Of a stretch of DNA of 58,216 nucleotides, positions 1 to 58,216 are shown one piece after another. The stretch is taken from the IMG/VR virus record IMGVR_UViG_3300042887_002068, positions 1 to 58,216 of that record; one strand, given 5' to 3'. The position numbers were made by a program, and so were the translations under genes. This stretch comes from a virus. Its lineage: Duplodnaviria > Caudoviricetes. The notes under the pieces were generated by a model. That model saw nothing but the letters and a program-made list of their open reading frames with translations. It searched no databases and was not told the origin of the DNA. Numbering within the stretch: the stretch's first letter is position 1; each line of letters begins with the position of its first letter.

Positions 1-3000
1 ACTTAGAGTGGTTATTCTTCCGGCCAATGAAGATGATGCTGTTGTTAATGTGCTGTCTACTGTCGTAATTCTAGATGCAAGCGAAGAGCTTGCAGTTGTG
101 AAAGAAGTATCTATGTTTGTTACTCTACTTGCCAACGATGAACTCGTTGTAGTAAGGGATGTATCAACCGTAGTAATTCTGGATGCCAACGATGAACTTG
201 TTGTAGTAAAAGACGTATCCAAACTCGTCAATCTTCCCGCCAAAGAAGATGAAGTATTTGCACTCGTCGTATTGGCAGAAGTAATTGATGCTGCCAAGGA
301 AGAACTATTTGTATTTACCGTACTACTAAGGTTGCTTATAGATACTGCTGCACTAGAACTATTTGTTGTGACTGTGCCTCTTACATCTGTTATTGTTGAT
401 GCAAGAGATGAACTATTTGTGTTTACCGTACTGGTAAGAGACGTAATTGTGCTTGCTATGGAGGAAGATGTGTTTGTTAGAGTATTACTTGTGGTTGTAA
501 TGCTCGCGGCCAATGAAGCACTATTTGAGTTTACCGCACTGGTAAGATTATTTATAGAAGTCGCAGCAGAACTACTATTTGTTGTAACAGTAGTGTTTAA
601 TGAAGTAATAGATGAATTCAGAGAAGACGATGCGGCGTAATAAGAAGAACTCAATGTTCTGATATCTATTGCAACCGACGAACTCAGAGTTGTAATAGTT
701 CCTTGTACATTTGTTATAGAACTTGCTAAAGAAGAACTGTTATTAGTTATTGTGCTAGAAAGTGTATCAACTCTTGCGGCAATAGATGAAGAGAATGTCG
801 TATTTACCGTAGATACACTAGAAATGCTTGCTGCCAACGATGCACTATTTGTATTTATAGAACTCTGCAAACCGTCCATTCTTGTAGCGGCGGAAGAACT
901 ATTCGTAGTCACAGTATTACTTACGGATGTAATACTTGAGGCAAGCGAAGAACTGTTATTATTTACAGTGCTTGTCAAATTACTTATAGATGTAGCCGCA
1001 GATGAACTATTTGTGGTTATTGTACCGGAAAGTGTACTAATTGAACTTGCTGCGGATGAACTATTTGTAGTAACTTGGCTATCCAAATTTGTTATTCTCA
1101 GTGCAAGAGAAGAAGAAGTGGTAGTGATAGTCGAATCCGTGGTTGTAATTCTGGACGAAAGCGACGAAGATGTTGTGGTAAATGAAGAATCAATACTAGT
1201 AATTCTGGCAGCTAGTGAAGATGAGGCGGTTGTAAGAGTATTGTCTACTGTAGTTACTCTTGCGGAAATAGAGGCGCTATTTGTACTTATACTACTCGCC
1301 AAACTATCCATTCTGGTTGCTGCCGACGAACTATTTGTCGTTATTGTATCCTGAACCGTGGTTATTGTAGAAGCCAACGACGAACTATTTGTATTTACGG
1401 TCGAAGTTAATGTATCTATTCTTCCCGCAAATGAGGACGAAAAAGTAGTTGAGGTATTACCTACAGTTGTTATAGAAGCCGCCAGCGACGAACTATTTGT
1501 ATTTACTGCACTGGTTAGGTTATTTATAGATGTTGCTGCCGATGAACTGTTGGTCGTTATCGTACTATTTATGTTTGTTACCGAAGAATTTAGTGAAGCC
1601 GATGTAGTATAAAAAGAAGAACTTAATGTTACCAATTGAGTCGCTGCCGATGAACTGAACGTAGTAAGTGCCCCGCGCACTTCGGTAATTGATGCTGCCA
1701 GAGAAGCACTGTCTAAAGAACCTGTCACAGCAGCGGCGGCGGCAATAGTATCTATTCTTCCCGCAAACGAAGATGATAAGTTAGTTGATGTAGTACTTAC
1801 CGTGGTTATTGACGCTGCTAATGATGCACTATTTGCATTTACGGCACTGGACAAATTATTAATACTTGTTGCTGCCGATGAACTGTTGGTCGTTATCGTA
1901 CTATTTATGTTTGTTATAGACGAATTGAACGATGATGACGCAGAATAATATGAAGAACTGAGTGATCTAATATCCAGTGCAACGGAAGAACTTAATGTAG
2001 TTATTGTTCCTTGCGTAGATGTTATAGATGATGCGAGAGAAGAACTGGAGTCCGATATATTAGAACTTAATGTAGTTATTCTTCCGGCTAGAGATGAAGA
2101 TGTCGTTGTGGCAGTATTATTTGTAGTTGTTATACTTGCCGCCAGCGAAGAACTGTTTGTTGTTATACTACTAGCCAGTCCATCAATTCTCAATGCGGCA
2201 CTGGAGCTATTTGTAGTGACGGTTGAACTGAGGGATGTTACTGAAGAGTTTAAAGATGAAGATGCCGCATAATAAGAAGAACTTAAAGTTCTTATATCAG
2301 AAGCTACCGATGAACTCAGCGTTGTTGTCGTGGTTTGTACCGAAGTTATTGATGCAGCCAACGAAGAACTGTTATTATTTACCGTCGAATTTAAACTAGT
2401 AATTCTTCCGGCCAACGAAGATGATGTGGTTGCCGAGGTATTATTTGTATCAGTGATTGATGCTGCCAGAGAAGAACTCGCCGAAGTAACATTACTGGAT
2501 ATAGTATCCATTCTCAGAGCAGCACTTGAACTATTTGTAGTAACGGTGCCTTGTAATGTAGTAATTGAACTGGCCAAAGACGAACTATTTGTAGTAATTG
2601 ACGAAGATAGACTATCTAATCGAGTTGCAATAGAAGCGCTATTATTTGTAACCGTGGAGCTTACTGAGTTTATAGATGCTGCGGCAGAGGAGCTATTGGC
2701 AGTTATCGTGCTTGTAAGGTCATTTATGGTAGTTGCCGCACTAGAACTGTTTGTTGTGACGGTATTACTCAGAGATGTAATGTTTGATTGTAAACTTGAT
2801 CCGCTGGTATTAAGAGCACTTGTTAAATTGTTTATGCTGATGGCTGCACTGGCACTATTACTTGTTATTGTACTATTTGTTGACGTAATACTGGATGCCA
2901 ACGAGGAACTATTTGTATTAACGGTACTCGTCAAATTGTTAATACTTATCGCCGCCGATGAACTGTTGGTTGTTACTGTACTACTTAGTGAAGTTATATT

Positions 3001-6000
3001 AGATTGAAGAGTTGACCCGCTGGAATTTAATGCACTGGTTAAATTATTTACAGATACAGCCAACGATGCACTATTAGTCACTATCGTAGAATTTGTGGAT
3101 GTAATAGTTGCTGCCAGCGACGAACTATTCGTATTTACTGTGGATGATAGAGTATCTACTCTTGCCGCTATAGATGATGAAAAGTTTGTATTGGTTGTAC
3201 TTACGCTGGTTATAGATGCGGCCAAAGAAGAACTATTACTCGTTATACTACTTGCCAAACCGTCCATTCTTGTTGCTGCCGATGAACTATTTGTAGAAAT
3301 TGTAGAACTTAAACTGGTTATTGACGAATTTAACGAAGAAGATGCGGAATAAAAAGAAGAGCTTAAAGTACGAACATCCGTTGCAACGGAAGAACTTAGC
3401 GTCGTTATCGTACCTTGTGCGGAAGTTATAGATGCGGCCAGAGAAGAACTATTCGTAGTCACTCTACTGTCCAAGGAAGTTACTCTACCTGCAAATGATG
3501 AAGAAAACGTAGTCGAAGTATTATTTACTTCAGTTATGCTTGCTGCAAACGAAGAACTATTTGTATTTATGGAACTTTGAAGAGTGTCCATTCTTGTTGC
3601 GGCAGAAGAACTGTTGGTAGTTATTGTACTGTTTATAGTTCCAATAGACGAGTTCAATGACGCCGAAGTACTTACAAACGAAGAACTGAGTGATGTTATT
3701 CTTAATGCAAGCGAAGAACTTGTAGTAGTTAACGTTGCATTAACCTCTGTTATAGATGCAGCTAAAGAAGCACTGTCCAAAGAACCCGTGCCTGCTACCG
3801 TAGAAGCAATCGTATCTATTCTTCCAGCAAAAGACGAACTTGCGTTTGTGAATGTGGTATTTACCGTAGTTATTGATGCAGCCAAAGATGCACTATTGGA
3901 TTGGAAAGTGCTGTTTAAATTATTTATGCTAATTGCCGTACTAGAACTATTGGTAGTAACCGTCGAATTGAGAGAAGTTATTTCAGATTTTAATGAGGAA
4001 GATGCCTCATAATACGAAGAACTCAAACTTCTTATATCAAATGCGACAGAAGAGCTTAAGGTTGTTACCGTTCCCTGAGTGGTGGTAATACTGGATGCCA
4101 AGGACGCGCTATTTGTAACTATACTAGAATTTATAGAATCAATTCTGGATGCCAGTGAAGAACTTGTTGTGGTTGCTGTATTATTTGTGGTGGTAATAGA
4201 CGCCGCCAGAGATGAACTATTGGAATTTATACTACTCTGTAATCCATCTATTTTCAGCGCCGCACTGGAACTATTAGTAGTAACCGTACCTTGGAGCGAG
4301 GTTATTGAGCTTGCTAACGAAGAGCTATTTGAATTTACCGTCGTCGATATACTATCAAATCTCGTTGCAACGGAAGAACTATTAGTAGTAACCGTAGAAC
4401 TTACAGAAGATATAGATGCTGCCAACGAAGAGCTATTTGAATTTACTGTACTTGTTAAATTTGAAATTGATGTAGCCGCAGAACTACTGTTTGTAGTAAC
4501 CGTAGAATTTGTGGAAGTAATAGAAGCGGCCAGCGATGCACTTGCGTTGGTTACACTTGATGAAATTGTATCAACTCTTGAGGCAAGTGACGAGCTTGTA
4601 TCCGTTAAGGTAAGATTGGTCGTCGATATTGACGCGGCCAGAGAAGAGCTTGAAGTATTTATAGAACTTTGCAACCCATCCATCCTAAGTGCGGCGCTTG
4701 AACTATTTGTAGTTACAGTATTACTCAAACTCGTTACCGAAGAATTTAAAGAAGATGATGCACTATAATACGAAGAACTCAATGATACTAACTGCGTAGC
4801 AATGGAAGAGCTTGCTGTTGTAAACGCAGTTCTAACTTCCGTTATTGATGCGGCTAAAGATGCACTGTCAATACTCGAAGATTGTGCTGCTGATATAGTG
4901 TCAATTCTTCCCGCCAACGAAGACGATGTAGTAGTAAATGTAGTATTTACCGTAGTTATAGATGCGGCCAACGATGAACTGTTTGAGTTTACTGTACTAG
5001 TCAAACTATCTATCCTTTGAGCCGCAGATGAACTATTTGTAGTAACTGTTCCCTGCAATGACGTTATACTAGATGCAAGAGAAGAACTATTATTTGAAAC
5101 AGAGCTTTGGATAGAATTAATCGTGGCAGCAATAGATGCACTATTATTTACTACGGTAGTTTGTGTACTCGTTATATTTGCGGCCAGAGAAGAACTGTTC
5201 GAGTCAACTCTGGAAGTCAGGCTGTTTATATTTATTGCAATCGACTCGCTGGCATTAGATAGCGTCGCGGAAACTGAATTTATACTGCTAGCCAAGGATG
5301 CGCTATTTGTGATTATATTACTGTTTACTCCATCTATTTTTGCAGCAAATGATGAAGAATCGGATGTTACTGTTGCATATACACTTTGAATTGATGCGGC
5401 TAACGATGAAGAATTGCCGGTTATTGTAGTACTGATACTACCCAAGCTGGAAGAAAATGAAGCAGAATTTAAATTTATAGCCGCCGACAGTGAAGATGAT
5501 GCACTTGTAATAGACGAATTTATAGATGTCATCACCTGTGCTGCCGAGGCCGAATTATTATTTATATTTGCGTATGCACTAGATATATTTTGATTTATGG
5601 ACTGCGATACAACGTATAGTGATGACGATACCGATTGCAATGATGCGGCCAACGAAGACGACGTACTTACAATTGAATCATTTGTTAATTTTAAACTTGA
5701 AGATACGGCACTTATACTTCCAGAAATCGTACTTTCAAACGACGAAGAAACTTGAGATATGGCCGCATATAACGAAGATGTGGCTAAATTTAAGTTGCTT
5801 TGTACCGAAACAACAGATGCAGCAGCAGATGCGGAATTTTCATTTAGTGTATTGTATATTTGCCCCAAGCTTTCAGATATTGAACTTGATGATATACTTC
5901 CTATTTGAGAATAAACATCGGATATACTTTGCGATAAACTTGTAGCTAAAGAAGATGAAGTATTTATTATACTCTGATTTACAATATAAATACTTCCAGA

Positions 6001-7272
6001 AATCGCCGCCAAACTTGCCGAAACAGACAATGTGAATGAAGACGAAAATTGATTAATTCTGTCGGCCAAGGACGATGATGCAGAATTTAATGCAGAATTT
6101 GTACTAGAAATATTTGATTCAGCGACTGATACTGAATTTGCTAATGACGAAGACACTGAATATATCGTAGATACAATAGACGAAGATATTACAGACAGTG
6201 AATTTCTTATTTCCGTCGAAATCAATGCAGCCGAGGCCGAATTAGAAGATATAGTAGAATTTATTTGCGCCAGACTTTGGGTTATTGCTTCATTGACCGA
6301 CGCAGTAGTTGCGGCCAATAATTGGTCGTATACTTCACTGATGCTTTGCGATACAATGTTACCAACCGATGCAGAAACTAAAGTGTTTACGGTATTTTGT
6401 ATATTTGCCGAACTCTGTGAAAGTTCCAAATTGATGGAAGACGACAAATTATACAATTGCTGTACACTATCTGTTATTCTTCCGGATATTGACGAAGATA
6501 GTTCATTTACGCTTTGTGTAAAATTTAATAAACTTGTGTCTATGTTGAGTAATCTATTATCAAATGAAGACGACCAGTTGTTGACGGTGTACAAGCTTTG
6601 CGACAGAAGCTGGTTCGTCTGTTCTAGGCTCTGGGTCGTCAAAAGCAAGCGAGAATCAAACCCTCCAGATATATACGCCAACTGATTTTTCAGAGATACT
6701 ATGGATTCGGTTGGTAAAGATACTGGAACATTTGCTCCATATTGTATAGTAAGAGTTCCATCTTTTCTATCACTTAATCTAAGATCTCCTATGTAAATAC
6801 TTCCCGAATTAATATATAACTCCGCCCAGCGGTTTGACGGGCTACCAAGATTGTAGGTATTATCGGACGATGGTATAATGTCTTCGGAAACTGCATTTAG
6901 ATTTATTGATGCTCCACTTGTTCCGCTTGTTCCTGCTGCACCAGATCCACCCGAAGTTCCGCTTGTTCCTGCTGCACCAGATCCACCCGAAGTTCCGCTT
7001 GTTCCTGCTGCACCAGATCCACCCGAAGTTCCGCTTGTTCCTGCTGCACCAGATCCACCCGAAGTTCCGGAGGTGCCAGATGTTCCACCACCTCCACCTC
7101 CACCGGATAAATATGGCAAACTATTCCAAGACCCTGTACCATTACCTATTTTCAGTTTTCCGGTATCAAGCTCAAATCCGGCTTCGCCTGGATATAATGT
7201 CGGATTTACTGCCGCCCAATTTGAAGCAGTATCTCTTTTTAGCTGAATTCTAGAAATTCTGATTGTTGCCAT
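1..7272 (-). CDS. Giant tail-fibre/stalk protein (3'-truncated by window): Mtd_N/hyaluronidase-N-type anchor, short collagen-like segment, >2,000 aa Ser/Thr/Ala-rich helical repeats
   Basis: ATG at 7272. Hand translation gives MATIRISRIQLKRDTASNWAAVNPTLYPGEAGFELDTGKLKIGNGTGSWNSLPY, then GTS/GGS/GAA triplets, IPSSDNTYNLGSPSNRWAELY, then 18-aa repeats such as NSSSLAASITTV. The frame is open wherever I checked and is still open at position 1. It is absent from the ORF track because there is no stop in the window. Confidence 0.9.
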   Translation of the reverse strand, partial: MATIRISRIQLKRDTASNWAAVNPTLYPGEAGFELDTGKLKIGNGTGSWNSLPYLSGGGGGGGTSGTSGTSGGSGAAGTSGTSGGSGAAGTSGTSGGSGAAGTSGTSGGSGAAGTSGTSGASINLNAVSEDIIPSSDNTYNLGSPSNRWAELYINSGSIYIGDLRLSDRKDGTLTIQYGANVPVSLPTESIVSLKNQLAYISGGFDSRLLLTTQSLEQTNQLLSQSLYTVNNWSSSFDNRLLNIDTSLLNFTQSVNELSSSISGRITDSVQQLYNLSSSINLELSQSSANIQNTVNTLVSASVGNIVSQSISEVYDQLLAATTASVNEAITQSLAQINSTISSNSASAALISTEIRNSLSVISSSIVSTIYSVSSSLANSVSVAESNISSTNSALNSASSSLADRINQFSSSFTLSVSASLAAISGSIYIVNQSIINTSSSLATSLSQSISDVYSQIGSISSSSISESLGQIYNTLNENSASAAASVVSVQSNLNLATSSLYAAISQVSSSFESTISGSISAVSSSLKLTNDSIVSTSSSLAASLQSVSSSLYVVSQSINQNISSAYANINNNSASAAQVMTSINSSITSASSSLSAAINLNSASFSSSLGSISTTITGNSSSLAASIQSVYATVTSDSSSFAAKIDGVNSNIITNSASLASSINSVSATLSNASESIAININSLTSRVDSNSSSLAANITSTQTTVVNNSASIAATINSIQSSVSNNSSSLASSITSLQGTVTTNSSSAAQRIDSLTSTVNSNSSSLAASITTVNTTFTTTSSSLAGRIDTISAAQSSSIDSASLAASITEVRTAFTTASSSIATQLVSLSSSYYSASSSLNSSVTSLSNTVTTNSSSAALRMDGLQSSINTSSSSLAASISTTNLTLTDTSSSLASRVDTISSSVTNASASLAASITSTNSTVTTNSSSAATSISNLTSTVNSNSSSLAASISSVSSTVTTNSSSVATRFDSISTTVNSNSSSLASSITSLQGTVTTNSSSAALKIDGLQSSINSNSSSLAASITTTNNTATTTSSSLASRIDSINSSIVTNSASLASSITTTQGTVTTLSSSVAFDIRSLSSSYYEASSSLKSEITSLNSTVTTNSSSTAISINNLNSTFQSNSASLAASITTVNTTFTNASSSFAGRIDTIASTVAGTGSLDSASLAASITEVNATLTTTSSSLALRITSLSSSFVSTSASLNSSIGTINSTITTNSSSAATRMDTLQSSINTNSSSFAASITEVNNTSTTFSSSFAGRVTSLDSRVTTNSSSLAASITSAQGTITTLSSSVATDVRTLSSSFYSASSSLNSSITSLSSTISTNSSSAATRMDGLASSITSNSSSLAASITSVSTTNTNFSSSIAARVDTLSSTVNTNSSSLAATITSTNSTIVTNSASLAVSVNNLTSALNSSGSTLQSNITSLSSTVTTNSSSAAISINNLTSTVNTNSSSLASSITSTNSTITSNSASAAISINNLTSALNTSGSSLQSNITSLSNTVTTNSSSAATTINDLTSTITANSSSAAASINSVSSTVTNNSASIATRLDSLSSSITTNSSSLASSITTLQGTVTTNSSSAALRMDTISSNVTSASSSLAASITDTNNTSATTSSSLAGRITSLNSTVNNNSSSLAASITSVQTTTTTLSSSVASDIRTLSSSYYAASSSLNSSVTSLSSTVTTNSSSAALRIDGLASSITTNSSSLAASITTTNNTATTTSSSLAGRITTLSSNISDSSSSLASSITSTQGTITTLSSSVALDIRSLSSSYYSASSSFNSSITNINSTITTNSSSAATSINNLSSAVNANSASLAASITTVSTTSTNLSSSFAGRIDTIAAAAAVTGSLDSASLAASITEVRGALTTFSSSAATQLVTLSSSFYTTSASLNSSVTNINSTITTNSSSAATSINNLTSAVNTNSSSLAASITTVGNTSTTFSSSFAGRIDTLTSTVNTNSSSLASTITTVQDTITTNSSSAATRMDSLASSISTNSASISARVTTVDNTLTTASSSLAARITSIDSSFTTTSSSLSSRITTTDSTITTTSSSLALRITNLDSQVTTNSSSAASSISTLSGTITTNSSSAATSISNLTSTVNNNSSSLASSITSVSNTVTTNSSSAATRMDGLQSSINTNSASLAASISSVSTVNTTFSSSIAARVDTLSSTITNNSSSLASSITNVQGTITTLSSSVAIDIRTLSSSYYAASSSLNSSITSLNTTVTTNSSSAATSINNLTSAVNSNSASLAASITTTSNTLTNTSSSIASTITSLTSTVNTNSSSLASTITDVRGTVTTNSSSAAVSISNLSSTVNTNSSSLAASITSANTTSANTSSSLAGRLTSLDTSFTTTSSSLASRITTVDTSLTTTSSSLASRVTNIDTSFTTASSSLASRITTVDSTLTTASSSLAGRITTLS
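6920..7069. repeat. 36-bp perfect tandem repeat x4 encoding the Gly-X-Y collagen-like unit SGGSGAAGTSGT
   Basis: GTTCCGCTTGTTCCTGCTGCACCAGATCCACCCGAA starts at 6920, 6956, 6992 and 7028. Confidence 0.95.
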
Positions 7273-7276
7273 TTTC

Positions 7277-7285
7277 TATAAATAT
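7277..7285 (-). promoter_or_regulatory. Putative late-promoter element ATATTTATA
   Basis: Lies 4 nt upstream of the fibre ATG; the same motif precedes about 14 genes (see findings). Confidence 0.55.
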
Positions 7286-9522
7286 TACGTAGACCCAGCA
7301 TCTCCACCGTCCAGTACAATATCTATCACGTTACCTCCTCCACCACCTCCACCGCCACCCCCACCGCCACCTCCACCTCCACCACCTCCACCGCCCCCAC
7401 CTATTACAACGGTAAAAGGAATGTCGCTGGATACTATACCTACCGGATCTACGAATATTTTTGTTTTTAATGGCATAAATCTTTTATTATAAGCAAAAGT
7501 ATATGAGTTTGAGCCATATGCCAGCCTATTTTGAGCATCATATAGTTCCATTTCTATTTCATATAGTTCATTGGGCACTTTTACAGGTAATGGTATTTTT
7601 ACGCTAAAACTATCAATAGAATAATCTATATTTTGATATGGTTGTATAGAAATATCGGATATGTTCCATTCGCCCTGACTTGGTGCAAGAAGTATAGTGC
7701 CAAATGACTCTTGTTCATTGAAAAATGTCTTTTCGTATGCTTCATTAGCGCCAAAGTTGTATGAACTGTCTATATATCCAATCATTTTTTTATTTGTTCC
7801 ACTTATATAATAAGTATATAATTTAGCGTCATTTGAGTTGTTAGCACCCGCTTTTACTTTCATACTGAACTTATATAAAGTATTTTGACGCAATCTGATA
7901 GGATTACTGTCATGAACCCTACCGTTTATTAGGTTCTCTTGTGAAGCACTGTAGTTTGATATATATGGAATGTTATTTATACCAAGGTACGACGATGTTG
8001 GATATATATCATAGTTTATAAATGCATCTGTATTCGCATACCAATATGAGTTATTCAGTAAGTTAGGTCCATAATATGTAAAGTCAGTTGAACCTGAAAA
8101 TGTATTATCCTTGAATATTACATAATCACTCAATGAACTATTATCCGCGTGGCTTATTCTGGCACCGTTTATAAGCACTTCGTTACTTTGAGTAAAAACA
8201 CAGCCGCCCTTTATAAACCAATGCTTTTGTACATGTGCGTTATTATAAAAATATGATGTATTATCATACAATCCATTATCAAACTTTTTTGAACGTATAA
8301 CGTGCTCTGCTTCAATCTTACCTTCGGCCAGCAATGTTTTTGATATTGGCGTGTTTAAACTTCTCCCATATATCTTGTAGTATGACAAATCGCCGCACAA
8401 TGTTCTTGCATTATTGCATTCAATATTTAACGCGGACACAAAGTATGTAGAACCTGAAGGGTCTGCTCTTGGCAAATATACAGGTATTTGTTTATGAAAT
8501 ATTTCATATTGACCATCGGACAAACTTAATACATAAAAATTTTTCTTATGAAATACAGTTTGCTTGGCGGCATCATCTATTACTGTATATCCCTTCAACT
8601 GAACAAGATTGTTTTTGGCGTATGGTGAATCTTCGTTTGTTGAGTTGATAAGTTCAGATACGGTCGCAAATGGTATATCAAGCAGCAATGAAGTTTCATT
8701 TACTACTCGTTTTATTTTTGCGATAAAATCTGTATTCAATATGCCTTGATACTCTACTCTATTATCGCCAAAGTTTGTGTATGTAAACTTTGTTACGGTT
8801 GGATTTTTCAGGCGTATATTTTCGCCTTCCATACTGGCACTAAACTTGTTTCCAGATTTCCAGTATAGTTGATATGATGCATCTTCAAACTGATAATCAT
8901 AATCTCCGTTTGCATTGTTTTTTGGACTTAGTGCAATTGACGAAAATGTGCCAGAAGATAAGCTATATGAACTCGTTGGATATAATGGCAGTGAATATAT
9001 TTCTGATTTTGTTCTGATATATGGCGACGTAAAAAATCTTACTTCAGAATCAGTTTTTTTGCTAGTGTCTATCAATAAGTTTCTGGTCCATATAACTTCA
9101 CCGGTTTCTAGCTTCTTATCTTCGGATGGAGCACTTGTTAGTGGCAATCTTTGGTTTTTATTTATCTTGTATCCAACATTATTATAATACGCAACAAGAC
9201 CTGTATATCCTTCTAAATTTAGCCCAAGAGCACGTATTTCTATTTTTCCTGTGCCGTTGATTGTTTCTTCTGGAACATTTACATAGTATAATTGACCTGT
9301 GAGCGTTTGTTCAGAAAACGCAGAATTGGTTGGTTGAATTATTCCTGAAGGCAGAATATTGCCTTGGGTGTCATATACTCTTACCGTAATAGGAGTATTA
9401 GGTATAACATACGGCGTTGTATTTACCGTAAACGAATTCTTGCCCGCTTTTAGTACATCACTAAAGTTAGTTAGAAAAAAGTAGGTATTAGAGTTGTAAT
9501 CTACGTCAAATAGTTGTTCCAT
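7285..9522 (-). CDS. Putative virion structural protein with a C-terminal 23-Gly linker and LDGGDA motif
   Basis: 745 aa, beta-rich, possible carbohydrate-binding-like domain (YKFSMKVKA...NISDISIQP). Adjacent to the fibre gene. Poly-Gly at 7333-7401. Confidence 0.6.
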   Translation of the reverse strand: MEQLFDVDYNSNTYFFLTNFSDVLKAGKNSFTVNTTPYVIPNTPITVRVYDTQGNILPSGIIQPTNSAFSEQTLTGQLYYVNVPEETINGTGKIEIRALGLNLEGYTGLVAYYNNVGYKINKNQRLPLTSAPSEDKKLETGEVIWTRNLLIDTSKKTDSEVRFFTSPYIRTKSEIYSLPLYPTSSYSLSSGTFSSIALSPKNNANGDYDYQFEDASYQLYWKSGNKFSASMEGENIRLKNPTVTKFTYTNFGDNRVEYQGILNTDFIAKIKRVVNETSLLLDIPFATVSELINSTNEDSPYAKNNLVQLKGYTVIDDAAKQTVFHKKNFYVLSLSDGQYEIFHKQIPVYLPRADPSGSTYFVSALNIECNNARTLCGDLSYYKIYGRSLNTPISKTLLAEGKIEAEHVIRSKKFDNGLYDNTSYFYNNAHVQKHWFIKGGCVFTQSNEVLINGARISHADNSSLSDYVIFKDNTFSGSTDFTYYGPNLLNNSYWYANTDAFINYDIYPTSSYLGINNIPYISNYSASQENLINGRVHDSNPIRLRQNTLYKFSMKVKAGANNSNDAKLYTYYISGTNKKMIGYIDSSYNFGANEAYEKTFFNEQESFGTILLAPSQGEWNISDISIQPYQNIDYSIDSFSVKIPLPVKVPNELYEIEMELYDAQNRLAYGSNSYTFAYNKRFMPLKTKIFVDPVGIVSSDIPFTVVIGGGGGGGGGGGGGGGGGGGGGGGNVIDIVLDGGDAGST

Positions 9523-9556
9523 AGGTTTTTATAGTTCCTATGGTTATAAATATATA

Positions 9557-12500
9557 TCAGACGGTATTATCTATCTTACTGAACCCGTTTTCCTTCTTTA
9601 TCTCAAGTTGCTTATCTACCATGTCTCGCATAGCGTCAAGATGGCTTATTATAATGATAAAATCAAAGTTTCGCTTTAGATAATCAAATAATGCGTGTAG
9701 CATAGGTATATTATGACCATCTAATGCTGAAAAACCTTCATCTACAACAAGATAGTTTGGTCTTGGTAGATTACTCACGTTGATTAGAGCAACTCTAAGT
9801 GCCAATCCCGATATGAACTTTTCCATACCTGAACATAGTTCAAGCGGCCATTTTTTATCTTCATACTTGATATATACATTCACATTCTTGCCGTCTGTTT
9901 CTATGCTTACACTAAACTCGACAATATGAGATAGTATGTTATTTACTTCTTGTTCAATCTTTGGTATGGCGTCGGATATTATTTGATATGGCACGCCATC
10001 CTTGCCAACGGCAGAAATATAATATTGATATGCGGAAAGATCATCTTCGTATTGTTGTATTGTCAATAGTTGTTTTTCTGATTCTTTGAGTTGATCGACC
10101 GCAGATACTTTCTTGCTATACGCATCCATATGCTCTTTTTCTATGTTTTTGAGCTTAGATGATATGTTTGACGCTTTGATTTTTAGCTCATTGACAATAT
10201 CTTCTATCGCCTTGTTGCTTTCTACAATCTCTTTTGACTTTTCATATAGTTCAATTTGATCTTGTAGTTCTTTGATGCGAGCATCATTTCTTTCAACACC
10301 GGACTTTAGATTTGTTTTTTCAAGTTCTTTCTTGGAAATAAAAGCAGTAAGCGTGTTGAGTATTTCTTTTAGTTTCACGCTTTCTTCATACTTTGATACA
10401 TACTCGGCATATGCTTCCATTTCTGTTTTGATGTTTGATAATGCGTCGGATAGTTCCTTGGCTTCTGTTCTATCGGCAGCAAGGCTTTCTCTGGTTGATA
10501 TAGCATCTTTTACAAAGATATTATCGCAGCAGTATTTACAGTTGGGGTCATATTCGTGTTTATCAAGATGAGCCAACTTCTTCAGCTTTTCAGACACAAT
10601 CGTTTTGAGTTTATCCATCTCGGTTTCAATACGCTGCTTGGTTCTGCTTAGTGTCTGATACTTGTCATGCTTTTCTTTGAGATCGTCTGGAAACTCTTTT
10701 AGCTTGTTGGCGGCGTCAACATATATTGGCTTTTTGGCTGATACTTCAATATCAATCTTTTCAATATTTTCATTTGCCAGCTTGTTTTTTGATACAAGAT
10801 TATCTCGCTCACGAACAATAGGCATTATGTTTGTAGGAACATTTTCAAGTTTTACAATAGTAGCTTTTTTAGCGTCTATTTCGGCATCAACTTCATTCTT
10901 GAACGCCGCTTGTGTTTCTTTTTGTGCGTTCAAGTCATTGATTTTAGAGTCAAGCAGTTCTATATCATTGCTGGTTTGGCTTATTTTCTTCAGCCCATTT
11001 TCTTTGTTGAACAACTTGACCGCACCAGACAGTTCCTTGGTTTTGTCTGCGGCAAGAGAAGCTAGTTTATCAAACAAGTTTAGACCAATAAACTGAGACA
11101 ATAGTTCTTTGCGTTCTGTTTGTCCCATATCAATAAACGAGCCTTGATTGCCTTGTAGAGCAAGTGTAGTCAATACAAAATCATCATAGTCGCCAAGATA
11201 ATCACGTATGATTTCATTGGTGCTGCGGCGAGCTTCGCTGTTGAGGCTTACTTTTTCATCGCCGTTTAGCTTGTAAAAGTTTACATCAACTTTGACATTG
11301 TTCTTTTTGTCTCGCTTGCCTTCACGTTCAATAACGTAATGAACATTGTTTATCTCAAATGTGAACTTGCCACTAAAACTCATCTTTTGCGAGTTCATTA
11401 CGTGCGTGGCCTTGAATGCTCGTGCACTCTTGTCAAACACCGTAAAGCACAACGCATCCATCAATGAACTTTTGCCGCTGGCATTTGCCGCAAATAGTCC
11501 ATATACATCCTCAAGCTTTGTAAAATCAAGAATGTTCTTTTCGCCATAACTAAACATATTGCTGAACTCAAACTTGACTGGCTTCCAGCGAATGTTTCTG
11601 GATGTATCATCCTTGCTTAGTCCAGTATTTAGTTCCTTGTTGATTTTACAGACGGTGTCAATAGTTTCATCGTCCATAACATCCACAAACTTCTTTCGCA
11701 GATAATCCGTGATGATTTTGTTCTGATAATCAATATTGCCGATTTGATTTAGATTTGATATGTTTTGTGCTTGAGCAACCTTGGTGGCACCATCTGTATC
11801 TACTCTTACATATATCAAGTCGGTGATTTCATATGTTTTGCGTAGTTCATTGATTACCTTCTTTACTTCTGTCGCAACACTTTCCTTACAACGCACACGT
11901 AGTTTTGGCTTACGTGGCATTGTGGTTATGTCAGTAATCAGTTTGCCGTCATCAACATCTATCGTAAAATACCCATAGTCGTTTGGTATTTCAACATGAG
12001 AATATGTTCTTTGCTTGATGTTCCATAGCGATAGTCCGTGTCCAAGCAATGCTTCGCCGTGGTTCTGCTGGATAAGAGACCCCGCATAACGTATAATAGG
12101 TTTTTCATTAGTTTCATCATATTGCTGTAAATCTTGAGCCATATGAATATCACCAAGCATGGCAATATCGTGCCCATCAAATAGTTCGTTGGTTATTGTT
12201 TTATCCGAGACCGCATATCCTATATCTGTGCGAGCATTTAGTACTCCGCCGTGATATAAAGCGATTTTTGTATCAAAACTGGTCTTTATCTTTTTGGTTA
12301 CATTCTTGAGCTTGATGTATTTGGTAACGTCGTCAAATACACTCATATTATTGATGAGCAAATTTGCGGCACCATACAAGCCGGTATTCTTTAGATAAAA
12401 AAGTTTATTGTGCTTTAGATTATCAACGATAGGAGAAATACTATCAAGACGAGTAGCATTAGTAAGCAAACAATCGTGATTGCCTGCGATGATAATCGTT

Positions 12501-12763
12501 GGTCTAAGTTCTGATAGTTTATGAAAAAACTCACTTGTAATCTGAACTGCTTCTGGGCTCAAATCAACTTTGCTATGAAGTGTGTCGCCAGTATTGATAA
12601 TAACCGTGTTTTCTGGCGTCTTTGATATTTCAGCATACAGCTTCTCAAACGCTTCTCTATATTCTTCGTGGCGTTTTGTAAGACGAATATGTATGTCGGA
12701 TATATGAACAACATAATCAATCTTACTTAGTCCTATATCCAACTTTTCAAATGTATCTACCAT
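9557..12763 (-). CDS. Fused Mre11/SbcD nuclease - Rad50/SbcC ATPase (T4 gp47-gp46-like)
   Basis: Metallophosphoesterase motifs SDIH, GD, GNHD and GDIH; Walker A ANASGKSS; coiled coil with CKYC zinc hook; signature CSGME; Walker B VVDEGFSALD; IISH. Confidence 0.93.
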   Translation of the reverse strand: MVDTFEKLDIGLSKIDYVVHISDIHIRLTKRHEEYREAFEKLYAEISKTPENTVIINTGDTLHSKVDLSPEAVQITSEFFHKLSELRPTIIIAGNHDCLLTNATRLDSISPIVDNLKHNKLFYLKNTGLYGAANLLINNMSVFDDVTKYIKLKNVTKKIKTSFDTKIALYHGGVLNARTDIGYAVSDKTITNELFDGHDIAMLGDIHMAQDLQQYDETNEKPIIRYAGSLIQQNHGEALLGHGLSLWNIKQRTYSHVEIPNDYGYFTIDVDDGKLITDITTMPRKPKLRVRCKESVATEVKKVINELRKTYEITDLIYVRVDTDGATKVAQAQNISNLNQIGNIDYQNKIITDYLRKKFVDVMDDETIDTVCKINKELNTGLSKDDTSRNIRWKPVKFEFSNMFSYGEKNILDFTKLEDVYGLFAANASGKSSLMDALCFTVFDKSARAFKATHVMNSQKMSFSGKFTFEINNVHYVIEREGKRDKKNNVKVDVNFYKLNGDEKVSLNSEARRSTNEIIRDYLGDYDDFVLTTLALQGNQGSFIDMGQTERKELLSQFIGLNLFDKLASLAADKTKELSGAVKLFNKENGLKKISQTSNDIELLDSKINDLNAQKETQAAFKNEVDAEIDAKKATIVKLENVPTNIMPIVRERDNLVSKNKLANENIEKIDIEVSAKKPIYVDAANKLKEFPDDLKEKHDKYQTLSRTKQRIETEMDKLKTIVSEKLKKLAHLDKHEYDPNCKYCCDNIFVKDAISTRESLAADRTEAKELSDALSNIKTEMEAYAEYVSKYEESVKLKEILNTLTAFISKKELEKTNLKSGVERNDARIKELQDQIELYEKSKEIVESNKAIEDIVNELKIKASNISSKLKNIEKEHMDAYSKKVSAVDQLKESEKQLLTIQQYEDDLSAYQYYISAVGKDGVPYQIISDAIPKIEQEVNNILSHIVEFSVSIETDGKNVNVYIKYEDKKWPLELCSGMEKFISGLALRVALINVSNLPRPNYLVVDEGFSALDGHNIPMLHALFDYLKRNFDFIIIISHLDAMRDMVDKQLEIKKENGFSKIDNTV

Positions 12764-12767
12764 AATA

Positions 12768-13742
12768 TTATTTTCCTAATCTTAAACAGGTTAGTGCCCC
12801 AAAGTCAAGCACATCCGTTTGTTTAATCTGGTTTATAGTTTTTTCAAATCCAAGCACGTTGGGATCTTTGCCTTCTAAACGCACAAGCTTGGCAGTTTTT
12901 CCAAGAGATTGTATAAACTTCGCAATCTTGATGGCACTATTCAACGCATCATCGTCCAACACAATATTGACTTCAGGACATTTGCTGGAAGTTATTGCTG
13001 CCTGAAGTTTTTTGCTCATTGTTTTACCAAACAGCGGTATGGCATTACGTTTGAGCGATATAGCATCGAGTGCACCTTCGCACAGATATATTGGATAATC
13101 AAAGTCTATCATATTCTCAAACCCAATGATATTCTTGCTAAATTCACTATTCTTATATTTGTAGCCGTCATCATAATAACTGCGGCAACTATAAAAGTTC
13201 AGATTGTTATCTTTGTCGTATGATGGAAATACAAGACGATTGGCAAATGGACCCTTTGCGCAATATCCAATGTTGTATTTTACAATATCACACAACGATA
13301 GTTTGCGTTTCTTGGCATAGTTGAACGCGACTTTATATTCTCTGCTGCCGTCATTTTCTGCCAAACTCTTGAAGTCAGGCATAAGAGAAAGTGATTCCGT
13401 TTTTTCAACTTCAACTTCACCAACTTTGAGTGATAAAATCTTGCTGTCAAACTCTGATAAATTTGATTTGTGCCCGGTATATCGGTCATTATCCCGCACT
13501 TTGTCCAATATATCGGACGTTACGTTCATTCGCTTAAACAGCCAATATAATCCACGACCCTTGGCGTGACATACCCAGCAATTCCATTTTTGGGGATCAT
13601 CCAGACACACTTCCATCTTTGTCTTATGATGGTGGCAGAAAGGACAATGATATACTATATTGTTGCCTTTACGCAGCCTGCCAGTTTCCTTGAATGCTCT
13701 GTTCAGCAAACTGGTAAGTTCTGTTATTTTTAATGATGACAT
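12768..13742 (-). CDS. DNA primase (CHC2 zinc finger + TOPRIM)
   Basis: CPFC...CWVC zinc finger; KYKNS; LCEGALDA; VLDDDA; KDPN. Confidence 0.9.
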   Translation of the reverse strand: MSSLKITELTSLLNRAFKETGRLRKGNNIVYHCPFCHHHKTKMEVCLDDPQKWNCWVCHAKGRGLYWLFKRMNVTSDILDKVRDNDRYTGHKSNLSEFDSKILSLKVGEVEVEKTESLSLMPDFKSLAENDGSREYKVAFNYAKKRKLSLCDIVKYNIGYCAKGPFANRLVFPSYDKDNNLNFYSCRSYYDDGYKYKNSEFSKNIIGFENMIDFDYPIYLCEGALDAISLKRNAIPLFGKTMSKKLQAAITSSKCPEVNIVLDDDALNSAIKIAKFIQSLGKTAKLVRLEGKDPNVLGFEKTINQIKQTDVLDFGALTCLRLGK

Positions 13743-13752
13743 TTACCATACC

Positions 13753-13780
13753 ACTATACAGATAATGGTAAAGTAGTCAA
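13753..13780 (-). promoter_or_regulatory. Sigma70-like promoter TTGACT-N16-TATAGT for the primase/Mre11-Rad50 operon
   Basis: Direct hexamer match between a terminator and the primase ATG. Confidence 0.65.
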
Positions 13781-13785
13781 CTAAT

Positions 13786-13814
13786 AAAAAACCCGCCGTA
13801 TTTGGCGGGTTTTT
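13786..13814. terminator. Intrinsic terminator (bidirectional)
   Basis: AAAAAACCCGCC-GTATTT-GGCGGGTTTTT. Confidence 0.85.
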
Positions 13815-13846
13815 GTAATTTATTATTTATCTAATTTTCGTCCCCC

Positions 13847-14317
13847 TCAATCGCTTTCTAGTTTCTCAATTCCCCGAATAATTGCATCCGTGATGTCTGT
13901 TGTTTTTTCAGCTTTTGTGACATCTTCTTTAACAGCATTAAACTGCTCTCCCCATATTCTAACACTGATAGTAGCCTTCCGCGAGCCTCTATCCAAAGTT
14001 AATGTAACTTTGTATAATTGTTCTACTCCACTTTTTTTTAATTTTTCAAAAGTTAATAATTGAGTTGACCCCCCGTCGAATGCTGGTCCGCTTATCGCCG
14101 TTACTGGATAAAAGCTGTAACTAGTATTCGGCATATTATATATTTTTGATTTTCTCAATTCTTTCAGAATTTTACTACCAAGTTCGTCCATAAATTTGTC
14201 TTGTTCGCCAAGTTTTGACAATGAATCCAAGTATTGGTTGTAAATTGTCGAAGCATTGCTTCCTCCAACTTCTTCAATTACTTCTCTAATCAATTGTTTT
14301 AGTTCGCTTCTTTTCAT
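13847..14317 (-). CDS. Hypothetical protein with MKRSELKQLIREVIEE leader (putative head-internal protein)
   Basis: 156 aa; the leader is shared with 35957-36658 and 29004-29459. Confidence 0.7.
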   Translation of the reverse strand: MKRSELKQLIREVIEEVGGSNASTIYNQYLDSLSKLGEQDKFMDELGSKILKELRKSKIYNMPNTSYSFYPVTAISGPAFDGGSTQLLTFEKLKKSGVEQLYKVTLTLDRGSRKATISVRIWGEQFNAVKEDVTKAEKTTDITDAIIRGIEKLESD

Positions 14318-14369
14318 AATGATATATCTCTAAAAGGTTATCTTAATAAATATAATGCTAAAACGGTAA

Positions 14370-14861
14370 TCAACCAGCCAAACTTAATACTATGGCGTCT
14401 CGCACATCTTCCATCCTTTTATCAGGATTTCCTTTTTTATTTAAAACAGACCATTTTGATAAATCGTATTGTTTCTCCAATTCGGCTTTTACAAAATCTT
14501 TAGCCTTGACGCCTTTAGCGCGCGCCGCACCAAGTGCTTTTTTACGAGCAGTTTGTGCGTGAATACTATCTACACATACACCATAATGATTTTCAAGTAT
14601 ATAACCTACTACAGCCTTGTTCTTGACCAGTTTAATAATGACTTGCTGTGAAGTACCCCCACCAGCAAACCCAAACAAGCTTTCTTCAATCATTATTTTA
14701 TCAAAACTGTGACCAACCAGAGTTTTTATAATAAGGTCTGCTTTATCTTTATACTTCTCGGCGTTTGATATATCAATATAGCCGCAAGATAGTATTTCTT
14801 TATTTTCTGTAATAGCCCATCCACAAGTTGTTGTGGATAAGTCAAGACCCAACACTTTCAT
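14370..14861 (-). CDS. RuvC-like Holliday junction resolvase
   Basis: VLGLDLSTTTCGWAI, IMIEES and EDVRDAI form the RNase H-fold acidic pattern. Confidence 0.85.
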   Translation of the reverse strand: MKVLGLDLSTTTCGWAITENKEILSCGYIDISNAEKYKDKADLIIKTLVGHSFDKIMIEESLFGFAGGGTSQQVIIKLVKNKAVVGYILENHYGVCVDSIHAQTARKKALGAARAKGVKAKDFVKAELEKQYDLSKWSVLNKKGNPDKRMEDVRDAIVLSLAG

Positions 14862-14879
14862 ATAACCATTTATAATAAA

Positions 14880-15227
14880 TCAACCGTGATATGTAGAATT
14901 GCTGTGTCGCAGCGTGTTTCTGGCATAATTCAATGCAGAATTGCTGAATCCACCATTTCTGGTAATAAACGGTATGAACGAGCTTGGTTGAAATGTACGA
15001 GTATATTGATTGTCAATATAATTATTTGTGGATTGATATACTGGACCGCCTGCCTTATAACTTTCTCCCCATCCTCTGTCCCCAATGCCGTTTCTTGGTG
15101 CAATCAAATGCGACCGAATATTGCCATACACAGATGCTCCAAGACGAGGATCGGTATGTATAGTTCTATATAATGTTTCTAATCTTTCAGGACCAGATGG
15201 TTTTGCGATTGGGTCGAGTGCTGACAT
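14880..15227 (-). CDS. Hypothetical protein (probably virion-associated)
   Basis: 115 aa; AGGAG SD and ATATTTATA motif upstream. Confidence 0.7.
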   Translation of the reverse strand: MSALDPIAKPSGPERLETLYRTIHTDPRLGASVYGNIRSHLIAPRNGIGDRGWGESYKAGGPVYQSTNNYIDNQYTRTFQPSSFIPFITRNGGFSNSALNYARNTLRHSNSTYHG

Positions 15228-15263
15228 ATGTATTTTCTCCTATTATTTATTATAAATATAATG

Positions 15264-18200
15264 TTACGTATCAAAACGAACAACAATATTAAGCGGCCAA
15301 TCAATTAAGTTTTTTACAGGTCTTCCCAATTTACCAACAGCTACAAGTTCGTTTCCGTCATACAAGCCAATAGTTGTTATAAACGGAGCCAAATATGAAC
15401 CTGTAGGGTCGTATGATGAACTATATTGATACTCTAAGAAATATGGACTTACTTTTGCATTATCGCTACGACAATATGTGTTCAGATATTCTTTGATTTC
15501 TTTTACATATCTACGTGTAGAGTCTTCGTTAATCAACAAGTTTAATCTGTCTGGAGTAAGACGCTGTAGATAATACAATGAAAGTATGTTTCCATCATTT
15601 AAGTTTATTTTTCCGTCACCATCAATATCAAGTAACCCCGTGTTTACCAAATTATTTTCTATATAATCAAACGCAGTTTTGGTGAATGCATTAAATGATG
15701 AGCTTGCTAAATATGCCGCCTCATCACTTTCCAATAACAACACATCCTCGGATTCAAGTTGTAGTATGTCATTATTCCACCAACTATAATCTTTAAGACT
15801 ATCTTGTTCTAAAATAATTCCATTATCGTCAAACACGAATTCTTCAAAGAATTTTCTCTTTTGCAAATAACGCATTATCAAATCAACGTCATTAAAATCA
15901 AAAACGCCATCTTGATTTACGTCAAACAACAATGAGCTTTGCACAAGTGCAGTAGGATTAATACTATAATTAAATTCTCCCGGTCTAATAGAAATTAGAT
16001 GTTCGTGCTCGTATATTGCATGAGAACCTTGATAATTTAAATCAAATCCACGAGAACCTGTACCAGTGAATATATTGTAATAATTGGACGATGTATTTGT
16101 TAATACAAAATATCCATTCTTATAAAATACATTTCCGATTAATGGGCTGGTCTGGTAATTGCTAAGATTATAAACATAAACTGAACCGGAACAATTTGAT
16201 GGAAACCCCAGTAAGTTATTTGGGTCAGAAATAGACTCTGTGGCCGAGGCTGTGGCAAGGTGTACAACAGGTGCACCAACCGTCAAAAAGTCAGAACAAA
16301 CGCAGACAGAATATCCATAAATATTACTTGGTTTGTATGCTTCTTTGTTTCGCTTTATCATGCCTGTCAGTTTCCAAGCATCCGACGCATCGTCATAATT
16401 ATATACAGTTACTCTACCCAATACTCCGGACGTATCTTCGGACGAAGTTGAAGCGTATGAATAATTTTGTAATACATATTGTCCATCAACATAATCGACG
16501 CTTGTACCGGTTGTGTCGGACCAAGATGTTACCGCAGCAAAATTTCCATCAACAGACACAGATTTTCCAAAATTATTATTTTTTGTATATTGCCTGTCAC
16601 CAAATGTTTTTAGAGATTTCCAATAACTGGATGTTCCGCACTGCGGCATATATCTATAAAAATAAGCTGCCCCAAGAACAGTTGCTCCACCAGAGTATGA
16701 AGAATATGGAATAAATGCCTTATCGCTCAAGCATCCAACAACTATTGTCGGATAACTTACAGAGACCGAAGTTCCAAATCCATCCGTTGTTATTTCTGTA
16801 GAAGTAACATCGTTATTGTATAGTGCAAGAGACATATCCAAGTCTCCGTATGTATTATCTCTTCTGAGTATCTTACATTCTCCCCAAGACGCTGTGGGAC
16901 ATTCTCCGTATGAAGCAGAATAGTATGAGCAAGTGAATACTGCGGCATATCCATTTCCACTCTTGTATGTTCCCACAACTAAACTACCAGAATCTAAAGA
17001 AACACACCATCCGAATTTATCACCGGAAGCAAGCACGCTTGATGTAACGACCGCTTCATATACCCAAGTATAACTACCAGACAATGCGCCAGAAGCAATA
17101 GTTCTTTCATTATATATCGTATATGATCCAGATTCTGTTATAAGTTCTCCACAAAAATCATCCTGTGGGGCAACAGTTTGCCAGAATGAACTGGTTTGTA
17201 TGTTGTCACACCCATTACTAAAATATCTCTTTCTTCTGAAAATATAAACTGCACCAGATCCACTTACATTTGGTGCACCGACCGCCAACGTGTCGTCATC
17301 CAACGCAACAGAATGTCCAAAATAATCATTGTCCGTTGCTCCCTGTAATATATTGACGAGTCCCCAGTTATCTATGCCGCCCTTGTCTCTATTGTATACA
17401 AATACATAGCCAGGAAATGAACCAGACAAACATATAGATCCGGAAGATGAGCCAATCGCGAGAAAATTATCTCTCACCGAGACGGATTGACCAAACGTGT
17501 CTGTGAAATACGAAGAACTTGCCTGAAACTCTGGTATTGAATATGGGAATGTATCATCAACGTCAAAATCAGTGAAAAATCCAGAATCCGTAAATGGACA
17601 ATTAAATTTTTTAACTAGTCTGTGAACTCCGGTATTGTCGTCGTATTTAAATATCGCTGCATATCCCAACGAAGGTCTATACAAGCTATACTTGTCTATT
17701 GAAGACCCAACAGCAACATACTTGTACCACGAACTGACCGATTCACCGAAGTGCTCATTGTCCGATTGAAAATTATCTACAACAGAACTGCTATCAAATA
17801 AAATGGAAGATGTTCCAACATAAGAAACATTCATTCCTATACTGGCATACTCTTTTGCGGAGACTACATCTATTTTATGGACTATGCCATTGCCCAGGTT
17901 CAAATAAAATTCTCCACTTGAAGTATCCCAATATGGTCTTGGATATATGTTTTTTACCCCACCCAAAGTTGTATATGTAGAAAAGTGAGAACCGCTGACA
18001 TACAAATTAGTGTACCCGTCATCTAATATTCTATATTCTTCATGTGGATTTGAGTTGTCGGTAATTACCACGGAGCTTGGTCTTACTTTGTCACCAAATG
18101 CGTTATGATTTAGTGCCAACGAAACAACTCTATCATTTATGCTTCTAACTTCTCTTTTTCCAGTTACTTTATCGGTTGTATAACTTTCTACGCCAAACAA

Positions 18201-18494
18201 CTCAGTGAAGTTGTTCTTGTTTCTATAAAACATAGCGTCAGTGAGACTATATATGTTTCTTGCGTATTTCCCAGAAGGATTGATTGGCTCTAACGAGGCA
18301 GAATAATATGGACTACCGGATGGATAAAAAATAGATGATATTTTCTTACCTTCGTTTATCTCACAAAACTGATTGTAATATGTGCTATATCCATATGCAT
18401 CAACAGAAGACGAATCAACACTTTGAACTGTCCAGTTCTTGAACGTATTGAATGGCCTTATTGTGATATCCCCTGCGGAGAACTGTTTTATCAT
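15264..18494 (-). CDS. Tail/baseplate protein with an FG-GAP (integrin-alpha-like) beta-propeller and dockerin-like Ca-binding motifs
   Basis: Repeated FGxSVS...VGAP...GAVYIF blades; DVNQDGVFDFNDVDLIMRYL and DIDGDGKINLNDGNIL; C-terminal FITTIGLYDGNELVAVGKLGRP shared with the next gene. Confidence 0.8.
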   Translation of the reverse strand: MIKQFSAGDITIRPFNTFKNWTVQSVDSSSVDAYGYSTYYNQFCEINEGKKISSIFYPSGSPYYSASLEPINPSGKYARNIYSLTDAMFYRNKNNFTELFGVESYTTDKVTGKREVRSINDRVVSLALNHNAFGDKVRPSSVVITDNSNPHEEYRILDDGYTNLYVSGSHFSTYTTLGGVKNIYPRPYWDTSSGEFYLNLGNGIVHKIDVVSAKEYASIGMNVSYVGTSSILFDSSSVVDNFQSDNEHFGESVSSWYKYVAVGSSIDKYSLYRPSLGYAAIFKYDDNTGVHRLVKKFNCPFTDSGFFTDFDVDDTFPYSIPEFQASSSYFTDTFGQSVSVRDNFLAIGSSSGSICLSGSFPGYVFVYNRDKGGIDNWGLVNILQGATDNDYFGHSVALDDDTLAVGAPNVSGSGAVYIFRRKRYFSNGCDNIQTSSFWQTVAPQDDFCGELITESGSYTIYNERTIASGALSGSYTWVYEAVVTSSVLASGDKFGWCVSLDSGSLVVGTYKSGNGYAAVFTCSYYSASYGECPTASWGECKILRRDNTYGDLDMSLALYNNDVTSTEITTDGFGTSVSVSYPTIVVGCLSDKAFIPYSSYSGGATVLGAAYFYRYMPQCGTSSYWKSLKTFGDRQYTKNNNFGKSVSVDGNFAAVTSWSDTTGTSVDYVDGQYVLQNYSYASTSSEDTSGVLGRVTVYNYDDASDAWKLTGMIKRNKEAYKPSNIYGYSVCVCSDFLTVGAPVVHLATASATESISDPNNLLGFPSNCSGSVYVYNLSNYQTSPLIGNVFYKNGYFVLTNTSSNYYNIFTGTGSRGFDLNYQGSHAIYEHEHLISIRPGEFNYSINPTALVQSSLLFDVNQDGVFDFNDVDLIMRYLQKRKFFEEFVFDDNGIILEQDSLKDYSWWNNDILQLESEDVLLLESDEAAYLASSSFNAFTKTAFDYIENNLVNTGLLDIDGDGKINLNDGNILSLYYLQRLTPDRLNLLINEDSTRRYVKEIKEYLNTYCRSDNAKVSPYFLEYQYSSSYDPTGSYLAPFITTIGLYDGNELVAVGKLGRPVKNLIDWPLNIVVRFDT

Positions 18495-18553
18495 ATATAG
18501 ATAAATATTTATAACCCGCAGTATTTGACCACATTCATGTGGTACTTTCTATA

Positions 18554-19648
18554 TCAAATGTCGATTTTAATTTTTATCAACGCTTCGTTGGTAAAGTCTT
18601 TTAGCAACGGCTGACTCAACTTAGCTACGGCAACAAGATCATTTGTTTCGTTATACAGTCCTACAGTGGTAATATACACTTTTGGATCTGTGTAGAAATC
18701 GCTGAATCTTAGTTTGCCATAATCTGCGCTAGTAGAATCAGATATAATAAATGTAGGATTATTGCTGTAGTTATATTCCTGATTCTTTACGCGAACAAAG
18801 TAATGGCGGGCAGGCACATACTCTGTTACTCTCGCTTTCATTGACGAAATAGTCGCGCCATTTTTGATAGAAGCAAAAAGTACATTTTGCATTCGTGCAA
18901 ATCCGCCGCTCCATCCATTTACTGGATCATATAAGGAATAGCCGTCTACATCGCCTATCAAATCTCTTAACACGGTTGGATTTAGTATTACCATTCCAAG
19001 ATCCGGGTACATAGATCCGATTGCTTCATAATTTCTCGTTTGTGCTGCACCATTGGCAATCGTACCCTGTATTAAATTGTAACGCTTCCCTCCAGTTTGT
19101 GTAGTAGTCGAAGGGTTGTCCTTGGAGTCGTCAATGATCGTAACTGTTCCAAGAGATCCACTTAGTGTAATTTCAAATTGGCCCGGATCTAATCTATCTT
19201 TGTATTTTGTACTTCTAAATGCGATAGCATAAATTGCATCGGAATCAACCGACGTTTGGTTACCGAGTGCGTCAGACTGAATAAATGAGAATTTAGTATC
19301 ACCAGGTGCCAATAGTAAATTTCTATATTGATTGTATATTGCCTTCGTTGGATAAATCAGACTCCCCTGCGACGTATTGGTATCAAACGTTGAAGAACCA
19401 GATCCGGCGTAGTGTCCGTATGTCAAAGAAAAATAGATATCTGCACTGGCTGAGGTTATAGGATAATCATAAACGTTGGTATAGTATAGCCCGTTCAATG
19501 GCTCAAACGCCGATGATGACGCGACGGTCTGTGCACTGCTTGTATAAAATTGAGACCATGCAGTTTCTCCATCACTCCATACTCCAGTTGATACTGGCTG
19601 GGATCTTCCTGCTACTATATCGGTTGCGTCAAATTGCTTAAAAATCAT
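18554..19648 (-). CDS. Tail/baseplate structural protein (paralogue of the 15264-18494 core)
   Basis: MIFKQF N-terminus; EYNYSNNPT; YITTVGLYNETNDLVAVAKLSQP (tail-collar fibre-like C-terminus). Confidence 0.75.
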   Translation of the reverse strand: MIFKQFDATDIVAGRSQPVSTGVWSDGETAWSQFYTSSAQTVASSSAFEPLNGLYYTNVYDYPITSASADIYFSLTYGHYAGSGSSTFDTNTSQGSLIYPTKAIYNQYRNLLLAPGDTKFSFIQSDALGNQTSVDSDAIYAIAFRSTKYKDRLDPGQFEITLSGSLGTVTIIDDSKDNPSTTTQTGGKRYNLIQGTIANGAAQTRNYEAIGSMYPDLGMVILNPTVLRDLIGDVDGYSLYDPVNGWSGGFARMQNVLFASIKNGATISSMKARVTEYVPARHYFVRVKNQEYNYSNNPTFIISDSTSADYGKLRFSDFYTDPKVYITTVGLYNETNDLVAVAKLSQPLLKDFTNEALIKIKIDI

Positions 19649-19660
19649 ATGCGTAAATTA

Positions 19661-20290
19661 TTAATCTCTAACATTCACCGTCACCGGTATGGATATAGAT
19701 CCTCCACTTTCATTTCCAATTACGGTTAATGTTGTGTTGGTAGTTGTGGTCAGCGAAGAGTTTGGAACGAACCTGAATCTAATACCGAGTGCGACCTGCG
19801 CGGTTGTTGAAGAAACGTCTCCTATGAATGTTGGAATGGTTGCGGTTGTAGCTATTTGCAATTGCTCGCCAATTATTGTACCAACATCTTTATTAGATAA
19901 AATTGCCGTGTATCCAAGAGTAGTATTATAAACTGGGTTAGTGCTTGGAACGATAACAATTTCTCCCTTATAGTCTTTATCTACATATATTGCACTCTGT
20001 CCAAGACTAATGACTGGTATAGATGTTTGTCCAGAAGGTAATGTGACGAGTTTATATTTCAATACTTGCGTTTCATCGGTAAACGCTTCAAACACTGGGG
20101 TATTTCGTATAGCCAAGTCATAGTATGCGGAACCTTGTGGATGATTGGGTTGATACAGGCTATAATCAATTTCATCGTCCGCCAGAGCATAAGAGTTAAT
20201 ATTCAGGCCACCTTGAGCCGCAAGTAGTTCTCTACCCTTTTTAGTAAGAACTGCATCTACAGTGATAGTTTCGTTATTGATGTACGCCAT
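19661..20290 (-). CDS. Baseplate/tail-collar-type structural protein
   Basis: VDAVLTKKGRELLA...YALADDEIDY motif, typical of tail-collar/fibre attachment proteins. Confidence 0.7.
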   Translation of the reverse strand: MAYINNETITVDAVLTKKGRELLAAQGGLNINSYALADDEIDYSLYQPNHPQGSAYYDLAIRNTPVFEAFTDETQVLKYKLVTLPSGQTSIPVISLGQSAIYVDKDYKGEIVIVPSTNPVYNTTLGYTAILSNKDVGTIIGEQLQIATTATIPTFIGDVSSTTAQVALGIRFRFVPNSSLTTTTNTTLTVIGNESGGSISIPVTVNVRD

Positions 20291-20341
20291 ATAGGTTTCT
20301 TTCTAAATAAATATATATGTTAAATCCTTTTTTTACTTATT

Positions 20342-23300
20342 TTATACTGTTTTTGATATTACCGGTTCGCTATTGTCTAATAGACCAGTTTTAGGATCTA
20401 CGGTAGTTTTTTTATTTTGGCTATGCTTTTTCCACTTGAAGCTGGTTTGAACTTTAGTTATAGGATTAGTTTGATAACTATTTATTTCCATGTTTGAAAA
20501 CTGCTGCTTGGTGTATTTGTAGTGATTATCTCTATAGCCGGATAGTAATGTGGCATTTGATGGATAATACTGCATGGAATATATCTTTCTATAGGACAAC
20601 CCTTGTGCCAACGGACCAAATAGATCTTTTGATGTATTTTCTACGAATCGCGTAAAAATAGAAGCGGTGGGAGCCTCGGCTACAAAATATAGATTGTATA
20701 CTGTTTTATCTGATACATCATTTCCTGTGTTTTCTCCGTATATATTACCTTCAAAAGTTTGGACGCCGTTATCAATATCAAAAAACCCAGAGTATATTAC
20801 ATTTTTTCCGGTATATAACATACTACCAGAAATTATTAATCCTGGATTAAATACATTACCATTTACAAAAATTGAAGAAGATGGATTCTGTAAAGTATCC
20901 AACCCAGACACTGATCCGGACATTATACCAAAAATATCGTGTGGATTCAATGTTGTGTAATCGTGCCAACCTCTCAATCCAGCATCAAAGTACAAACTAC
21001 CACTAAAATACGTTGGATTTGGAAGACTGGTATTAAATGAAGCGGTCATTGGATATCTATCCAGCGTTGGCAATTTAACAAGATTTACCTTATAGTAATA
21101 TTTTTCTATTGTTTCCGTTTTTCCTTCAAAGTCATTCAAAATTTCAGATTCAGTTAATTCGCCGTATGGCTTTACATATTTTTGATATACTTGATACTTC
21201 TTACTATATTTTATTGTATCTACTCGATAGAATTCATTATCAAAAAATGTTATACCATCTTCCGCGAATAATCTAAAACCATAAACATCATCTACAATTG
21301 GGAAAAATACCTGATTTACGTCGGAATATATAGAAGACCCTCTATATTTTACATCCAAACTTGCGCTCTTGTTGGCATCTTTTATTGCTGTGATTCTATT
21401 TACTCCATCAGCGACGCCAGTTTTTTGACCAACATCTTGTTTTACCAAAGGTTTTTGCTCAAGTTTTGGTCTTTCTAATATCGTGGGCTCAATCAGTATA
21501 CCATCTACAAGTTTGGCTCTCGCGGGAATAAGTCCGCGTATGTACTTGAACATCGCCTTATCAAAGTAAAAGCGAACGATGTTCATAAAGAAACTAAAAT
21601 CTATGTTTCCAAATCCCTGATCGTAATATATCTGCTTGAACTTTTCAAATTTGTCATACGAGCGTTTATATACATCGGCTGGATCTCCAATCAAATCTCC
21701 TAGAGGAAATTCCCCGAAGAATTTTATGATTTCAGTATTTTGTGTTTCGGATAGAGAGAAGAAAATTCCAAGTTTGTTGGAATCGACGTTAGACAATTCG
21801 CTTGCTTTGTACGATGCTCTAGTTTCTGGAGACAAATTCGTGGCAAGTTCTTGCTCTATATAATTGATTTTGTTACTTCTGAACTTGTTTGACCCATAAT
21901 CCGGCAAGTTCATTGTTATTCTTACGTCTTTGCGAGAAAATTGATATGGAAATAATGGACCTTCTGCTGGATCGCAATAAGTATTTTGCACAAGTGGTCC
22001 AGAAACCTGTGGGAAATTTATGGCAGTAAATGTTGGAAAATCATTTCTAAATGAAAGATTGTTCAGTGTTATTCCGTATGGAACTGGGTCATATAAGTCC
22101 ACCGGTCTTTCAAATGATATTCTATACAAATTTTCTGAAACCATTTGTTGTGGAGTTTCAAGATCATACGCATTTATATTTAGAGTATGCGCAGTAAATC
22201 TTTCCGTGGATAACGGAGATTCCCATATTCTTATATCGTCAATATTTCCGAAGAATGCCTCTGGGTCGATACTTAAAGATGCCGTATTTTGGTTATAGTT
22301 TCCGATATACAAATAAGATCCAGATTCGAATGAATCATTATAACTTCCGCTAAAGAATGCACTAGCAGAAACGTGAAATGTTATACGATCATCTTCGGAT
22401 TTTTGAAGTAGCAAGTCGTATCTGGTTGGATATTCATTCAATGAAGCGGTCGCACCAAATAAAGATTCAATATCATTTCTTCTGAGTAGTGCTTTATATG
22501 AATTTCCATCAAATATTGGTGCTCTGGAAGTAAGTATAGACTTTACTGCTCCTGCCCCGTCATCAATACTAAAGAACAACGTTCCCCAATCTTTTCCTTT
22601 TTCACGAACTGCCCCCATAACCCATACATCGGAACAATTTAATAATCTAAATACTTTGCCATCTTCGTGCGTCTTCTTTGTATCAAACCTAAAACTAAAC
22701 TCTATCGACTGTGCACTTCCTGTCCAGTCCAACTTAAAATATTCTCCGCTTCCACTAAAATATGGTTCGTACTTTACTTCTTCCACGATATACAGCGACT
22801 TGTCGGTTAAATCACTGACGTTTTGTATGCCACCATATTCTTTTATCTTGATTATATTTTTTGGTACTCCAAAGCACGAAATTAACGCATTCAGAGACGC
22901 TTCAGTTCCTTTTGTCTTGTAGATATATGGCAATGTATTGAGTATACGTTTCCATATTATCTGATTTCTTTGCTCTTCCGAAAACTCTCGTGCTTTTGAG
23001 TATAGCGGAGATTCTGGATCAAAATCCGATCTAGAAAATGCAGACAATATCAGCGGAAGATTGTCTTTTGATATCTCTACGTTCCACCCCAACGACTCCA
23101 GCATATCTCCCACAATGTCGGTCGATATTCCGACATTTGGCGAGCTTGATATATTATTTTTTTCCGTATATTGTTTTGCTGCCAACGAAATATTATCAAA
23201 GAAATGTCCGACCATTCCAACAAATTTGATATAGTCTGCGTTGTTGTCGGAATCTTCTACCAAGAATTGAGGAAGGTTGTTAATTAATGCTCCACCATTT

Positions 23301-25024
23301 TCTTTGTCATATAAAGACGCAGAAGTATATCCATCCATTTCTCTGGTATGTTCATCATACCACATTGGATTATCATACAAGAATTTTTCATAACCATCCA
23401 TCCCCGCTTCTATTTCATCTATTTCATTACTTGCATCGATTTTTTGTTTTAGATAAAACGTATCATCTGGGTTTATTGTAAGTTTTTCGTCTAACTCTCT
23501 TAGTTCTTCAGTAAGTTCTTCTATTCTGTTTCTTTTACTTTCGAACGCTTGTAGTCGTAAATCAGCAGAAGAAAAGTTGATGAAGTTTGTAAAGTTTCTA
23601 TAATCTGTTGTATCGATGAACCGCTGTGCCTTTCCTTCCAGCTTGCTATTCAGTTCATTGTACAAACTTCCAGTTTCTCCGATGAGTTGTTCCATGGACA
23701 ACGCTTCAGTAGAGTTTCCTTCATTCTCTATTTTGATTAGAAAATTTGGACCGCGCAAAGGTGTGGTATTTATTATCTGCCTTGAATAGTAATAAACATT
23801 TTGGACGATTGGTAAAAATGCAAAATCACAAGTAATCCACATATCTGTATTTAGTTCTACATCGTATGGCAACGGTTCGAGTAATTTCAATGCCAATACA
23901 TCATAAAACCTTGAATCGGTAGATGCGATGGATTTTCTGTTGATTATTGATATAGGCTTTTTACCCGGTATATTTAAATAATATTTAAAATATCCAGACA
24001 AGTTTACGTTATACTTTTGCTCCAGCCCAAATATTATTGGATAAAATATATTGTTGTAAAATATAGTTTGTAAAAATTCTACAATCTGTGGATATGTGTC
24101 CGGTTTTTTGTTTGTTATCCGATTTAATTCCTGGTCCACAATATACAAGAACAAGCTATAATAGTAATCGCGAATAGCACCAAAAGTGTAACCAGTTTCA
24201 TAGTTTTGATATAGCCAGTTTTTAAACTGGTCATAAATTCCAAGTACGTCGTTGTTTGCGTATTGTCCATTACTTCTTAAGTTTCCTTTCTTTACTCCGT
24301 AATATATGTCATTCAGGAAAGAAATAACATCAACGTCTTTTTTAAAACTGTAGTTTAATTTTAATTCATTCGACCCGCTTGGGTTCTGGGCGGCGGCAGC
24401 ATTATAAATCTGGTATATTTCCGGTTTGGATAATCCAAATATTAAATCGTCCGCAATTTCATTTACCTGTATTTGTGCGTTGGAAAATATATCATATTCA
24501 GTGTTGATAGTGGATTTAGTACCCTTTATAGTTTTGGGTATTATTCCTATCTCTGTTCTGTTCGTAGAAATACCATTTATGATAAGTTTATTTTCGCTCC
24601 CATTTTCATTGCCGATGATGTTTCTACCAAGTTCTATATAAAGTTTATAATTTCCATTTTGTACGCCAAGATTATTTAGATTCTTGCTTACATCAAAAAA
24701 CAATGATTGTGTTTCTGTACCAAGTATTACAAAGTCCGTGTTATACTTTTTGTATGAATATGTTATAAACTGGTTGAATACATCGTAATAAGATGACGTA
24801 TGAAATGAATATTCTCCGGTGGAATATATCATGGACGACGTAATCAAACTATCGTCTAAGTTATATACTCCAAATTTTATATAATCTTGCTCTTTCTGCC
24901 CAAATGGGAAATTTTTGAAAGTTTTTCCATCCGTGTAAAAACTTAAATCTTCTTTGCTTAAAAATGATCCAAAACTCAAAGATGAGGTAGAAGTTACGGT
25001 ATATTTTACATCTGATAAATTCAT
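20342..25024 (-). CDS. Large baseplate wedge protein with a LamG/concanavalin-like domain
   Basis: LPQFL; RILNTLPYIYKTKGTEASLNALISCFG (P2 gpI/T4 gp7-like); SIEFSFRF...FFGNIDDIRIWESPL (LamG-like). Confidence 0.75.
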   Translation of the reverse strand: MNLSDVKYTVTSTSSLSFGSFLSKEDLSFYTDGKTFKNFPFGQKEQDYIKFGVYNLDDSLITSSMIYSTGEYSFHTSSYYDVFNQFITYSYKKYNTDFVILGTETQSLFFDVSKNLNNLGVQNGNYKLYIELGRNIIGNENGSENKLIINGISTNRTEIGIIPKTIKGTKSTINTEYDIFSNAQIQVNEIADDLIFGLSKPEIYQIYNAAAAQNPSGSNELKLNYSFKKDVDVISFLNDIYYGVKKGNLRSNGQYANNDVLGIYDQFKNWLYQNYETGYTFGAIRDYYYSLFLYIVDQELNRITNKKPDTYPQIVEFLQTIFYNNIFYPIIFGLEQKYNVNLSGYFKYYLNIPGKKPISIINRKSIASTDSRFYDVLALKLLEPLPYDVELNTDMWITCDFAFLPIVQNVYYYSRQIINTTPLRGPNFLIKIENEGNSTEALSMEQLIGETGSLYNELNSKLEGKAQRFIDTTDYRNFTNFINFSSADLRLQAFESKRNRIEELTEELRELDEKLTINPDDTFYLKQKIDASNEIDEIEAGMDGYEKFLYDNPMWYDEHTREMDGYTSASLYDKENGGALINNLPQFLVEDSDNNADYIKFVGMVGHFFDNISLAAKQYTEKNNISSSPNVGISTDIVGDMLESLGWNVEISKDNLPLILSAFSRSDFDPESPLYSKAREFSEEQRNQIIWKRILNTLPYIYKTKGTEASLNALISCFGVPKNIIKIKEYGGIQNVSDLTDKSLYIVEEVKYEPYFSGSGEYFKLDWTGSAQSIEFSFRFDTKKTHEDGKVFRLLNCSDVWVMGAVREKGKDWGTLFFSIDDGAGAVKSILTSRAPIFDGNSYKALLRRNDIESLFGATASLNEYPTRYDLLLQKSEDDRITFHVSASAFFSGSYNDSFESGSYLYIGNYNQNTASLSIDPEAFFGNIDDIRIWESPLSTERFTAHTLNINAYDLETPQQMVSENLYRISFERPVDLYDPVPYGITLNNLSFRNDFPTFTAINFPQVSGPLVQNTYCDPAEGPLFPYQFSRKDVRITMNLPDYGSNKFRSNKINYIEQELATNLSPETRASYKASELSNVDSNKLGIFFSLSETQNTEIIKFFGEFPLGDLIGDPADVYKRSYDKFEKFKQIYYDQGFGNIDFSFFMNIVRFYFDKAMFKYIRGLIPARAKLVDGILIEPTILERPKLEQKPLVKQDVGQKTGVADGVNRITAIKDANKSASLDVKYRGSSIYSDVNQVFFPIVDDVYGFRLFAEDGITFFDNEFYRVDTIKYSKKYQVYQKYVKPYGELTESEILNDFEGKTETIEKYYYKVNLVKLPTLDRYPMTASFNTSLPNPTYFSGSLYFDAGLRGWHDYTTLNPHDIFGIMSGSVSGLDTLQNPSSSIFVNGNVFNPGLIISGSMLYTGKNVIYSGFFDIDNGVQTFEGNIYGENTGNDVSDKTVYNLYFVAEAPTASIFTRFVENTSKDLFGPLAQGLSYRKIYSMQYYPSNATLLSGYRDNHYKYTKQQFSNMEINSYQTNPITKVQTSFKWKKHSQNKKTTVDPKTGLLDNSEPVISKTV

Positions 25025-25242
25025 AACTCTGTAAATGTTGGGTCAATTCTAGTTTCAACCTTTACTGGCTCATATACGACATTTTTAAGTTCTATGCTTA
25101 TGGAAGAACTATACAACTGGGAAGTTGTGTTTTGTATTGTGAGGTTTGTGTATTCATCTATGTTTGGTACAATATAACCCGTGCTTAATAAGCTTTCTAC
25201 ATCCGCCTGATTATATCCAATTAGATTTGGGTTGGCTTTCAT
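25021..25242 (-). CDS. Small hypothetical protein (baseplate module)
   Basis: 73 aa; ATGA overlaps with both neighbours. Confidence 0.7.
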   Translation of the reverse strand: MKANPNLIGYNQADVESLLSTGYIVPNIDEYTNLTIQNTTSQLYSSSISIELKNVVYEPVKVETRIDPTFTEL

Positions 25243-26579
25243 CTAGAAATCTTGAATGTTGTTGGAATAGTATAGGTCAATATAGACCCACTTTGTTCTG
25301 AACGTATTTCAACCGTGTAGTATCGTTCAGACGCAAGTCCGCTTGTATCAAGCATAAAATAATTTCCTGTTGGATCACAACTCAGGCGGGTAAAATCATC
25401 ATATGGAAGTATTGTTTCTTCGCTTTCTGCATCCTTGATTTGGTAATAACTCGAAGATGGTAGATAGTATGGAGACAGATAATCGGAGAATCTGTTAGTA
25501 AATGTTTTTACTGGATATCTTTGTCTTGCGGCGACATCCATACGAACAATGGAACCGAACTTGTATTCTCTTGCCATATTCTTCATATTTACTACAGCGT
25601 CACGTAGTTGTATAGCATCCGCACTACCAGTATTGATGGTAGAATCATACCAGCATACATCAAGATATGGAGAATATATTGTATTAGTTTCTTTGCTAAA
25701 GAACTTCAATGAGCCATAATCCACAGAACTTGACTCGTCTGCGTGCATCAATATGAAACCTTCGTTTGGTATTGCTCTAGTAAGCCAAGCATTTACTATT
25801 GGAGTAACATCCATTCTTACGTCGGATGTTTGATAATCAAAGTATTGATAGCAAGCATATGAACCCGTGGATATTATGCTGGACGAAACTGGCGGAACAT
25901 AACTGCTTGTAGGACAATCTGGGAATGGGTTGTATTGGCTTATGTTTGGATACTCGGCATATCCAGAACCAGATGCGATAGAGGCACTATCCAACCACCA
26001 TACACCACCACCACTACAGTCGGTGAGAGACCCGGTATTCCACCATTTTTGTAGTTGGTCGGCACTATAAAACTTCCAGTTTGCTCCATCGGACGTTGAT
26101 GCTCCATCATACTTGTATCCAGTTCCCATTGCCCAAGATTGTGAAACAGGATATGCGGCAAGCGAATAACGAACTGGTACTTCTTGCGACTCACAAATCT
26201 TCAAGTTCAAGAAAAACTTGGGGCTGGTAATTGTTCCCGCCGCTATAGATTGCGATATTGTGGATAAGTCAAAATGTAAAAGTGCTCGCGATAAAACAGC
26301 ACCCATAGTAGTTGGTCCAGATACATCTTTATATGAACTTGATACTACTCTTGGATCCGTAGAACCAGAATCAAAAGACGCCGACTTTAGTCCATTCAAT
26401 AGTTCTATACTTGAACTGGTATAAGAAAACAATACAGGAAATGTACTTGTGCTTGAACAACTATAGCCAGAAACTCGTTTTTCAACTTCTAATAGTTCGT
26501 CCAACCCCATATTTTTGTACATATAGGTTGGATAGTTGGTTATAAACGTGTCTTTTGTTGGATATAAAAAGTAGTGCAT
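25239..26579 (-). CDS. Structural protein, DNRLRE-like beta-sandwich
   Basis: FLYPTKDTFI...SRALLHFDLS...DVTPIVNAW...NEGFIL...FFSKE..PYL pattern. Confidence 0.6.
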   Translation of the reverse strand: MHYFLYPTKDTFITNYPTYMYKNMGLDELLEVEKRVSGYSCSSTSTFPVLFSYTSSSIELLNGLKSASFDSGSTDPRVVSSSYKDVSGPTTMGAVLSRALLHFDLSTISQSIAAGTITSPKFFLNLKICESQEVPVRYSLAAYPVSQSWAMGTGYKYDGASTSDGANWKFYSADQLQKWWNTGSLTDCSGGGVWWLDSASIASGSGYAEYPNISQYNPFPDCPTSSYVPPVSSSIISTGSYACYQYFDYQTSDVRMDVTPIVNAWLTRAIPNEGFILMHADESSSVDYGSLKFFSKETNTIYSPYLDVCWYDSTINTGSADAIQLRDAVVNMKNMAREYKFGSIVRMDVAARQRYPVKTFTNRFSDYLSPYYLPSSSYYQIKDAESEETILPYDDFTRLSCDPTGNYFMLDTSGLASERYYTVEIRSEQSGSILTYTIPTTFKISR

Positions 26580-26634
26580 TTATATATTTCTTTACTTTAT
26601 AAATATAAACACCCAACAGATATTCTGTATATAT

Positions 26635-28590
26635 TTATGCTACTCTGCCTACTATATCTTTAGTTGGAAAACGTACTTCAAACACTGACGGATCTATGGA
26701 TGGATATATAACATTATCTACTGTGGCCTTTTCAGTGTCATATTCGTATTGAGAATAATCACCATCTTTTAGTGTAAGATTTTTTACACGCAACTGAGTT
26801 ACGGACTGAACGCCATCTACTTTGGCAATTTCCAGTTCCAATCTGCTAAGATTGATTGGCTGACAGAACTTAGTATTGTTTATGTCGAAATATTGCTGCA
26901 CCAGTGTTAGACAATTAGCCAAAACTTCGCGCTTATTATAGTTTTTATAAACAATAATGCTAAAATCGACGCCAATATTGATGACGTATCCATCCAACAT
27001 ATTCACGCTATCTGTAAGCATTCTATACTGATTTAGGTAGTTTTTCAGATTATTGCGTACTGCTTCGTTGGTAGGAATCAATCGTTGATTATTGTCATAA
27101 CACAACAAGTATAGATTGATAGCAAATGGGTTGTTTTTGTCTGGATTAACTTTGTTTACTGTACCCGGTGCGAAACTTCCAGACTGTAATGAGGATGGTT
27201 GTGCTTGTATATTAGATATGTCCAACTGAGTATCTGTTACTGCATAAACTTTGGCAATAGACCCATATTTTGATGGCATTGCGTATGTTCTTACTTCATA
27301 ATCTCCCTGTGTTACCGCTCTATTTTGCGCAGCAAAGTATGCCAGTGCATTATTACGAATTTCATCGTTTGTTTCTGCGGCTTTTCCTCCCGTCGCTGGT
27401 ATTGGGTTGTTTACTCGGACGGAACGACGTACCAGATTAGTTAAGTTGAATTCCAACAACCCCATTTCCGTCAAATCGCCAAAAAATTCAACAGAACTTA
27501 CATTTTTGATTGCGTTTGCATTTACGTTACTTTCTACTCCACCTCCAACTACATATCTTATCGTCAACGTCGTGTTTGAAGGAGCCTGTCCAAATGCTTT
27601 AGACGATAGAAAATTTGATGGGTCATATGCAATATTTTCTGCTCTAAAAGTCGTAGGTTTATTTACAGTAAATGCGTTTGGTATAATCAACTCGTCGTCT
27701 TTTATGCTAATACCAGACCCAAATTCCAAAAACGTTGTGTTATCTGCGTCAACGCCGGTGACAAAACGTTTTGATGTACGCAAATATCTCAACAAAAATG
27801 GCGTAGTATCTCTGTACACGGATAGAGTAACATCATTTTTATAGATATTTTCATAATCTACTGGTAGTAGATCTTGGGCAAGATAATCTGTCTCATACCA
27901 TCTATTTCCATCAGAATCATACACATCTAATACTTCTATTACATTAGTATCATCCAAGTATATCTTTAAAAATGGAACAGGATCAACAACTGATACAGTT
28001 TTTGTCAATATTTGACCAGAAAATGCATCTACACTCTTTTTTAACACAAAAAATTCTGGTTGTCCCGCAGAGTTTCTTTGAAAAACAGAAACTTCGAGTG
28101 GATCGTTTTTTGTATCTACTGTAAAATCTACGGGCGAATTAGTCAAAAATGTTACGTTAGTATCGCTCGTGGTAGACATTCCTGGTTTTATGATTTGAGC
28201 ATAATTTAGGTCAGGGACTATTTCTCCCGCATCATCCGTCTTTGCAGGAACCAATTGATATACATCCAATCTTGTAACCGAAGGTATTGTTGCCTTTGCT
28301 TTGTATCCTACCGATTTTGCCGCATCAATAATATTTTTTCTTTCCTCGGAATTTACCAACATAGATTCCTTGAATTGATAATCGATGTAATATGATAATA
28401 CGTCGCCAACATACGCCGCCATTTCCATAAACATCATTCCGGTGGACGCTTCACTGAAGTCTTTGTATGTATTAGGATAATATGTCTTGGCAAAATCCAT
28501 TAACGACTGCTTCAGTTGAGAAAAGTCTTTGTTTAGATACTTAATATCTTTCTTATCTGGTTTGAATGATTTTGGTGTATCTAATATCAT
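26635..28590 (-). CDS. Baseplate wedge subunit (T4 gp6 / baseplate J-like)
   Basis: KDFSQLKQSL, MAAYVGDVLSYYID, LEFGSG, ATGGK..ET, AQNRAVTQGDY. Confidence 0.88.
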   Translation of the reverse strand: MILDTPKSFKPDKKDIKYLNKDFSQLKQSLMDFAKTYYPNTYKDFSEASTGMMFMEMAAYVGDVLSYYIDYQFKESMLVNSEERKNIIDAAKSVGYKAKATIPSVTRLDVYQLVPAKTDDAGEIVPDLNYAQIIKPGMSTTSDTNVTFLTNSPVDFTVDTKNDPLEVSVFQRNSAGQPEFFVLKKSVDAFSGQILTKTVSVVDPVPFLKIYLDDTNVIEVLDVYDSDGNRWYETDYLAQDLLPVDYENIYKNDVTLSVYRDTTPFLLRYLRTSKRFVTGVDADNTTFLEFGSGISIKDDELIIPNAFTVNKPTTFRAENIAYDPSNFLSSKAFGQAPSNTTLTIRYVVGGGVESNVNANAIKNVSSVEFFGDLTEMGLLEFNLTNLVRRSVRVNNPIPATGGKAAETNDEIRNNALAYFAAQNRAVTQGDYEVRTYAMPSKYGSIAKVYAVTDTQLDISNIQAQPSSLQSGSFAPGTVNKVNPDKNNPFAINLYLLCYDNNQRLIPTNEAVRNNLKNYLNQYRMLTDSVNMLDGYVINIGVDFSIIVYKNYNKREVLANCLTLVQQYFDINNTKFCQPINLSRLELEIAKVDGVQSVTQLRVKNLTLKDGDYSQYEYDTEKATVDNVIYPSIDPSVFEVRFPTKDIVGRVA

Positions 28591-28997
28591 ATGTTGCTGG
28601 TGTTCATTGAAACTTCCAAGGTTTGTTGCTGTGTTACTCCAATACTAGGAACAGTGAATAACACTTTGACGCCAATAGTGTATTTATCTTTAAATTCAGA
28701 ATCGTTAGTGCTTACTTGAACATCACTTACATTGACATAAGACATCCATCTCGTGATATCTTTTCTAATCGTATTTTCTATTAACGCGGAAATATCGTCG
28801 GTATAATTTTCAAACAATACATTCCACAATCCAGAGCCAAAATCTGGATTCATTCTTCGCTCTCCTTTTTTTGTGCGCAATAACAAGTTTAAATTTGATT
28901 TTACCTGGTCTATTATGGTGTAACTTTGGTTAAAATAACCTTGTGGCCCATGTGTTATGGGTAAAGTTATGCCATAAGGTTGTATTGCTGTTGCCAT
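28587..28997 (-). CDS. Baseplate gp25-like protein
   Basis: QVKSNLNLLLRTKKGERRMNPDFGSGLWNVLFE. Confidence 0.9.
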   Translation of the reverse strand: MATAIQPYGITLPITHGPQGYFNQSYTIIDQVKSNLNLLLRTKKGERRMNPDFGSGLWNVLFENYTDDISALIENTIRKDITRWMSYVNVSDVQVSTNDSEFKDKYTIGVKVLFTVPSIGVTQQQTLEVSMNTSNI

Positions 28998-29003
28998 TTA
29001 TTT

Positions 29004-29459
29004 TTACATTGGACGCTTGGCCTTCGCCTTAGCATCAACTGCTTTTAGAAGTTTCGAATAATCTCTGGTCAACGCATTTGCTACCGCAGCGACTTCTTTG
29101 TTTTCGTTCAACGCTTCTTTTGGTAAAGTTTTTATTACATCAATTGCAGAAGGTGTGGAAGTTTGTTCTTCTATAGGAACACCTCCAACAGTTTCATTTA
29201 ATACCTGGTTCAATAATGGATTTTTTGTAAAAATTTTAGGCGCTTGAACGGCCTGTTTTTTTACAGGTTCTTCTAATCCAACGTTGAAATTTGGTTTTCT
29301 GGTTGGAATTTGATCGGCCTGCTTTCTTGTTTCAAGTATTGCCGCCGAGTTCTCTGTCATTTTTTCTGCAAGCACTTCCATCAATAGTTGTGGAAGGGCG
29401 TTATGCACTTCTTCTTTTACGATAGTTCTTATAATATCTACTAGTTCGTTCTTTTTCAT
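29004..29459 (-). CDS. Hypothetical protein with MKKNELVDIIRTIVKEE leader
   Basis: 151 aa; LNQVLNET and ALTRDYSKL segments. Confidence 0.75.
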   Translation of the reverse strand: MKKNELVDIIRTIVKEEVHNALPQLLMEVLAEKMTENSAAILETRKQADQIPTRKPNFNVGLEEPVKKQAVQAPKIFTKNPLLNQVLNETVGGVPIEEQTSTPSAIDVIKTLPKEALNENKEVAAVANALTRDYSKLLKAVDAKAKAKRPM

Positions 29460-29499
29460 ATATATGATGCTTTATATAAATATATAGTATTTTTAATAA

Positions 29500-30483
29500 T
29501 CAGCCAGTTGGCGGAAAGGTAAATGATTTAAGTGTAGATCCCGCCGTAGATGTAAATTGACTTGTTTTTATATTTGAAGTCGCCAATATACCTTCTCCGA
29601 CTTTTGGTGCAATATTGCTAACATCCGGGAATCCAGATAAATCTGGTTTTGGTGCCGGTATTTCTATTGTTTCACCGTCTTCATTTGTTGTAGTTTGGGG
29701 CGGATTTAAAGTATTAAAGTTGCTTAAAAATGAATCTTTTGCTCCGCCTACCACGCTATTAAGTTGGCCTTGTATGTTGTTTACTCCAGTAGAATCAATC
29801 GCCGTTTGCAACTGACCTAATGCTTGACCTTTAATGTCGTCTAAAACGCTACTTAACAAATGTTTCAATAATTCGGAAGGATTTGCGGACATTGCTGCTT
29901 TTATTACGGACACTGCTGCCAGCGCCATTCCCATGTTTATTTTTAATCCAGGCACAAACGGAGGAACTATACTTTTATATTTTGCTATCTGCTCGGCTAT
30001 AAACTTAGGACCAGCACCAAGATTTATACCGGCTAAATCTATGCCTGGAAATTCTGGCAGTTTGGGAAAATTTAGACCAGTCAAACTTAAATCTAATTTT
30101 GGCATACTGGCATTAAATCCAAGTGTTTTAAGTGCGTCTCCGACGGGAGGTAAAGATGTTGGAATTCCCAGTGAAGATGCCGCGCCTCCTATGCTCGTGG
30201 GTACTCCCAAACCGGACGCTGCACCTCCTATACTTGTTGGTACTCCCATAGTTTGTCCAATTCCACTCAAATTCAAGCTTGCTGGACTAGATATTGGATT
30301 TGTTATACTTAAACTCGGAGCACTAATGGATCTTAAAGATAAATCGGGTGCTGTTCCTGTTAAAAATTTAGGGGCACTTGTTCCCACACTTACCGACGGG
30401 GTACTTACACTTATTGAAGGCGAAGAAAAAGTGGTAGATGATAAAGACACTGACGGAGCCCTGACTACAGATAGTGCATTCAT
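29500..30483 (-). CDS. Low-complexity Ser/Pro/Gly-rich protein next to the spike gene
   Basis: 327 aa; GVPTSIGGAAS repeat x2-3; 1 nt from the spike gene stop. Confidence 0.7.
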   Translation of the reverse strand: MNALSVVRAPSVSLSSTTFSSPSISVSTPSVSVGTSAPKFLTGTAPDLSLRSISAPSLSITNPISSPASLNLSGIGQTMGVPTSIGGAASGLGVPTSIGGAASSLGIPTSLPPVGDALKTLGFNASMPKLDLSLTGLNFPKLPEFPGIDLAGINLGAGPKFIAEQIAKYKSIVPPFVPGLKINMGMALAAVSVIKAAMSANPSELLKHLLSSVLDDIKGQALGQLQTAIDSTGVNNIQGQLNSVVGGAKDSFLSNFNTLNPPQTTTNEDGETIEIPAPKPDLSGFPDVSNIAPKVGEGILATSNIKTSQFTSTAGSTLKSFTFPPTG

Positions 30484-30484
30484 A

Positions 30485-31912
30485 TTATCCTCCCAAGAAT
30501 ACTCTACTACTTAACAGTGAACTTAACTGCGATCTTAGTGCAGTTAAGCTTATTTGAGATGCATACAGCGATTGCATTTGTTCCGCCCACATTGCCATAG
30601 CTGGTGGAAGAGATGGGGTCGTTGGTCCAACTTTGGTCATATGAAAATGCGATATTAACGCAGTCAACATCTGTATTTGAGTATTAACGTTCAATAACAT
30701 CCAGTCGCACAACGAATACATCCATAACACGGTAGTTCTTCCCAATAATGCCGGTTGATCATTTGGTCCTTCGGTATTAAAATTTAAATATATCTTCGGT
30801 GCATTTAGTGTCATTATTCCCTTGTTAGACGTTATTGTCGTATTTCCATAAGAATTTAAAGAAAGTACTTGATCTGTAGAGATTCCTATCATTTTCTTGG
30901 AAAAGAATAGCATTTCGTTTGCCTTGGAAGAAAATACTAATCTGTCACTGTTTATCACTATTTGATCTCCATCTAATTTTGGAAAAGGAATGCCCTTTGT
31001 GACATTTATCATGCCGGTCGTTGTTACCGGAGAAAATCTGGATATAGTTTTTCCCGAAGTAAGATGTATGGAAGAACCATCTTTATTTATATCTTCCACC
31101 GTATACCCTTTTCCTGTATATCCTTGTGGAAGTTTTATCGGCGCTTGTCTATTTCGTATAAGTATCATCGGATTGCCACCATTATCCGAATATTCTCCAA
31201 GTCCATTATCATTTCCACGATTGTTGTCGTATGCTCCAAATCTTATAGACGATCCAAATCTTGATTGTAATATGGTATCTCCCTCATACAATTTCAATCC
31301 ACGTATTTTTGGGTTAAACTTAAAGTAGTTCCCCAATATTCCCGTATAATCGTCACCTCCAGAAAAATTAATTTTTGATTGCGGGCCTGTATATGCACCA
31401 TCTTCGGAATATTCGTTTATATTTTTATCAACTTGCCCTGACGTTCTTTCCGCAGAAAAATCTGCATTTGAATTTATCGTGGAATTTACATTAAGTTTCC
31501 TGGTATAAAAATACTGATCTCTGTATTTTCCAACGATTACTATTTCGTTCATTAGGGGATATTCTACAATACCCGTATTTTCCACTGGAAATGCCCAGTT
31601 AAGCGTTTCTTTTTCTTCATTAACTTGGCTGTTTAAAAATCTAAATCTTACTCTTCCTATCCAAGAATAGTCGTTGTCGGATGGATTTGGCTCACTTCCG
31701 TCTATATTCGGAGGCCAAGTATCGACCGATAATATGGCTGATGAAAATATTGGATGGGTTTCATCCAACACAACGTCCAGAACCACGGCTTCTTCCAACT
31801 CATAAAATAAATTTGTATCTGGTTTTCTTTCTATAACAAAACGTTTTGACGCAAGCATATCATCTTGTTTGGTATTTTGTTCTGCACGTCTGTCAACGGT
31901 GTTATAGGCCAT
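30485..31912 (-). CDS. Baseplate central spike (gp5/gpV-like)
   Basis: N-terminal OB-like PLMNEIVIV; EGDTILQSRFGSSIRFG; GDQIVINSDRLVF beta-repeats; C-terminal HFH metal-binding apex motif. Confidence 0.75.
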   Translation of the reverse strand: MAYNTVDRRAEQNTKQDDMLASKRFVIERKPDTNLFYELEEAVVLDVVLDETHPIFSSAILSVDTWPPNIDGSEPNPSDNDYSWIGRVRFRFLNSQVNEEKETLNWAFPVENTGIVEYPLMNEIVIVGKYRDQYFYTRKLNVNSTINSNADFSAERTSGQVDKNINEYSEDGAYTGPQSKINFSGGDDYTGILGNYFKFNPKIRGLKLYEGDTILQSRFGSSIRFGAYDNNRGNDNGLGEYSDNGGNPMILIRNRQAPIKLPQGYTGKGYTVEDINKDGSSIHLTSGKTISRFSPVTTTGMINVTKGIPFPKLDGDQIVINSDRLVFSSKANEMLFFSKKMIGISTDQVLSLNSYGNTTITSNKGIMTLNAPKIYLNFNTEGPNDQPALLGRTTVLWMYSLCDWMLLNVNTQIQMLTALISHFHMTKVGPTTPSLPPAMAMWAEQMQSLYASQISLTALRSQLSSLLSSRVFLGG

Positions 31913-31917
31913 AAATT

Positions 31918-32295
31918 TTATTTAACCTTTTTTTCGGTTGCTTCCGGTTTTTGTAACTGTTTGGCGGTTTCTTCTACGGTAGCCATCAACTGTTTGCGTT
32001 CTTCTTCAGTCAACAACATAGCACCACCTTCACCTTCTGCTCCACCCTTGCCACTCATTAGTCTTTGTATAATAGCAGCAAGTTTGATAAGTTGTTCATC
32101 GTTTCTTACACCAACATCAAAATATTCTTTCAATAATGGCACAATCATGGTGGCATCGTTGATGGTTTTGATCATTTCACGCAAATCAGTAATCAGAATA
32201 TCTATCTGATTCTTCTTTTCTTCGCTGTTTTTGACAATGTCTTTACACAGGTCGGAGAAGTTTTTGCCCTTAAAAATCTCTATGTCATTATCCAT
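31918..32295 (-). CDS. Helical hypothetical protein (possible small terminase-like)
   Basis: 125 aa, all helical; function not secure. Confidence 0.55.
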   Translation of the reverse strand: MDNDIEIFKGKNFSDLCKDIVKNSEEKKNQIDILITDLREMIKTINDATMIVPLLKEYFDVGVRNDEQLIKLAAIIQRLMSGKGGAEGEGGAMLLTEEERKQLMATVEETAKQLQKPEATEKKVK

Positions 32296-32323
32296 GACTA
32301 TAAATAGTATTTATAATATATAT

Positions 32324-33238
32324 TTAGATTTTTGCCCCGCTGATTGTGCCACGATTTAGATATTCTTCAGCGATGTTTTGCTGGGTAGCCTTCATTTTAT
32401 TGATGACTTTGGTAATCTTTTGAGTTTGGCAGTCGGCGATTTCTCGTATATATAAATAAAGTGCCTTTTTGTTAAATACATCAATACGGTCAGCGTTTCT
32501 GAATATTTCTATAACAGCGTGAGCAATCTTTAGGTCTTTTTCCTTGTTGAACATCTTATGAACGTTCTTATCCCAGTAATCTACCATTAGTGCTATAAAC
32601 TCGCGTGTTTCGCTTTCTTGCTTTTCGTGTTCTGGTTCTACTACAAATTCACCGGCATCGCCTGCTTGCTCACATATTTCAACGTGCTTCTTGAACCGCT
32701 TATATGTTGTATTATTATCTAAAATAAACCAGTTCTTGGCAACAATGCTGAAGTAACTAAATGCCTTACCCTTACCTGGCTCATATTTGTCTATATTAGC
32801 CACCATATGCGATATAGCCTGTTTTTGTATTTCAAGAGGGCTGACATCCGCATAACTAAATTTGAATGTGTTATAAACGTTTTCTGCTATCTTAAAGAAC
32901 GCTTGTTGGATATGGTCGTTGTATATTCTATCTTTTTCTCTGGAATCTGTTGCTTGATTATATGCTATGATTGCTGCTTCTGTTTCTGGAGTAAAATATA
33001 CATTTGATACTTTTGGCGTGCCGTCTTTTTGCTTATTCCTGGCACCTTTTGGTCTGCCCCGTGGTCGCTTCTTTGGTTCAATCGGCGTATCATTTATTAC
33101 AACCGGAACAATAATCTGCTTTTTTACCTTTGGCTGCTTCTTATCCTTTTTTACCTTTTTTATATTTTTGGACGCTACTCGTTTTACTTTTTTGACGAGT
33201 TTTGTTTTTCTAGCATTCTTCAGTTTCTTTTTTTTCAT
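32324..33238 (-). CDS. Phage sigma factor (T4 gp55-like) with a Lys-rich, AT-hook N-terminal extension
   Basis: YFTPETEAAIIAYN...KIAENV...KYEPGKGKAFSYFSIVAKNWF (sigma region 2-like); KRPRGRPKG AT-hook. Confidence 0.75.
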   Translation of the reverse strand: MKKKKLKNARKTKLVKKVKRVASKNIKKVKKDKKQPKVKKQIIVPVVINDTPIEPKKRPRGRPKGARNKQKDGTPKVSNVYFTPETEAAIIAYNQATDSREKDRIYNDHIQQAFFKIAENVYNTFKFSYADVSPLEIQKQAISHMVANIDKYEPGKGKAFSYFSIVAKNWFILDNNTTYKRFKKHVEICEQAGDAGEFVVEPEHEKQESETREFIALMVDYWDKNVHKMFNKEKDLKIAHAVIEIFRNADRIDVFNKKALYLYIREIADCQTQKITKVINKMKATQQNIAEEYLNRGTISGAKI

Positions 33239-33241
33239 ATA

Positions 33242-33496
33242 TTATTTTATCTTCTCGTCAAACTCTTTGATTATTTGTAAAATACTCTCAAACGTGGCAC
33301 CAACATCATCGTCTTTCTCAAATAAATTTCTGTCATCCACCGCCTTTATTCCCCGATATACATTATCAATTTCCGTCCTAAAATATGTAAGCCACTCTTC
33401 GTATACTTCCATCTTTTTGAGTAGATTATAACACGCATATCCCAACGCACAAGTCGTTAGAAAAAATATAACCAATAGAGTTATTAGTAACCACAT
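33242..33496 (-). CDS. Small membrane-anchored protein (start revised to MWLLITLL)
   Basis: 84 aa with an N-terminal TM helix. The Arg-rich extension in the track overlaps the upstream gene. Confidence 0.7.
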   Translation of the reverse strand: MWLLITLLVIFFLTTCALGYACYNLLKKMEVYEEWLTYFRTEIDNVYRGIKAVDDRNLFEKDDDVGATFESILQIIKEFDEKIK

Positions 33497-33504
33497 AAAG
33501 AGTA

Positions 33505-33663
33505 TTATTTTTCGTCTTCCTCTTCTTCGTCTTCGTCGGGATCGTATCCAAGTTCTTCTTTGATGATTCCCAACGCTTCTTCGACCGAAGGCCAACTACG
33601 GCTTTCTAGGGCGTATTCTAATAGTTCTTTTACTTCTTCTAGGTTGTCTGGGTCAATGTTCAT
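33505..33663 (-). CDS. Small acidic protein, 52 aa (not in the ORF track)
   Basis: MNIDPDNLEEVKELLEYALESRSWPSVEEALGIIKEELGYDPDEDEEEEDEK; ATGA overlap with the def stop. Confidence 0.75.
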   Translation of the reverse strand: MNIDPDNLEEVKELLEYALESRSWPSVEEALGIIKEELGYDPDEDEEEEDEK

Positions 33664-34277
33664 AGTATCTTCCATCCTTGTTCAACGAGTTCTAATGCCT
33701 TCTTGTATTTTATATATTGTGTTTCACCATTTTTTTCCACAACAACCTTATCATTTCTGCCGTGTTTTACCTTTTTTTCTACCGGCTTGATGAACTTGAC
33801 GCCAGGATCAATCATCAGTCTGCCATTTAGATGGTCGATTTCGTGTTGAACGCAAATTGTTTCTAATATACCAACATCATCATATACGCTTTTTTCTGTT
33901 GGCGGATTTGTATCTGGACCAAATGGGATGGGGTTGGCGTGGTTGAGAGTATTGACGGTTACTTTCAACTTACGCATCGTATTACAACTCTTGCCCGGCA
34001 AACTTAGGCAACCCTCAAGATAAATGATATTTTCGTTACTAACTTCTGTTATAACAGGATTCATCAACACAACTGGCGGTTGATCTTTTCTGGCTCTAAT
34101 AACAGAAACACTTTTTGATATTCCTATTTGATTAGCAGATAGTCCAACTCCACCGTGAGGCAAACTATCTAAAGTTTCTATAAGCTTGTTTGCTATTTCT
34201 TGACCCTCTTCAATAGAAGATACAGGTGTTGTTGGCTTATGTAGAAAATCTTTATCCTTGACTATTTTATAACTCAT
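33660..34277 (-). CDS. def: Peptide deformylase
   Basis: All three PDF motifs: GVGLSANQIG, EGCLS, QHEIDHLNG. Confidence 0.95.
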   Translation of the reverse strand: MSYKIVKDKDFLHKPTTPVSSIEEGQEIANKLIETLDSLPHGGVGLSANQIGISKSVSVIRARKDQPPVVLMNPVITEVSNENIIYLEGCLSLPGKSCNTMRKLKVTVNTLNHANPIPFGPDTNPPTEKSVYDDVGILETICVQHEIDHLNGRLMIDPGVKFIKPVEKKVKHGRNDKVVVEKNGETQYIKYKKALELVEQGWKIL

Positions 34278-34353
34278 ACTATGTGAATTTTTTTGTTTTA
34301 CAATTCACATATATATTGAATAGTTTTATTTTGTCAACTTATAATAAAACAAA

Positions 34354-35874
34354 TTATGGCTGTGGACGACTAAAGCGTTCATAGTCCCTAATAAATGCTT
34401 CTGGAGGAGCTTCTGTGCTATTTGCTTTAGCAGGCTCTATTCTGTTTTGTAGTTGTTCGTTATATGGGTCTTTTTGTTCTATTTGCTGAGAAGGTTCTGG
34501 TGTAGGCTCTGGAGTCGGACTTGGTGTTGGCTCTGGAGTAGCAGAAGGAGTGGGAGATGGTGTTATTGTTGGTTCTGGTATAGCCGTTGGAGTTGGCGTT
34601 ATAACTGGCGTAGCAACTGGCAAAATCTGTTCTTTCTTTTTTCCTACTAATGTATTATACGCTAGAATCAAACACACCGCCAGCGGGTCAAACACAAGCA
34701 TGATAGACCATATGAAATAGTTTACTGCTGTATCTAATGGTACGCCAAGGCTCTTGGCAATAAACTTGAATGTGCCTACATCTGTTTTTACTATCTTGTC
34801 TTTATAATCTGTGTTTTGATTACGTAATGCTTGTATTTCGTTTTGATATTCTATTACCTTTTTCTTTCCGGCTTCTGCTAATTCATCCTTTTTGCTGTTT
34901 AGCGATGATACTTTATTGTCAGACTCTTTGTTGTATGCGTCTATGGACGCCATTATTTCTTCAATATCCTTTTCAAGTTTCTTGATGTTTGCTTCTATAT
35001 CTCCACGCTGACCTTTGCTTCTAGTTTCTATTACTGCTACACGGTCATTATACTCTTTCATCTGCGACGCATATTGCTCACGCAGTTTGGTTATTCTGTC
35101 TTGAGATGATTTTATCTTTTCATCTATTTCAGCACGTTCTTTTGCTTGACCTTCTTTTACAACTCTGGCTTGGTTTAGTCCATTTTTACCAAACAAACCA
35201 CCTGTGCCTTGGTCCATCCATTTCTGAACTTCTTTATCCAATATTTCCAATCTGGCATTGAATAGTTTTATCTGCTCAAGCTCTCTGGCTATATCAGTAT
35301 CAGTTGAAGATTTTGATATTTCAAGAGCTTGTTTTGCCGCTGCTATATCTGCTGAAGCATCCTGTGTTGTATTTGCTGATTTACGAATGCTTTCTATCTG
35401 CTGATTTTTTTGTGCTACAACTTGAAGTTTTTGTTCTATGAACTTTTTTCTGTTAGCATCAATGCCCGCTATTTCTTCTGAGTTATAATCAGACTTCTTG
35501 ATAGTTTCTATTTCTTTCTCAAACTCTGCTATCTTGGTATTATTAGATTCTATGTTTTGTTCGTATCCTTGAACGGCAATAGATGTTGCCGTGTATCCAG
35601 CACTCAAATATCCATATATACCAATGGAAGTTATGCCCATCAGAAACAATGTGGCAAGCAACATATATGATTTCATCCACCATCCTATTTCTTTCCACTT
35701 TTGTTTTAGAAACGTGGCAGTAATAATTTTACCAACTTCAAGGGCAGTTCCCATTATAATAATAGACAACCCGCCGCCAACAAAAAGCAGCTTCAATCCT
35801 ATGATGCTAAAATAAGCACCACAGATTGATATGGCAATACCGCTTAATAATACTAAAAATGCTAAGATATTCAT
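34354..35874 (-). CDS. Membrane protein with a long coiled coil and Pro/Thr-rich tail
   Basis: Three N-terminal TM segments (AYFSIIGL, LEVGK, MGITSIGIYGYLS), coiled coil, TM VFDPLAV, then TPTP/TPEP repeats. Confidence 0.8.
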   Translation of the reverse strand: MNILAFLVLLSGIAISICGAYFSIIGLKLLFVGGGLSIIIMGTALEVGKIITATFLKQKWKEIGWWMKSYMLLATLFLMGITSIGIYGYLSAGYTATSIAVQGYEQNIESNNTKIAEFEKEIETIKKSDYNSEEIAGIDANRKKFIEQKLQVVAQKNQQIESIRKSANTTQDASADIAAAKQALEISKSSTDTDIARELEQIKLFNARLEILDKEVQKWMDQGTGGLFGKNGLNQARVVKEGQAKERAEIDEKIKSSQDRITKLREQYASQMKEYNDRVAVIETRSKGQRGDIEANIKKLEKDIEEIMASIDAYNKESDNKVSSLNSKKDELAEAGKKKVIEYQNEIQALRNQNTDYKDKIVKTDVGTFKFIAKSLGVPLDTAVNYFIWSIMLVFDPLAVCLILAYNTLVGKKKEQILPVATPVITPTPTAIPEPTITPSPTPSATPEPTPSPTPEPTPEPSQQIEQKDPYNEQLQNRIEPAKANSTEAPPEAFIRDYERFSRPQP

Positions 35875-35898
35875 GTTATAATAAATATCATATATATT

Positions 35899-35934
35899 AA
35901 AAAGAAAACCCCGAACTTTTTATAGTTCGGGGTT
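35899..35934 (-). terminator. Intrinsic terminator
   Basis: AACCCCGAACT/AGTTCGGGGTT stem with a U-tract on the minus strand. Confidence 0.8.
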
Positions 35935-35956
35935 ATTTACCATTTTGGTTTTATTA

Positions 35957-36658
35957 TTACGTTATATAGTTTTCCAACTCATGATATGCCTTGTATCCTT
36001 CCTCGGCCTTTTTTTTCGTGTCTTCATAAAACATATCTTTATGGCGGTTTGCGAGATATATAGTTGTTTGAATTTTTTCAGATCTTTGCAGGAATTTAAT
36101 GTCTTCGTCTAATTCTTTTGCACTGCGTTTCCCAGATATATAGTAGCCAGTTCGATTGCTAATTTGACGGACTCTGTCCGTTAACTCTTGACATTCTTTA
36201 TACTTTTCTTGCCATTCTTTTTTCTGGGCTCTTAGGGAACTTACATCATCGTCATAAGCCGATACGGCATCGTCACCACGTCGATCTCCGTATTGCGACC
36301 TCTTGTTGGGCTCCCATATTCCATGCTCCTCGTATCCCCCCGCCTGACGCAGATCGTCCTGTGCCCTTCGAATACGAGTGTCAACATTATCCTCCTCTCT
36401 TGAATAATAAGCACATCCTGCTCTCATACCTTCTATAATTGCATCCAATCGCTTTTCATTTCTTGCGAATATTTTATTGTTTTCCTCTCTTCTCCTATTG
36501 TCTCTGGTTTCTTTTTCTCCTCTTTCTTTTTCCGCCTTTGCACGGGCTCTTTTTTTTCCGGTAGGATCTTTGAGAAAATCCATGATACCTTCATCTTGTT
36601 GAGAATATACTTCTTCGACGACTTCTTTAATCAACCGTTTTAGTTCGCTTTTTTTCAT
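35957..36658 (-). CDS. Hypothetical charged protein with MKKSELKRLIKEVVEE leader
   Basis: 233 aa; has its own late motif upstream and terminators on both sides. Confidence 0.75.
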   Translation of the reverse strand: MKKSELKRLIKEVVEEVYSQQDEGIMDFLKDPTGKKRARAKAEKERGEKETRDNRRREENNKIFARNEKRLDAIIEGMRAGCAYYSREEDNVDTRIRRAQDDLRQAGGYEEHGIWEPNKRSQYGDRRGDDAVSAYDDDVSSLRAQKKEWQEKYKECQELTDRVRQISNRTGYYISGKRSAKELDEDIKFLQRSEKIQTTIYLANRHKDMFYEDTKKKAEEGYKAYHELENYIT

Positions 36659-36696
36659 ATTATAATAGGTTATAATAATAAATATATATCAAAAAC

Positions 36697-36723
36697 AAAA
36701 AAACCCAGATTTTATCTGAGTTT
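36697..36723 (-). terminator. Intrinsic terminator after the methyltransferase
   Basis: Minus strand AAACTCAGAT-AAA-ATCTGGGTTTTTTT. Confidence 0.7.
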
Positions 36724-36728
36724 ATATA

Positions 36729-37511
36729 TCAACTGACCGAATCAAAAAACTCTGCCGTTTTTGCAGTTTTATTATCTTCGTGCCATTTTATTCGTGTCTG
36801 GCACTTTGCGTAATAATCATTACTAATTTCAGAACTATAACACTTTCTGTTTAGATGCTGGCAAGCAATATATGTTGTCGCAGAGCCGCCAAATGGATCA
36901 ACTACAACGCCGCCTTCATTAGTATGCTTCTTAATAAGATCCTCAAACAGTTCAAGCGACTTTTGAGTAGGATGAATACGATCAATCTCACGCTTGCCCT
37001 GATAAATAGGATACTTATAAATACCATTATCGTACTCGGAGTTGAATGTAGCCTTGCCTCCCTTTACACAAGAAATGGCGATTTCACGGGCATTACTAAG
37101 ATATGTTGCCTTGGAATTGATAGGAACAGGATTGGTTTTTACCCATTCAATAAAACGCAGCTTACCAAACTTGTGCTTTTCAAGCAGCTTGCTTAATGTC
37201 TCAATCTTCCAAAGATCAAAGAAGATGATACACGAACCACCATTCTTCAATACACGGCTAAACTCCTTGATAAACTCTTCGAGATTTTCCAAAGTAAAGT
37301 TGCTATCCCATTCACCATAGTCTGTTTGTATAGCATACTTGCTGCCATACTTCGCCTTGTCTTTAGTGGCATCATCGGCATTGAACAAAGCATCCATGCC
37401 AGTTTTCTTGGAGATAATATAAGGCGGGTCGGTCAATACAAGATCAACAGACTTGCTGTCAATCTGTTTGAGCATTTCTAACCCGTTTATGTTATGAAAA
37501 CCAAGATCCAT
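36729..37511 (-). CDS. Orphan DNA methyltransferase, N6-A/N4-C, beta class
   Basis: TDPPY precedes HPTQKS and VVDPFGGSATT; no cognate endonuclease nearby. Confidence 0.92.
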   Translation of the reverse strand: MDLGFHNINGLEMLKQIDSKSVDLVLTDPPYIISKKTGMDALFNADDATKDKAKYGSKYAIQTDYGEWDSNFTLENLEEFIKEFSRVLKNGGSCIIFFDLWKIETLSKLLEKHKFGKLRFIEWVKTNPVPINSKATYLSNAREIAISCVKGGKATFNSEYDNGIYKYPIYQGKREIDRIHPTQKSLELFEDLIKKHTNEGGVVVDPFGGSATTYIACQHLNRKCYSSEISNDYYAKCQTRIKWHEDNKTAKTAEFFDSVS

Positions 37512-37517
37512 GAAAAC

Positions 37518-37545
37518 ACTATACCATAAAAACTAAGGTTGTCAA
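37518..37545 (-). promoter_or_regulatory. Sigma70-like promoter TTGACA-N16-TATAGT with extended -10; probably leaderless mRNA
   Basis: TGG precedes TATAGT; the -10 ends 6 nt before the ATG; no SD. Confidence 0.7.
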
Positions 37546-37551
37546 TCGTAT

Positions 37552-37574
37552 AAAAAAACAACCCCCGAAGTTGT
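37552..37574 (-). terminator. Probable intrinsic terminator after the Ig gene
   Basis: ACAACTTCGGGGGTTGTTTTTTT on the minus strand (G-U-containing stem). Confidence 0.6.
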
Positions 37575-37575
37575 A

Positions 37576-39801
37576 TTATGGACCATAACGTATGATGATT
37601 CTTACATTACTTGGTGCTGAAATACCTGTAACATTAACAAGTGCTGAACTACTATCCGTTGAACTAGTCATTCCATCAAAGGTACGTGTGGCGACAACTT
37701 TGTATGTTCCACCAGTATCTATTACGACTGGTGATACGGTGTATGTCGATGATGTAGCACCAGATATAGCCACATTATTTCTATACCATTGATATGATAT
37801 TGTACCTGCTCCAGAATCTGTAACAGGCGGGGCAGGCGTTGCGGACACGCCGCTTACATCCTGAAATCCAGTCGTTCCTCCATTAATGAGCGTACTGAAT
37901 GATAGTGGTGTTAATATACCGTTGGCTGTGTTTACTGTATACCACTGACCATTATCAAAGGATTGACCATACAACGTTGAACCGGCTGGACCGAAGGTGA
38001 TCTGAAGCCTACCTATTATCGGAGAACCAACTGTGCCTATATTCGTGGCAGCTATAGTACCACTTAACGGACCAGACGGCAGAGTCAGATTATAAAACAT
38101 AGAACCGTTGGAAGTAGTGGCATATAATGTACCATTACTAGTAATGGCTATGTCTCCAATATAATTGTTGTTTGTTGTAGGTATGCCGCCCGTGAGCGTA
38201 GCGGACGAAATGCCATTAGAAACCATTGTAGGGGTTCCTGATCCGTCATATTGTAATGCGACTCGCACCAGCATATGTGTACCCGGCATAATATACCAAT
38301 AAGCATTATTCCAATATGCTCCGTTGTCTGGTCGGCTGGTGGTCAATTGCCCCAAATTGACTGGTGTAGAATTGGCAGCTTGGTTCCAATACCACAAAGA
38401 CGCCAGACCACTTCCACTCGGATTGGGTGCCGCAAAAAATACTTGACCTCGGGTAGTATCAAACGCTATTCCGTTTATTGCGTTTGTTGATGTTGCACCT
38501 ACAAGAGTAGACACATCTCGCACAGCCCTCTTTGTTCCAGTATCGCTAATTTCATAAATATTGTTGTCTGTACCAACAGTATAATAATACACCGATACTG
38601 ATGCGAAGGATGATAGTGTAAGTGTATTTCCAAACTCAACACTTGTAGCAACAGGCTGAACGGTAAAGATAGGTGCCTTTAATGTTCTAACAACGTTTAC
38701 TGTTGCTGTGTTGCTGTCTGTAAAACTGGATACACCATCTATAGTACTGGTTGCTCTAAGTTTATACGCACCAGAGTCTACACTGGCAGCGGCACTCACA
38801 GTATATGATCTAGAAGTTGCTCCTGTTATAATAACATCATCTTTGTACCATTGATATGTTGGAGTTGGTGTACCAGTAGCCAACCCAGATAATGTAAATG
38901 ATTGATTGAGATCAATGGTCACGGAGGATGGTTGAGCAGTAAATACTGGTGCCGCAAGGGTTCTAACTACGGTTACTGTTACTATATTACTATCAACTGA
39001 ACTGGATGCTCCGTTTAGTGTATTGGTGGCAACAACCTTATAATCGCCGCCATTGGCACTAACAGCAGAACTTACGGTATATGATGTAGATGTTGCTCCA
39101 GTTATAGCGACGTTGTCTTTATACCATTGGTATGTTGGAGTTGGAGTGCCGGTCGCTAATGCCGATAGTGTAAATGACTGTGTAAGATTTACTGTTGCGG
39201 CGACGGGTTGCGTAGTAAATGTGGGCGGCACCAAAACTTCTATGACAGTAACTGCCACTGCATTACTGTCCGTAGACACTACCGTTCCGCTAACAGTATT
39301 ACTTGCTGATACTTTGTATGTGCCCGCGTCAGCAAGAACTGCCGATGATACTGTATATGTAGCAGATGTTGCACCTGATATAGCGACATTATTTTTAAAC
39401 CATTGATATGTTGGTGGAGAGTCGCCCGTGGCAAGAGATGATAGTGTAAAAGATTGGCCGACAGATGCGTTAGTAGCAACTGGTTGTAGTGTAAAAACCG
39501 GCGGATTGACAACACTTAAATTTGCAATATTTGAAAGACTACTTCCTAACGAGTTACTAACTTCTACGGTATATGCGGCAGCATCCGATATTGTAACATT
39601 CGCCAGCACATACGATATAGATGTTGCACCGGCAATATTCGTTCCTCCTTTTTTCCACTGATATGTAAACGGGGGTGTTCCGCTGGCGGTAGCATCAAAA
39701 GTAACAGTCTGACCAACTTTAGCAACCGGACTAACGTCTTGAGCATATGCCATACTGCATAATGCAAGTATATAAAAAAGTATCTTGATATAGTTCTTCA
39801 T
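37576..39801 (-). CDS. Secreted multi-immunoglobulin-domain protein with an inserted beta-propeller
   Basis: Signal peptide ending AYA|Q; five Ig repeats (PxFTxQP...ATGxPxPTYQWyK...GATSxxY...DxGxY), the fifth interrupted by a ~250-aa propeller-like region. Confidence 0.85.
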   Translation of the reverse strand: MKNYIKILFYILALCSMAYAQDVSPVAKVGQTVTFDATASGTPPFTYQWKKGGTNIAGATSISYVLANVTISDAAAYTVEVSNSLGSSLSNIANLSVVNPPVFTLQPVATNASVGQSFTLSSLATGDSPPTYQWFKNNVAISGATSATYTVSSAVLADAGTYKVSASNTVSGTVVSTDSNAVAVTVIEVLVPPTFTTQPVAATVNLTQSFTLSALATGTPTPTYQWYKDNVAITGATSTSYTVSSAVSANGGDYKVVATNTLNGASSSVDSNIVTVTVVRTLAAPVFTAQPSSVTIDLNQSFTLSGLATGTPTPTYQWYKDDVIITGATSRSYTVSAAASVDSGAYKLRATSTIDGVSSFTDSNTATVNVVRTLKAPIFTVQPVATSVEFGNTLTLSSFASVSVYYYTVGTDNNIYEISDTGTKRAVRDVSTLVGATSTNAINGIAFDTTRGQVFFAAPNPSGSGLASLWYWNQAANSTPVNLGQLTTSRPDNGAYWNNAYWYIMPGTHMLVRVALQYDGSGTPTMVSNGISSATLTGGIPTTNNNYIGDIAITSNGTLYATTSNGSMFYNLTLPSGPLSGTIAATNIGTVGSPIIGRLQITFGPAGSTLYGQSFDNGQWYTVNTANGILTPLSFSTLINGGTTGFQDVSGVSATPAPPVTDSGAGTISYQWYRNNVAISGATSSTYTVSPVVIDTGGTYKVVATRTFDGMTSSTDSSSALVNVTGISAPSNVRIIIRYGP

Positions 39802-39844
39802 TTTTGCCTATATTGATGGTAGGCAGCATTTTTGTCAAGATAAT

Positions 39845-39872
39845 AAAAAGCCCCGCAAAAATGCGGGGCTTT
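39845..39872 (-). terminator. Intrinsic terminator
   Basis: AAAGCCCCGC-AAAAAT-GCGGGGCTTT with a minus-strand U-tract. Confidence 0.85.
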
Positions 39873-39940
39873 AGGGGTGATTGGAAACCACCCTCCACCA
39901 GTCAGTTTGTGGAGCCACTGACAACCATAACCACTTTCAT
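39845..39940 (-). ncRNA. Candidate small structured RNA (pseudoknot + hairpin + terminator)
   Basis: Own promoter at 39942-39969; stem GUCAGU/ACUGAC with loop CUCCAC complementary to downstream GUGGAG; hairpin GGGUGGUU/AAUCACCC; terminator at 39845-39872. Confidence 0.45.
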
Positions 39941-39974
39941 TAGACTATATACTGGTGTATATTTGTCAAGGGCA

Positions 39975-40421
39975 TTATAACAGTTTGTGTGTCTTTGGTC
40001 TTTGCTCCTCAATCTTCAGTTTAGGAAGATCAACTTTTATTGTTCCGTTTGTGAAGTCGGCTTTGATCTTATTTTTGTCAATGCCTTCGCCCACGCTGAA
40101 CGAGCGTGTGAAACTAGAACGCTTAATTTCTTTATATAGGTACTTTCCTTTAGTTGTGTTTTCATTGTTAGTTTTTTTACCTCCTCGTATTACAAGCGTG
40201 TCGCCTTCAAGATCTACAGAAACATCTTCCTTGCTTAATCCAGCAACATCCGCTTCAAGAACATACTTGTCATCATATTCAACAACATCTACTTTTGGGT
40301 AACTGTGCTTGGTATAAGATCCAGCGTAAGGTGTTACGCCGAAACTGTTGAAAACATCGTCAAATAGACGATCAAATGGGGTGAGAAACTCATCCCGTGT
40401 ATATCTGCTTAGTGTACTCAT
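39975..40421 (-). CDS. Small heat-shock protein (Hsp20/alpha-crystallin)
   Basis: YPKVDVVE...LEADVAGLSKEDV...SSFTRSFSV...IKADFTNGTIKVDLPK. Confidence 0.95.
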   Translation of the reverse strand: MSTLSRYTRDEFLTPFDRLFDDVFNSFGVTPYAGSYTKHSYPKVDVVEYDDKYVLEADVAGLSKEDVSVDLEGDTLVIRGGKKTNNENTTKGKYLYKEIKRSSFTRSFSVGEGIDKNKIKADFTNGTIKVDLPKLKIEEQRPKTHKLL

Positions 40422-40478
40422 ATGTTTGTATCCTTTGTTTATATCGGCCCCGTTATGGGCACCGATGGCACATATATA

Positions 40479-40495
40479 TGCAAACTGCGTGCCAA
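40479..40495 (-). promoter_or_regulatory. Sigma54 (-24/-12) promoter of hsp20
   Basis: TTGGCAC-GCAGT-TTGCA, an exact TGGCAC-N5-TTGC consensus about 60 nt upstream of the ATG. Confidence 0.8.
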
Positions 40496-40528
40496 CTGCT
40501 TTGTCACACTGTTTACCTATGAAGACAC

Positions 40529-40553
40529 AAAAAAGAGCACCAAACTGGTGCTC
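40529..40553 (-). terminator. Intrinsic terminator after the HD gene
   Basis: GAGCACCA-GTT-TGGTGCTC-TTTTTT on the minus strand. Confidence 0.8.
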
Positions 40554-40583
40554 CGTTTTGTCACACGCTTGAGACTAGGTGTC

Positions 40584-41258
40584 TCAACTTTCTCGCTTCG
40601 CAACGTCGTGTTCAGCGTTGCAGGCCATATAGTCTGCAACGTGAATAAGACGAGCAAGATTGTTCTTTAGACCCTTTTCTGGGTCATAAGTCTTCAGATA
40701 AAATTCAGCCGCTTCATCATACATTCCATCAGACAACTTGATCGCCAATGTTTCTTTCCAAGTAAGCACAATACCAAACCGCTGTAGATTGTATAATGCT
40801 CTATCCGTAACTCTCCAGAACTGATTTTTTGTGTTATTCTTAAAGAGCAATCCCTGCTTATTCATGGACCATTCGTCTGTATTGGGAATATAATATGGCC
40901 CAGTTTCATCGCCAAGTTTCCCCAAATCGTGGTGAAGTGCCGCCATAATACGCTCCTCTTCTGTATAATCAATCTCGCCGCCAAGAGTTTCATAAAGCTT
41001 CTGCACTCCGCGACTTGCACGTTCTACATCAAGTACGTGATGAATATATCCTCCGATATAAGCATTATGATAATTCTTTTTTCCAGAAGCGGGGGCAGTT
41101 GCCAGTTGTAATCCAAGATTATTCTCGGCGTACATATTCAACAACTTTTCAAGTCTATCTCCGCTAAACTTTTCCTTCAAAAATTCAAGAAAGTATTCGT
41201 AATTTTCCTGAACTTGATTTTCTGTCAAATCTGAACCTGTATGTAGTGTTTTATTCAT
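40584..41258 (-). CDS. HD-domain phosphohydrolase (YhaM-like HD)
   Basis: HNAYIGGYIHHVLDV, ALHHDLGK, IHVADYMA. Confidence 0.88.
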   Translation of the reverse strand: MNKTLHTGSDLTENQVQENYEYFLEFLKEKFSGDRLEKLLNMYAENNLGLQLATAPASGKKNYHNAYIGGYIHHVLDVERASRGVQKLYETLGGEIDYTEEERIMAALHHDLGKLGDETGPYYIPNTDEWSMNKQGLLFKNNTKNQFWRVTDRALYNLQRFGIVLTWKETLAIKLSDGMYDEAAEFYLKTYDPEKGLKNNLARLIHVADYMACNAEHDVAKRES

Positions 41259-41273
41259 AAATGATATGAATAC

Positions 41274-41301
41274 AACATAGCATCTAAATCAGAATCGTCA
41301 A
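41274..41301 (-). promoter_or_regulatory. Sigma70-like promoter TTGACG-N16-TATGTT (extended -10)
   Basis: Same geometry as the other early promoters. Confidence 0.6.
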
Positions 41302-41312
41302 TTTATAATAAA

Positions 41313-43010
41313 TCAACACTCTTTTCGTATTTCTTTGGAGTAATGATACACTCTATTATGATTTACTAATGATGCCATAAGTACTGCACTACGCAGTCTT
41401 CCTTTTTTCATTGTTTGATATGCGTGGCTCATGATAGTTTGCTCAAACGGAGAAGCATATACCGTTTCAAGAAATACCTTATAATTTCCCGCCTTTGTCA
41501 TCACACTTGGCCAATTGCTATAATATACATCGCCAATCAAATAACTTACGCCATCTATGCAGCCTGAATTTTTCCATTTCATTCTATGTGTACCATCTGG
41601 GAAATATTTGTTTTTTACATTCTGTGGCACATTGTGCCATGCCCATTGCTTGTGATGATCGCCAAAAAATTCACTGAATGAAATTTTTATAAAGTCCAAT
41701 TTTTCTTCTTCAACGATATTGATGCATTTATCCACCCAGTTGTCTATATGCATATTCAGTCCATTTTTACATAACACATTCTTATCCTGCATAAGCATAT
41801 CATCTTCAAACCATATGATATATTTTGACCCACTATCGTGAAAATGCTGTGCTGCCCACTGACGTGCTCCGCATACGCCCATATTTCCTTTACGTATCAA
41901 TTCAAATCCATACTTCTTGGCAATATCATCAAATGCTGGTTTGGTTGTTTCGTCCGTGCTATTATCTATAAGATATTTGTTGTTTATACGCAACAATTCT
42001 GGATTATATTTTTCCATACTATCTATCAATAGCAATAGTTGCTGTGGCAAATTAAAGCAGGTGATATACAAGTTTACTCCCTTGCCCGACTTGTTCATGG
42101 CAACTTCTTCTTCGCTTTGAAAATACTCAATATCCTCTGGAACGTCTTGTTTTGGTATGCTTATTTCATACTTCGGAACTGGCATCTGCTTTACTCTTTC
42201 AAAAAATGTTGAAACCAGCCCGTTTCCTTCTATCATTTCTATATTGGTCAATTCTGGGCAAAGGTATGTAATAAGCGTGAAAATACTTTCTTCTGTGCCC
42301 ATATATCCTTCACTCAACGTATTGTTTAGAAGATTATAGTATATTCCATTTATCTGTGATAATACTTTCTTGTTTCCGCCAAAAAATCCTCCTCGCGCAA
42401 CACGGTTTACTTTTGCGTTTGCGTATCTGTTCATTGCATCAATCTTGAAGCCGTGTATCTCGCTGGTTGTTTCGTATGGATAGCAAACGAACAAGAACTT
42501 CTTCAACATCGGCTCTAATTTTTGAATCACGTTGTCGTGACTAAAATAGCCAGGATGCACCGTCTGGGTAAGGCCAGCATCTATCCAGCAATAATTTTCA
42601 GAATCAAACGGGTTGAAAATTGCTGCGTCGTTTAACAAGAACATCTTGCTCATTACAAGCGGGTTATATAATTCAAGTTTTGCTTGCGTTGACTCTGCCA
42701 GCCATCCTACTTGATTGTACCAATTGGGATCTTGACGTATTTTATTTACTTTATCATACAGACTAAACCACGTTCTGAAATCTTCGGGTTTTTTAGTACG
42801 AACGTCTGTGCCAACGGACCCTTCTCTTGCTTTTAAGACAAAATCGACGTGCGACTCATCCACATACACTAATATCGGTGTGTTTTTACACGCACGCAAT
42901 AGTTTATCAAAGTGCTGAAGATATTGACTAAATGGACGCTTGAATCCAGTATCCATTTCTCCACGCTTCAAATCAAATAGTCCTGTCACCAATGTTGTAT
43001 TATAGTTCAT
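41313..43010 (-). CDS. HtrL/YibB(WlaTC)-family glycosyltransferase fused to a GT-A (GT2-like) domain
   Basis: TTLVTGLFDL, SKMFLL..A..NPFDS..CWIDAG, GGFFGG, GTEE; second domain LIDNS...NMGVCGAR...WFEDD. Confidence 0.8.
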   Translation of the reverse strand: MNYNTTLVTGLFDLKRGEMDTGFKRPFSQYLQHFDKLLRACKNTPILVYVDESHVDFVLKAREGSVGTDVRTKKPEDFRTWFSLYDKVNKIRQDPNWYNQVGWLAESTQAKLELYNPLVMSKMFLLNDAAIFNPFDSENYCWIDAGLTQTVHPGYFSHDNVIQKLEPMLKKFLFVCYPYETTSEIHGFKIDAMNRYANAKVNRVARGGFFGGNKKVLSQINGIYYNLLNNTLSEGYMGTEESIFTLITYLCPELTNIEMIEGNGLVSTFFERVKQMPVPKYEISIPKQDVPEDIEYFQSEEEVAMNKSGKGVNLYITCFNLPQQLLLLIDSMEKYNPELLRINNKYLIDNSTDETTKPAFDDIAKKYGFELIRKGNMGVCGARQWAAQHFHDSGSKYIIWFEDDMLMQDKNVLCKNGLNMHIDNWVDKCINIVEEEKLDFIKISFSEFFGDHHKQWAWHNVPQNVKNKYFPDGTHRMKWKNSGCIDGVSYLIGDVYYSNWPSVMTKAGNYKVFLETVYASPFEQTIMSHAYQTMKKGRLRSAVLMASLVNHNRVYHYSKEIRKEC

Positions 43011-43011
43011 A

Positions 43012-44613
43012 TCAACGTTTTTTTATAAATACATTTTCCACAATTAACCCATCCATGCGAGTATTATCAAACACGTTAAATGCTTCTTTGATGGTGGACA
43101 ATACTGGCTTACCATTTACATTAAAGCTTGTATTAAGAAGCACGCCAATGCCATTTATTTTTTTGACTTCTCCAATTAAATCATATAACCACGGATTTAC
43201 TTCTCTTCGCAAGGTCTGCACTCTTGCAGTTTCATCTACGTGTGTTATTGATTTTAGTTTTTCCTTATACTCAGTTCTTACTTTGAACGCAAAGCTCATA
43301 TAAGGAGATTCTTGTAGCATTTCGAAGTATTGGTCCGCGTCCTCATATCTCACTACGGGAGCAAACGGTCTATACCATTCTCTGTTTTTAACTTTCGCGT
43401 TTAGTATGTCTTTCATTTGAGGAAAGCTTGGATCGCATATGATACTTCTGTTCCCCAACGCTCGTGGCCCGTGTTCGGCATTTCCTCGTGCGACACCAAC
43501 AATCTTTCCGTCGCAAATATATTTGGCAAGTGTATCAAGATTTACATCGTGAGTTATATCGCACGTATACGAATGCTCGTAAATGTAATATCCAATAGAA
43601 TCTATATCCAAAAGCGGCATACCGGAGTAAATTAATTCAACGGGCTTTTCTGGTTTTAATACATGAAGAATTCCTCCCGCTGCCAACCCACAATCACTTG
43701 GGTTAGGTGGAATAAACATATTTCTGTTGTATCTCTTTTTTATTTCCGTGTTTAGCAATACATTAAGTGCACACCCACCCGTCATTCCTATTGCATAATC
43801 TGGGTATTTCTTGATATGTTCATCAACAACTTCAAAAAATACATCTTCAAATGCCTTTTGTGAAGTGGCGGCAATATCATATGCCATTTGACCATCAATT
43901 CTATCTTTTGCACTAAAAATTATTCCCGTTTTTGCACTTAGCTCTGCGATTTTTTCCTGTATGTTTTTTGTGTATACCTTGATTTTATAAAAATCCTTGA
44001 AGGCATTAAGCCATTCTGTTCTTATGGTTCCATACCCACACAATCCCATCAATTTTCCGCTATACACAAGATTGCCATCATCAAACCCAGATTCTTGTCT
44101 TATTGGTTTCAGATAGTGACCAAAAGTCATATATGCACCCATATCATATTCAGCAGAAAACAACAATTTTGGTGGCTGCTGTTTGCTTTCACACGCATAT
44201 CCGTTGAAAAATCCATCATTTCCACCGCCGTCAAATGATATTATTACCATTTTTTCATATGGCGATTGATAATATGTTCCAACCGTATGCAAATAATGGT
44301 GAGTTAAATCGTGTAATGGCTGCTTGTGTGGAATATTGTCTTCGTATTTTACATATATGCTTTCGCCGTTTATTACATTAACTGAATGAGAATAGCTGGT
44401 GACACAGGTATCAAACATTTCTATTCCATATCTACGCTTGATATATTCACATATTTGCTTTACGTGTATGTCTCCGACTGGAATAGATTTATACTGACTA
44501 ATTCCAGAATTTTTATATCCGTTGAATCTTTCTGCTTCAACTACATAAATTTTATCGCCTATATTAAATGCTATTGCACCGTTGTGGGAGCCGTGGATTG
44601 AAACTGTTTTCAT
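43012..44613 (-). CDS. O-carbamoyltransferase (NodU/CmcH/TobZ family)
   Basis: EAER, HHYLH, DGGG, GKLMGL, GGCALN, EHGPRALGNRS, KNREWYRPFAP, HVDETARVQ, LLNTSFN. Confidence 0.93.
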   Translation of the reverse strand: MKTVSIHGSHNGAIAFNIGDKIYVVEAERFNGYKNSGISQYKSIPVGDIHVKQICEYIKRRYGIEMFDTCVTSYSHSVNVINGESIYVKYEDNIPHKQPLHDLTHHYLHTVGTYYQSPYEKMVIISFDGGGNDGFFNGYACESKQQPPKLLFSAEYDMGAYMTFGHYLKPIRQESGFDDGNLVYSGKLMGLCGYGTIRTEWLNAFKDFYKIKVYTKNIQEKIAELSAKTGIIFSAKDRIDGQMAYDIAATSQKAFEDVFFEVVDEHIKKYPDYAIGMTGGCALNVLLNTEIKKRYNRNMFIPPNPSDCGLAAGGILHVLKPEKPVELIYSGMPLLDIDSIGYYIYEHSYTCDITHDVNLDTLAKYICDGKIVGVARGNAEHGPRALGNRSIICDPSFPQMKDILNAKVKNREWYRPFAPVVRYEDADQYFEMLQESPYMSFAFKVRTEYKEKLKSITHVDETARVQTLRREVNPWLYDLIGEVKKINGIGVLLNTSFNVNGKPVLSTIKEAFNVFDNTRMDGLIVENVFIKKR

Positions 44614-45284
44614 TTTCTAAATTCGGTTGCAAATTCCGCATAGGTGGACGTTGTATAATAATGATATGTAGTTTTTCTCTTTAGTAGATCGGAAAAATCT
44701 TCAACGGGCCATCCGTGATTTATAAGAATTGGATACGAGGATATGAAATTTCTGGTTTTTTGCAGAGTCGTATAATAATAATGATCCAATTGATCATACT
44801 TTTCATATGACCAATTAAGAATATCTTGGTACATACTTTCTTTTACGACCAGCGCGTGCGCCGATTTGGCAGATTGAATCTTTCCTACATTTTCGTCCAA
44901 TTTTACCAACGGAGAATGTAATATTGTACCAAAAAACATTGCATCCCAATTTATTTTTTCGGATTGCTCCAAAAATTTCAAAACGGTGTCTTTGTATGGC
45001 AAATGATAATCTCCAATTCCAGTGGATGGTGGATCCATCACATAAAAATCATCTTCACATATAAACACAGATTTCCATCCACGAGATATGGCAATGCGTA
45101 CAATTTCTTTGTGCGCTTCTCCACATCCCGCATACTCACCTTTTACTATTCCCGGCATCCTTTCCATACCAGAAATTTCAAACTTAGCAAATTGGTCTTC
45201 ACATTGCTTCTTGCGATCAGTGCGATGATCCATATTGATATAAAACCCACCATCCGCTACTTTTTTATTGTAAAATGTGATCAT
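44610..45284 (-). CDS. Glycosyltransferase family 25-like
   Basis: YINMDHRTDR, GCGEAH, ICEDD, SAHALVV. Confidence 0.85.
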   Translation of the reverse strand: MITFYNKKVADGGFYINMDHRTDRKKQCEDQFAKFEISGMERMPGIVKGEYAGCGEAHKEIVRIAISRGWKSVFICEDDFYVMDPPSTGIGDYHLPYKDTVLKFLEQSEKINWDAMFFGTILHSPLVKLDENVGKIQSAKSAHALVVKESMYQDILNWSYEKYDQLDHYYYTTLQKTRNFISSYPILINHGWPVEDFSDLLKRKTTYHYYTTSTYAEFATEFRK

Positions 45285-46585
45285 AGATGTCCAACAATTC
45301 TATCTCCCCAGTTCTTAGATTGACTATGTGGCCACACAACCCAATGATGCGGCTTTTCTGATGTGTTGAATGTTCTCCAAAGCTTGATATATTTATCTCC
45401 TTTTGGATCTCTTGCTTCTTTCAATAATCTGTCTATTTCGGCTTTGTCCGCATCTTGTCTATGTATCACCGAGTTATCTTCTCGCTCAAACGCAACGCAC
45501 CAAAAATCATAATCATCCAGTTTAAACCCGTTAATCGGTAGATCTATACAATGCTTGAATATTTGCAAGAATGAATCTTCCCATTCTTTTTCAGTTTTGT
45601 ATTTGTGATATTTGTTGGGAGGGTATGCTTTGTCTATTGTTTCTTGTTGAACCGCACGTTTTCCAAAATGTAACCCTGCATACTTTTCATAATCTCTCAA
45701 CGTTCTGACTTTTCCAAATCCATATTTGCCCCATTTTATGGTTTCGTGTTTTTCGCCATCCATAGAGAACAATATACGATTGCGTCGATGGCACAAATGA
45801 TTTCTTTCTCCCCAATCTTTTTTGTCTGGAATTTTACTGGTATTTCCCGCACCGTGGTCGTCCCAATGCTTTGTTCTTCCTTTACGAGTATATTCGTGCC
45901 AAGCAACTAACCCGTGTGGATGAAACAAATCATATCCCCAAGTAAATGCACGCACTGCAATACTTATCTCTTCACCGTGAAAATAATATTCAGGATCATG
46001 TGGAACTTCTTTACAAAACTTTCCGGTTGTAAATGCAAAATGTGCAGAATAAAACCTAGCCGGAACAGGAGCGGAAAGTTCTTTCCAGTTATCTATAGAA
46101 GCTGGCAAAAAGAATACAGCACCTTCTGGAATAAATCTATCAAAATCCATTCTCCAAGGAGTTTGTACTCTTGCTTCCGGATCTTTGTCTGGATCAAACG
46201 AAGGAATATATCCAGTAAGTAATGGCTTCTTGTGTCCCATTTTTTGCAGTTGTTTATACATTCCAATAATCACTTCGTCCCAGTCTTTAACAAAACGATG
46301 ATGTGAATCTAATTGCAATGTATATTCTTCATCTTCATACCGCTGTTGTATTTGATTACGTGCCCAACAAGCACCTTTACTTTCCATATATGGAATATCA
46401 ATAATTTTTACACTTGGAAGATCTTTGATCTCGTCAATTTTTTCTTCCGGTGAATGTTGCCAAGCAATACAAAAAACAAGATTTTCTGGATGCTTTGCAT
46501 TTGCTATGCAGTCCTTTATTGTAGGAACTAGTTGAGGATCACGATAGGCCGCTATTTGTATGAAGATTTTTCCATTAGAACTCAT
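45281..46585 (-). CDS. GT60-like polypeptide alpha-N-acetylglucosaminyltransferase (Skp1-Hyp/mucin GlcNAc-T family)
   Basis: IFIQIAAYRD, AKHPENL, SKGACWAR, YTLQLDSHHRFVKDWD, VPHDP..FHGEE, RAFTWGYD, WHEY. Confidence 0.88.
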   Translation of the reverse strand: MSSNGKIFIQIAAYRDPQLVPTIKDCIANAKHPENLVFCIAWQHSPEEKIDEIKDLPSVKIIDIPYMESKGACWARNQIQQRYEDEEYTLQLDSHHRFVKDWDEVIIGMYKQLQKMGHKKPLLTGYIPSFDPDKDPEARVQTPWRMDFDRFIPEGAVFFLPASIDNWKELSAPVPARFYSAHFAFTTGKFCKEVPHDPEYYFHGEEISIAVRAFTWGYDLFHPHGLVAWHEYTRKGRTKHWDDHGAGNTSKIPDKKDWGERNHLCHRRNRILFSMDGEKHETIKWGKYGFGKVRTLRDYEKYAGLHFGKRAVQQETIDKAYPPNKYHKYKTEKEWEDSFLQIFKHCIDLPINGFKLDDYDFWCVAFEREDNSVIHRQDADKAEIDRLLKEARDPKGDKYIKLWRTFNTSEKPHHWVVWPHSQSKNWGDRIVGHL

Positions 46586-46594
46586 ATAACATTT

Positions 46595-46624
46595 AATTTA
46601 CTATATTCTTGTATATATACAAGA
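46595..46624 (-). promoter_or_regulatory. Promoter TTGTAT-N16-TAAATT overlapped by an 18-bp perfect palindrome
   Basis: TCTTGTATATATACAAGA at 46607-46624, just upstream of the GT60 ATG. Confidence 0.45.
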
Positions 46625-46638
46625 TATAATAAATAATT

Positions 46639-47433
46639 TTAACAAGATCTTGCAGATAAATATGCTGTACCCGATGCGTTCCTAGTTATAATATAACCGC
46701 ATGTTAAATTGGTGTATGTTCCGCCAGGTACACGATTAATAAGTATGAAATATTGTTCCTCTCCAACTTGGTTAATGTAATAAAATTCTATTACTCCATT
46801 AATACCAGCAACAGCATCAATTTGTTTTGTAGGCAGCAATCCATTGCCAAAATTTGCGGTAATTACAACATTATCAAATGTTGCAAACCCCGTTGCAACT
46901 GGATTAAACAAGCGTGGGTTAGATAATACCACCTCTTCTGGTGCAGTCCAATTTATTAAATGGGAGTTGGCTGCGGGAATTGCTTGTAGCTGCATTTCTC
47001 CAGTTCCGTCATTTGTTATCTGCCCAGTTGGACTGTCTCCATCTATTCTTGATACCGTTCCGTTTCCATTTGCAACGATTGTATATTGAATTTCCGTTTT
47101 AAATGGCGTGCTTGTTGGCGTCGGGGTAGGTGTTCTCGAACTACCCATCGCGGAGGTTGGAGTTATCGTTGGAGTGATTGAAATTGTAGGCGTGGCAGTA
47201 GGAAACGCAGAAGGTTGTGGAGATGGAGTTCTTGACACAATTGGAGTTTTAGATGGTGTAATAGACACCGTTTGTGTTGGAGTTGGAGTGGGTGGTATTT
47301 CTTTCCATCCAATGTTTTTGCTATCATCCGAAACTTTTACGTATAATTTTCCATCATCCGTTGTTATGTCATTTCCTTGCAGACCAAAAACGGAAGAATT
47401 TGGATTTCCGTGAATAACAATTTTTTCTTGCAT
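46639..47433 (-). CDS. Mucin-like (Pro/Thr/Ser-rich) virion accessory protein with a C-terminal beta-sandwich
   Basis: N-domain GNPNSSVFG...KLYVKVSDDSKNIGW; ~65-aa TPTP tract; InlB B-repeat-like AIPAANSHLINW...ITANF. Confidence 0.75.
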   Translation of the reverse strand: MQEKIVIHGNPNSSVFGLQGNDITTDDGKLYVKVSDDSKNIGWKEIPPTPTPTQTVSITPSKTPIVSRTPSPQPSAFPTATPTISITPTITPTSAMGSSRTPTPTPTSTPFKTEIQYTIVANGNGTVSRIDGDSPTGQITNDGTGEMQLQAIPAANSHLINWTAPEEVVLSNPRLFNPVATGFATFDNVVITANFGNGLLPTKQIDAVAGINGVIEFYYINQVGEEQYFILINRVPGGTYTNLTCGYIITRNASGTAYLSARSC

Positions 47434-47436
47434 AAA

Positions 47437-47793
47437 TTATATAGAAAATTCCGGTTCACTCGAACTTGGGGTGACAGTTGGAGTTCTGGTCGGAGTCACA
47501 GATATTGTCGGGGTTACGGTTATGGTTGGAGTAACAGTACTTGTTATACTCGGAGTAGGAGTAGTAGTAGAAGATGGAGTTGGAGATAATGGAACCGTGG
47601 CAGATGGAGTGGGTGTTGGAGTAGGTGTCGGAGTCAATGTACTATTATCTTGACCAACATATGTCCATCCAATATTTCTGCTATCATCTTTGTATTTTAT
47701 ATATAAATTTCCATTGTCCGATCCGAGCAATGAACCAATTATACCGAACACGGATTTTTCTGGATTTCCTCTGGGTGGAATGCTTCTTCTCAT
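47437..47793 (-). CDS. Mucin-like protein, paralogue of the 46639-47433 N-terminal domain
   Basis: GNPEKSVFG...NLYIKYKDDSRNIGW followed by about 60 aa of almost only T/P/S/V/I. Confidence 0.75.
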   Translation of the reverse strand: MRRSIPPRGNPEKSVFGIIGSLLGSDNGNLYIKYKDDSRNIGWTYVGQDNSTLTPTPTPTPTPSATVPLSPTPSSTTTPTPSITSTVTPTITVTPTISVTPTRTPTVTPSSSEPEFSI

Positions 47794-47796
47794 TTT

Positions 47797-50241
47797 TTAT
47801 GGAGTAATAGTTACGTCTACTTCGTAAAATGAACCTGGGTACACGGTACCAGAAGAAGCAAATACGCCAGTTGGATATTTTATCCAGTATAATTGGAATC
47901 TATATATGCCGGGAGACGGAGGCAATATTTTACCATATTGATTGTTCCATCCAACTGCTCTCTGTTCAGTTCCACCGGGCAAAGATTGCCAAGCCGAGCC
48001 GTCCCAGTAAAGTGCTTTACATCTCAATCTATAAGAACCCGTAGCGGTTGCCGCCAAAACCGTAGGATCCGTTGTATAAATATATGGAGGATTGTTATAC
48101 GAGAATGTGGTGGATGACCCCGTGGTAGTACTCAAATATACATTTGGATGTCCAGATGCGGTATAAGCAGGTGCAGTCACTGGAGTAAATCCGGACGCAG
48201 TTGCTATAGACATTGTTACCACGGACCAGGGCGTTGGTTGTACCGTTGGATTATAAGAACTATTATATGTTACCCAATAAAGTTCGGCTGGCCACACCCC
48301 AACTGCCGGTGGAAATATTTCCGAGTAATTATTATTGAATGCTACGGTTCTTTGCTGTGAATTTGAGTTAAATGCGCTGGCCAATTCGTTTCCTGTATTA
48401 CCAGAAATCTTACATCTCAATCTATACCTGAATGAACTTAGTACAGATGAATTTCCTGTATAAACGTATGGCGGATTGTTTAAAGAATACGTTGTATTAG
48501 ACAAATACACGTCGCTGCCAGGAAATGGTGGAGGAGAGAACGTAGAAGCTGTCGCTATGCTCATCGTAATTGTTGTAAATGGTGCACCACCATTCACCGA
48601 TATTACAGGGTAATTTCCATAAATGTCTGGTGTATCTCCGTATTCAACATAATACAAATCTGTAGTATACAATCCAACTGGAGGAACGTCTATTGGAACA
48701 TAGTTAGTATTAAACACATCTGCTCTTTGCTCTAATGCCAAGTTTGGAGCAACGTCCGTCAATTCTGTTGCTTTTACTCTTAACTTCCATCGAGTCAGTG
48801 ATGTTATTGTAGAATTCGTAGTAAATACTGTAGGAGAGTCGTCTTCTCTGAAACTGTTTGCGCTGAGATAAATACCCGGCGGCAATGGAGGTGTCGGAGT
48901 AGGAGTTCCCGTTTGCGTAGGAGTTGGCGTCGGCGGCATCGGAGAAGGTGTTATTGTTACAGTAGGTGTAGGAGTTGGCGTAGGCGAAGGTGGAATATAA
49001 TTTATTGCTCCATACTTTGATGTATATCCTTGGAAACTGAACGTACACGGAGCAGCACTGGCACTATAAAATACATACAAGCTTCTATCCGTATGTGCTA
49101 CACCAAGTTCCAGTAATGGCAATACGCTTCTGCCATAAGATGCACTTACCAGTGGAACTCTGTTATTATTGAATGAATATATTCCACTATCTCCCTCTAC
49201 CGCTACATCCGCTGTAGATCCTATAGAAAACAATGGTTGACCCGGAGAGTATACAAAACAATCGGTTATTACGTAATTTTCCGGTAGAACATTTCTTTGC
49301 GTTCCATTCCCCAAATAACCAGAAGTTCCATCGCTGAAGAATATTAGACCAAACTCCTTGGTAGGACTTGTTGCTTCTGCGCCTTCTCTTGGTATCAATA
49401 GATGATTGTCTCCAATAGAATCTAGCCATTGTGTTGGACCTGGATTAAGGTTCTCTGGTCTATATGAAGAAACCAGCGAGGCGTCGTTGTTTCGTACTCC
49501 ACCATAATAATTTTGAGTCACTTTTGTTCCACTCAATGCGGCGTTGAATACATGTCCTTCATAAATGACAGAGTTGATGTTCCAATGACTTCCGCTCTGC
49601 CCATTTCCCATAGTAGTAAACGAACTGCTGATATAACTTGGCGCACCAGACAACGTACCGACTAAAGCGGAATTTATATAAAATCTAAATGTGCCACTAT
49701 TTTCTTTTGTTATCGTGGCTTCAAATGCTCTGTCCGGATATAATTTTATAAAATCTGGGTATTCTATTATTTTTTCCGTTGTACCATCATTTACGTATCC
49801 AATCAAACTACTTGATTTTACACCGATGTATGCTCTGCTACCATAGTCTGCCATTCCTACTACTTGCGAACCTACGCCAAATAAAACTCTACTACCCGTG
49901 TCGTTTAAAAGTGCGTCCGATGGTATAAATGCTTTAACGGTCAAAGAAAAATTATTTCCCAAGTCATTTGCTTTTCCGTAGCAATACATGCTTAATTCAT
50001 CCAATGGAGCATAATTAGCCGCAAAAGATAATCCGTTAGAACTTTGATAACCGTGCTGCGGCACTGCAAAGTTAGCAAACCCACCAGAAACAACATATTC
50101 GGCCAAATCTGCCGCCGAAATTTTCTTTGTTTCCCCAGTAGGACTTGTTAATTCACTAACATCTACAATAGGAAGCCAGTCGCCATTTGCTACATTTGTT
50201 GAAGTAAGTGTGCGTAGTTCAGTTGTTTTCTGGTTGGCCAT
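47797..50241 (-). CDS. Fibre-like protein: fibre N-terminal motif, LamG-like domain, Pro/Thr linker, three C-terminal repeats
   Basis: KTTEL...DWLPIVD...ETKKIS anchor; FYINSALVG...VFNAALS; PPSPTPTPTPT linker; 3x YLS...Px(V/I)(Y/F)T...R(Y/W)xLRxK...QR...PP..G...LY repeat. Confidence 0.75.
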   Translation of the reverse strand: MANQKTTELRTLTSTNVANGDWLPIVDVSELTSPTGETKKISAADLAEYVVSGGFANFAVPQHGYQSSNGLSFAANYAPLDELSMYCYGKANDLGNNFSLTVKAFIPSDALLNDTGSRVLFGVGSQVVGMADYGSRAYIGVKSSSLIGYVNDGTTEKIIEYPDFIKLYPDRAFEATITKENSGTFRFYINSALVGTLSGAPSYISSSFTTMGNGQSGSHWNINSVIYEGHVFNAALSGTKVTQNYYGGVRNNDASLVSSYRPENLNPGPTQWLDSIGDNHLLIPREGAEATSPTKEFGLIFFSDGTSGYLGNGTQRNVLPENYVITDCFVYSPGQPLFSIGSTADVAVEGDSGIYSFNNNRVPLVSASYGRSVLPLLELGVAHTDRSLYVFYSASAAPCTFSFQGYTSKYGAINYIPPSPTPTPTPTVTITPSPMPPTPTPTQTGTPTPTPPLPPGIYLSANSFREDDSPTVFTTNSTITSLTRWKLRVKATELTDVAPNLALEQRADVFNTNYVPIDVPPVGLYTTDLYYVEYGDTPDIYGNYPVISVNGGAPFTTITMSIATASTFSPPPFPGSDVYLSNTTYSLNNPPYVYTGNSSVLSSFRYRLRCKISGNTGNELASAFNSNSQQRTVAFNNNYSEIFPPAVGVWPAELYWVTYNSSYNPTVQPTPWSVVTMSIATASGFTPVTAPAYTASGHPNVYLSTTTGSSTTFSYNNPPYIYTTDPTVLAATATGSYRLRCKALYWDGSAWQSLPGGTEQRAVGWNNQYGKILPPSPGIYRFQLYWIKYPTGVFASSGTVYPGSFYEVDVTITP

Positions 50242-50323
50242 AATAAAAATATCGTTTGATTATAAATATCAAGGCATACCCAAAAATATATATGATTTTA
50301 TACTTTATAGGGAAGTTATTATA

Positions 50324-51130
50324 TTACCCTAGATTTTTTACTTTTTTTACAATGAACTTTACTAGGGCACTGCGTAATATGTCGTCTTCATTGAATTCAA
50401 ACGTATATATACCGTGCTCTTTGCTGTCATCGTCATTGAATAAGTTGAATATTGCCTGAAATCCACTTCTTCCATTTATGTCTGATTGTTGAGGATCTCC
50501 GCACAAGAATATCTTGCTAAACTCGCCTGCTCTGGTCATAAGAGTTATTAGTTCCTTTTTTGTGCAGTTCTGCATTTCATCGCCAATAACTGCCTTAGCA
50601 TTCCAGTTTAGCCCACGCAAATATCCAACTGGCAATCCTTCTATTCTTTCATCTTTTATTAGATATTGTATATCTTCTCGCGGCAATAGTTCATCCAGTT
50701 TATCAATCAGTGGACGTTTATATGGACTCAACTTGTCATCTGCTTCGCCGGGTAATGTTCCCATTTTTGTATCAGCACTTTCTACGATGCTACGAACATA
50801 AAGTAAGTCACTTACTTTCTTTTCGTTCATTAGCAGCAACGCCGCTAATACAGATAGATATGTTTTTGTTGAACCTGCTGGTCCAGAAACCAATAACATT
50901 TTTACTTTTTTATCTAACGCTAATTCTATAAATTTCTTTTGTTTTTCGGTCAGTTCTCTGTCTAATATTCTTAGGTGATGTTCTATTTTTCCTCTTTGAT
51001 GCACTACTGGACTTTTATCGTGTTTTATTTGTGGTTGTTGATGGTTATTGTTATTTTCTATATCGTTGTGCTTTTTCTTGTTCAGTAGGCGTTTTTTCTT
51101 TGACATATTATTTTGTTTTTTTGTATTCAA
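50324..51130 (-). CDS. phoH: PhoH-family ATPase
   Basis: GPAGSTKT, GTLPG, YLRG, DEMQN, TRAGE, GDPQQSD, ILRS. Confidence 0.93.
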   Translation of the reverse strand: MNTKKQNNMSKKKRLLNKKKHNDIENNNNHQQPQIKHDKSPVVHQRGKIEHHLRILDRELTEKQKKFIELALDKKVKMLLVSGPAGSTKTYLSVLAALLLMNEKKVSDLLYVRSIVESADTKMGTLPGEADDKLSPYKRPLIDKLDELLPREDIQYLIKDERIEGLPVGYLRGLNWNAKAVIGDEMQNCTKKELITLMTRAGEFSKIFLCGDPQQSDINGRSGFQAIFNLFNDDDSKEHGIYTFEFNEDDILRSALVKFIVKKVKNLG

Positions 51131-51479
51131 AAAAGACGGACATCATGTCCAACTTTTGCATAACCTGTTTTGCCTGGCGGCAAGTTTCAAAATCATCGTG
51201 TTTTTTTGAAAACTCAATGATGTTTTGAATGTTTTCCCTAAAATCTTTTTGATTCATCAGTACCACAAAATTTGAATTTTTGAAACTGAAGATCTCAACA
51301 ACTGGCATTCTGTTTTTTATGCCATATTCAATGTTATTCAATATGCGACTGTTGATCTCGTGGCGATGCGTTTCCAAATACTTTTCCATTTCCGTGTTTG
51401 ATGACGGAAGTTCTATGACTTCGTATGAATTTTTTGACTTTGCCTTCGATCCAGACTTACTGCGTGGATTCTTTTTCAT
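51108..51479 (-). CDS. Hypothetical protein
   Basis: 123 aa; C-terminal DDFETC helix pair; overlaps both neighbours. Confidence 0.65.
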   Translation of the reverse strand: MKKNPRSKSGSKAKSKNSYEVIELPSSNTEMEKYLETHRHEINSRILNNIEYGIKNRMPVVEIFSFKNSNFVVLMNQKDFRENIQNIIEFSKKHDDFETCRQAKQVMQKLDMMSVFFEYKKTK

Positions 51480-51837
51480 ATACTGAAGATAAATATATCT
51501 CTAACAAAGATTTTCCCATTATATTCACAAACTTCTCGTTCTCAGACAATGTTTCTTCTCCTGTTGCATCAAGTATGATATGCATCACTTCATGAAAAAA
51601 TGTTTCTGCCACCGTTTCTTCTGTTATTTTGACCACGGCTTCATATACCACGCCATCTTCTTCATATTTTCTATTTACTTCGCCAACTCCCTGCAAACGT
51701 ATTAATTTCAAGTCTTCGTCCGCACAACCATAACAATCCTCTTTCTCAAACAAATCGGGCTCTATTTGGACTTTATATTTGTGTCCAAAAAGTATAAATT
51801 CTTTCGGTATATTAAGTCGTTTTTCGGTATTAAACAC
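51457..51837 (-). CDS. Putative HExxH zinc metallopeptidase-like protein
   Basis: GHKYKV...CYG...ETFFHEVMHII...EKFV; GTG start. Confidence 0.7.
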   Translation of the reverse strand: MFNTEKRLNIPKEFILFGHKYKVQIEPDLFEKEDCYGCADEDLKLIRLQGVGEVNRKYEEDGVVYEAVVKITEETVAETFFHEVMHIILDATGEETLSENEKFVNIMGKSLLEIYLSSVYEKESTQ

Positions 51838-51851
51838 TACATATAAATATC

Positions 51852-52127
51852 ATGAGTGAACAAAAAGAACCAAATTTAATTGATAAGGCAAAAAGCCTGA
51901 CCAAGGCCGCATATGACTGGAGCGTAAAGGACAAATTCAGCAAAGTTCCACCAGAAGTATTTGAACAAAGAAAATCTATATGCCTATCTTGCCCAAATTG
52001 GGATACTGAAGCATTTAATGGGTTGGGAAAATGCAAACTGTGTGGATGCTCTGTGGCAAAATTATATATGCCAAGTTCTATTTGCCCAGATAAGCCTCCT
52101 AGATGGCATCCTGTATCTATTTCTTAG
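51852..52127 (+). CDS. Small Cys-rich zinc-binding protein (DUF6171-like)
   Basis: R..ICLSCP...CKLCGC...CP..W pattern; the only clear plus-strand gene. Confidence 0.8.
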   Translation: MSEQKEPNLIDKAKSLTKAAYDWSVKDKFSKVPPEVFEQRKSICLSCPNWDTEAFNGLGKCKLCGCSVAKLYMPSSICPDKPPRWHPVSIS

Positions 52128-52332
52128 TTTTCTGTTGACAAGTTCCACAACCAGCAAACAAACTTTCGCAATAAGAACAAAAGCCGGTAAATACTTGATG
52201 TATTCCACCGGCTTTGTACTTTAATAATACTATCTGATTCTTATTATCTTTGCACGAACGACAAATATAAACACTACCATGGCTTTTTAGTGTATTTAGT
52301 TCCTGCTGTGTAATTTCTACTTCGTGAGGCAT
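52117..52332 (-). CDS. Small Cys-rich hypothetical protein
   Basis: CRSC, CSYC and CGTC; starts 3 nt after the upstream stop. Confidence 0.55.
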   Translation of the reverse strand: MPHEVEITQQELNTLKSHGSVYICRSCKDNKNQIVLLKYKAGGIHQVFTGFCSYCESLFAGCGTCQQKTKK

Positions 52333-52335
52333 ATC

Positions 52336-55257
52336 TCAAGAATATAGGTAATTAAAATACTGTTTATAATTCAAATGACGCTCAGTTAAGAACTGAGTTA
52401 AGAACTTGTCTGCTTCTGGAAAACTCTTAAAAATACGATTTATTACGTCTATTCTAAATTGATCGCTGCCCATTTTACTATAATTATATATTTTCTGTAC
52501 AATACGAATAGCGGCGCTGTCTTCGAAATTTAGTAATTTTTGAAGTATATTATCAACCTCCCTTATACCCAAAATTTCTAAACGTGCATTCATTGCGTCA
52601 ACAAATTTTTCTATATATTTGCCGCCACTGACATTTATTATCTCCGTACCAACATCCGTAAAATTAATCGAGTTGTTTTTTATATGCTCAAGAATATAAT
52701 TCATCATTTCTTCTTTATCATCTGGATCCATATATTCCGTAGAGTATACAAGTAAGTTAAACGTACCATAATCTGTAAAAATACTTGGATCTTTTGTACT
52801 AATTTTCTTTAAATTAAGCAATCTTTCTTTGCTGCTGTCTGCCAAACGTATCACGAGACTTATTGTGGCGTAATCAAATTTTTTTCCATTCTCTATAACA
52901 TAATTCAACAACCCGCGAGGATCTTTCGTGAGACCTATATCCATACCCTCAACCGTGCTTGGAGATATTCCCCCAATCATTTCAATAACTTGATTTACAT
53001 CTTTTGCATGTTTTACAATCGCTTTTTTATCCAAATCAGTTAATTTTTTTACTTTTAATATTTTTGGAATTAGTCGAATAGGATCTACACCGTAGCGCAA
53101 GAGATTTTCAATCATATCGTGGCTCAACGAGTTATTTTTTACATCTATTATATAGTTCGTGACCGCTTTTATATTTTTTTCATCGTGAATACCTGAAAAA
53201 ATATAAGCAAATTGAGAATCGGTCAACTTAGATCCAATCAATTTTAAAAGCTTGATAGCCAAAGATTCTCTTTCTTTGATTGGGTATTTCGCAATAGCGA
53301 GTTCCACATTTCTATCATCCATTGAGTCCGAGTTACCGGTTTCAACAATCTGGTCAATCATTTTTTTCGCATCAACACAACCCAACAGCAACGGCGTTAC
53401 AACCTCTGCATCCAATGAATTCTTTTTTAGATTAAAAATTGTGTTCGCTAATTTATCTGATTTTTTTGATCTAAAAAGTTCTTCGACATCATTTCCTGTC
53501 AACTTGTCGCCTTTCATATTCGCTATTCGTATGGCTATATCCTCGTTCCATCTATTTTGATAAAATATAGTTCTGATTAATGCATAATCCAGCTTGATGC
53601 CGGGAATTGAAAGTATCTTTTCTATTGTTTTTTTATTATCGACGGCAAACTCTAGTATATATTCTGCTTCGCCCGCGCTGAGTGAAGATCCTTTTATTGA
53701 AAGAATATCGTTTTCAATCTTTTCCTTGTTTGTTGACCAATAGAACAAGACGGGTATGTCGGAATAATCAATTCTATTTCTTTTTGTTTTGAGAATAAGA
53801 TCGACCATCTTTTGTTTGTCTTTTGTTAGTTGCAACAAAGCCCCCAAGTCATCTGATGTTGTATTTCTAGTTCTTAGAAATCCCTCCGCAGCCTTGAAAT
53901 CGTTCGCAACTATTCCCAGATTTATTTTATAACTTCTTCCTCTATCTTTTCTCTTTGATTTTTCAGCCTTCCATTCGTCTTCGCTCGGAAGGTCGGATGG
54001 ATCTGGATTATCCAAATAACTTATTATCTCAAATTTAGAACTGTCTGTGAAAAATGCCTGACATCGTTCGTTTGAATGAATAACACCGTATCCTCCATCA
54101 AAGACCAACCCGTACCCAAGATCTTTTCTTAAAATTTTATTCCAGTTTACTGTTGATTTTCCACCAAGATCATCACTTACCAGCTTGCAGAAATACCAAA
54201 ACACACCGACTCCAAGTTTTGGAAAGTCTGTGCCTGCTTTCGCCCTTCTTAGCAATTCCTCAATATTTTCAACTTTATCCTTGTATATTTCTATAATTTT
54301 ATTGATGTCCTTTTCGCCATCAGATGCTGTATACTTTGATACATCAATCTTTTTTATATTATTTTTTTCTTTCAATATAAAAATATATGGTCTTCCTGCC
54401 GCAAATGGAAAGTTTATAACTCCATTTTTTTTACCATAAAACTCGGCGGCTTTTTTCAAAGGAAAACAATATACACCCAGCGGAGTATCATAACTACTGT
54501 TTGGATTTATACCTGCCTTTATAAAATGAGTAAATGTGATGTATATGTCATCGCGGTCCATATACTTATCAAGCATTTCGGTGTAAGGGATTTTTGGATT
54601 TTTTTCTCCACCACGCCGCTTTTCAGAAAGCAATCCAGAATCCAAGAACAGTTGATCTAACTTATTTTTTACAAACTCTGGAACTTTGTCGCTTGCTGTT
54701 ATTTTTTCCTTCAATCCATTAAAGTACATTTCATTTCCGACCAAAACTTTGTTTGCCTCGCCTACATCCGAATATTCAAACCCAATTGTTCCATCAGAGT
54801 TTATTCCATTGATTTTTGCGCCGCCAAACACGCTGGAAGGAATAATAGTTTTGATCAATTTCAAGAATATCTTGGCGCTTATATCGTTCTTTAGCCTCAA
54901 CACCTTGAATCCCATTTTCTCTGACTGGTTGGCTATTTCCTTACTTACCATTCCCCATAATGGCATATTAGAATACTTGTTCTTTACTTCTTGTATTCCC
55001 TTATAAATTGATTTTGGGCTACCCGCTACACCAACCAATTTGACCATTCCACTATTCTGAACTCTTACCGCAACATATCCATTTTCATCTCCGTAAAATG
55101 TCCAGTTTCTTGCTCGCTCAACAAACTTATCTTTATCCCAACTCTTGCCTGTTGACTTTATATAACTTTGATTGAAAATATCATACGCATTGTCCACATT
55201 TAGTGTGTCAAATGTGAATTCTGCCTCACCTAAAAATTTATCAATGGGATCCACCAT
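52336..55257 (-). CDS. Large multidomain protein: possible ADP-ribosyltransferase-like domain plus helical repeats (putative injected head protein)
   Basis: GINP..YDTPLGVYCFPL...GYGLVFDGG.GVIHSNERCQAFF; C-terminal ~500 aa of helical repeats; late motif upstream. Confidence 0.55.
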   Translation of the reverse strand: MVDPIDKFLGEAEFTFDTLNVDNAYDIFNQSYIKSTGKSWDKDKFVERARNWTFYGDENGYVAVRVQNSGMVKLVGVAGSPKSIYKGIQEVKNKYSNMPLWGMVSKEIANQSEKMGFKVLRLKNDISAKIFLKLIKTIIPSSVFGGAKINGINSDGTIGFEYSDVGEANKVLVGNEMYFNGLKEKITASDKVPEFVKNKLDQLFLDSGLLSEKRRGGEKNPKIPYTEMLDKYMDRDDIYITFTHFIKAGINPNSSYDTPLGVYCFPLKKAAEFYGKKNGVINFPFAAGRPYIFILKEKNNIKKIDVSKYTASDGEKDINKIIEIYKDKVENIEELLRRAKAGTDFPKLGVGVFWYFCKLVSDDLGGKSTVNWNKILRKDLGYGLVFDGGYGVIHSNERCQAFFTDSSKFEIISYLDNPDPSDLPSEDEWKAEKSKRKDRGRSYKINLGIVANDFKAAEGFLRTRNTTSDDLGALLQLTKDKQKMVDLILKTKRNRIDYSDIPVLFYWSTNKEKIENDILSIKGSSLSAGEAEYILEFAVDNKKTIEKILSIPGIKLDYALIRTIFYQNRWNEDIAIRIANMKGDKLTGNDVEELFRSKKSDKLANTIFNLKKNSLDAEVVTPLLLGCVDAKKMIDQIVETGNSDSMDDRNVELAIAKYPIKERESLAIKLLKLIGSKLTDSQFAYIFSGIHDEKNIKAVTNYIIDVKNNSLSHDMIENLLRYGVDPIRLIPKILKVKKLTDLDKKAIVKHAKDVNQVIEMIGGISPSTVEGMDIGLTKDPRGLLNYVIENGKKFDYATISLVIRLADSSKERLLNLKKISTKDPSIFTDYGTFNLLVYSTEYMDPDDKEEMMNYILEHIKNNSINFTDVGTEIINVSGGKYIEKFVDAMNARLEILGIREVDNILQKLLNFEDSAAIRIVQKIYNYSKMGSDQFRIDVINRIFKSFPEADKFLTQFLTERHLNYKQYFNYLYS

Positions 55258-55296
55258 ATATACAAATAAATATATGAATGGACCCCATTTATTATA

Positions 55297-55758
55297 TTAG
55301 GATGTGCATTTCATCAATATGTCATAATAATAAGTATAATCTTTGTTGGTATAAACCATTTTAGCTTTATGCTTAAAAACAGTTTTCACCGTTGCCATAT
55401 CTTTGCCAATATCCTTCTCCTTGAAATACCATTTGAACAAAAACTGATTGACCTGTATATCTTGGGCGATATTACACCACTCTCTGTCCATCTTTGGATT
55501 TATAAGCCAATGACCAAACATTACGTGACATAGTTCGTGGCAAATAACAAACAACTTTTTATCGTGCTTGTATTTTTTCCAAACTTCTGGATTAGCGACG
55601 ATTCTAAAGTTATTGTTATAGATTTCTAACTCAACAGATTCGGCGTCGTCGTCAAATACCATTGGTTCAAACCTATTCCACATTTCACCAAATACGGGAT
55701 TGAGAATATCAAGCCTCATACTCAGCAGTTGATTTTCTCGTTTCTTCAGTTTTTTCAT
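55297..55758 (-). CDS. DUF2201-N-like putative metallopeptidase (start revised to MKKLKK)
   Basis: NP..W...FVICHELCHVMFGH...WCNIAQDIQVNQ. Confidence 0.75.
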   Translation of the reverse strand: MKKLKKRENQLLSMRLDILNPVFGEMWNRFEPMVFDDDAESVELEIYNNNFRIVANPEVWKKYKHDKKLFVICHELCHVMFGHWLINPKMDREWCNIAQDIQVNQFLFKWYFKEKDIGKDMATVKTVFKHKAKMVYTNKDYTYYYDILMKCTS

Positions 55759-55786
55759 AAAAAATAGGGGAGGTTTCCCTCCCCTT
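55759..55786 (-). terminator. Intrinsic terminator
   Basis: AGGGGAGG-GAAA-CCTCCCCT-ATTTTTT on the minus strand. Confidence 0.8.
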
Positions 55787-55789
55787 GTT

Positions 55790-56011
55790 TTAGACGCGGG
55801 CTCGACGAGCCTTCTTCTTGCTCTTGGGCTTTTCAGCCGTGCCAGCGACATACTTCTCGCCAGCAGCCTTGCGACGAGCCGCACTTGCCCACGAGTTGCG
55901 AGTCTTCTTGCTCGCAAACTCGTACTTCTTTCCTTCGTTAAGCAACTTCTCCACTTCATCCGCAGAAGTTGCGCTCAGAATACGCTGTTTTAGACCTTGA
56001 TTGTTATTCAT
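55790..56011 (-). CDS. Small basic protein
   Basis: 73 aa, Lys/Arg-rich; tightly packed with neighbours. Confidence 0.75.
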   Translation of the reverse strand: MNNNQGLKQRILSATSADEVEKLLNEGKKYEFASKKTRNSWASAARRKAAGEKYVAGTAEKPKSKKKARRARV

Positions 56012-56015
56012 ATGA

Positions 56016-56216
56016 TTAGACTCGGGCCTTCTTCTGATTCAGGGGGCGGATTTCCAGCTTGCTGCCATCAGGGTATCGCTTGATGATACCCGTCCAATAG
56101 TCAAGCTCTCGCTGGGCATCCAACTTGGAGTCGTACTCCGAGTCGCTGACGCGGACGTTGTTCCGAAAAACAGCGTACATTGTGGTTTCAGTTTGTTCGA
56201 GCGTATTATTACTCAT
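56016..56216 (-). CDS. Small hypothetical protein
   Basis: 66 aa; ends KKARV, like the neighbouring KKARRARV. Confidence 0.75.
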   Translation of the reverse strand: MSNNTLEQTETTMYAVFRNNVRVSDSEYDSKLDAQRELDYWTGIIKRYPDGSKLEIRPLNQKKARV

Positions 56217-56231
56217 GTTTTGGTTTTTGTG

Positions 56232-56432
56232 TTATTCGTTGTAACGAGAATAGTTATAACTGTCCAGATAAGACAGTTCATCGCGAATGTCATGCTCATT
56301 GGGCTCAATCATGCCGGGAAGACCAACCTTCTTATACTGGACTTCGTCGCCATTTTCATCAGTCACGATCTTCTTGGGACGACCGCGACCACGCTTGATA
56401 GTATATGTGTTAGATGTATCATTCATACTCAT
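56232..56432 (-). CDS. Small AT-hook protein (start probably MSMND or MND)
   Basis: KRGRGRPKK; promoter TTGATA-N16-TAAGGT at 56435-56462. Confidence 0.7.
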   Translation of the reverse strand: MSMNDTSNTYTIKRGRGRPKKIVTDENGDEVQYKKVGLPGMIEPNEHDIRDELSYLDSYNYSRYNE

Positions 56433-56623
56433 ATACCTTACCATACTATCTTAAAATATCAAGCACAAAATATTAGAATAATTACTATTTATAATGACCG
56501 TGAGTAAGTTTAGCGTAAATGACCGAATACAACATGGTTATATACATTTTAAATGCTTGTGCGTGTGTATTGCTAAAGGCAAAAACCCCACATTTTATTT
56601 AAAGGGATTGATACGAACAATAT

Positions 56624-58216
56624 TTAGTTGGAAGTATTAGCTTCATTCACATTCATTATGTGATTGAACTCTGCTACACTCATACCAAGTTTGTTTGCGA
56701 TGTCTATAGTCTTGGTATTCTTTGCTCCAAGCTTTTCTAATGCCGCTTTCTTTTCTTTTGGCGTCATCATATGAAGCTCACGCTGTATTCTTTTGATTTC
56801 TTCTGGATCAATCGGAGCTTCATCAGTAAGTTTATCCAGAAAATCGGTTTGGCCAACATCTGTTTTCATTCCCGCAGTTATTGAACTTGCTGGCGTAAGT
56901 GGACCACCATTGCGAACATCTCTGTCAAGCCAATCAACTTTATATTCTTCAATGTTTCCAAGTATGGTTGGAAAATCCTTATACAATCTTTCAACGTAGT
57001 TCCATTTTTCAATCACTTCAGCCTTGTTGTTCCAGAATGATATTATTTTTTTTCTATACCATAATCTGCCAGCTAATCCACCGGATTTTACTCTAAATGC
57101 GCCAGGATCATCATCGTCATGAACTTTACCAGATTTGATAAAATCTGCCAATGGACCAGAACTTACAGAATCAAACATAGCTTCAAAATCTGATATTTCA
57201 ATTTCTCGATTAGAAACCATATCATAAAAATCACGCATATCTTCTTCAGTGGCTTTAATATACTCCATATTTTCGTGAGCGTATTGAAGAATTTCCATTA
57301 TATCAGTATGTACTCCACCCTCATTGATTGCTGAAAATTTTGGATAAATAAAAAATGCTATAGCGTCGCCATCCATATATTTCGCAATCTTGAACTCTCC
57401 ATCAACACTAAGCACCGTATCTGGGCTTTCTTTCAACAAATCTTTCAGCTTGATATGTCCTTCAAGTGCTGGCATTGCTGCGGTTGCTTTTGCTGGGTAG
57501 TCAAATCCTTTTGCTGCTTTTTTATCCTGCCTGTTCCAAAAACTTGGACTATAATCTGCCTTATCTTTCTTGAAATGTTTTTGTGCTTTCAATGCCTGTA
57601 TTTCTTCTGGGCTCAATTTTTCTTTGTCGTCGGGAATATTACCGGTCAATTCTTTGTATGTATAAATTCCGCGACTATCAATAAATTCATACAATGCAGT
57701 TTCAAGATTCATGTTATAGTTTTTCATGAAACTATATACTTGATTCATATATGGCATCACCCTGTCTTTTTCATTCCAAAAACTTACTACATTTGCATCT
57801 ACCCAAATTCTACCAGCAAGTTCATTTGATTCATCGTCGTTGCCACCGCCCCGAATATCAAGCTTTTTAAAATATTCTCTATGCTTTTCTAGATACTTGC
57901 GAACATCTTCAAGACTGCTCGCATTTAGACCGTGAAAATAACACTCATATGCTTTGTCTCTTTTTGCTATAAGTCCAGGATCGCCATCCATACGTCTAAA
58001 TTCATAATTACGTTCAAACACATCTTGTTTCCCACGCGAACTATGCCCAGCATATCTAAGAATCAAATCCAGGCTTCCGTGCGTTCCGCGATGCAGATAT
58101 ATTATTATCTTGTCTTTTGGTTCTATAAAGAATGGATATGCGTCAGGATCATCCCACCGAATAGATACCGTTTCTTTGCGTTTTATTCCAAGTTTTTCAA
58201 GTTTTTGAACATCCGA
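56624..58216 (-). CDS. Large protein with a duplicated domain (5'-truncated by window)
   Basis: The frame stays open from 58066 to 58216 (SDVQKLEKLGIKRKETVSIRWDDPDAYPFF...). Two copies of D.DA..FF...G.H...LAGR(I/L)W....SFWN. Confidence 0.8.
   Translation of the reverse strand, partial: SDVQKLEKLGIKRKETVSIRWDDPDAYPFFIEPKDKIIIYLHRGTHGSLDLILRYAGHSSRGKQDVFERNYEFRRMDGDPGLIAKRDKAYECYFHGLNASSLEDVRKYLEKHREYFKKLDIRGGGNDDESNELAGRIWVDANVVSFWNEKDRVMPYMNQVYSFMKNYNMNLETALYEFIDSRGIYTYKELTGNIPDDKEKLSPEEIQALKAQKHFKKDKADYSPSFWNRQDKKAAKGFDYPAKATAAMPALEGHIKLKDLLKESPDTVLSVDGEFKIAKYMDGDAIAFFIYPKFSAINEGGVHTDIMEILQYAHENMEYIKATEEDMRDFYDMVSNREIEISDFEAMFDSVSSGPLADFIKSGKVHDDDDPGAFRVKSGGLAGRLWYRKKIISFWNNKAEVIEKWNYVERLYKDFPTILGNIEEYKVDWLDRDVRNGGPLTPASSITAGMKTDVGQTDFLDKLTDEAPIDPEEIKRIQRELHMMTPKEKKAALEKLGAKNTKTIDIANKLGMSVAEFNHIMNVNEANTSN

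Follow-up and report, generated by a model that had tools for sequence, protein, structure and literature searches.

In mycobacteriophages, structural proteins of the virion have been proposed or shown to be O-glycosylated in the host cytoplasm by transferases that the phage itself encodes (Freeman et al. 2023, cited in PMC12619734), where the glycans are placed on the C-termini of capsid and tail-tube proteins in the available text of PMC12619734. In eukaryotes, the GT60 family includes the mucin-type initiators of Dictyostelium and Trypanosoma cruzi as well as the Skp1 Gnt1, and the members that the accessible part of PMC8724618 names as characterised are polypeptide alpha-GlcNAc transferases related to GT27. 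The virions of the cultured Xanthomonas jumbo phage XacN1 are reported to contain 'at least two glycoproteins', which its authors suggest to be made by two glycosyltransferases, including ORF334 (excerpts of PMC5852040).

The window analysed here, a whole stretch of 58,216 nt, is part of a freshwater (lake-water) jumbo phage genome. As in the Skp1 system outlined in the available text of PMC8724618, its GT60 is a predicted soluble enzyme lacking a signal anchor, and it is accompanied by a two-domain fusion (HtrL/GT2) resembling the fused transferases that perform the later Skp1 steps, while the neighbouring genes encode Thr/Pro-rich tracts reminiscent of mucin domains. Unlike the eukaryotic systems, the phage clade is found almost only on phage contigs, the enzyme carries an additional domain of ~100 aa at its C-terminus, missing from shorter viral homologues, no PF13640 partner gene was found in the relatives searched, and the phage donor and acceptor are predictions. 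Compared with the mycobacteriophage system, it has a GT60 initiator and a hypervariable tailoring cassette, and the candidate acceptors are Pro/Thr-rich (PT-rich) linkers of fibre-like proteins. Since enzymes related to the eukaryotic mucin-type initiators are encoded directly after Thr/Pro-rich fibre-like genes, the phage probably sugar-coats its own appendages; we give an even chance to the best explanation, a phage-encoded cytoplasmic mucin-type O-glycosylation module that would decorate the phage's own PT-rich appendage proteins.

Organisation of the locus

The features of the locus are as follows.

47797..50241, minus strand: 814-aa LamG/ConA-like, fibre-like protein with a Pro/Thr linker; candidate glycosylation substrate
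47437..47793, minus strand: 118-aa protein with a Pro/Thr/Ser tract (ORF, tract, N-terminal domain family); candidate substrate
46639..47433, minus strand: 264-aa protein with Pro/Thr tracts (ORF, tracts, N-terminal domain); candidate substrate
46586..46638, minus strand: 53-nt spacer from the last PT-rich gene to the GT60 gene (palindrome and terminator scan)
45281..46585, minus strand: GT60-family glycosyltransferase, 434 aa (PF11397, PHROG, AlphaFold); proposed initiating polypeptide HexNAc (GlcNAc) transferase
44610..45284, minus strand: GT-A glycosyltransferase, GT25-like by fold, 224 aa (EDD motif, model); proposed glycan extender
43012..44613, minus strand: NodU/CmcH/TobZ-type O-carbamoyltransferase, 533 aa (Pfam, PHROG, NCBIfam); proposed sugar-hydroxyl carbamoylation
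41313..43010, minus strand: fusion of HtrL_YibB and a GT2-type GT-A domain, 565 aa (Pfam, NCBIfam); 3' bracket of the cassette
40584-41258: HD-hydrolase gene, between the HtrL/GT2 gene and the terminator-like hairpin
40534..40554, minus strand: terminator-like hairpin of 9 pairs, the first on this strand downstream of the operon, past the HD-hydrolase gene

The preliminary description had placed seven co-directional minus-strand ORFs here, three PT-rich and four for enzymes, and their coordinates proved accurate, as did the translational coupling that it reported, with two ATGA start/stop overlaps and a TGA-N-ATG 1-nt gap present in the sequence. The four enzyme genes are thus translationally coupled and lie downstream of the three PT-rich genes. 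Within the spacer, positions 46608-46623 form a perfect 16-nt palindrome; no terminator was predicted there, nor was any terminator-like site on the minus strand between 51137 and 40554, a range that takes in the boundary of the PT-rich and the enzyme genes.

The GT60 enzyme

The assignment of the 434-aa protein to GT60 was borne out by a match to PF11397 (GlcNAc; E 1.3e-72, 245.7 bits, cut-off 21), the Pfam family of the eukaryotic enzymes, and by phrog_24687 (8.9e-176), and D93-x-H95 and H230 are invariant across 42 sequences with identity down to 36%. The AlphaFold model (pLDDT 95.9) consists of a GT-A catalytic domain and an alpha/beta C-terminal domain, and its listed PDB matches are GT27 polypeptide GalNAc-transferases without exception from rank 1 to rank 31, headed by GalNAc-T1/2/4/7/10/12, PGANT9 and TgGalNAc-T3, with the first other enzyme at rank 32. 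Mucin-type GalNAc-transferases, to which GT60 is thus related by fold, act on Thr/Pro-rich tracts. The earlier statement that characterised GT60 enzymes are polypeptide alpha-GlcNAc transferases agrees with the part of PMC8724618 available, and the model folds like the ppGalNAc-transferases. A marker of prolyl hydroxylases, PF13640 (2OG-Fe(II) oxygenase), had no match in G000, G001, G002, G008 or XacN1, which favours Thr/Ser over hydroxyproline as the acceptor. The clade is almost wholly viral, with 3 matches in 185,579 prokaryote genomes, each on a short MAG contig.

A conserved bracket around a variable tailoring cassette

The other three enzymes were identified with differing precision. The 224-aa protein had been labelled GT25, which holds at the level of the fold, where human GT25 COLGALT1 is the best solved match (E about 1e-9, TMq 0.56-0.60; AlphaFold pLDDT 81.6), and not at the level of the family, where the Pfam GT25 match stays below the cut-off of 24 (E 0.039, 14.2 bits; 17 bits for a homologue); its E77-D78-D79 is invariant in 10 homologues. 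The O-carbamoyltransferase call was confirmed by Carbam_trans_C (4.7e-64) and Carbam_trans_N (1.6e-20), with phrog_1601 at 1.3e-119 and NCBIfam NodU at 155.9 bits, far under its equivalog cut-off of 1000. Likewise, the proposed HtrL/GT-A fusion matches HtrL_YibB (6.7e-18, residues 4-262) and Glycos_transf_2 (1.9e-5, 25.1 bits, cut-off 23.3; GT2-type GT-A, about residues 316-410). No hydrophobic stretch indicative of a membrane span occurs in any of the enzymes, which is consistent with soluble enzymes working, as had been suggested, in the host cytoplasm.

Related loci numbered 82, and in 62 of them 1-7 co-directional genes (0.6-6.5 kb) separate GT60 from the HtrL/GT2 fusion, counted as an orthologue of at least 35% identity downstream of GT60. 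The 194 proteins encoded in between fall into 43 clusters; the 20 representatives scanned include the sugar O-methyltransferase RMNT_CmcI (21 loci), GT10 fucosyltransferases (7 and 5 loci), and GT2-like, GT1-type, FkbM methyltransferase and GT25-like proteins. GT60 and the HtrL_YibB/GT2 fusion hence form a conserved bracket, and the glycan-tailoring cassette that they enclose varies from one related jumbo phage to another. The version carried here comprises the GT25-like transferase and the O-carbamoyltransferase, both optional members (19/62 and 12/62 loci, respectively), so that the 'carbamoylated O-glycan' of the preliminary description would apply to the subgroup of this phage only. That the cassette turns over even among close relatives implies a glycan under selection from outside, for example through adsorption, proteases or host recognition.

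A variable cassette is also a feature of O-antigen and outer-core loci, and the soluble transferases might instead modify a surface glycan of the host, such as lipid A-core or lipooligosaccharide, at the inner membrane face, for example to block superinfection or to keep progeny off debris, with the PT-rich genes as mere neighbours. HtrL_YibB, an uncharacterised family, is tied to lipooligosaccharide loci that hold many GT25 genes (PMC4172580, available text; Pfam names), so that two of the four enzyme families and the variable gene content are shared with bacterial outer-core loci; in addition, a 'glycosyltransferase family 9' gene lies 5 kb away from the GT60 cluster of XacN1, and many GT60 loci lack PT-rich neighbours. 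We nevertheless regard host envelope remodelling as unlikely, as the conserved initiator belongs to a family whose characterised members, in the excerpts of PMC8724618, and nearest folds are polypeptide transferases, its clade is essentially viral, and the genes described for those loci in the accessible part of PMC4172580 do not include a GT60. Moreover, flippase, polymerase, ligase and lipid-carrier transferase families were unmatched by the four window enzymes and the 20 cassette representatives, the module thus being without lipid-linked or export steps, the GT25-like enzyme is closest, among solved folds, to a protein (collagen) galactosyltransferase, and GT60 is enriched on Thr-Pro-coding contigs (9/69 versus 0/69, see below).

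The carbamoyltransferase raises the question of DNA as the target, with transferases and carbamoyltransferase decorating hydroxymethylated phage bases for restriction evasion. One phage carbamoyltransferase with the same Pfam domains turns 5hmC into 5-carbamoyloxymethyl-C (PMC8670742, available text), the available text of PMC12619734 refers to multi-enzyme DNA glycan systems, and the XacN1 and Xoo-sp13 clusters adjoin DNA polymerase and RNase H genes. Here, however, the gene context is one of glycosyltransferases and not of nucleotide metabolism, and carbamoyltransferases flanked by glycosyltransferases sat on unmodified contigs according to the same part of PMC8670742. The thymidylate-synthase/hydroxymethylase family PF00303 was not found in the complete relatives G001 and G002, and the ThyA homologues of XacN1 and G003 retain the Asn (PFN motif) that the eLife paper, as available, associates with ordinary dUMP enzymes (PMC8670742). 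The Tet_JBP profile had 0 matches in any record, but also 0 in control genomes, so its absence is not established. The gene context, the PF00303 and ThyA results and the polypeptide-transferase-like fold of GT60 make DNA hypermodification very improbable.

Pro/Thr-rich proteins as candidate acceptors

The 814-aa protein is composed of a LamG/ConA-like N-terminal part of ~410 aa, a 44-aa Pro/Thr linker (residues 414-457; 13 T, 2 S and 18 P) and three C-terminal repeats. The ESM Atlas clusters nearest to it, mostly viral, are Laminin_G_3 (score 0.95, 177 shared features), and it has a weak Pfam match to Laminin_G_3 (E 0.014), no PHROG match and 0 matches among 50,697 phage records; its N-terminal half is 36-57% conserved in other loci, while the C-termini diverge. 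In the 118-aa protein, a conserved 45-aa N-terminal domain precedes a 67-aa Pro/Thr/Ser tract (residues 49-115; 24 T, 11 S and 16 P), which contains TPTITVTPTISVTPTRTPTVTP, and there is almost no other sequence. The same N-terminal domain begins the 264-aa protein, in which three PT tracts lie within residues 46-114 ahead of a C-terminal domain with an InlB B-repeat-like match (Flg_new_2, E 9.4e-4, below cut-off). A PT tract follows this domain in 38/38 ORF entries that carry it (loci L005-L036 and the relative G001, near-duplicate loci counted). From their domain architecture, we infer that the three PT-rich proteins are located on virion appendages.

A DNA pattern coding for (Thr-Pro)3 has 6 matches in the window, all on the minus strand and within these three ORFs, and 0 in 100 shuffles. 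PT-rich ORFs are 4 of the 45 called, three directly upstream of GT60 and the fourth at 34354-35874, and in the complete 297-kb relative G001, 3 of 4 PT-rich ORFs (363 ORFs in total) lie within 7 kb of GT60.

Co-occurrence across related phages, which had been put forward as a check, was found in part. Among 76 informative loci, 27 have a co-directional PT-rich ORF at most 700 nt upstream of GT60, as do 15 of the 48 clusters formed at 95% GT60 identity, against a background of 79/1526 other ORFs (5%; Fisher p 1e-14 for loci, 3e-8 for clusters), and these upstream proteins form at least seven groups without similarity outside the tracts. In the reverse direction, PF11397 was present in 9/69 (Thr-Pro)5-coding IMG/VR contigs searched and 0/69 (Lys/Glu-Pro)5 controls (Fisher p 0.003), both samples being the first contigs met by the scans and differing in habitat and contig size; among contigs of at least 60 kb, the figures were 7/16 and 0/8 (p 0.054). 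Of the nine GT60-bearing (Thr-Pro)5 contigs, six have a (TP)4 tract no more than 5 kb from GT60. Not every locus shows the association, as 49 of the 76 informative loci lack a PT-rich ORF immediately upstream and about 25 of 82 have none within 10 kb, and strict (TP)4 tracts are absent from the GT60-bearing G002 (complete) and G003, the nearest looser PT-rich ORF in G002 being 8 kb from GT60. At 75% GT60 identity, PT adjacency is uniform in 1 of 14 clusters and mixed in 2, and is thus mostly confined to one clade.

PT linkers are ordinary spacers of modular proteins, hence their proximity to GT60 may merely reflect siting beside fibre genes. Capsid, tail, decoration or host proteins could then be the ones glycosylated, with the PT tracts as plain linkers in the same variable region, as would suit the loci without an upstream PT-rich ORF, the lack of strict TP repeats in G002 and G003, the scattered PT-rich ORFs of XacN1, whose virion glycoproteins are unnamed in the available text of PMC5852040, and the capsid and tail-tube glycans of mycobacteriophages (PMC12619734, available text). 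Such another protein target appears rather doubtful to us, given the positional enrichment right upstream of GT60 across unrelated PT-rich groups, the restriction of the reverse enrichment to Thr-Pro, with none for Lys/Glu-Pro linkers, and the use of Thr/Pro-rich tracts by the mucin-type fold relatives of GT60.

Proposed pathway and comparison with XacN1

If the module glycosylates the phage's own appendages, GT60 would, late in infection, transfer alpha-GlcNAc from UDP-GlcNAc onto Thr (or Ser) within the PT tracts of freshly synthesised fibre proteins. The chain may then be extended by the GT25-like enzyme and both domains of the HtrL/GT2 fusion, and the carbamoyltransferase, with carbamoyl phosphate and ATP, might cap a sugar hydroxyl, the outcome being a flexible, glycan-coated stalk on virion appendages. 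For such a coat the preliminary description suggested stiffening, resistance to proteases or grazers, or receptor selection as possible roles.

The closest cultured parallel is XacN1, in which ORF334-ORF330 encode homologues of GT60 (ORF334, 51% identical), the carbamoyltransferase (42%) and the HtrL/GT2 fusion (43%) in the same order. The suggestion of virion glycosylation is supported by the glycoproteins reported for this GT60-bearing phage in the accessible part of PMC5852040, and the same text names neither GT60, PT tracts nor the cassette. The XacN1 carbamoyltransferase is longer (765 aa), and its cluster is not PT-adjacent, the nearest PT-rich gene being 8.8 kb away. PT-rich tracts occur in about 16 distinct XacN1 ORFs, several of which lie within structural modules.

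Layout and occurrence of the operon

The 58,216-base IMG/VR virus record has an estimated completeness of about 24%, and since close relatives reach 297 kb at a CheckV completeness of 100, it is a fragment of a jumbo-phage genome. Nearly all of its long ORFs lie on the minus strand. Among them are three Pro/Thr-rich (PT-rich) proteins followed by four enzymes, all seven of which were confirmed by ORF calling where the preliminary description had placed them:

47797-50241, minus strand, PT-rich protein of 814 aa (Pro/Thr tract at residues 414-457)
47437-47793, minus strand, PT-rich protein of 118 aa (tract at residues 49-115)
46639-47433, minus strand, PT-rich protein of 264 aa (tract at residues 46-114)
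45281-46585, minus strand, GT60 enzyme of 434 aa
44610-45284, minus strand, GT25-like enzyme of 224 aa
43012-44613, minus strand, carbamoyltransferase of 533 aa
41313-43010, minus strand, HtrL/GT2 fusion of 565 aa

The ATGA overlaps and the 1-nt gap claimed between the enzyme genes are likewise present in the sequence. A pattern scan of the minus strand found no terminator-like site from 51137 to 40554 and a 9-pair hairpin 3' of the HD-hydrolase gene; on the basis of the missing terminator, PhoH through the HD gene may form one transcription unit. No membrane-span-type hydrophobic segment was found in the four enzymes or the three PT-rich proteins. The 9-kb region was near-whole (at least 92% of sampled words) in 24 DNA runs from lake-water metagenomes, with no RNA run containing it among the sequencing runs listed. 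Searches of 50,697 phage records with the 8.9-kb region (megablast) and with the 814-aa protein (tblastn) gave no match.

An HD-domain phosphohydrolase (40584-41258, minus strand) and an Hsp20-type small heat-shock protein (39975-40421, minus strand) follow the glycosylation operon, and both genes remain linked to it in many relatives (57-99% and 49-100% identity, respectively). The 53-nt gap between the last PT-rich gene and GT60 holds a perfect 16-nt palindrome (CTTGTATATATACAAG, window 46608-46623), which was rejected as a repeated motif of the window, as the single further match there has three mismatches and corresponds to chance expectation.

The GT60 enzyme is related in fold to mucin-type initiators

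The GT60 label first given to the 434-aa protein is well founded, as it matches Pfam GlcNAc (PF11397) with an E-value of 1.3e-72 and 245.7 bits against a cut-off of 21, covering positions 2-45 and 98-350 of the 352 in the profile. Residues D93, H95 and H230 are invariant across 42 aligned homologues with identities down to 36%; in this family, the DxH motif and a distal His serve as metal ligands. Because phmmer against PDB sequences gave no meaningful match for the GT60, the GT25-like enzyme or the HtrL fusion, a fold search was used instead. The structure model of the GT60 enzyme (pLDDT 95.9) has a GT-A fold, and the solved structures listed at ranks 1-31 are all GT27 mucin-type polypeptide GalNAc-transferases (human T1, T2, T4, T7, T10 and T12, fly PGANT9 and Toxoplasma T3; E 2e-9 to 6e-8, TMq 0.40-0.48), the first enzyme outside GT27 appearing at rank 32. 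In passages of PMC8724618, GT60 enzymes appear as relatives of GT27 that transfer alpha-GlcNAc to polypeptides, among them a soluble cytoplasmic form that acts on Skp1. With regard to the acceptor, PF13640, the 2OG-Fe(II) oxygenase family used here as a marker for prolyl hydroxylases, was unmatched in five records, so that hydroxyproline is disfavoured and Thr/Ser is favoured.

Its nearest neighbours among predicted viral structures are proteins annotated 'Glycosyltransferase, GlcNAc' from uncultured tailed phages, from environmental Megaviridae sequences and from a Pandoravirus; most are about 300-350 aa long and so lack the C-terminal domain of about 100 aa of the 434-aa protein. The family is large: of the 8,000 candidates scored, at least 7,418 proteins reach an E-value of 1e-10 or better, and there are 4,433 clusters at 50% identity. 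The GT60 clade is nearly missing from cellular genomes (3 matches, each on a short MAG contig, among 185,579 species genomes). The library of 50%-identity representatives also holds proteins of 1,600-2,460 aa, P0122, P0123 and P0128 among them, with four to five separate GT60-like stretches.

GT60 and HtrL/GT2 bracket a variable cassette

The fold, and not the profile, upheld the GT25 label of the 224-aa protein: Pfam Glyco_transf_25 gave 14.2 bits (E 0.039; 17 bits for a homologue), short of the cut-off of 24, and an NCBIfam search gave no match, whereas a fold search with the AlphaFold model (pLDDT 81.6) ranked highest COLGALT1, the human collagen galactosyltransferase of GT25 (E 1.3e-9 to 1.4e-8, TMq 0.54-0.60), together with Mimivirus R655. 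An acidic motif, E77-D78-D79, is invariant in 10 homologues. Because the TM scores are moderate, the protein as modelled is called GT25-like rather than a GT25 member. The 533-aa protein was rightly labelled an O-carbamoyltransferase, with Carbam_trans_N (74.3 bits) and Carbam_trans_C (215.5 bits) both above cut-off and a match to phrog_1601 (1.3e-119). Judged by its sequence, it belongs to the NodU/CmcH/TobZ family and is not a NodU orthologue, the NCBIfam equivalog scoring 155.9 bits against a cut-off of 1000. The corresponding enzymes of the phages XacN1 (ORF333; positions 11409-13706 of locus L003) and Xoo-sp13 have 765 aa and are thus about 230 aa longer. The HtrL/GT-A fusion proposed for the 565-aa protein also holds, HtrL_YibB reaching 65.7 bits (cut-off 24.1) and the GT2 domain passing its cut-off barely; the NCBIfam equivalog for E. 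coli YibB gave 70.4 bits against a cut-off of 264.9, although the Pfam HtrL_YibB cut-off was passed.

A scan of IMG/VR gave 233 stretches encoding GT60 relatives, and in the phage collection four records matched, namely those of the Xanthomonas phages XacN1 and Xoo-sp13 and the Stenotrophomonas phages CM1 and RAS14. The best 80 of the 233 (60-100% identity), XacN1 and Xoo-sp13 made up the 82 loci compared here. Of these, 62 have a same-strand HtrL/GT2 orthologue downstream of GT60, with 1-7 co-directional genes (0.6-6.5 kb) in between; in the other 20 no orthologue reaches 35% identity, some of their contigs ending first. GT60 and HtrL/GT2 are thus the constant parts. The 194 proteins between them fall into 43 clusters, and representatives of the 20 largest, with the carbamoyltransferase cluster left out, were scanned for families. 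One cluster, present in 21 loci, belongs to the rhamnosyl O-methyltransferase/CmcI family, and two are GT10 fucosyltransferases (7 and 5 loci); GT2-like, GT1-type, FkbM methyltransferase and GT25-like (19 loci) proteins were also found, while 11 of the 20 representatives had no Pfam match and two more had only sub-threshold matches to unrelated families. Different cassettes occur in phages whose GT60 proteins are 79-93% identical. As the carbamoyltransferase is found in 12 loci and the GT25-like protein in 19, the carbamoyl group and the GT25-like step would be confined to the subgroup of this phage. The carbamoylated O-glycan of the preliminary description would therefore hold for that subgroup alone.

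Such variability resembles that of lipooligosaccharide loci, in which, according to passages of PMC4172580, the uncharacterised HtrL_YibB family and many GT25 genes are found, and the cluster might hence serve to remodel the host envelope. We consider this unlikely, given the fold and family of the GT60 enzyme, the viral distribution of its clade, its association with Thr-Pro tracts and the finding that none of the 24 proteins scanned matched a lipid-carrier or export function.

PT-rich proteins accompany GT60 in some of the loci

The Pro/Thr tracts described earlier are real. A (Thr-Pro)3-coding pattern has six matches in the window, all of them minus-strand and inside the three ORFs, and none in 100 shuffles of the window. 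PT-rich are four of the 45 ORFs called in the window, three of these four being directly upstream of GT60, and four of the 363 ORFs of the complete relative G001, three of which are found at most 7 kb from GT60, with one more small ORF between them under a strict pattern search. The fourth PT-rich ORF of the window (34354-35874, minus strand) encodes 506 aa, possibly a coiled coil, with the tract PTITPSPTPSATPEPTPSPT near its C-terminus; its SbcC-like and spanin-like matches are weak, and relatives carry homologues 4-5.5 kb downstream of GT60.

Co-occurrence of GT60 with PT-rich genes among related phages, which had been suggested as a check, was found in part. A co-directional PT-rich ORF ending at most 700 nt upstream of GT60 is present in 27 of 76 informative loci and absent from the rest (six of the 82 were dropped, two with no single GT60 frame called and four with GT60 too near the locus start). 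At 95% GT60 identity, 15 of 48 clusters have such a neighbour, the background for all other ORFs of the same loci being 79/1526. At 75% identity, only one of 14 clusters is uniformly PT-adjacent and two are mixed, and for about 25 of the 82 loci the nearest PT-rich ORF, if any, is more than 10 kb from GT60. Because many GT60 loci are without PT neighbours, we give protein glycosylation aimed at targets other than the PT tracts the same low probability as remodelling of the host envelope.

When the tracts are masked, the PT-rich neighbours fall into at least seven unrelated groups and thus do not represent a single inherited gene. Homology among them, where present, covers the N-terminal part only and the C-termini differ, which would correspond to the usual build of phage fibre proteins. 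The 118-aa and 264-aa proteins have a 45-aa N-terminal domain in common, and in a search of 2,930 ORFs, all 38 entries with this domain (near-duplicate loci counted) have a PT tract directly after it. With a baseplate gene as marker, no GT60-negative member of the window's clade was found: GT60 is present in all five contigs long enough to include its expected position, and the seven GT60-negative ones all end before it.

The reverse comparison started from IMG/VR contigs sampled by a (Thr-Pro)5-coding DNA pattern (at least 80 loci; 69 records searched). Among the matches listed, PF11397 was present in 9 of 69 contigs versus 0 of 69 for a (Lys/Glu-Pro)5 control sampled in the same way (Fisher p 0.003), and in 7 of 16 versus 0 of 8 when only listed contigs of at least 60 kb were counted (p 0.054). 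In six of the nine positive contigs a (TP)4 tract lies within 5 kb of GT60, and in the other three at 12-30 kb. As the two samples differ in habitat and size, the enrichment is suggestive and not a controlled comparison. Strict (TP)4 matches number 5-23 in three of five GT60-positive records, with none in the other two, G002 and G003; the resulting 3 of 5 GT60-positive records versus 0 of 5 large GT60-negative contigs are too few to weigh.

DNA hypermodification and the phage XacN1

The transferases and the carbamoyltransferase could also act on the bases of phage DNA. According to passages of PMC8670742, 5-carbamoyloxymethylcytosine is made by a phage enzyme from the same carbamoyltransferase families, and the cluster of XacN1, a cultured Xanthomonas jumbo phage, abuts replication genes. 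However, PF00303, the thymidylate-synthase/hydroxymethylase family, is unmatched in the complete relatives G001 and G002, and the ThyA homologues of XacN1 and G003 retain the Asn of the PFN motif, which PMC8670742 associates with ordinary dUMP enzymes; in the same passages of that paper, carbamoyltransferases flanked by glycosyltransferases sat on unmodified contigs. No dCMP/dUMP hydroxymethylase, a ThyA-family enzyme with Asp at the specificity position, was thus found in these phages; the window itself covers only about 24% of a genome. A Tet_JBP search gave no match in the window's record (G000), G001, G002, G003 or XacN1, and as control genomes were likewise unmatched, absence is not shown by it. 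We regard DNA hypermodification as very improbable, and remodelling of the host envelope as a more serious alternative.

XacN1 carries a GT60 homologue (ORF334). At least two glycoproteins have been reported in its virions, and the authors proposed that the two glycosyltransferases of the phage, including ORF334, produce them (PMC5852040). These glycoproteins are named only in a supplementary figure, and the numbers of the PT-rich ORFs are absent from the main text. About 16 distinct PT-rich ORFs are present in XacN1, two further matches being weak duplicates in the terminal repeats, and several of the distinct ORFs adjoin genes for tail sheath, baseplate and 'structural protein'. PT-rich ORF190 (98733-100556, locus L458) lies two genes after PhoH (ORF188), which echoes the PhoH-then-PT-rich order of the window; the GT60 cluster is 120 kb away from PhoH/ORF190.

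Proposed glycosylation of PT-rich appendage proteins

Taking together the observed gene order, protein families, bracket, cassette content and statistical association with PT-rich ORFs, the most likely reading, to which we give about an even chance, is that Thr/Pro-rich appendage proteins of the phage are glycosylated by its own enzymes in the cytoplasm of the host. As to donor sugar, acceptor, order of the steps, virion location and biological role, we infer a pathway in which GT60 would initiate the glycan, HtrL/GT2 would act as a conserved extender and the cassette would add decorations particular to each lineage, in this phage a sugar from the GT25-like enzyme and an O-carbamoyl group. More tentatively, we speculate that freshwater and soil jumbo phages possess a complete cytoplasmic mucin-type O-glycosylation pathway, in which the eukaryote-homologous GT60 starts glycans on Thr/Pro-rich 'phage mucins' and the GT60...HtrL/GT2 cassette is a hypervariable glycan locus that diversifies virion sugars between close relatives.

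If true, the diversity of virion sugars would form a second layer of host-range or evasion variation on top of fibre protein sequence. If the main reading is right, protein glycosylation would be common in environmental jumbo phages (at least 7,418 homologues; 4,433 clusters at 50% identity), would use the same enzyme lineage as eukaryotic mucin-type initiation and would add a new variable in phage adsorption, stability and recognition. The GT60 enzyme would represent a small, soluble and tractable polypeptide HexNAc transferase with natural short substrates, of which the 118-aa protein would be near-minimal, and the cassettes a natural library of glycan-tailoring enzymes. In addition, viral GT60 homologues number in the thousands, including giant-virus versions and giant proteins with multiple GT60 stretches, so that much of the GT60/GT27 lineage may reside in viruses as a major reservoir, and viruses may also have acted as a conduit. 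The phage enzyme also bears on the proposal, made in passages of PMC8724618, that the Golgi mucin-type enzymes derive from cytoplasmic prokaryote-like transferases.

What is new here is the GT60/PT-rich/hypervariable-cassette arrangement and its breadth; no description of this arrangement was found in the freely accessible literature searched. Phage virion glycosylation itself is already known, and to our knowledge, phage-encoded protein glycosylation has been documented for very few phages. GT60 is listed among viral auxiliary genes in one preprint, and a 'moraphage' paper assigns four groups of glycosyltransferases to the aquatic jumbo-phage core genome, with their function left open (PMC12619734).

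Other genes of the window

A 741-aa protein (37576-39801, minus strand) has at least five Ig-like repeats matching Hoc-like and tail PHROGs and a signal-peptide-like start (MKNYIKILFYILALCSMAYAQ), an unusual feature in a decoration protein that joins the virion in the cytoplasm. The window begins with an open-ended ORF of at least 2,424 aa (1-7272, minus strand) that runs off its start; further ORFs of 1,560 and 1,076 aa matched no PHROG. A 1,068-aa ORF (9557-12763, minus strand) matches SbcD-like (residues 18-379) and SbcC-like (residues 292-1066) PHROGs and is an apparent fusion of these two nuclease subunits.
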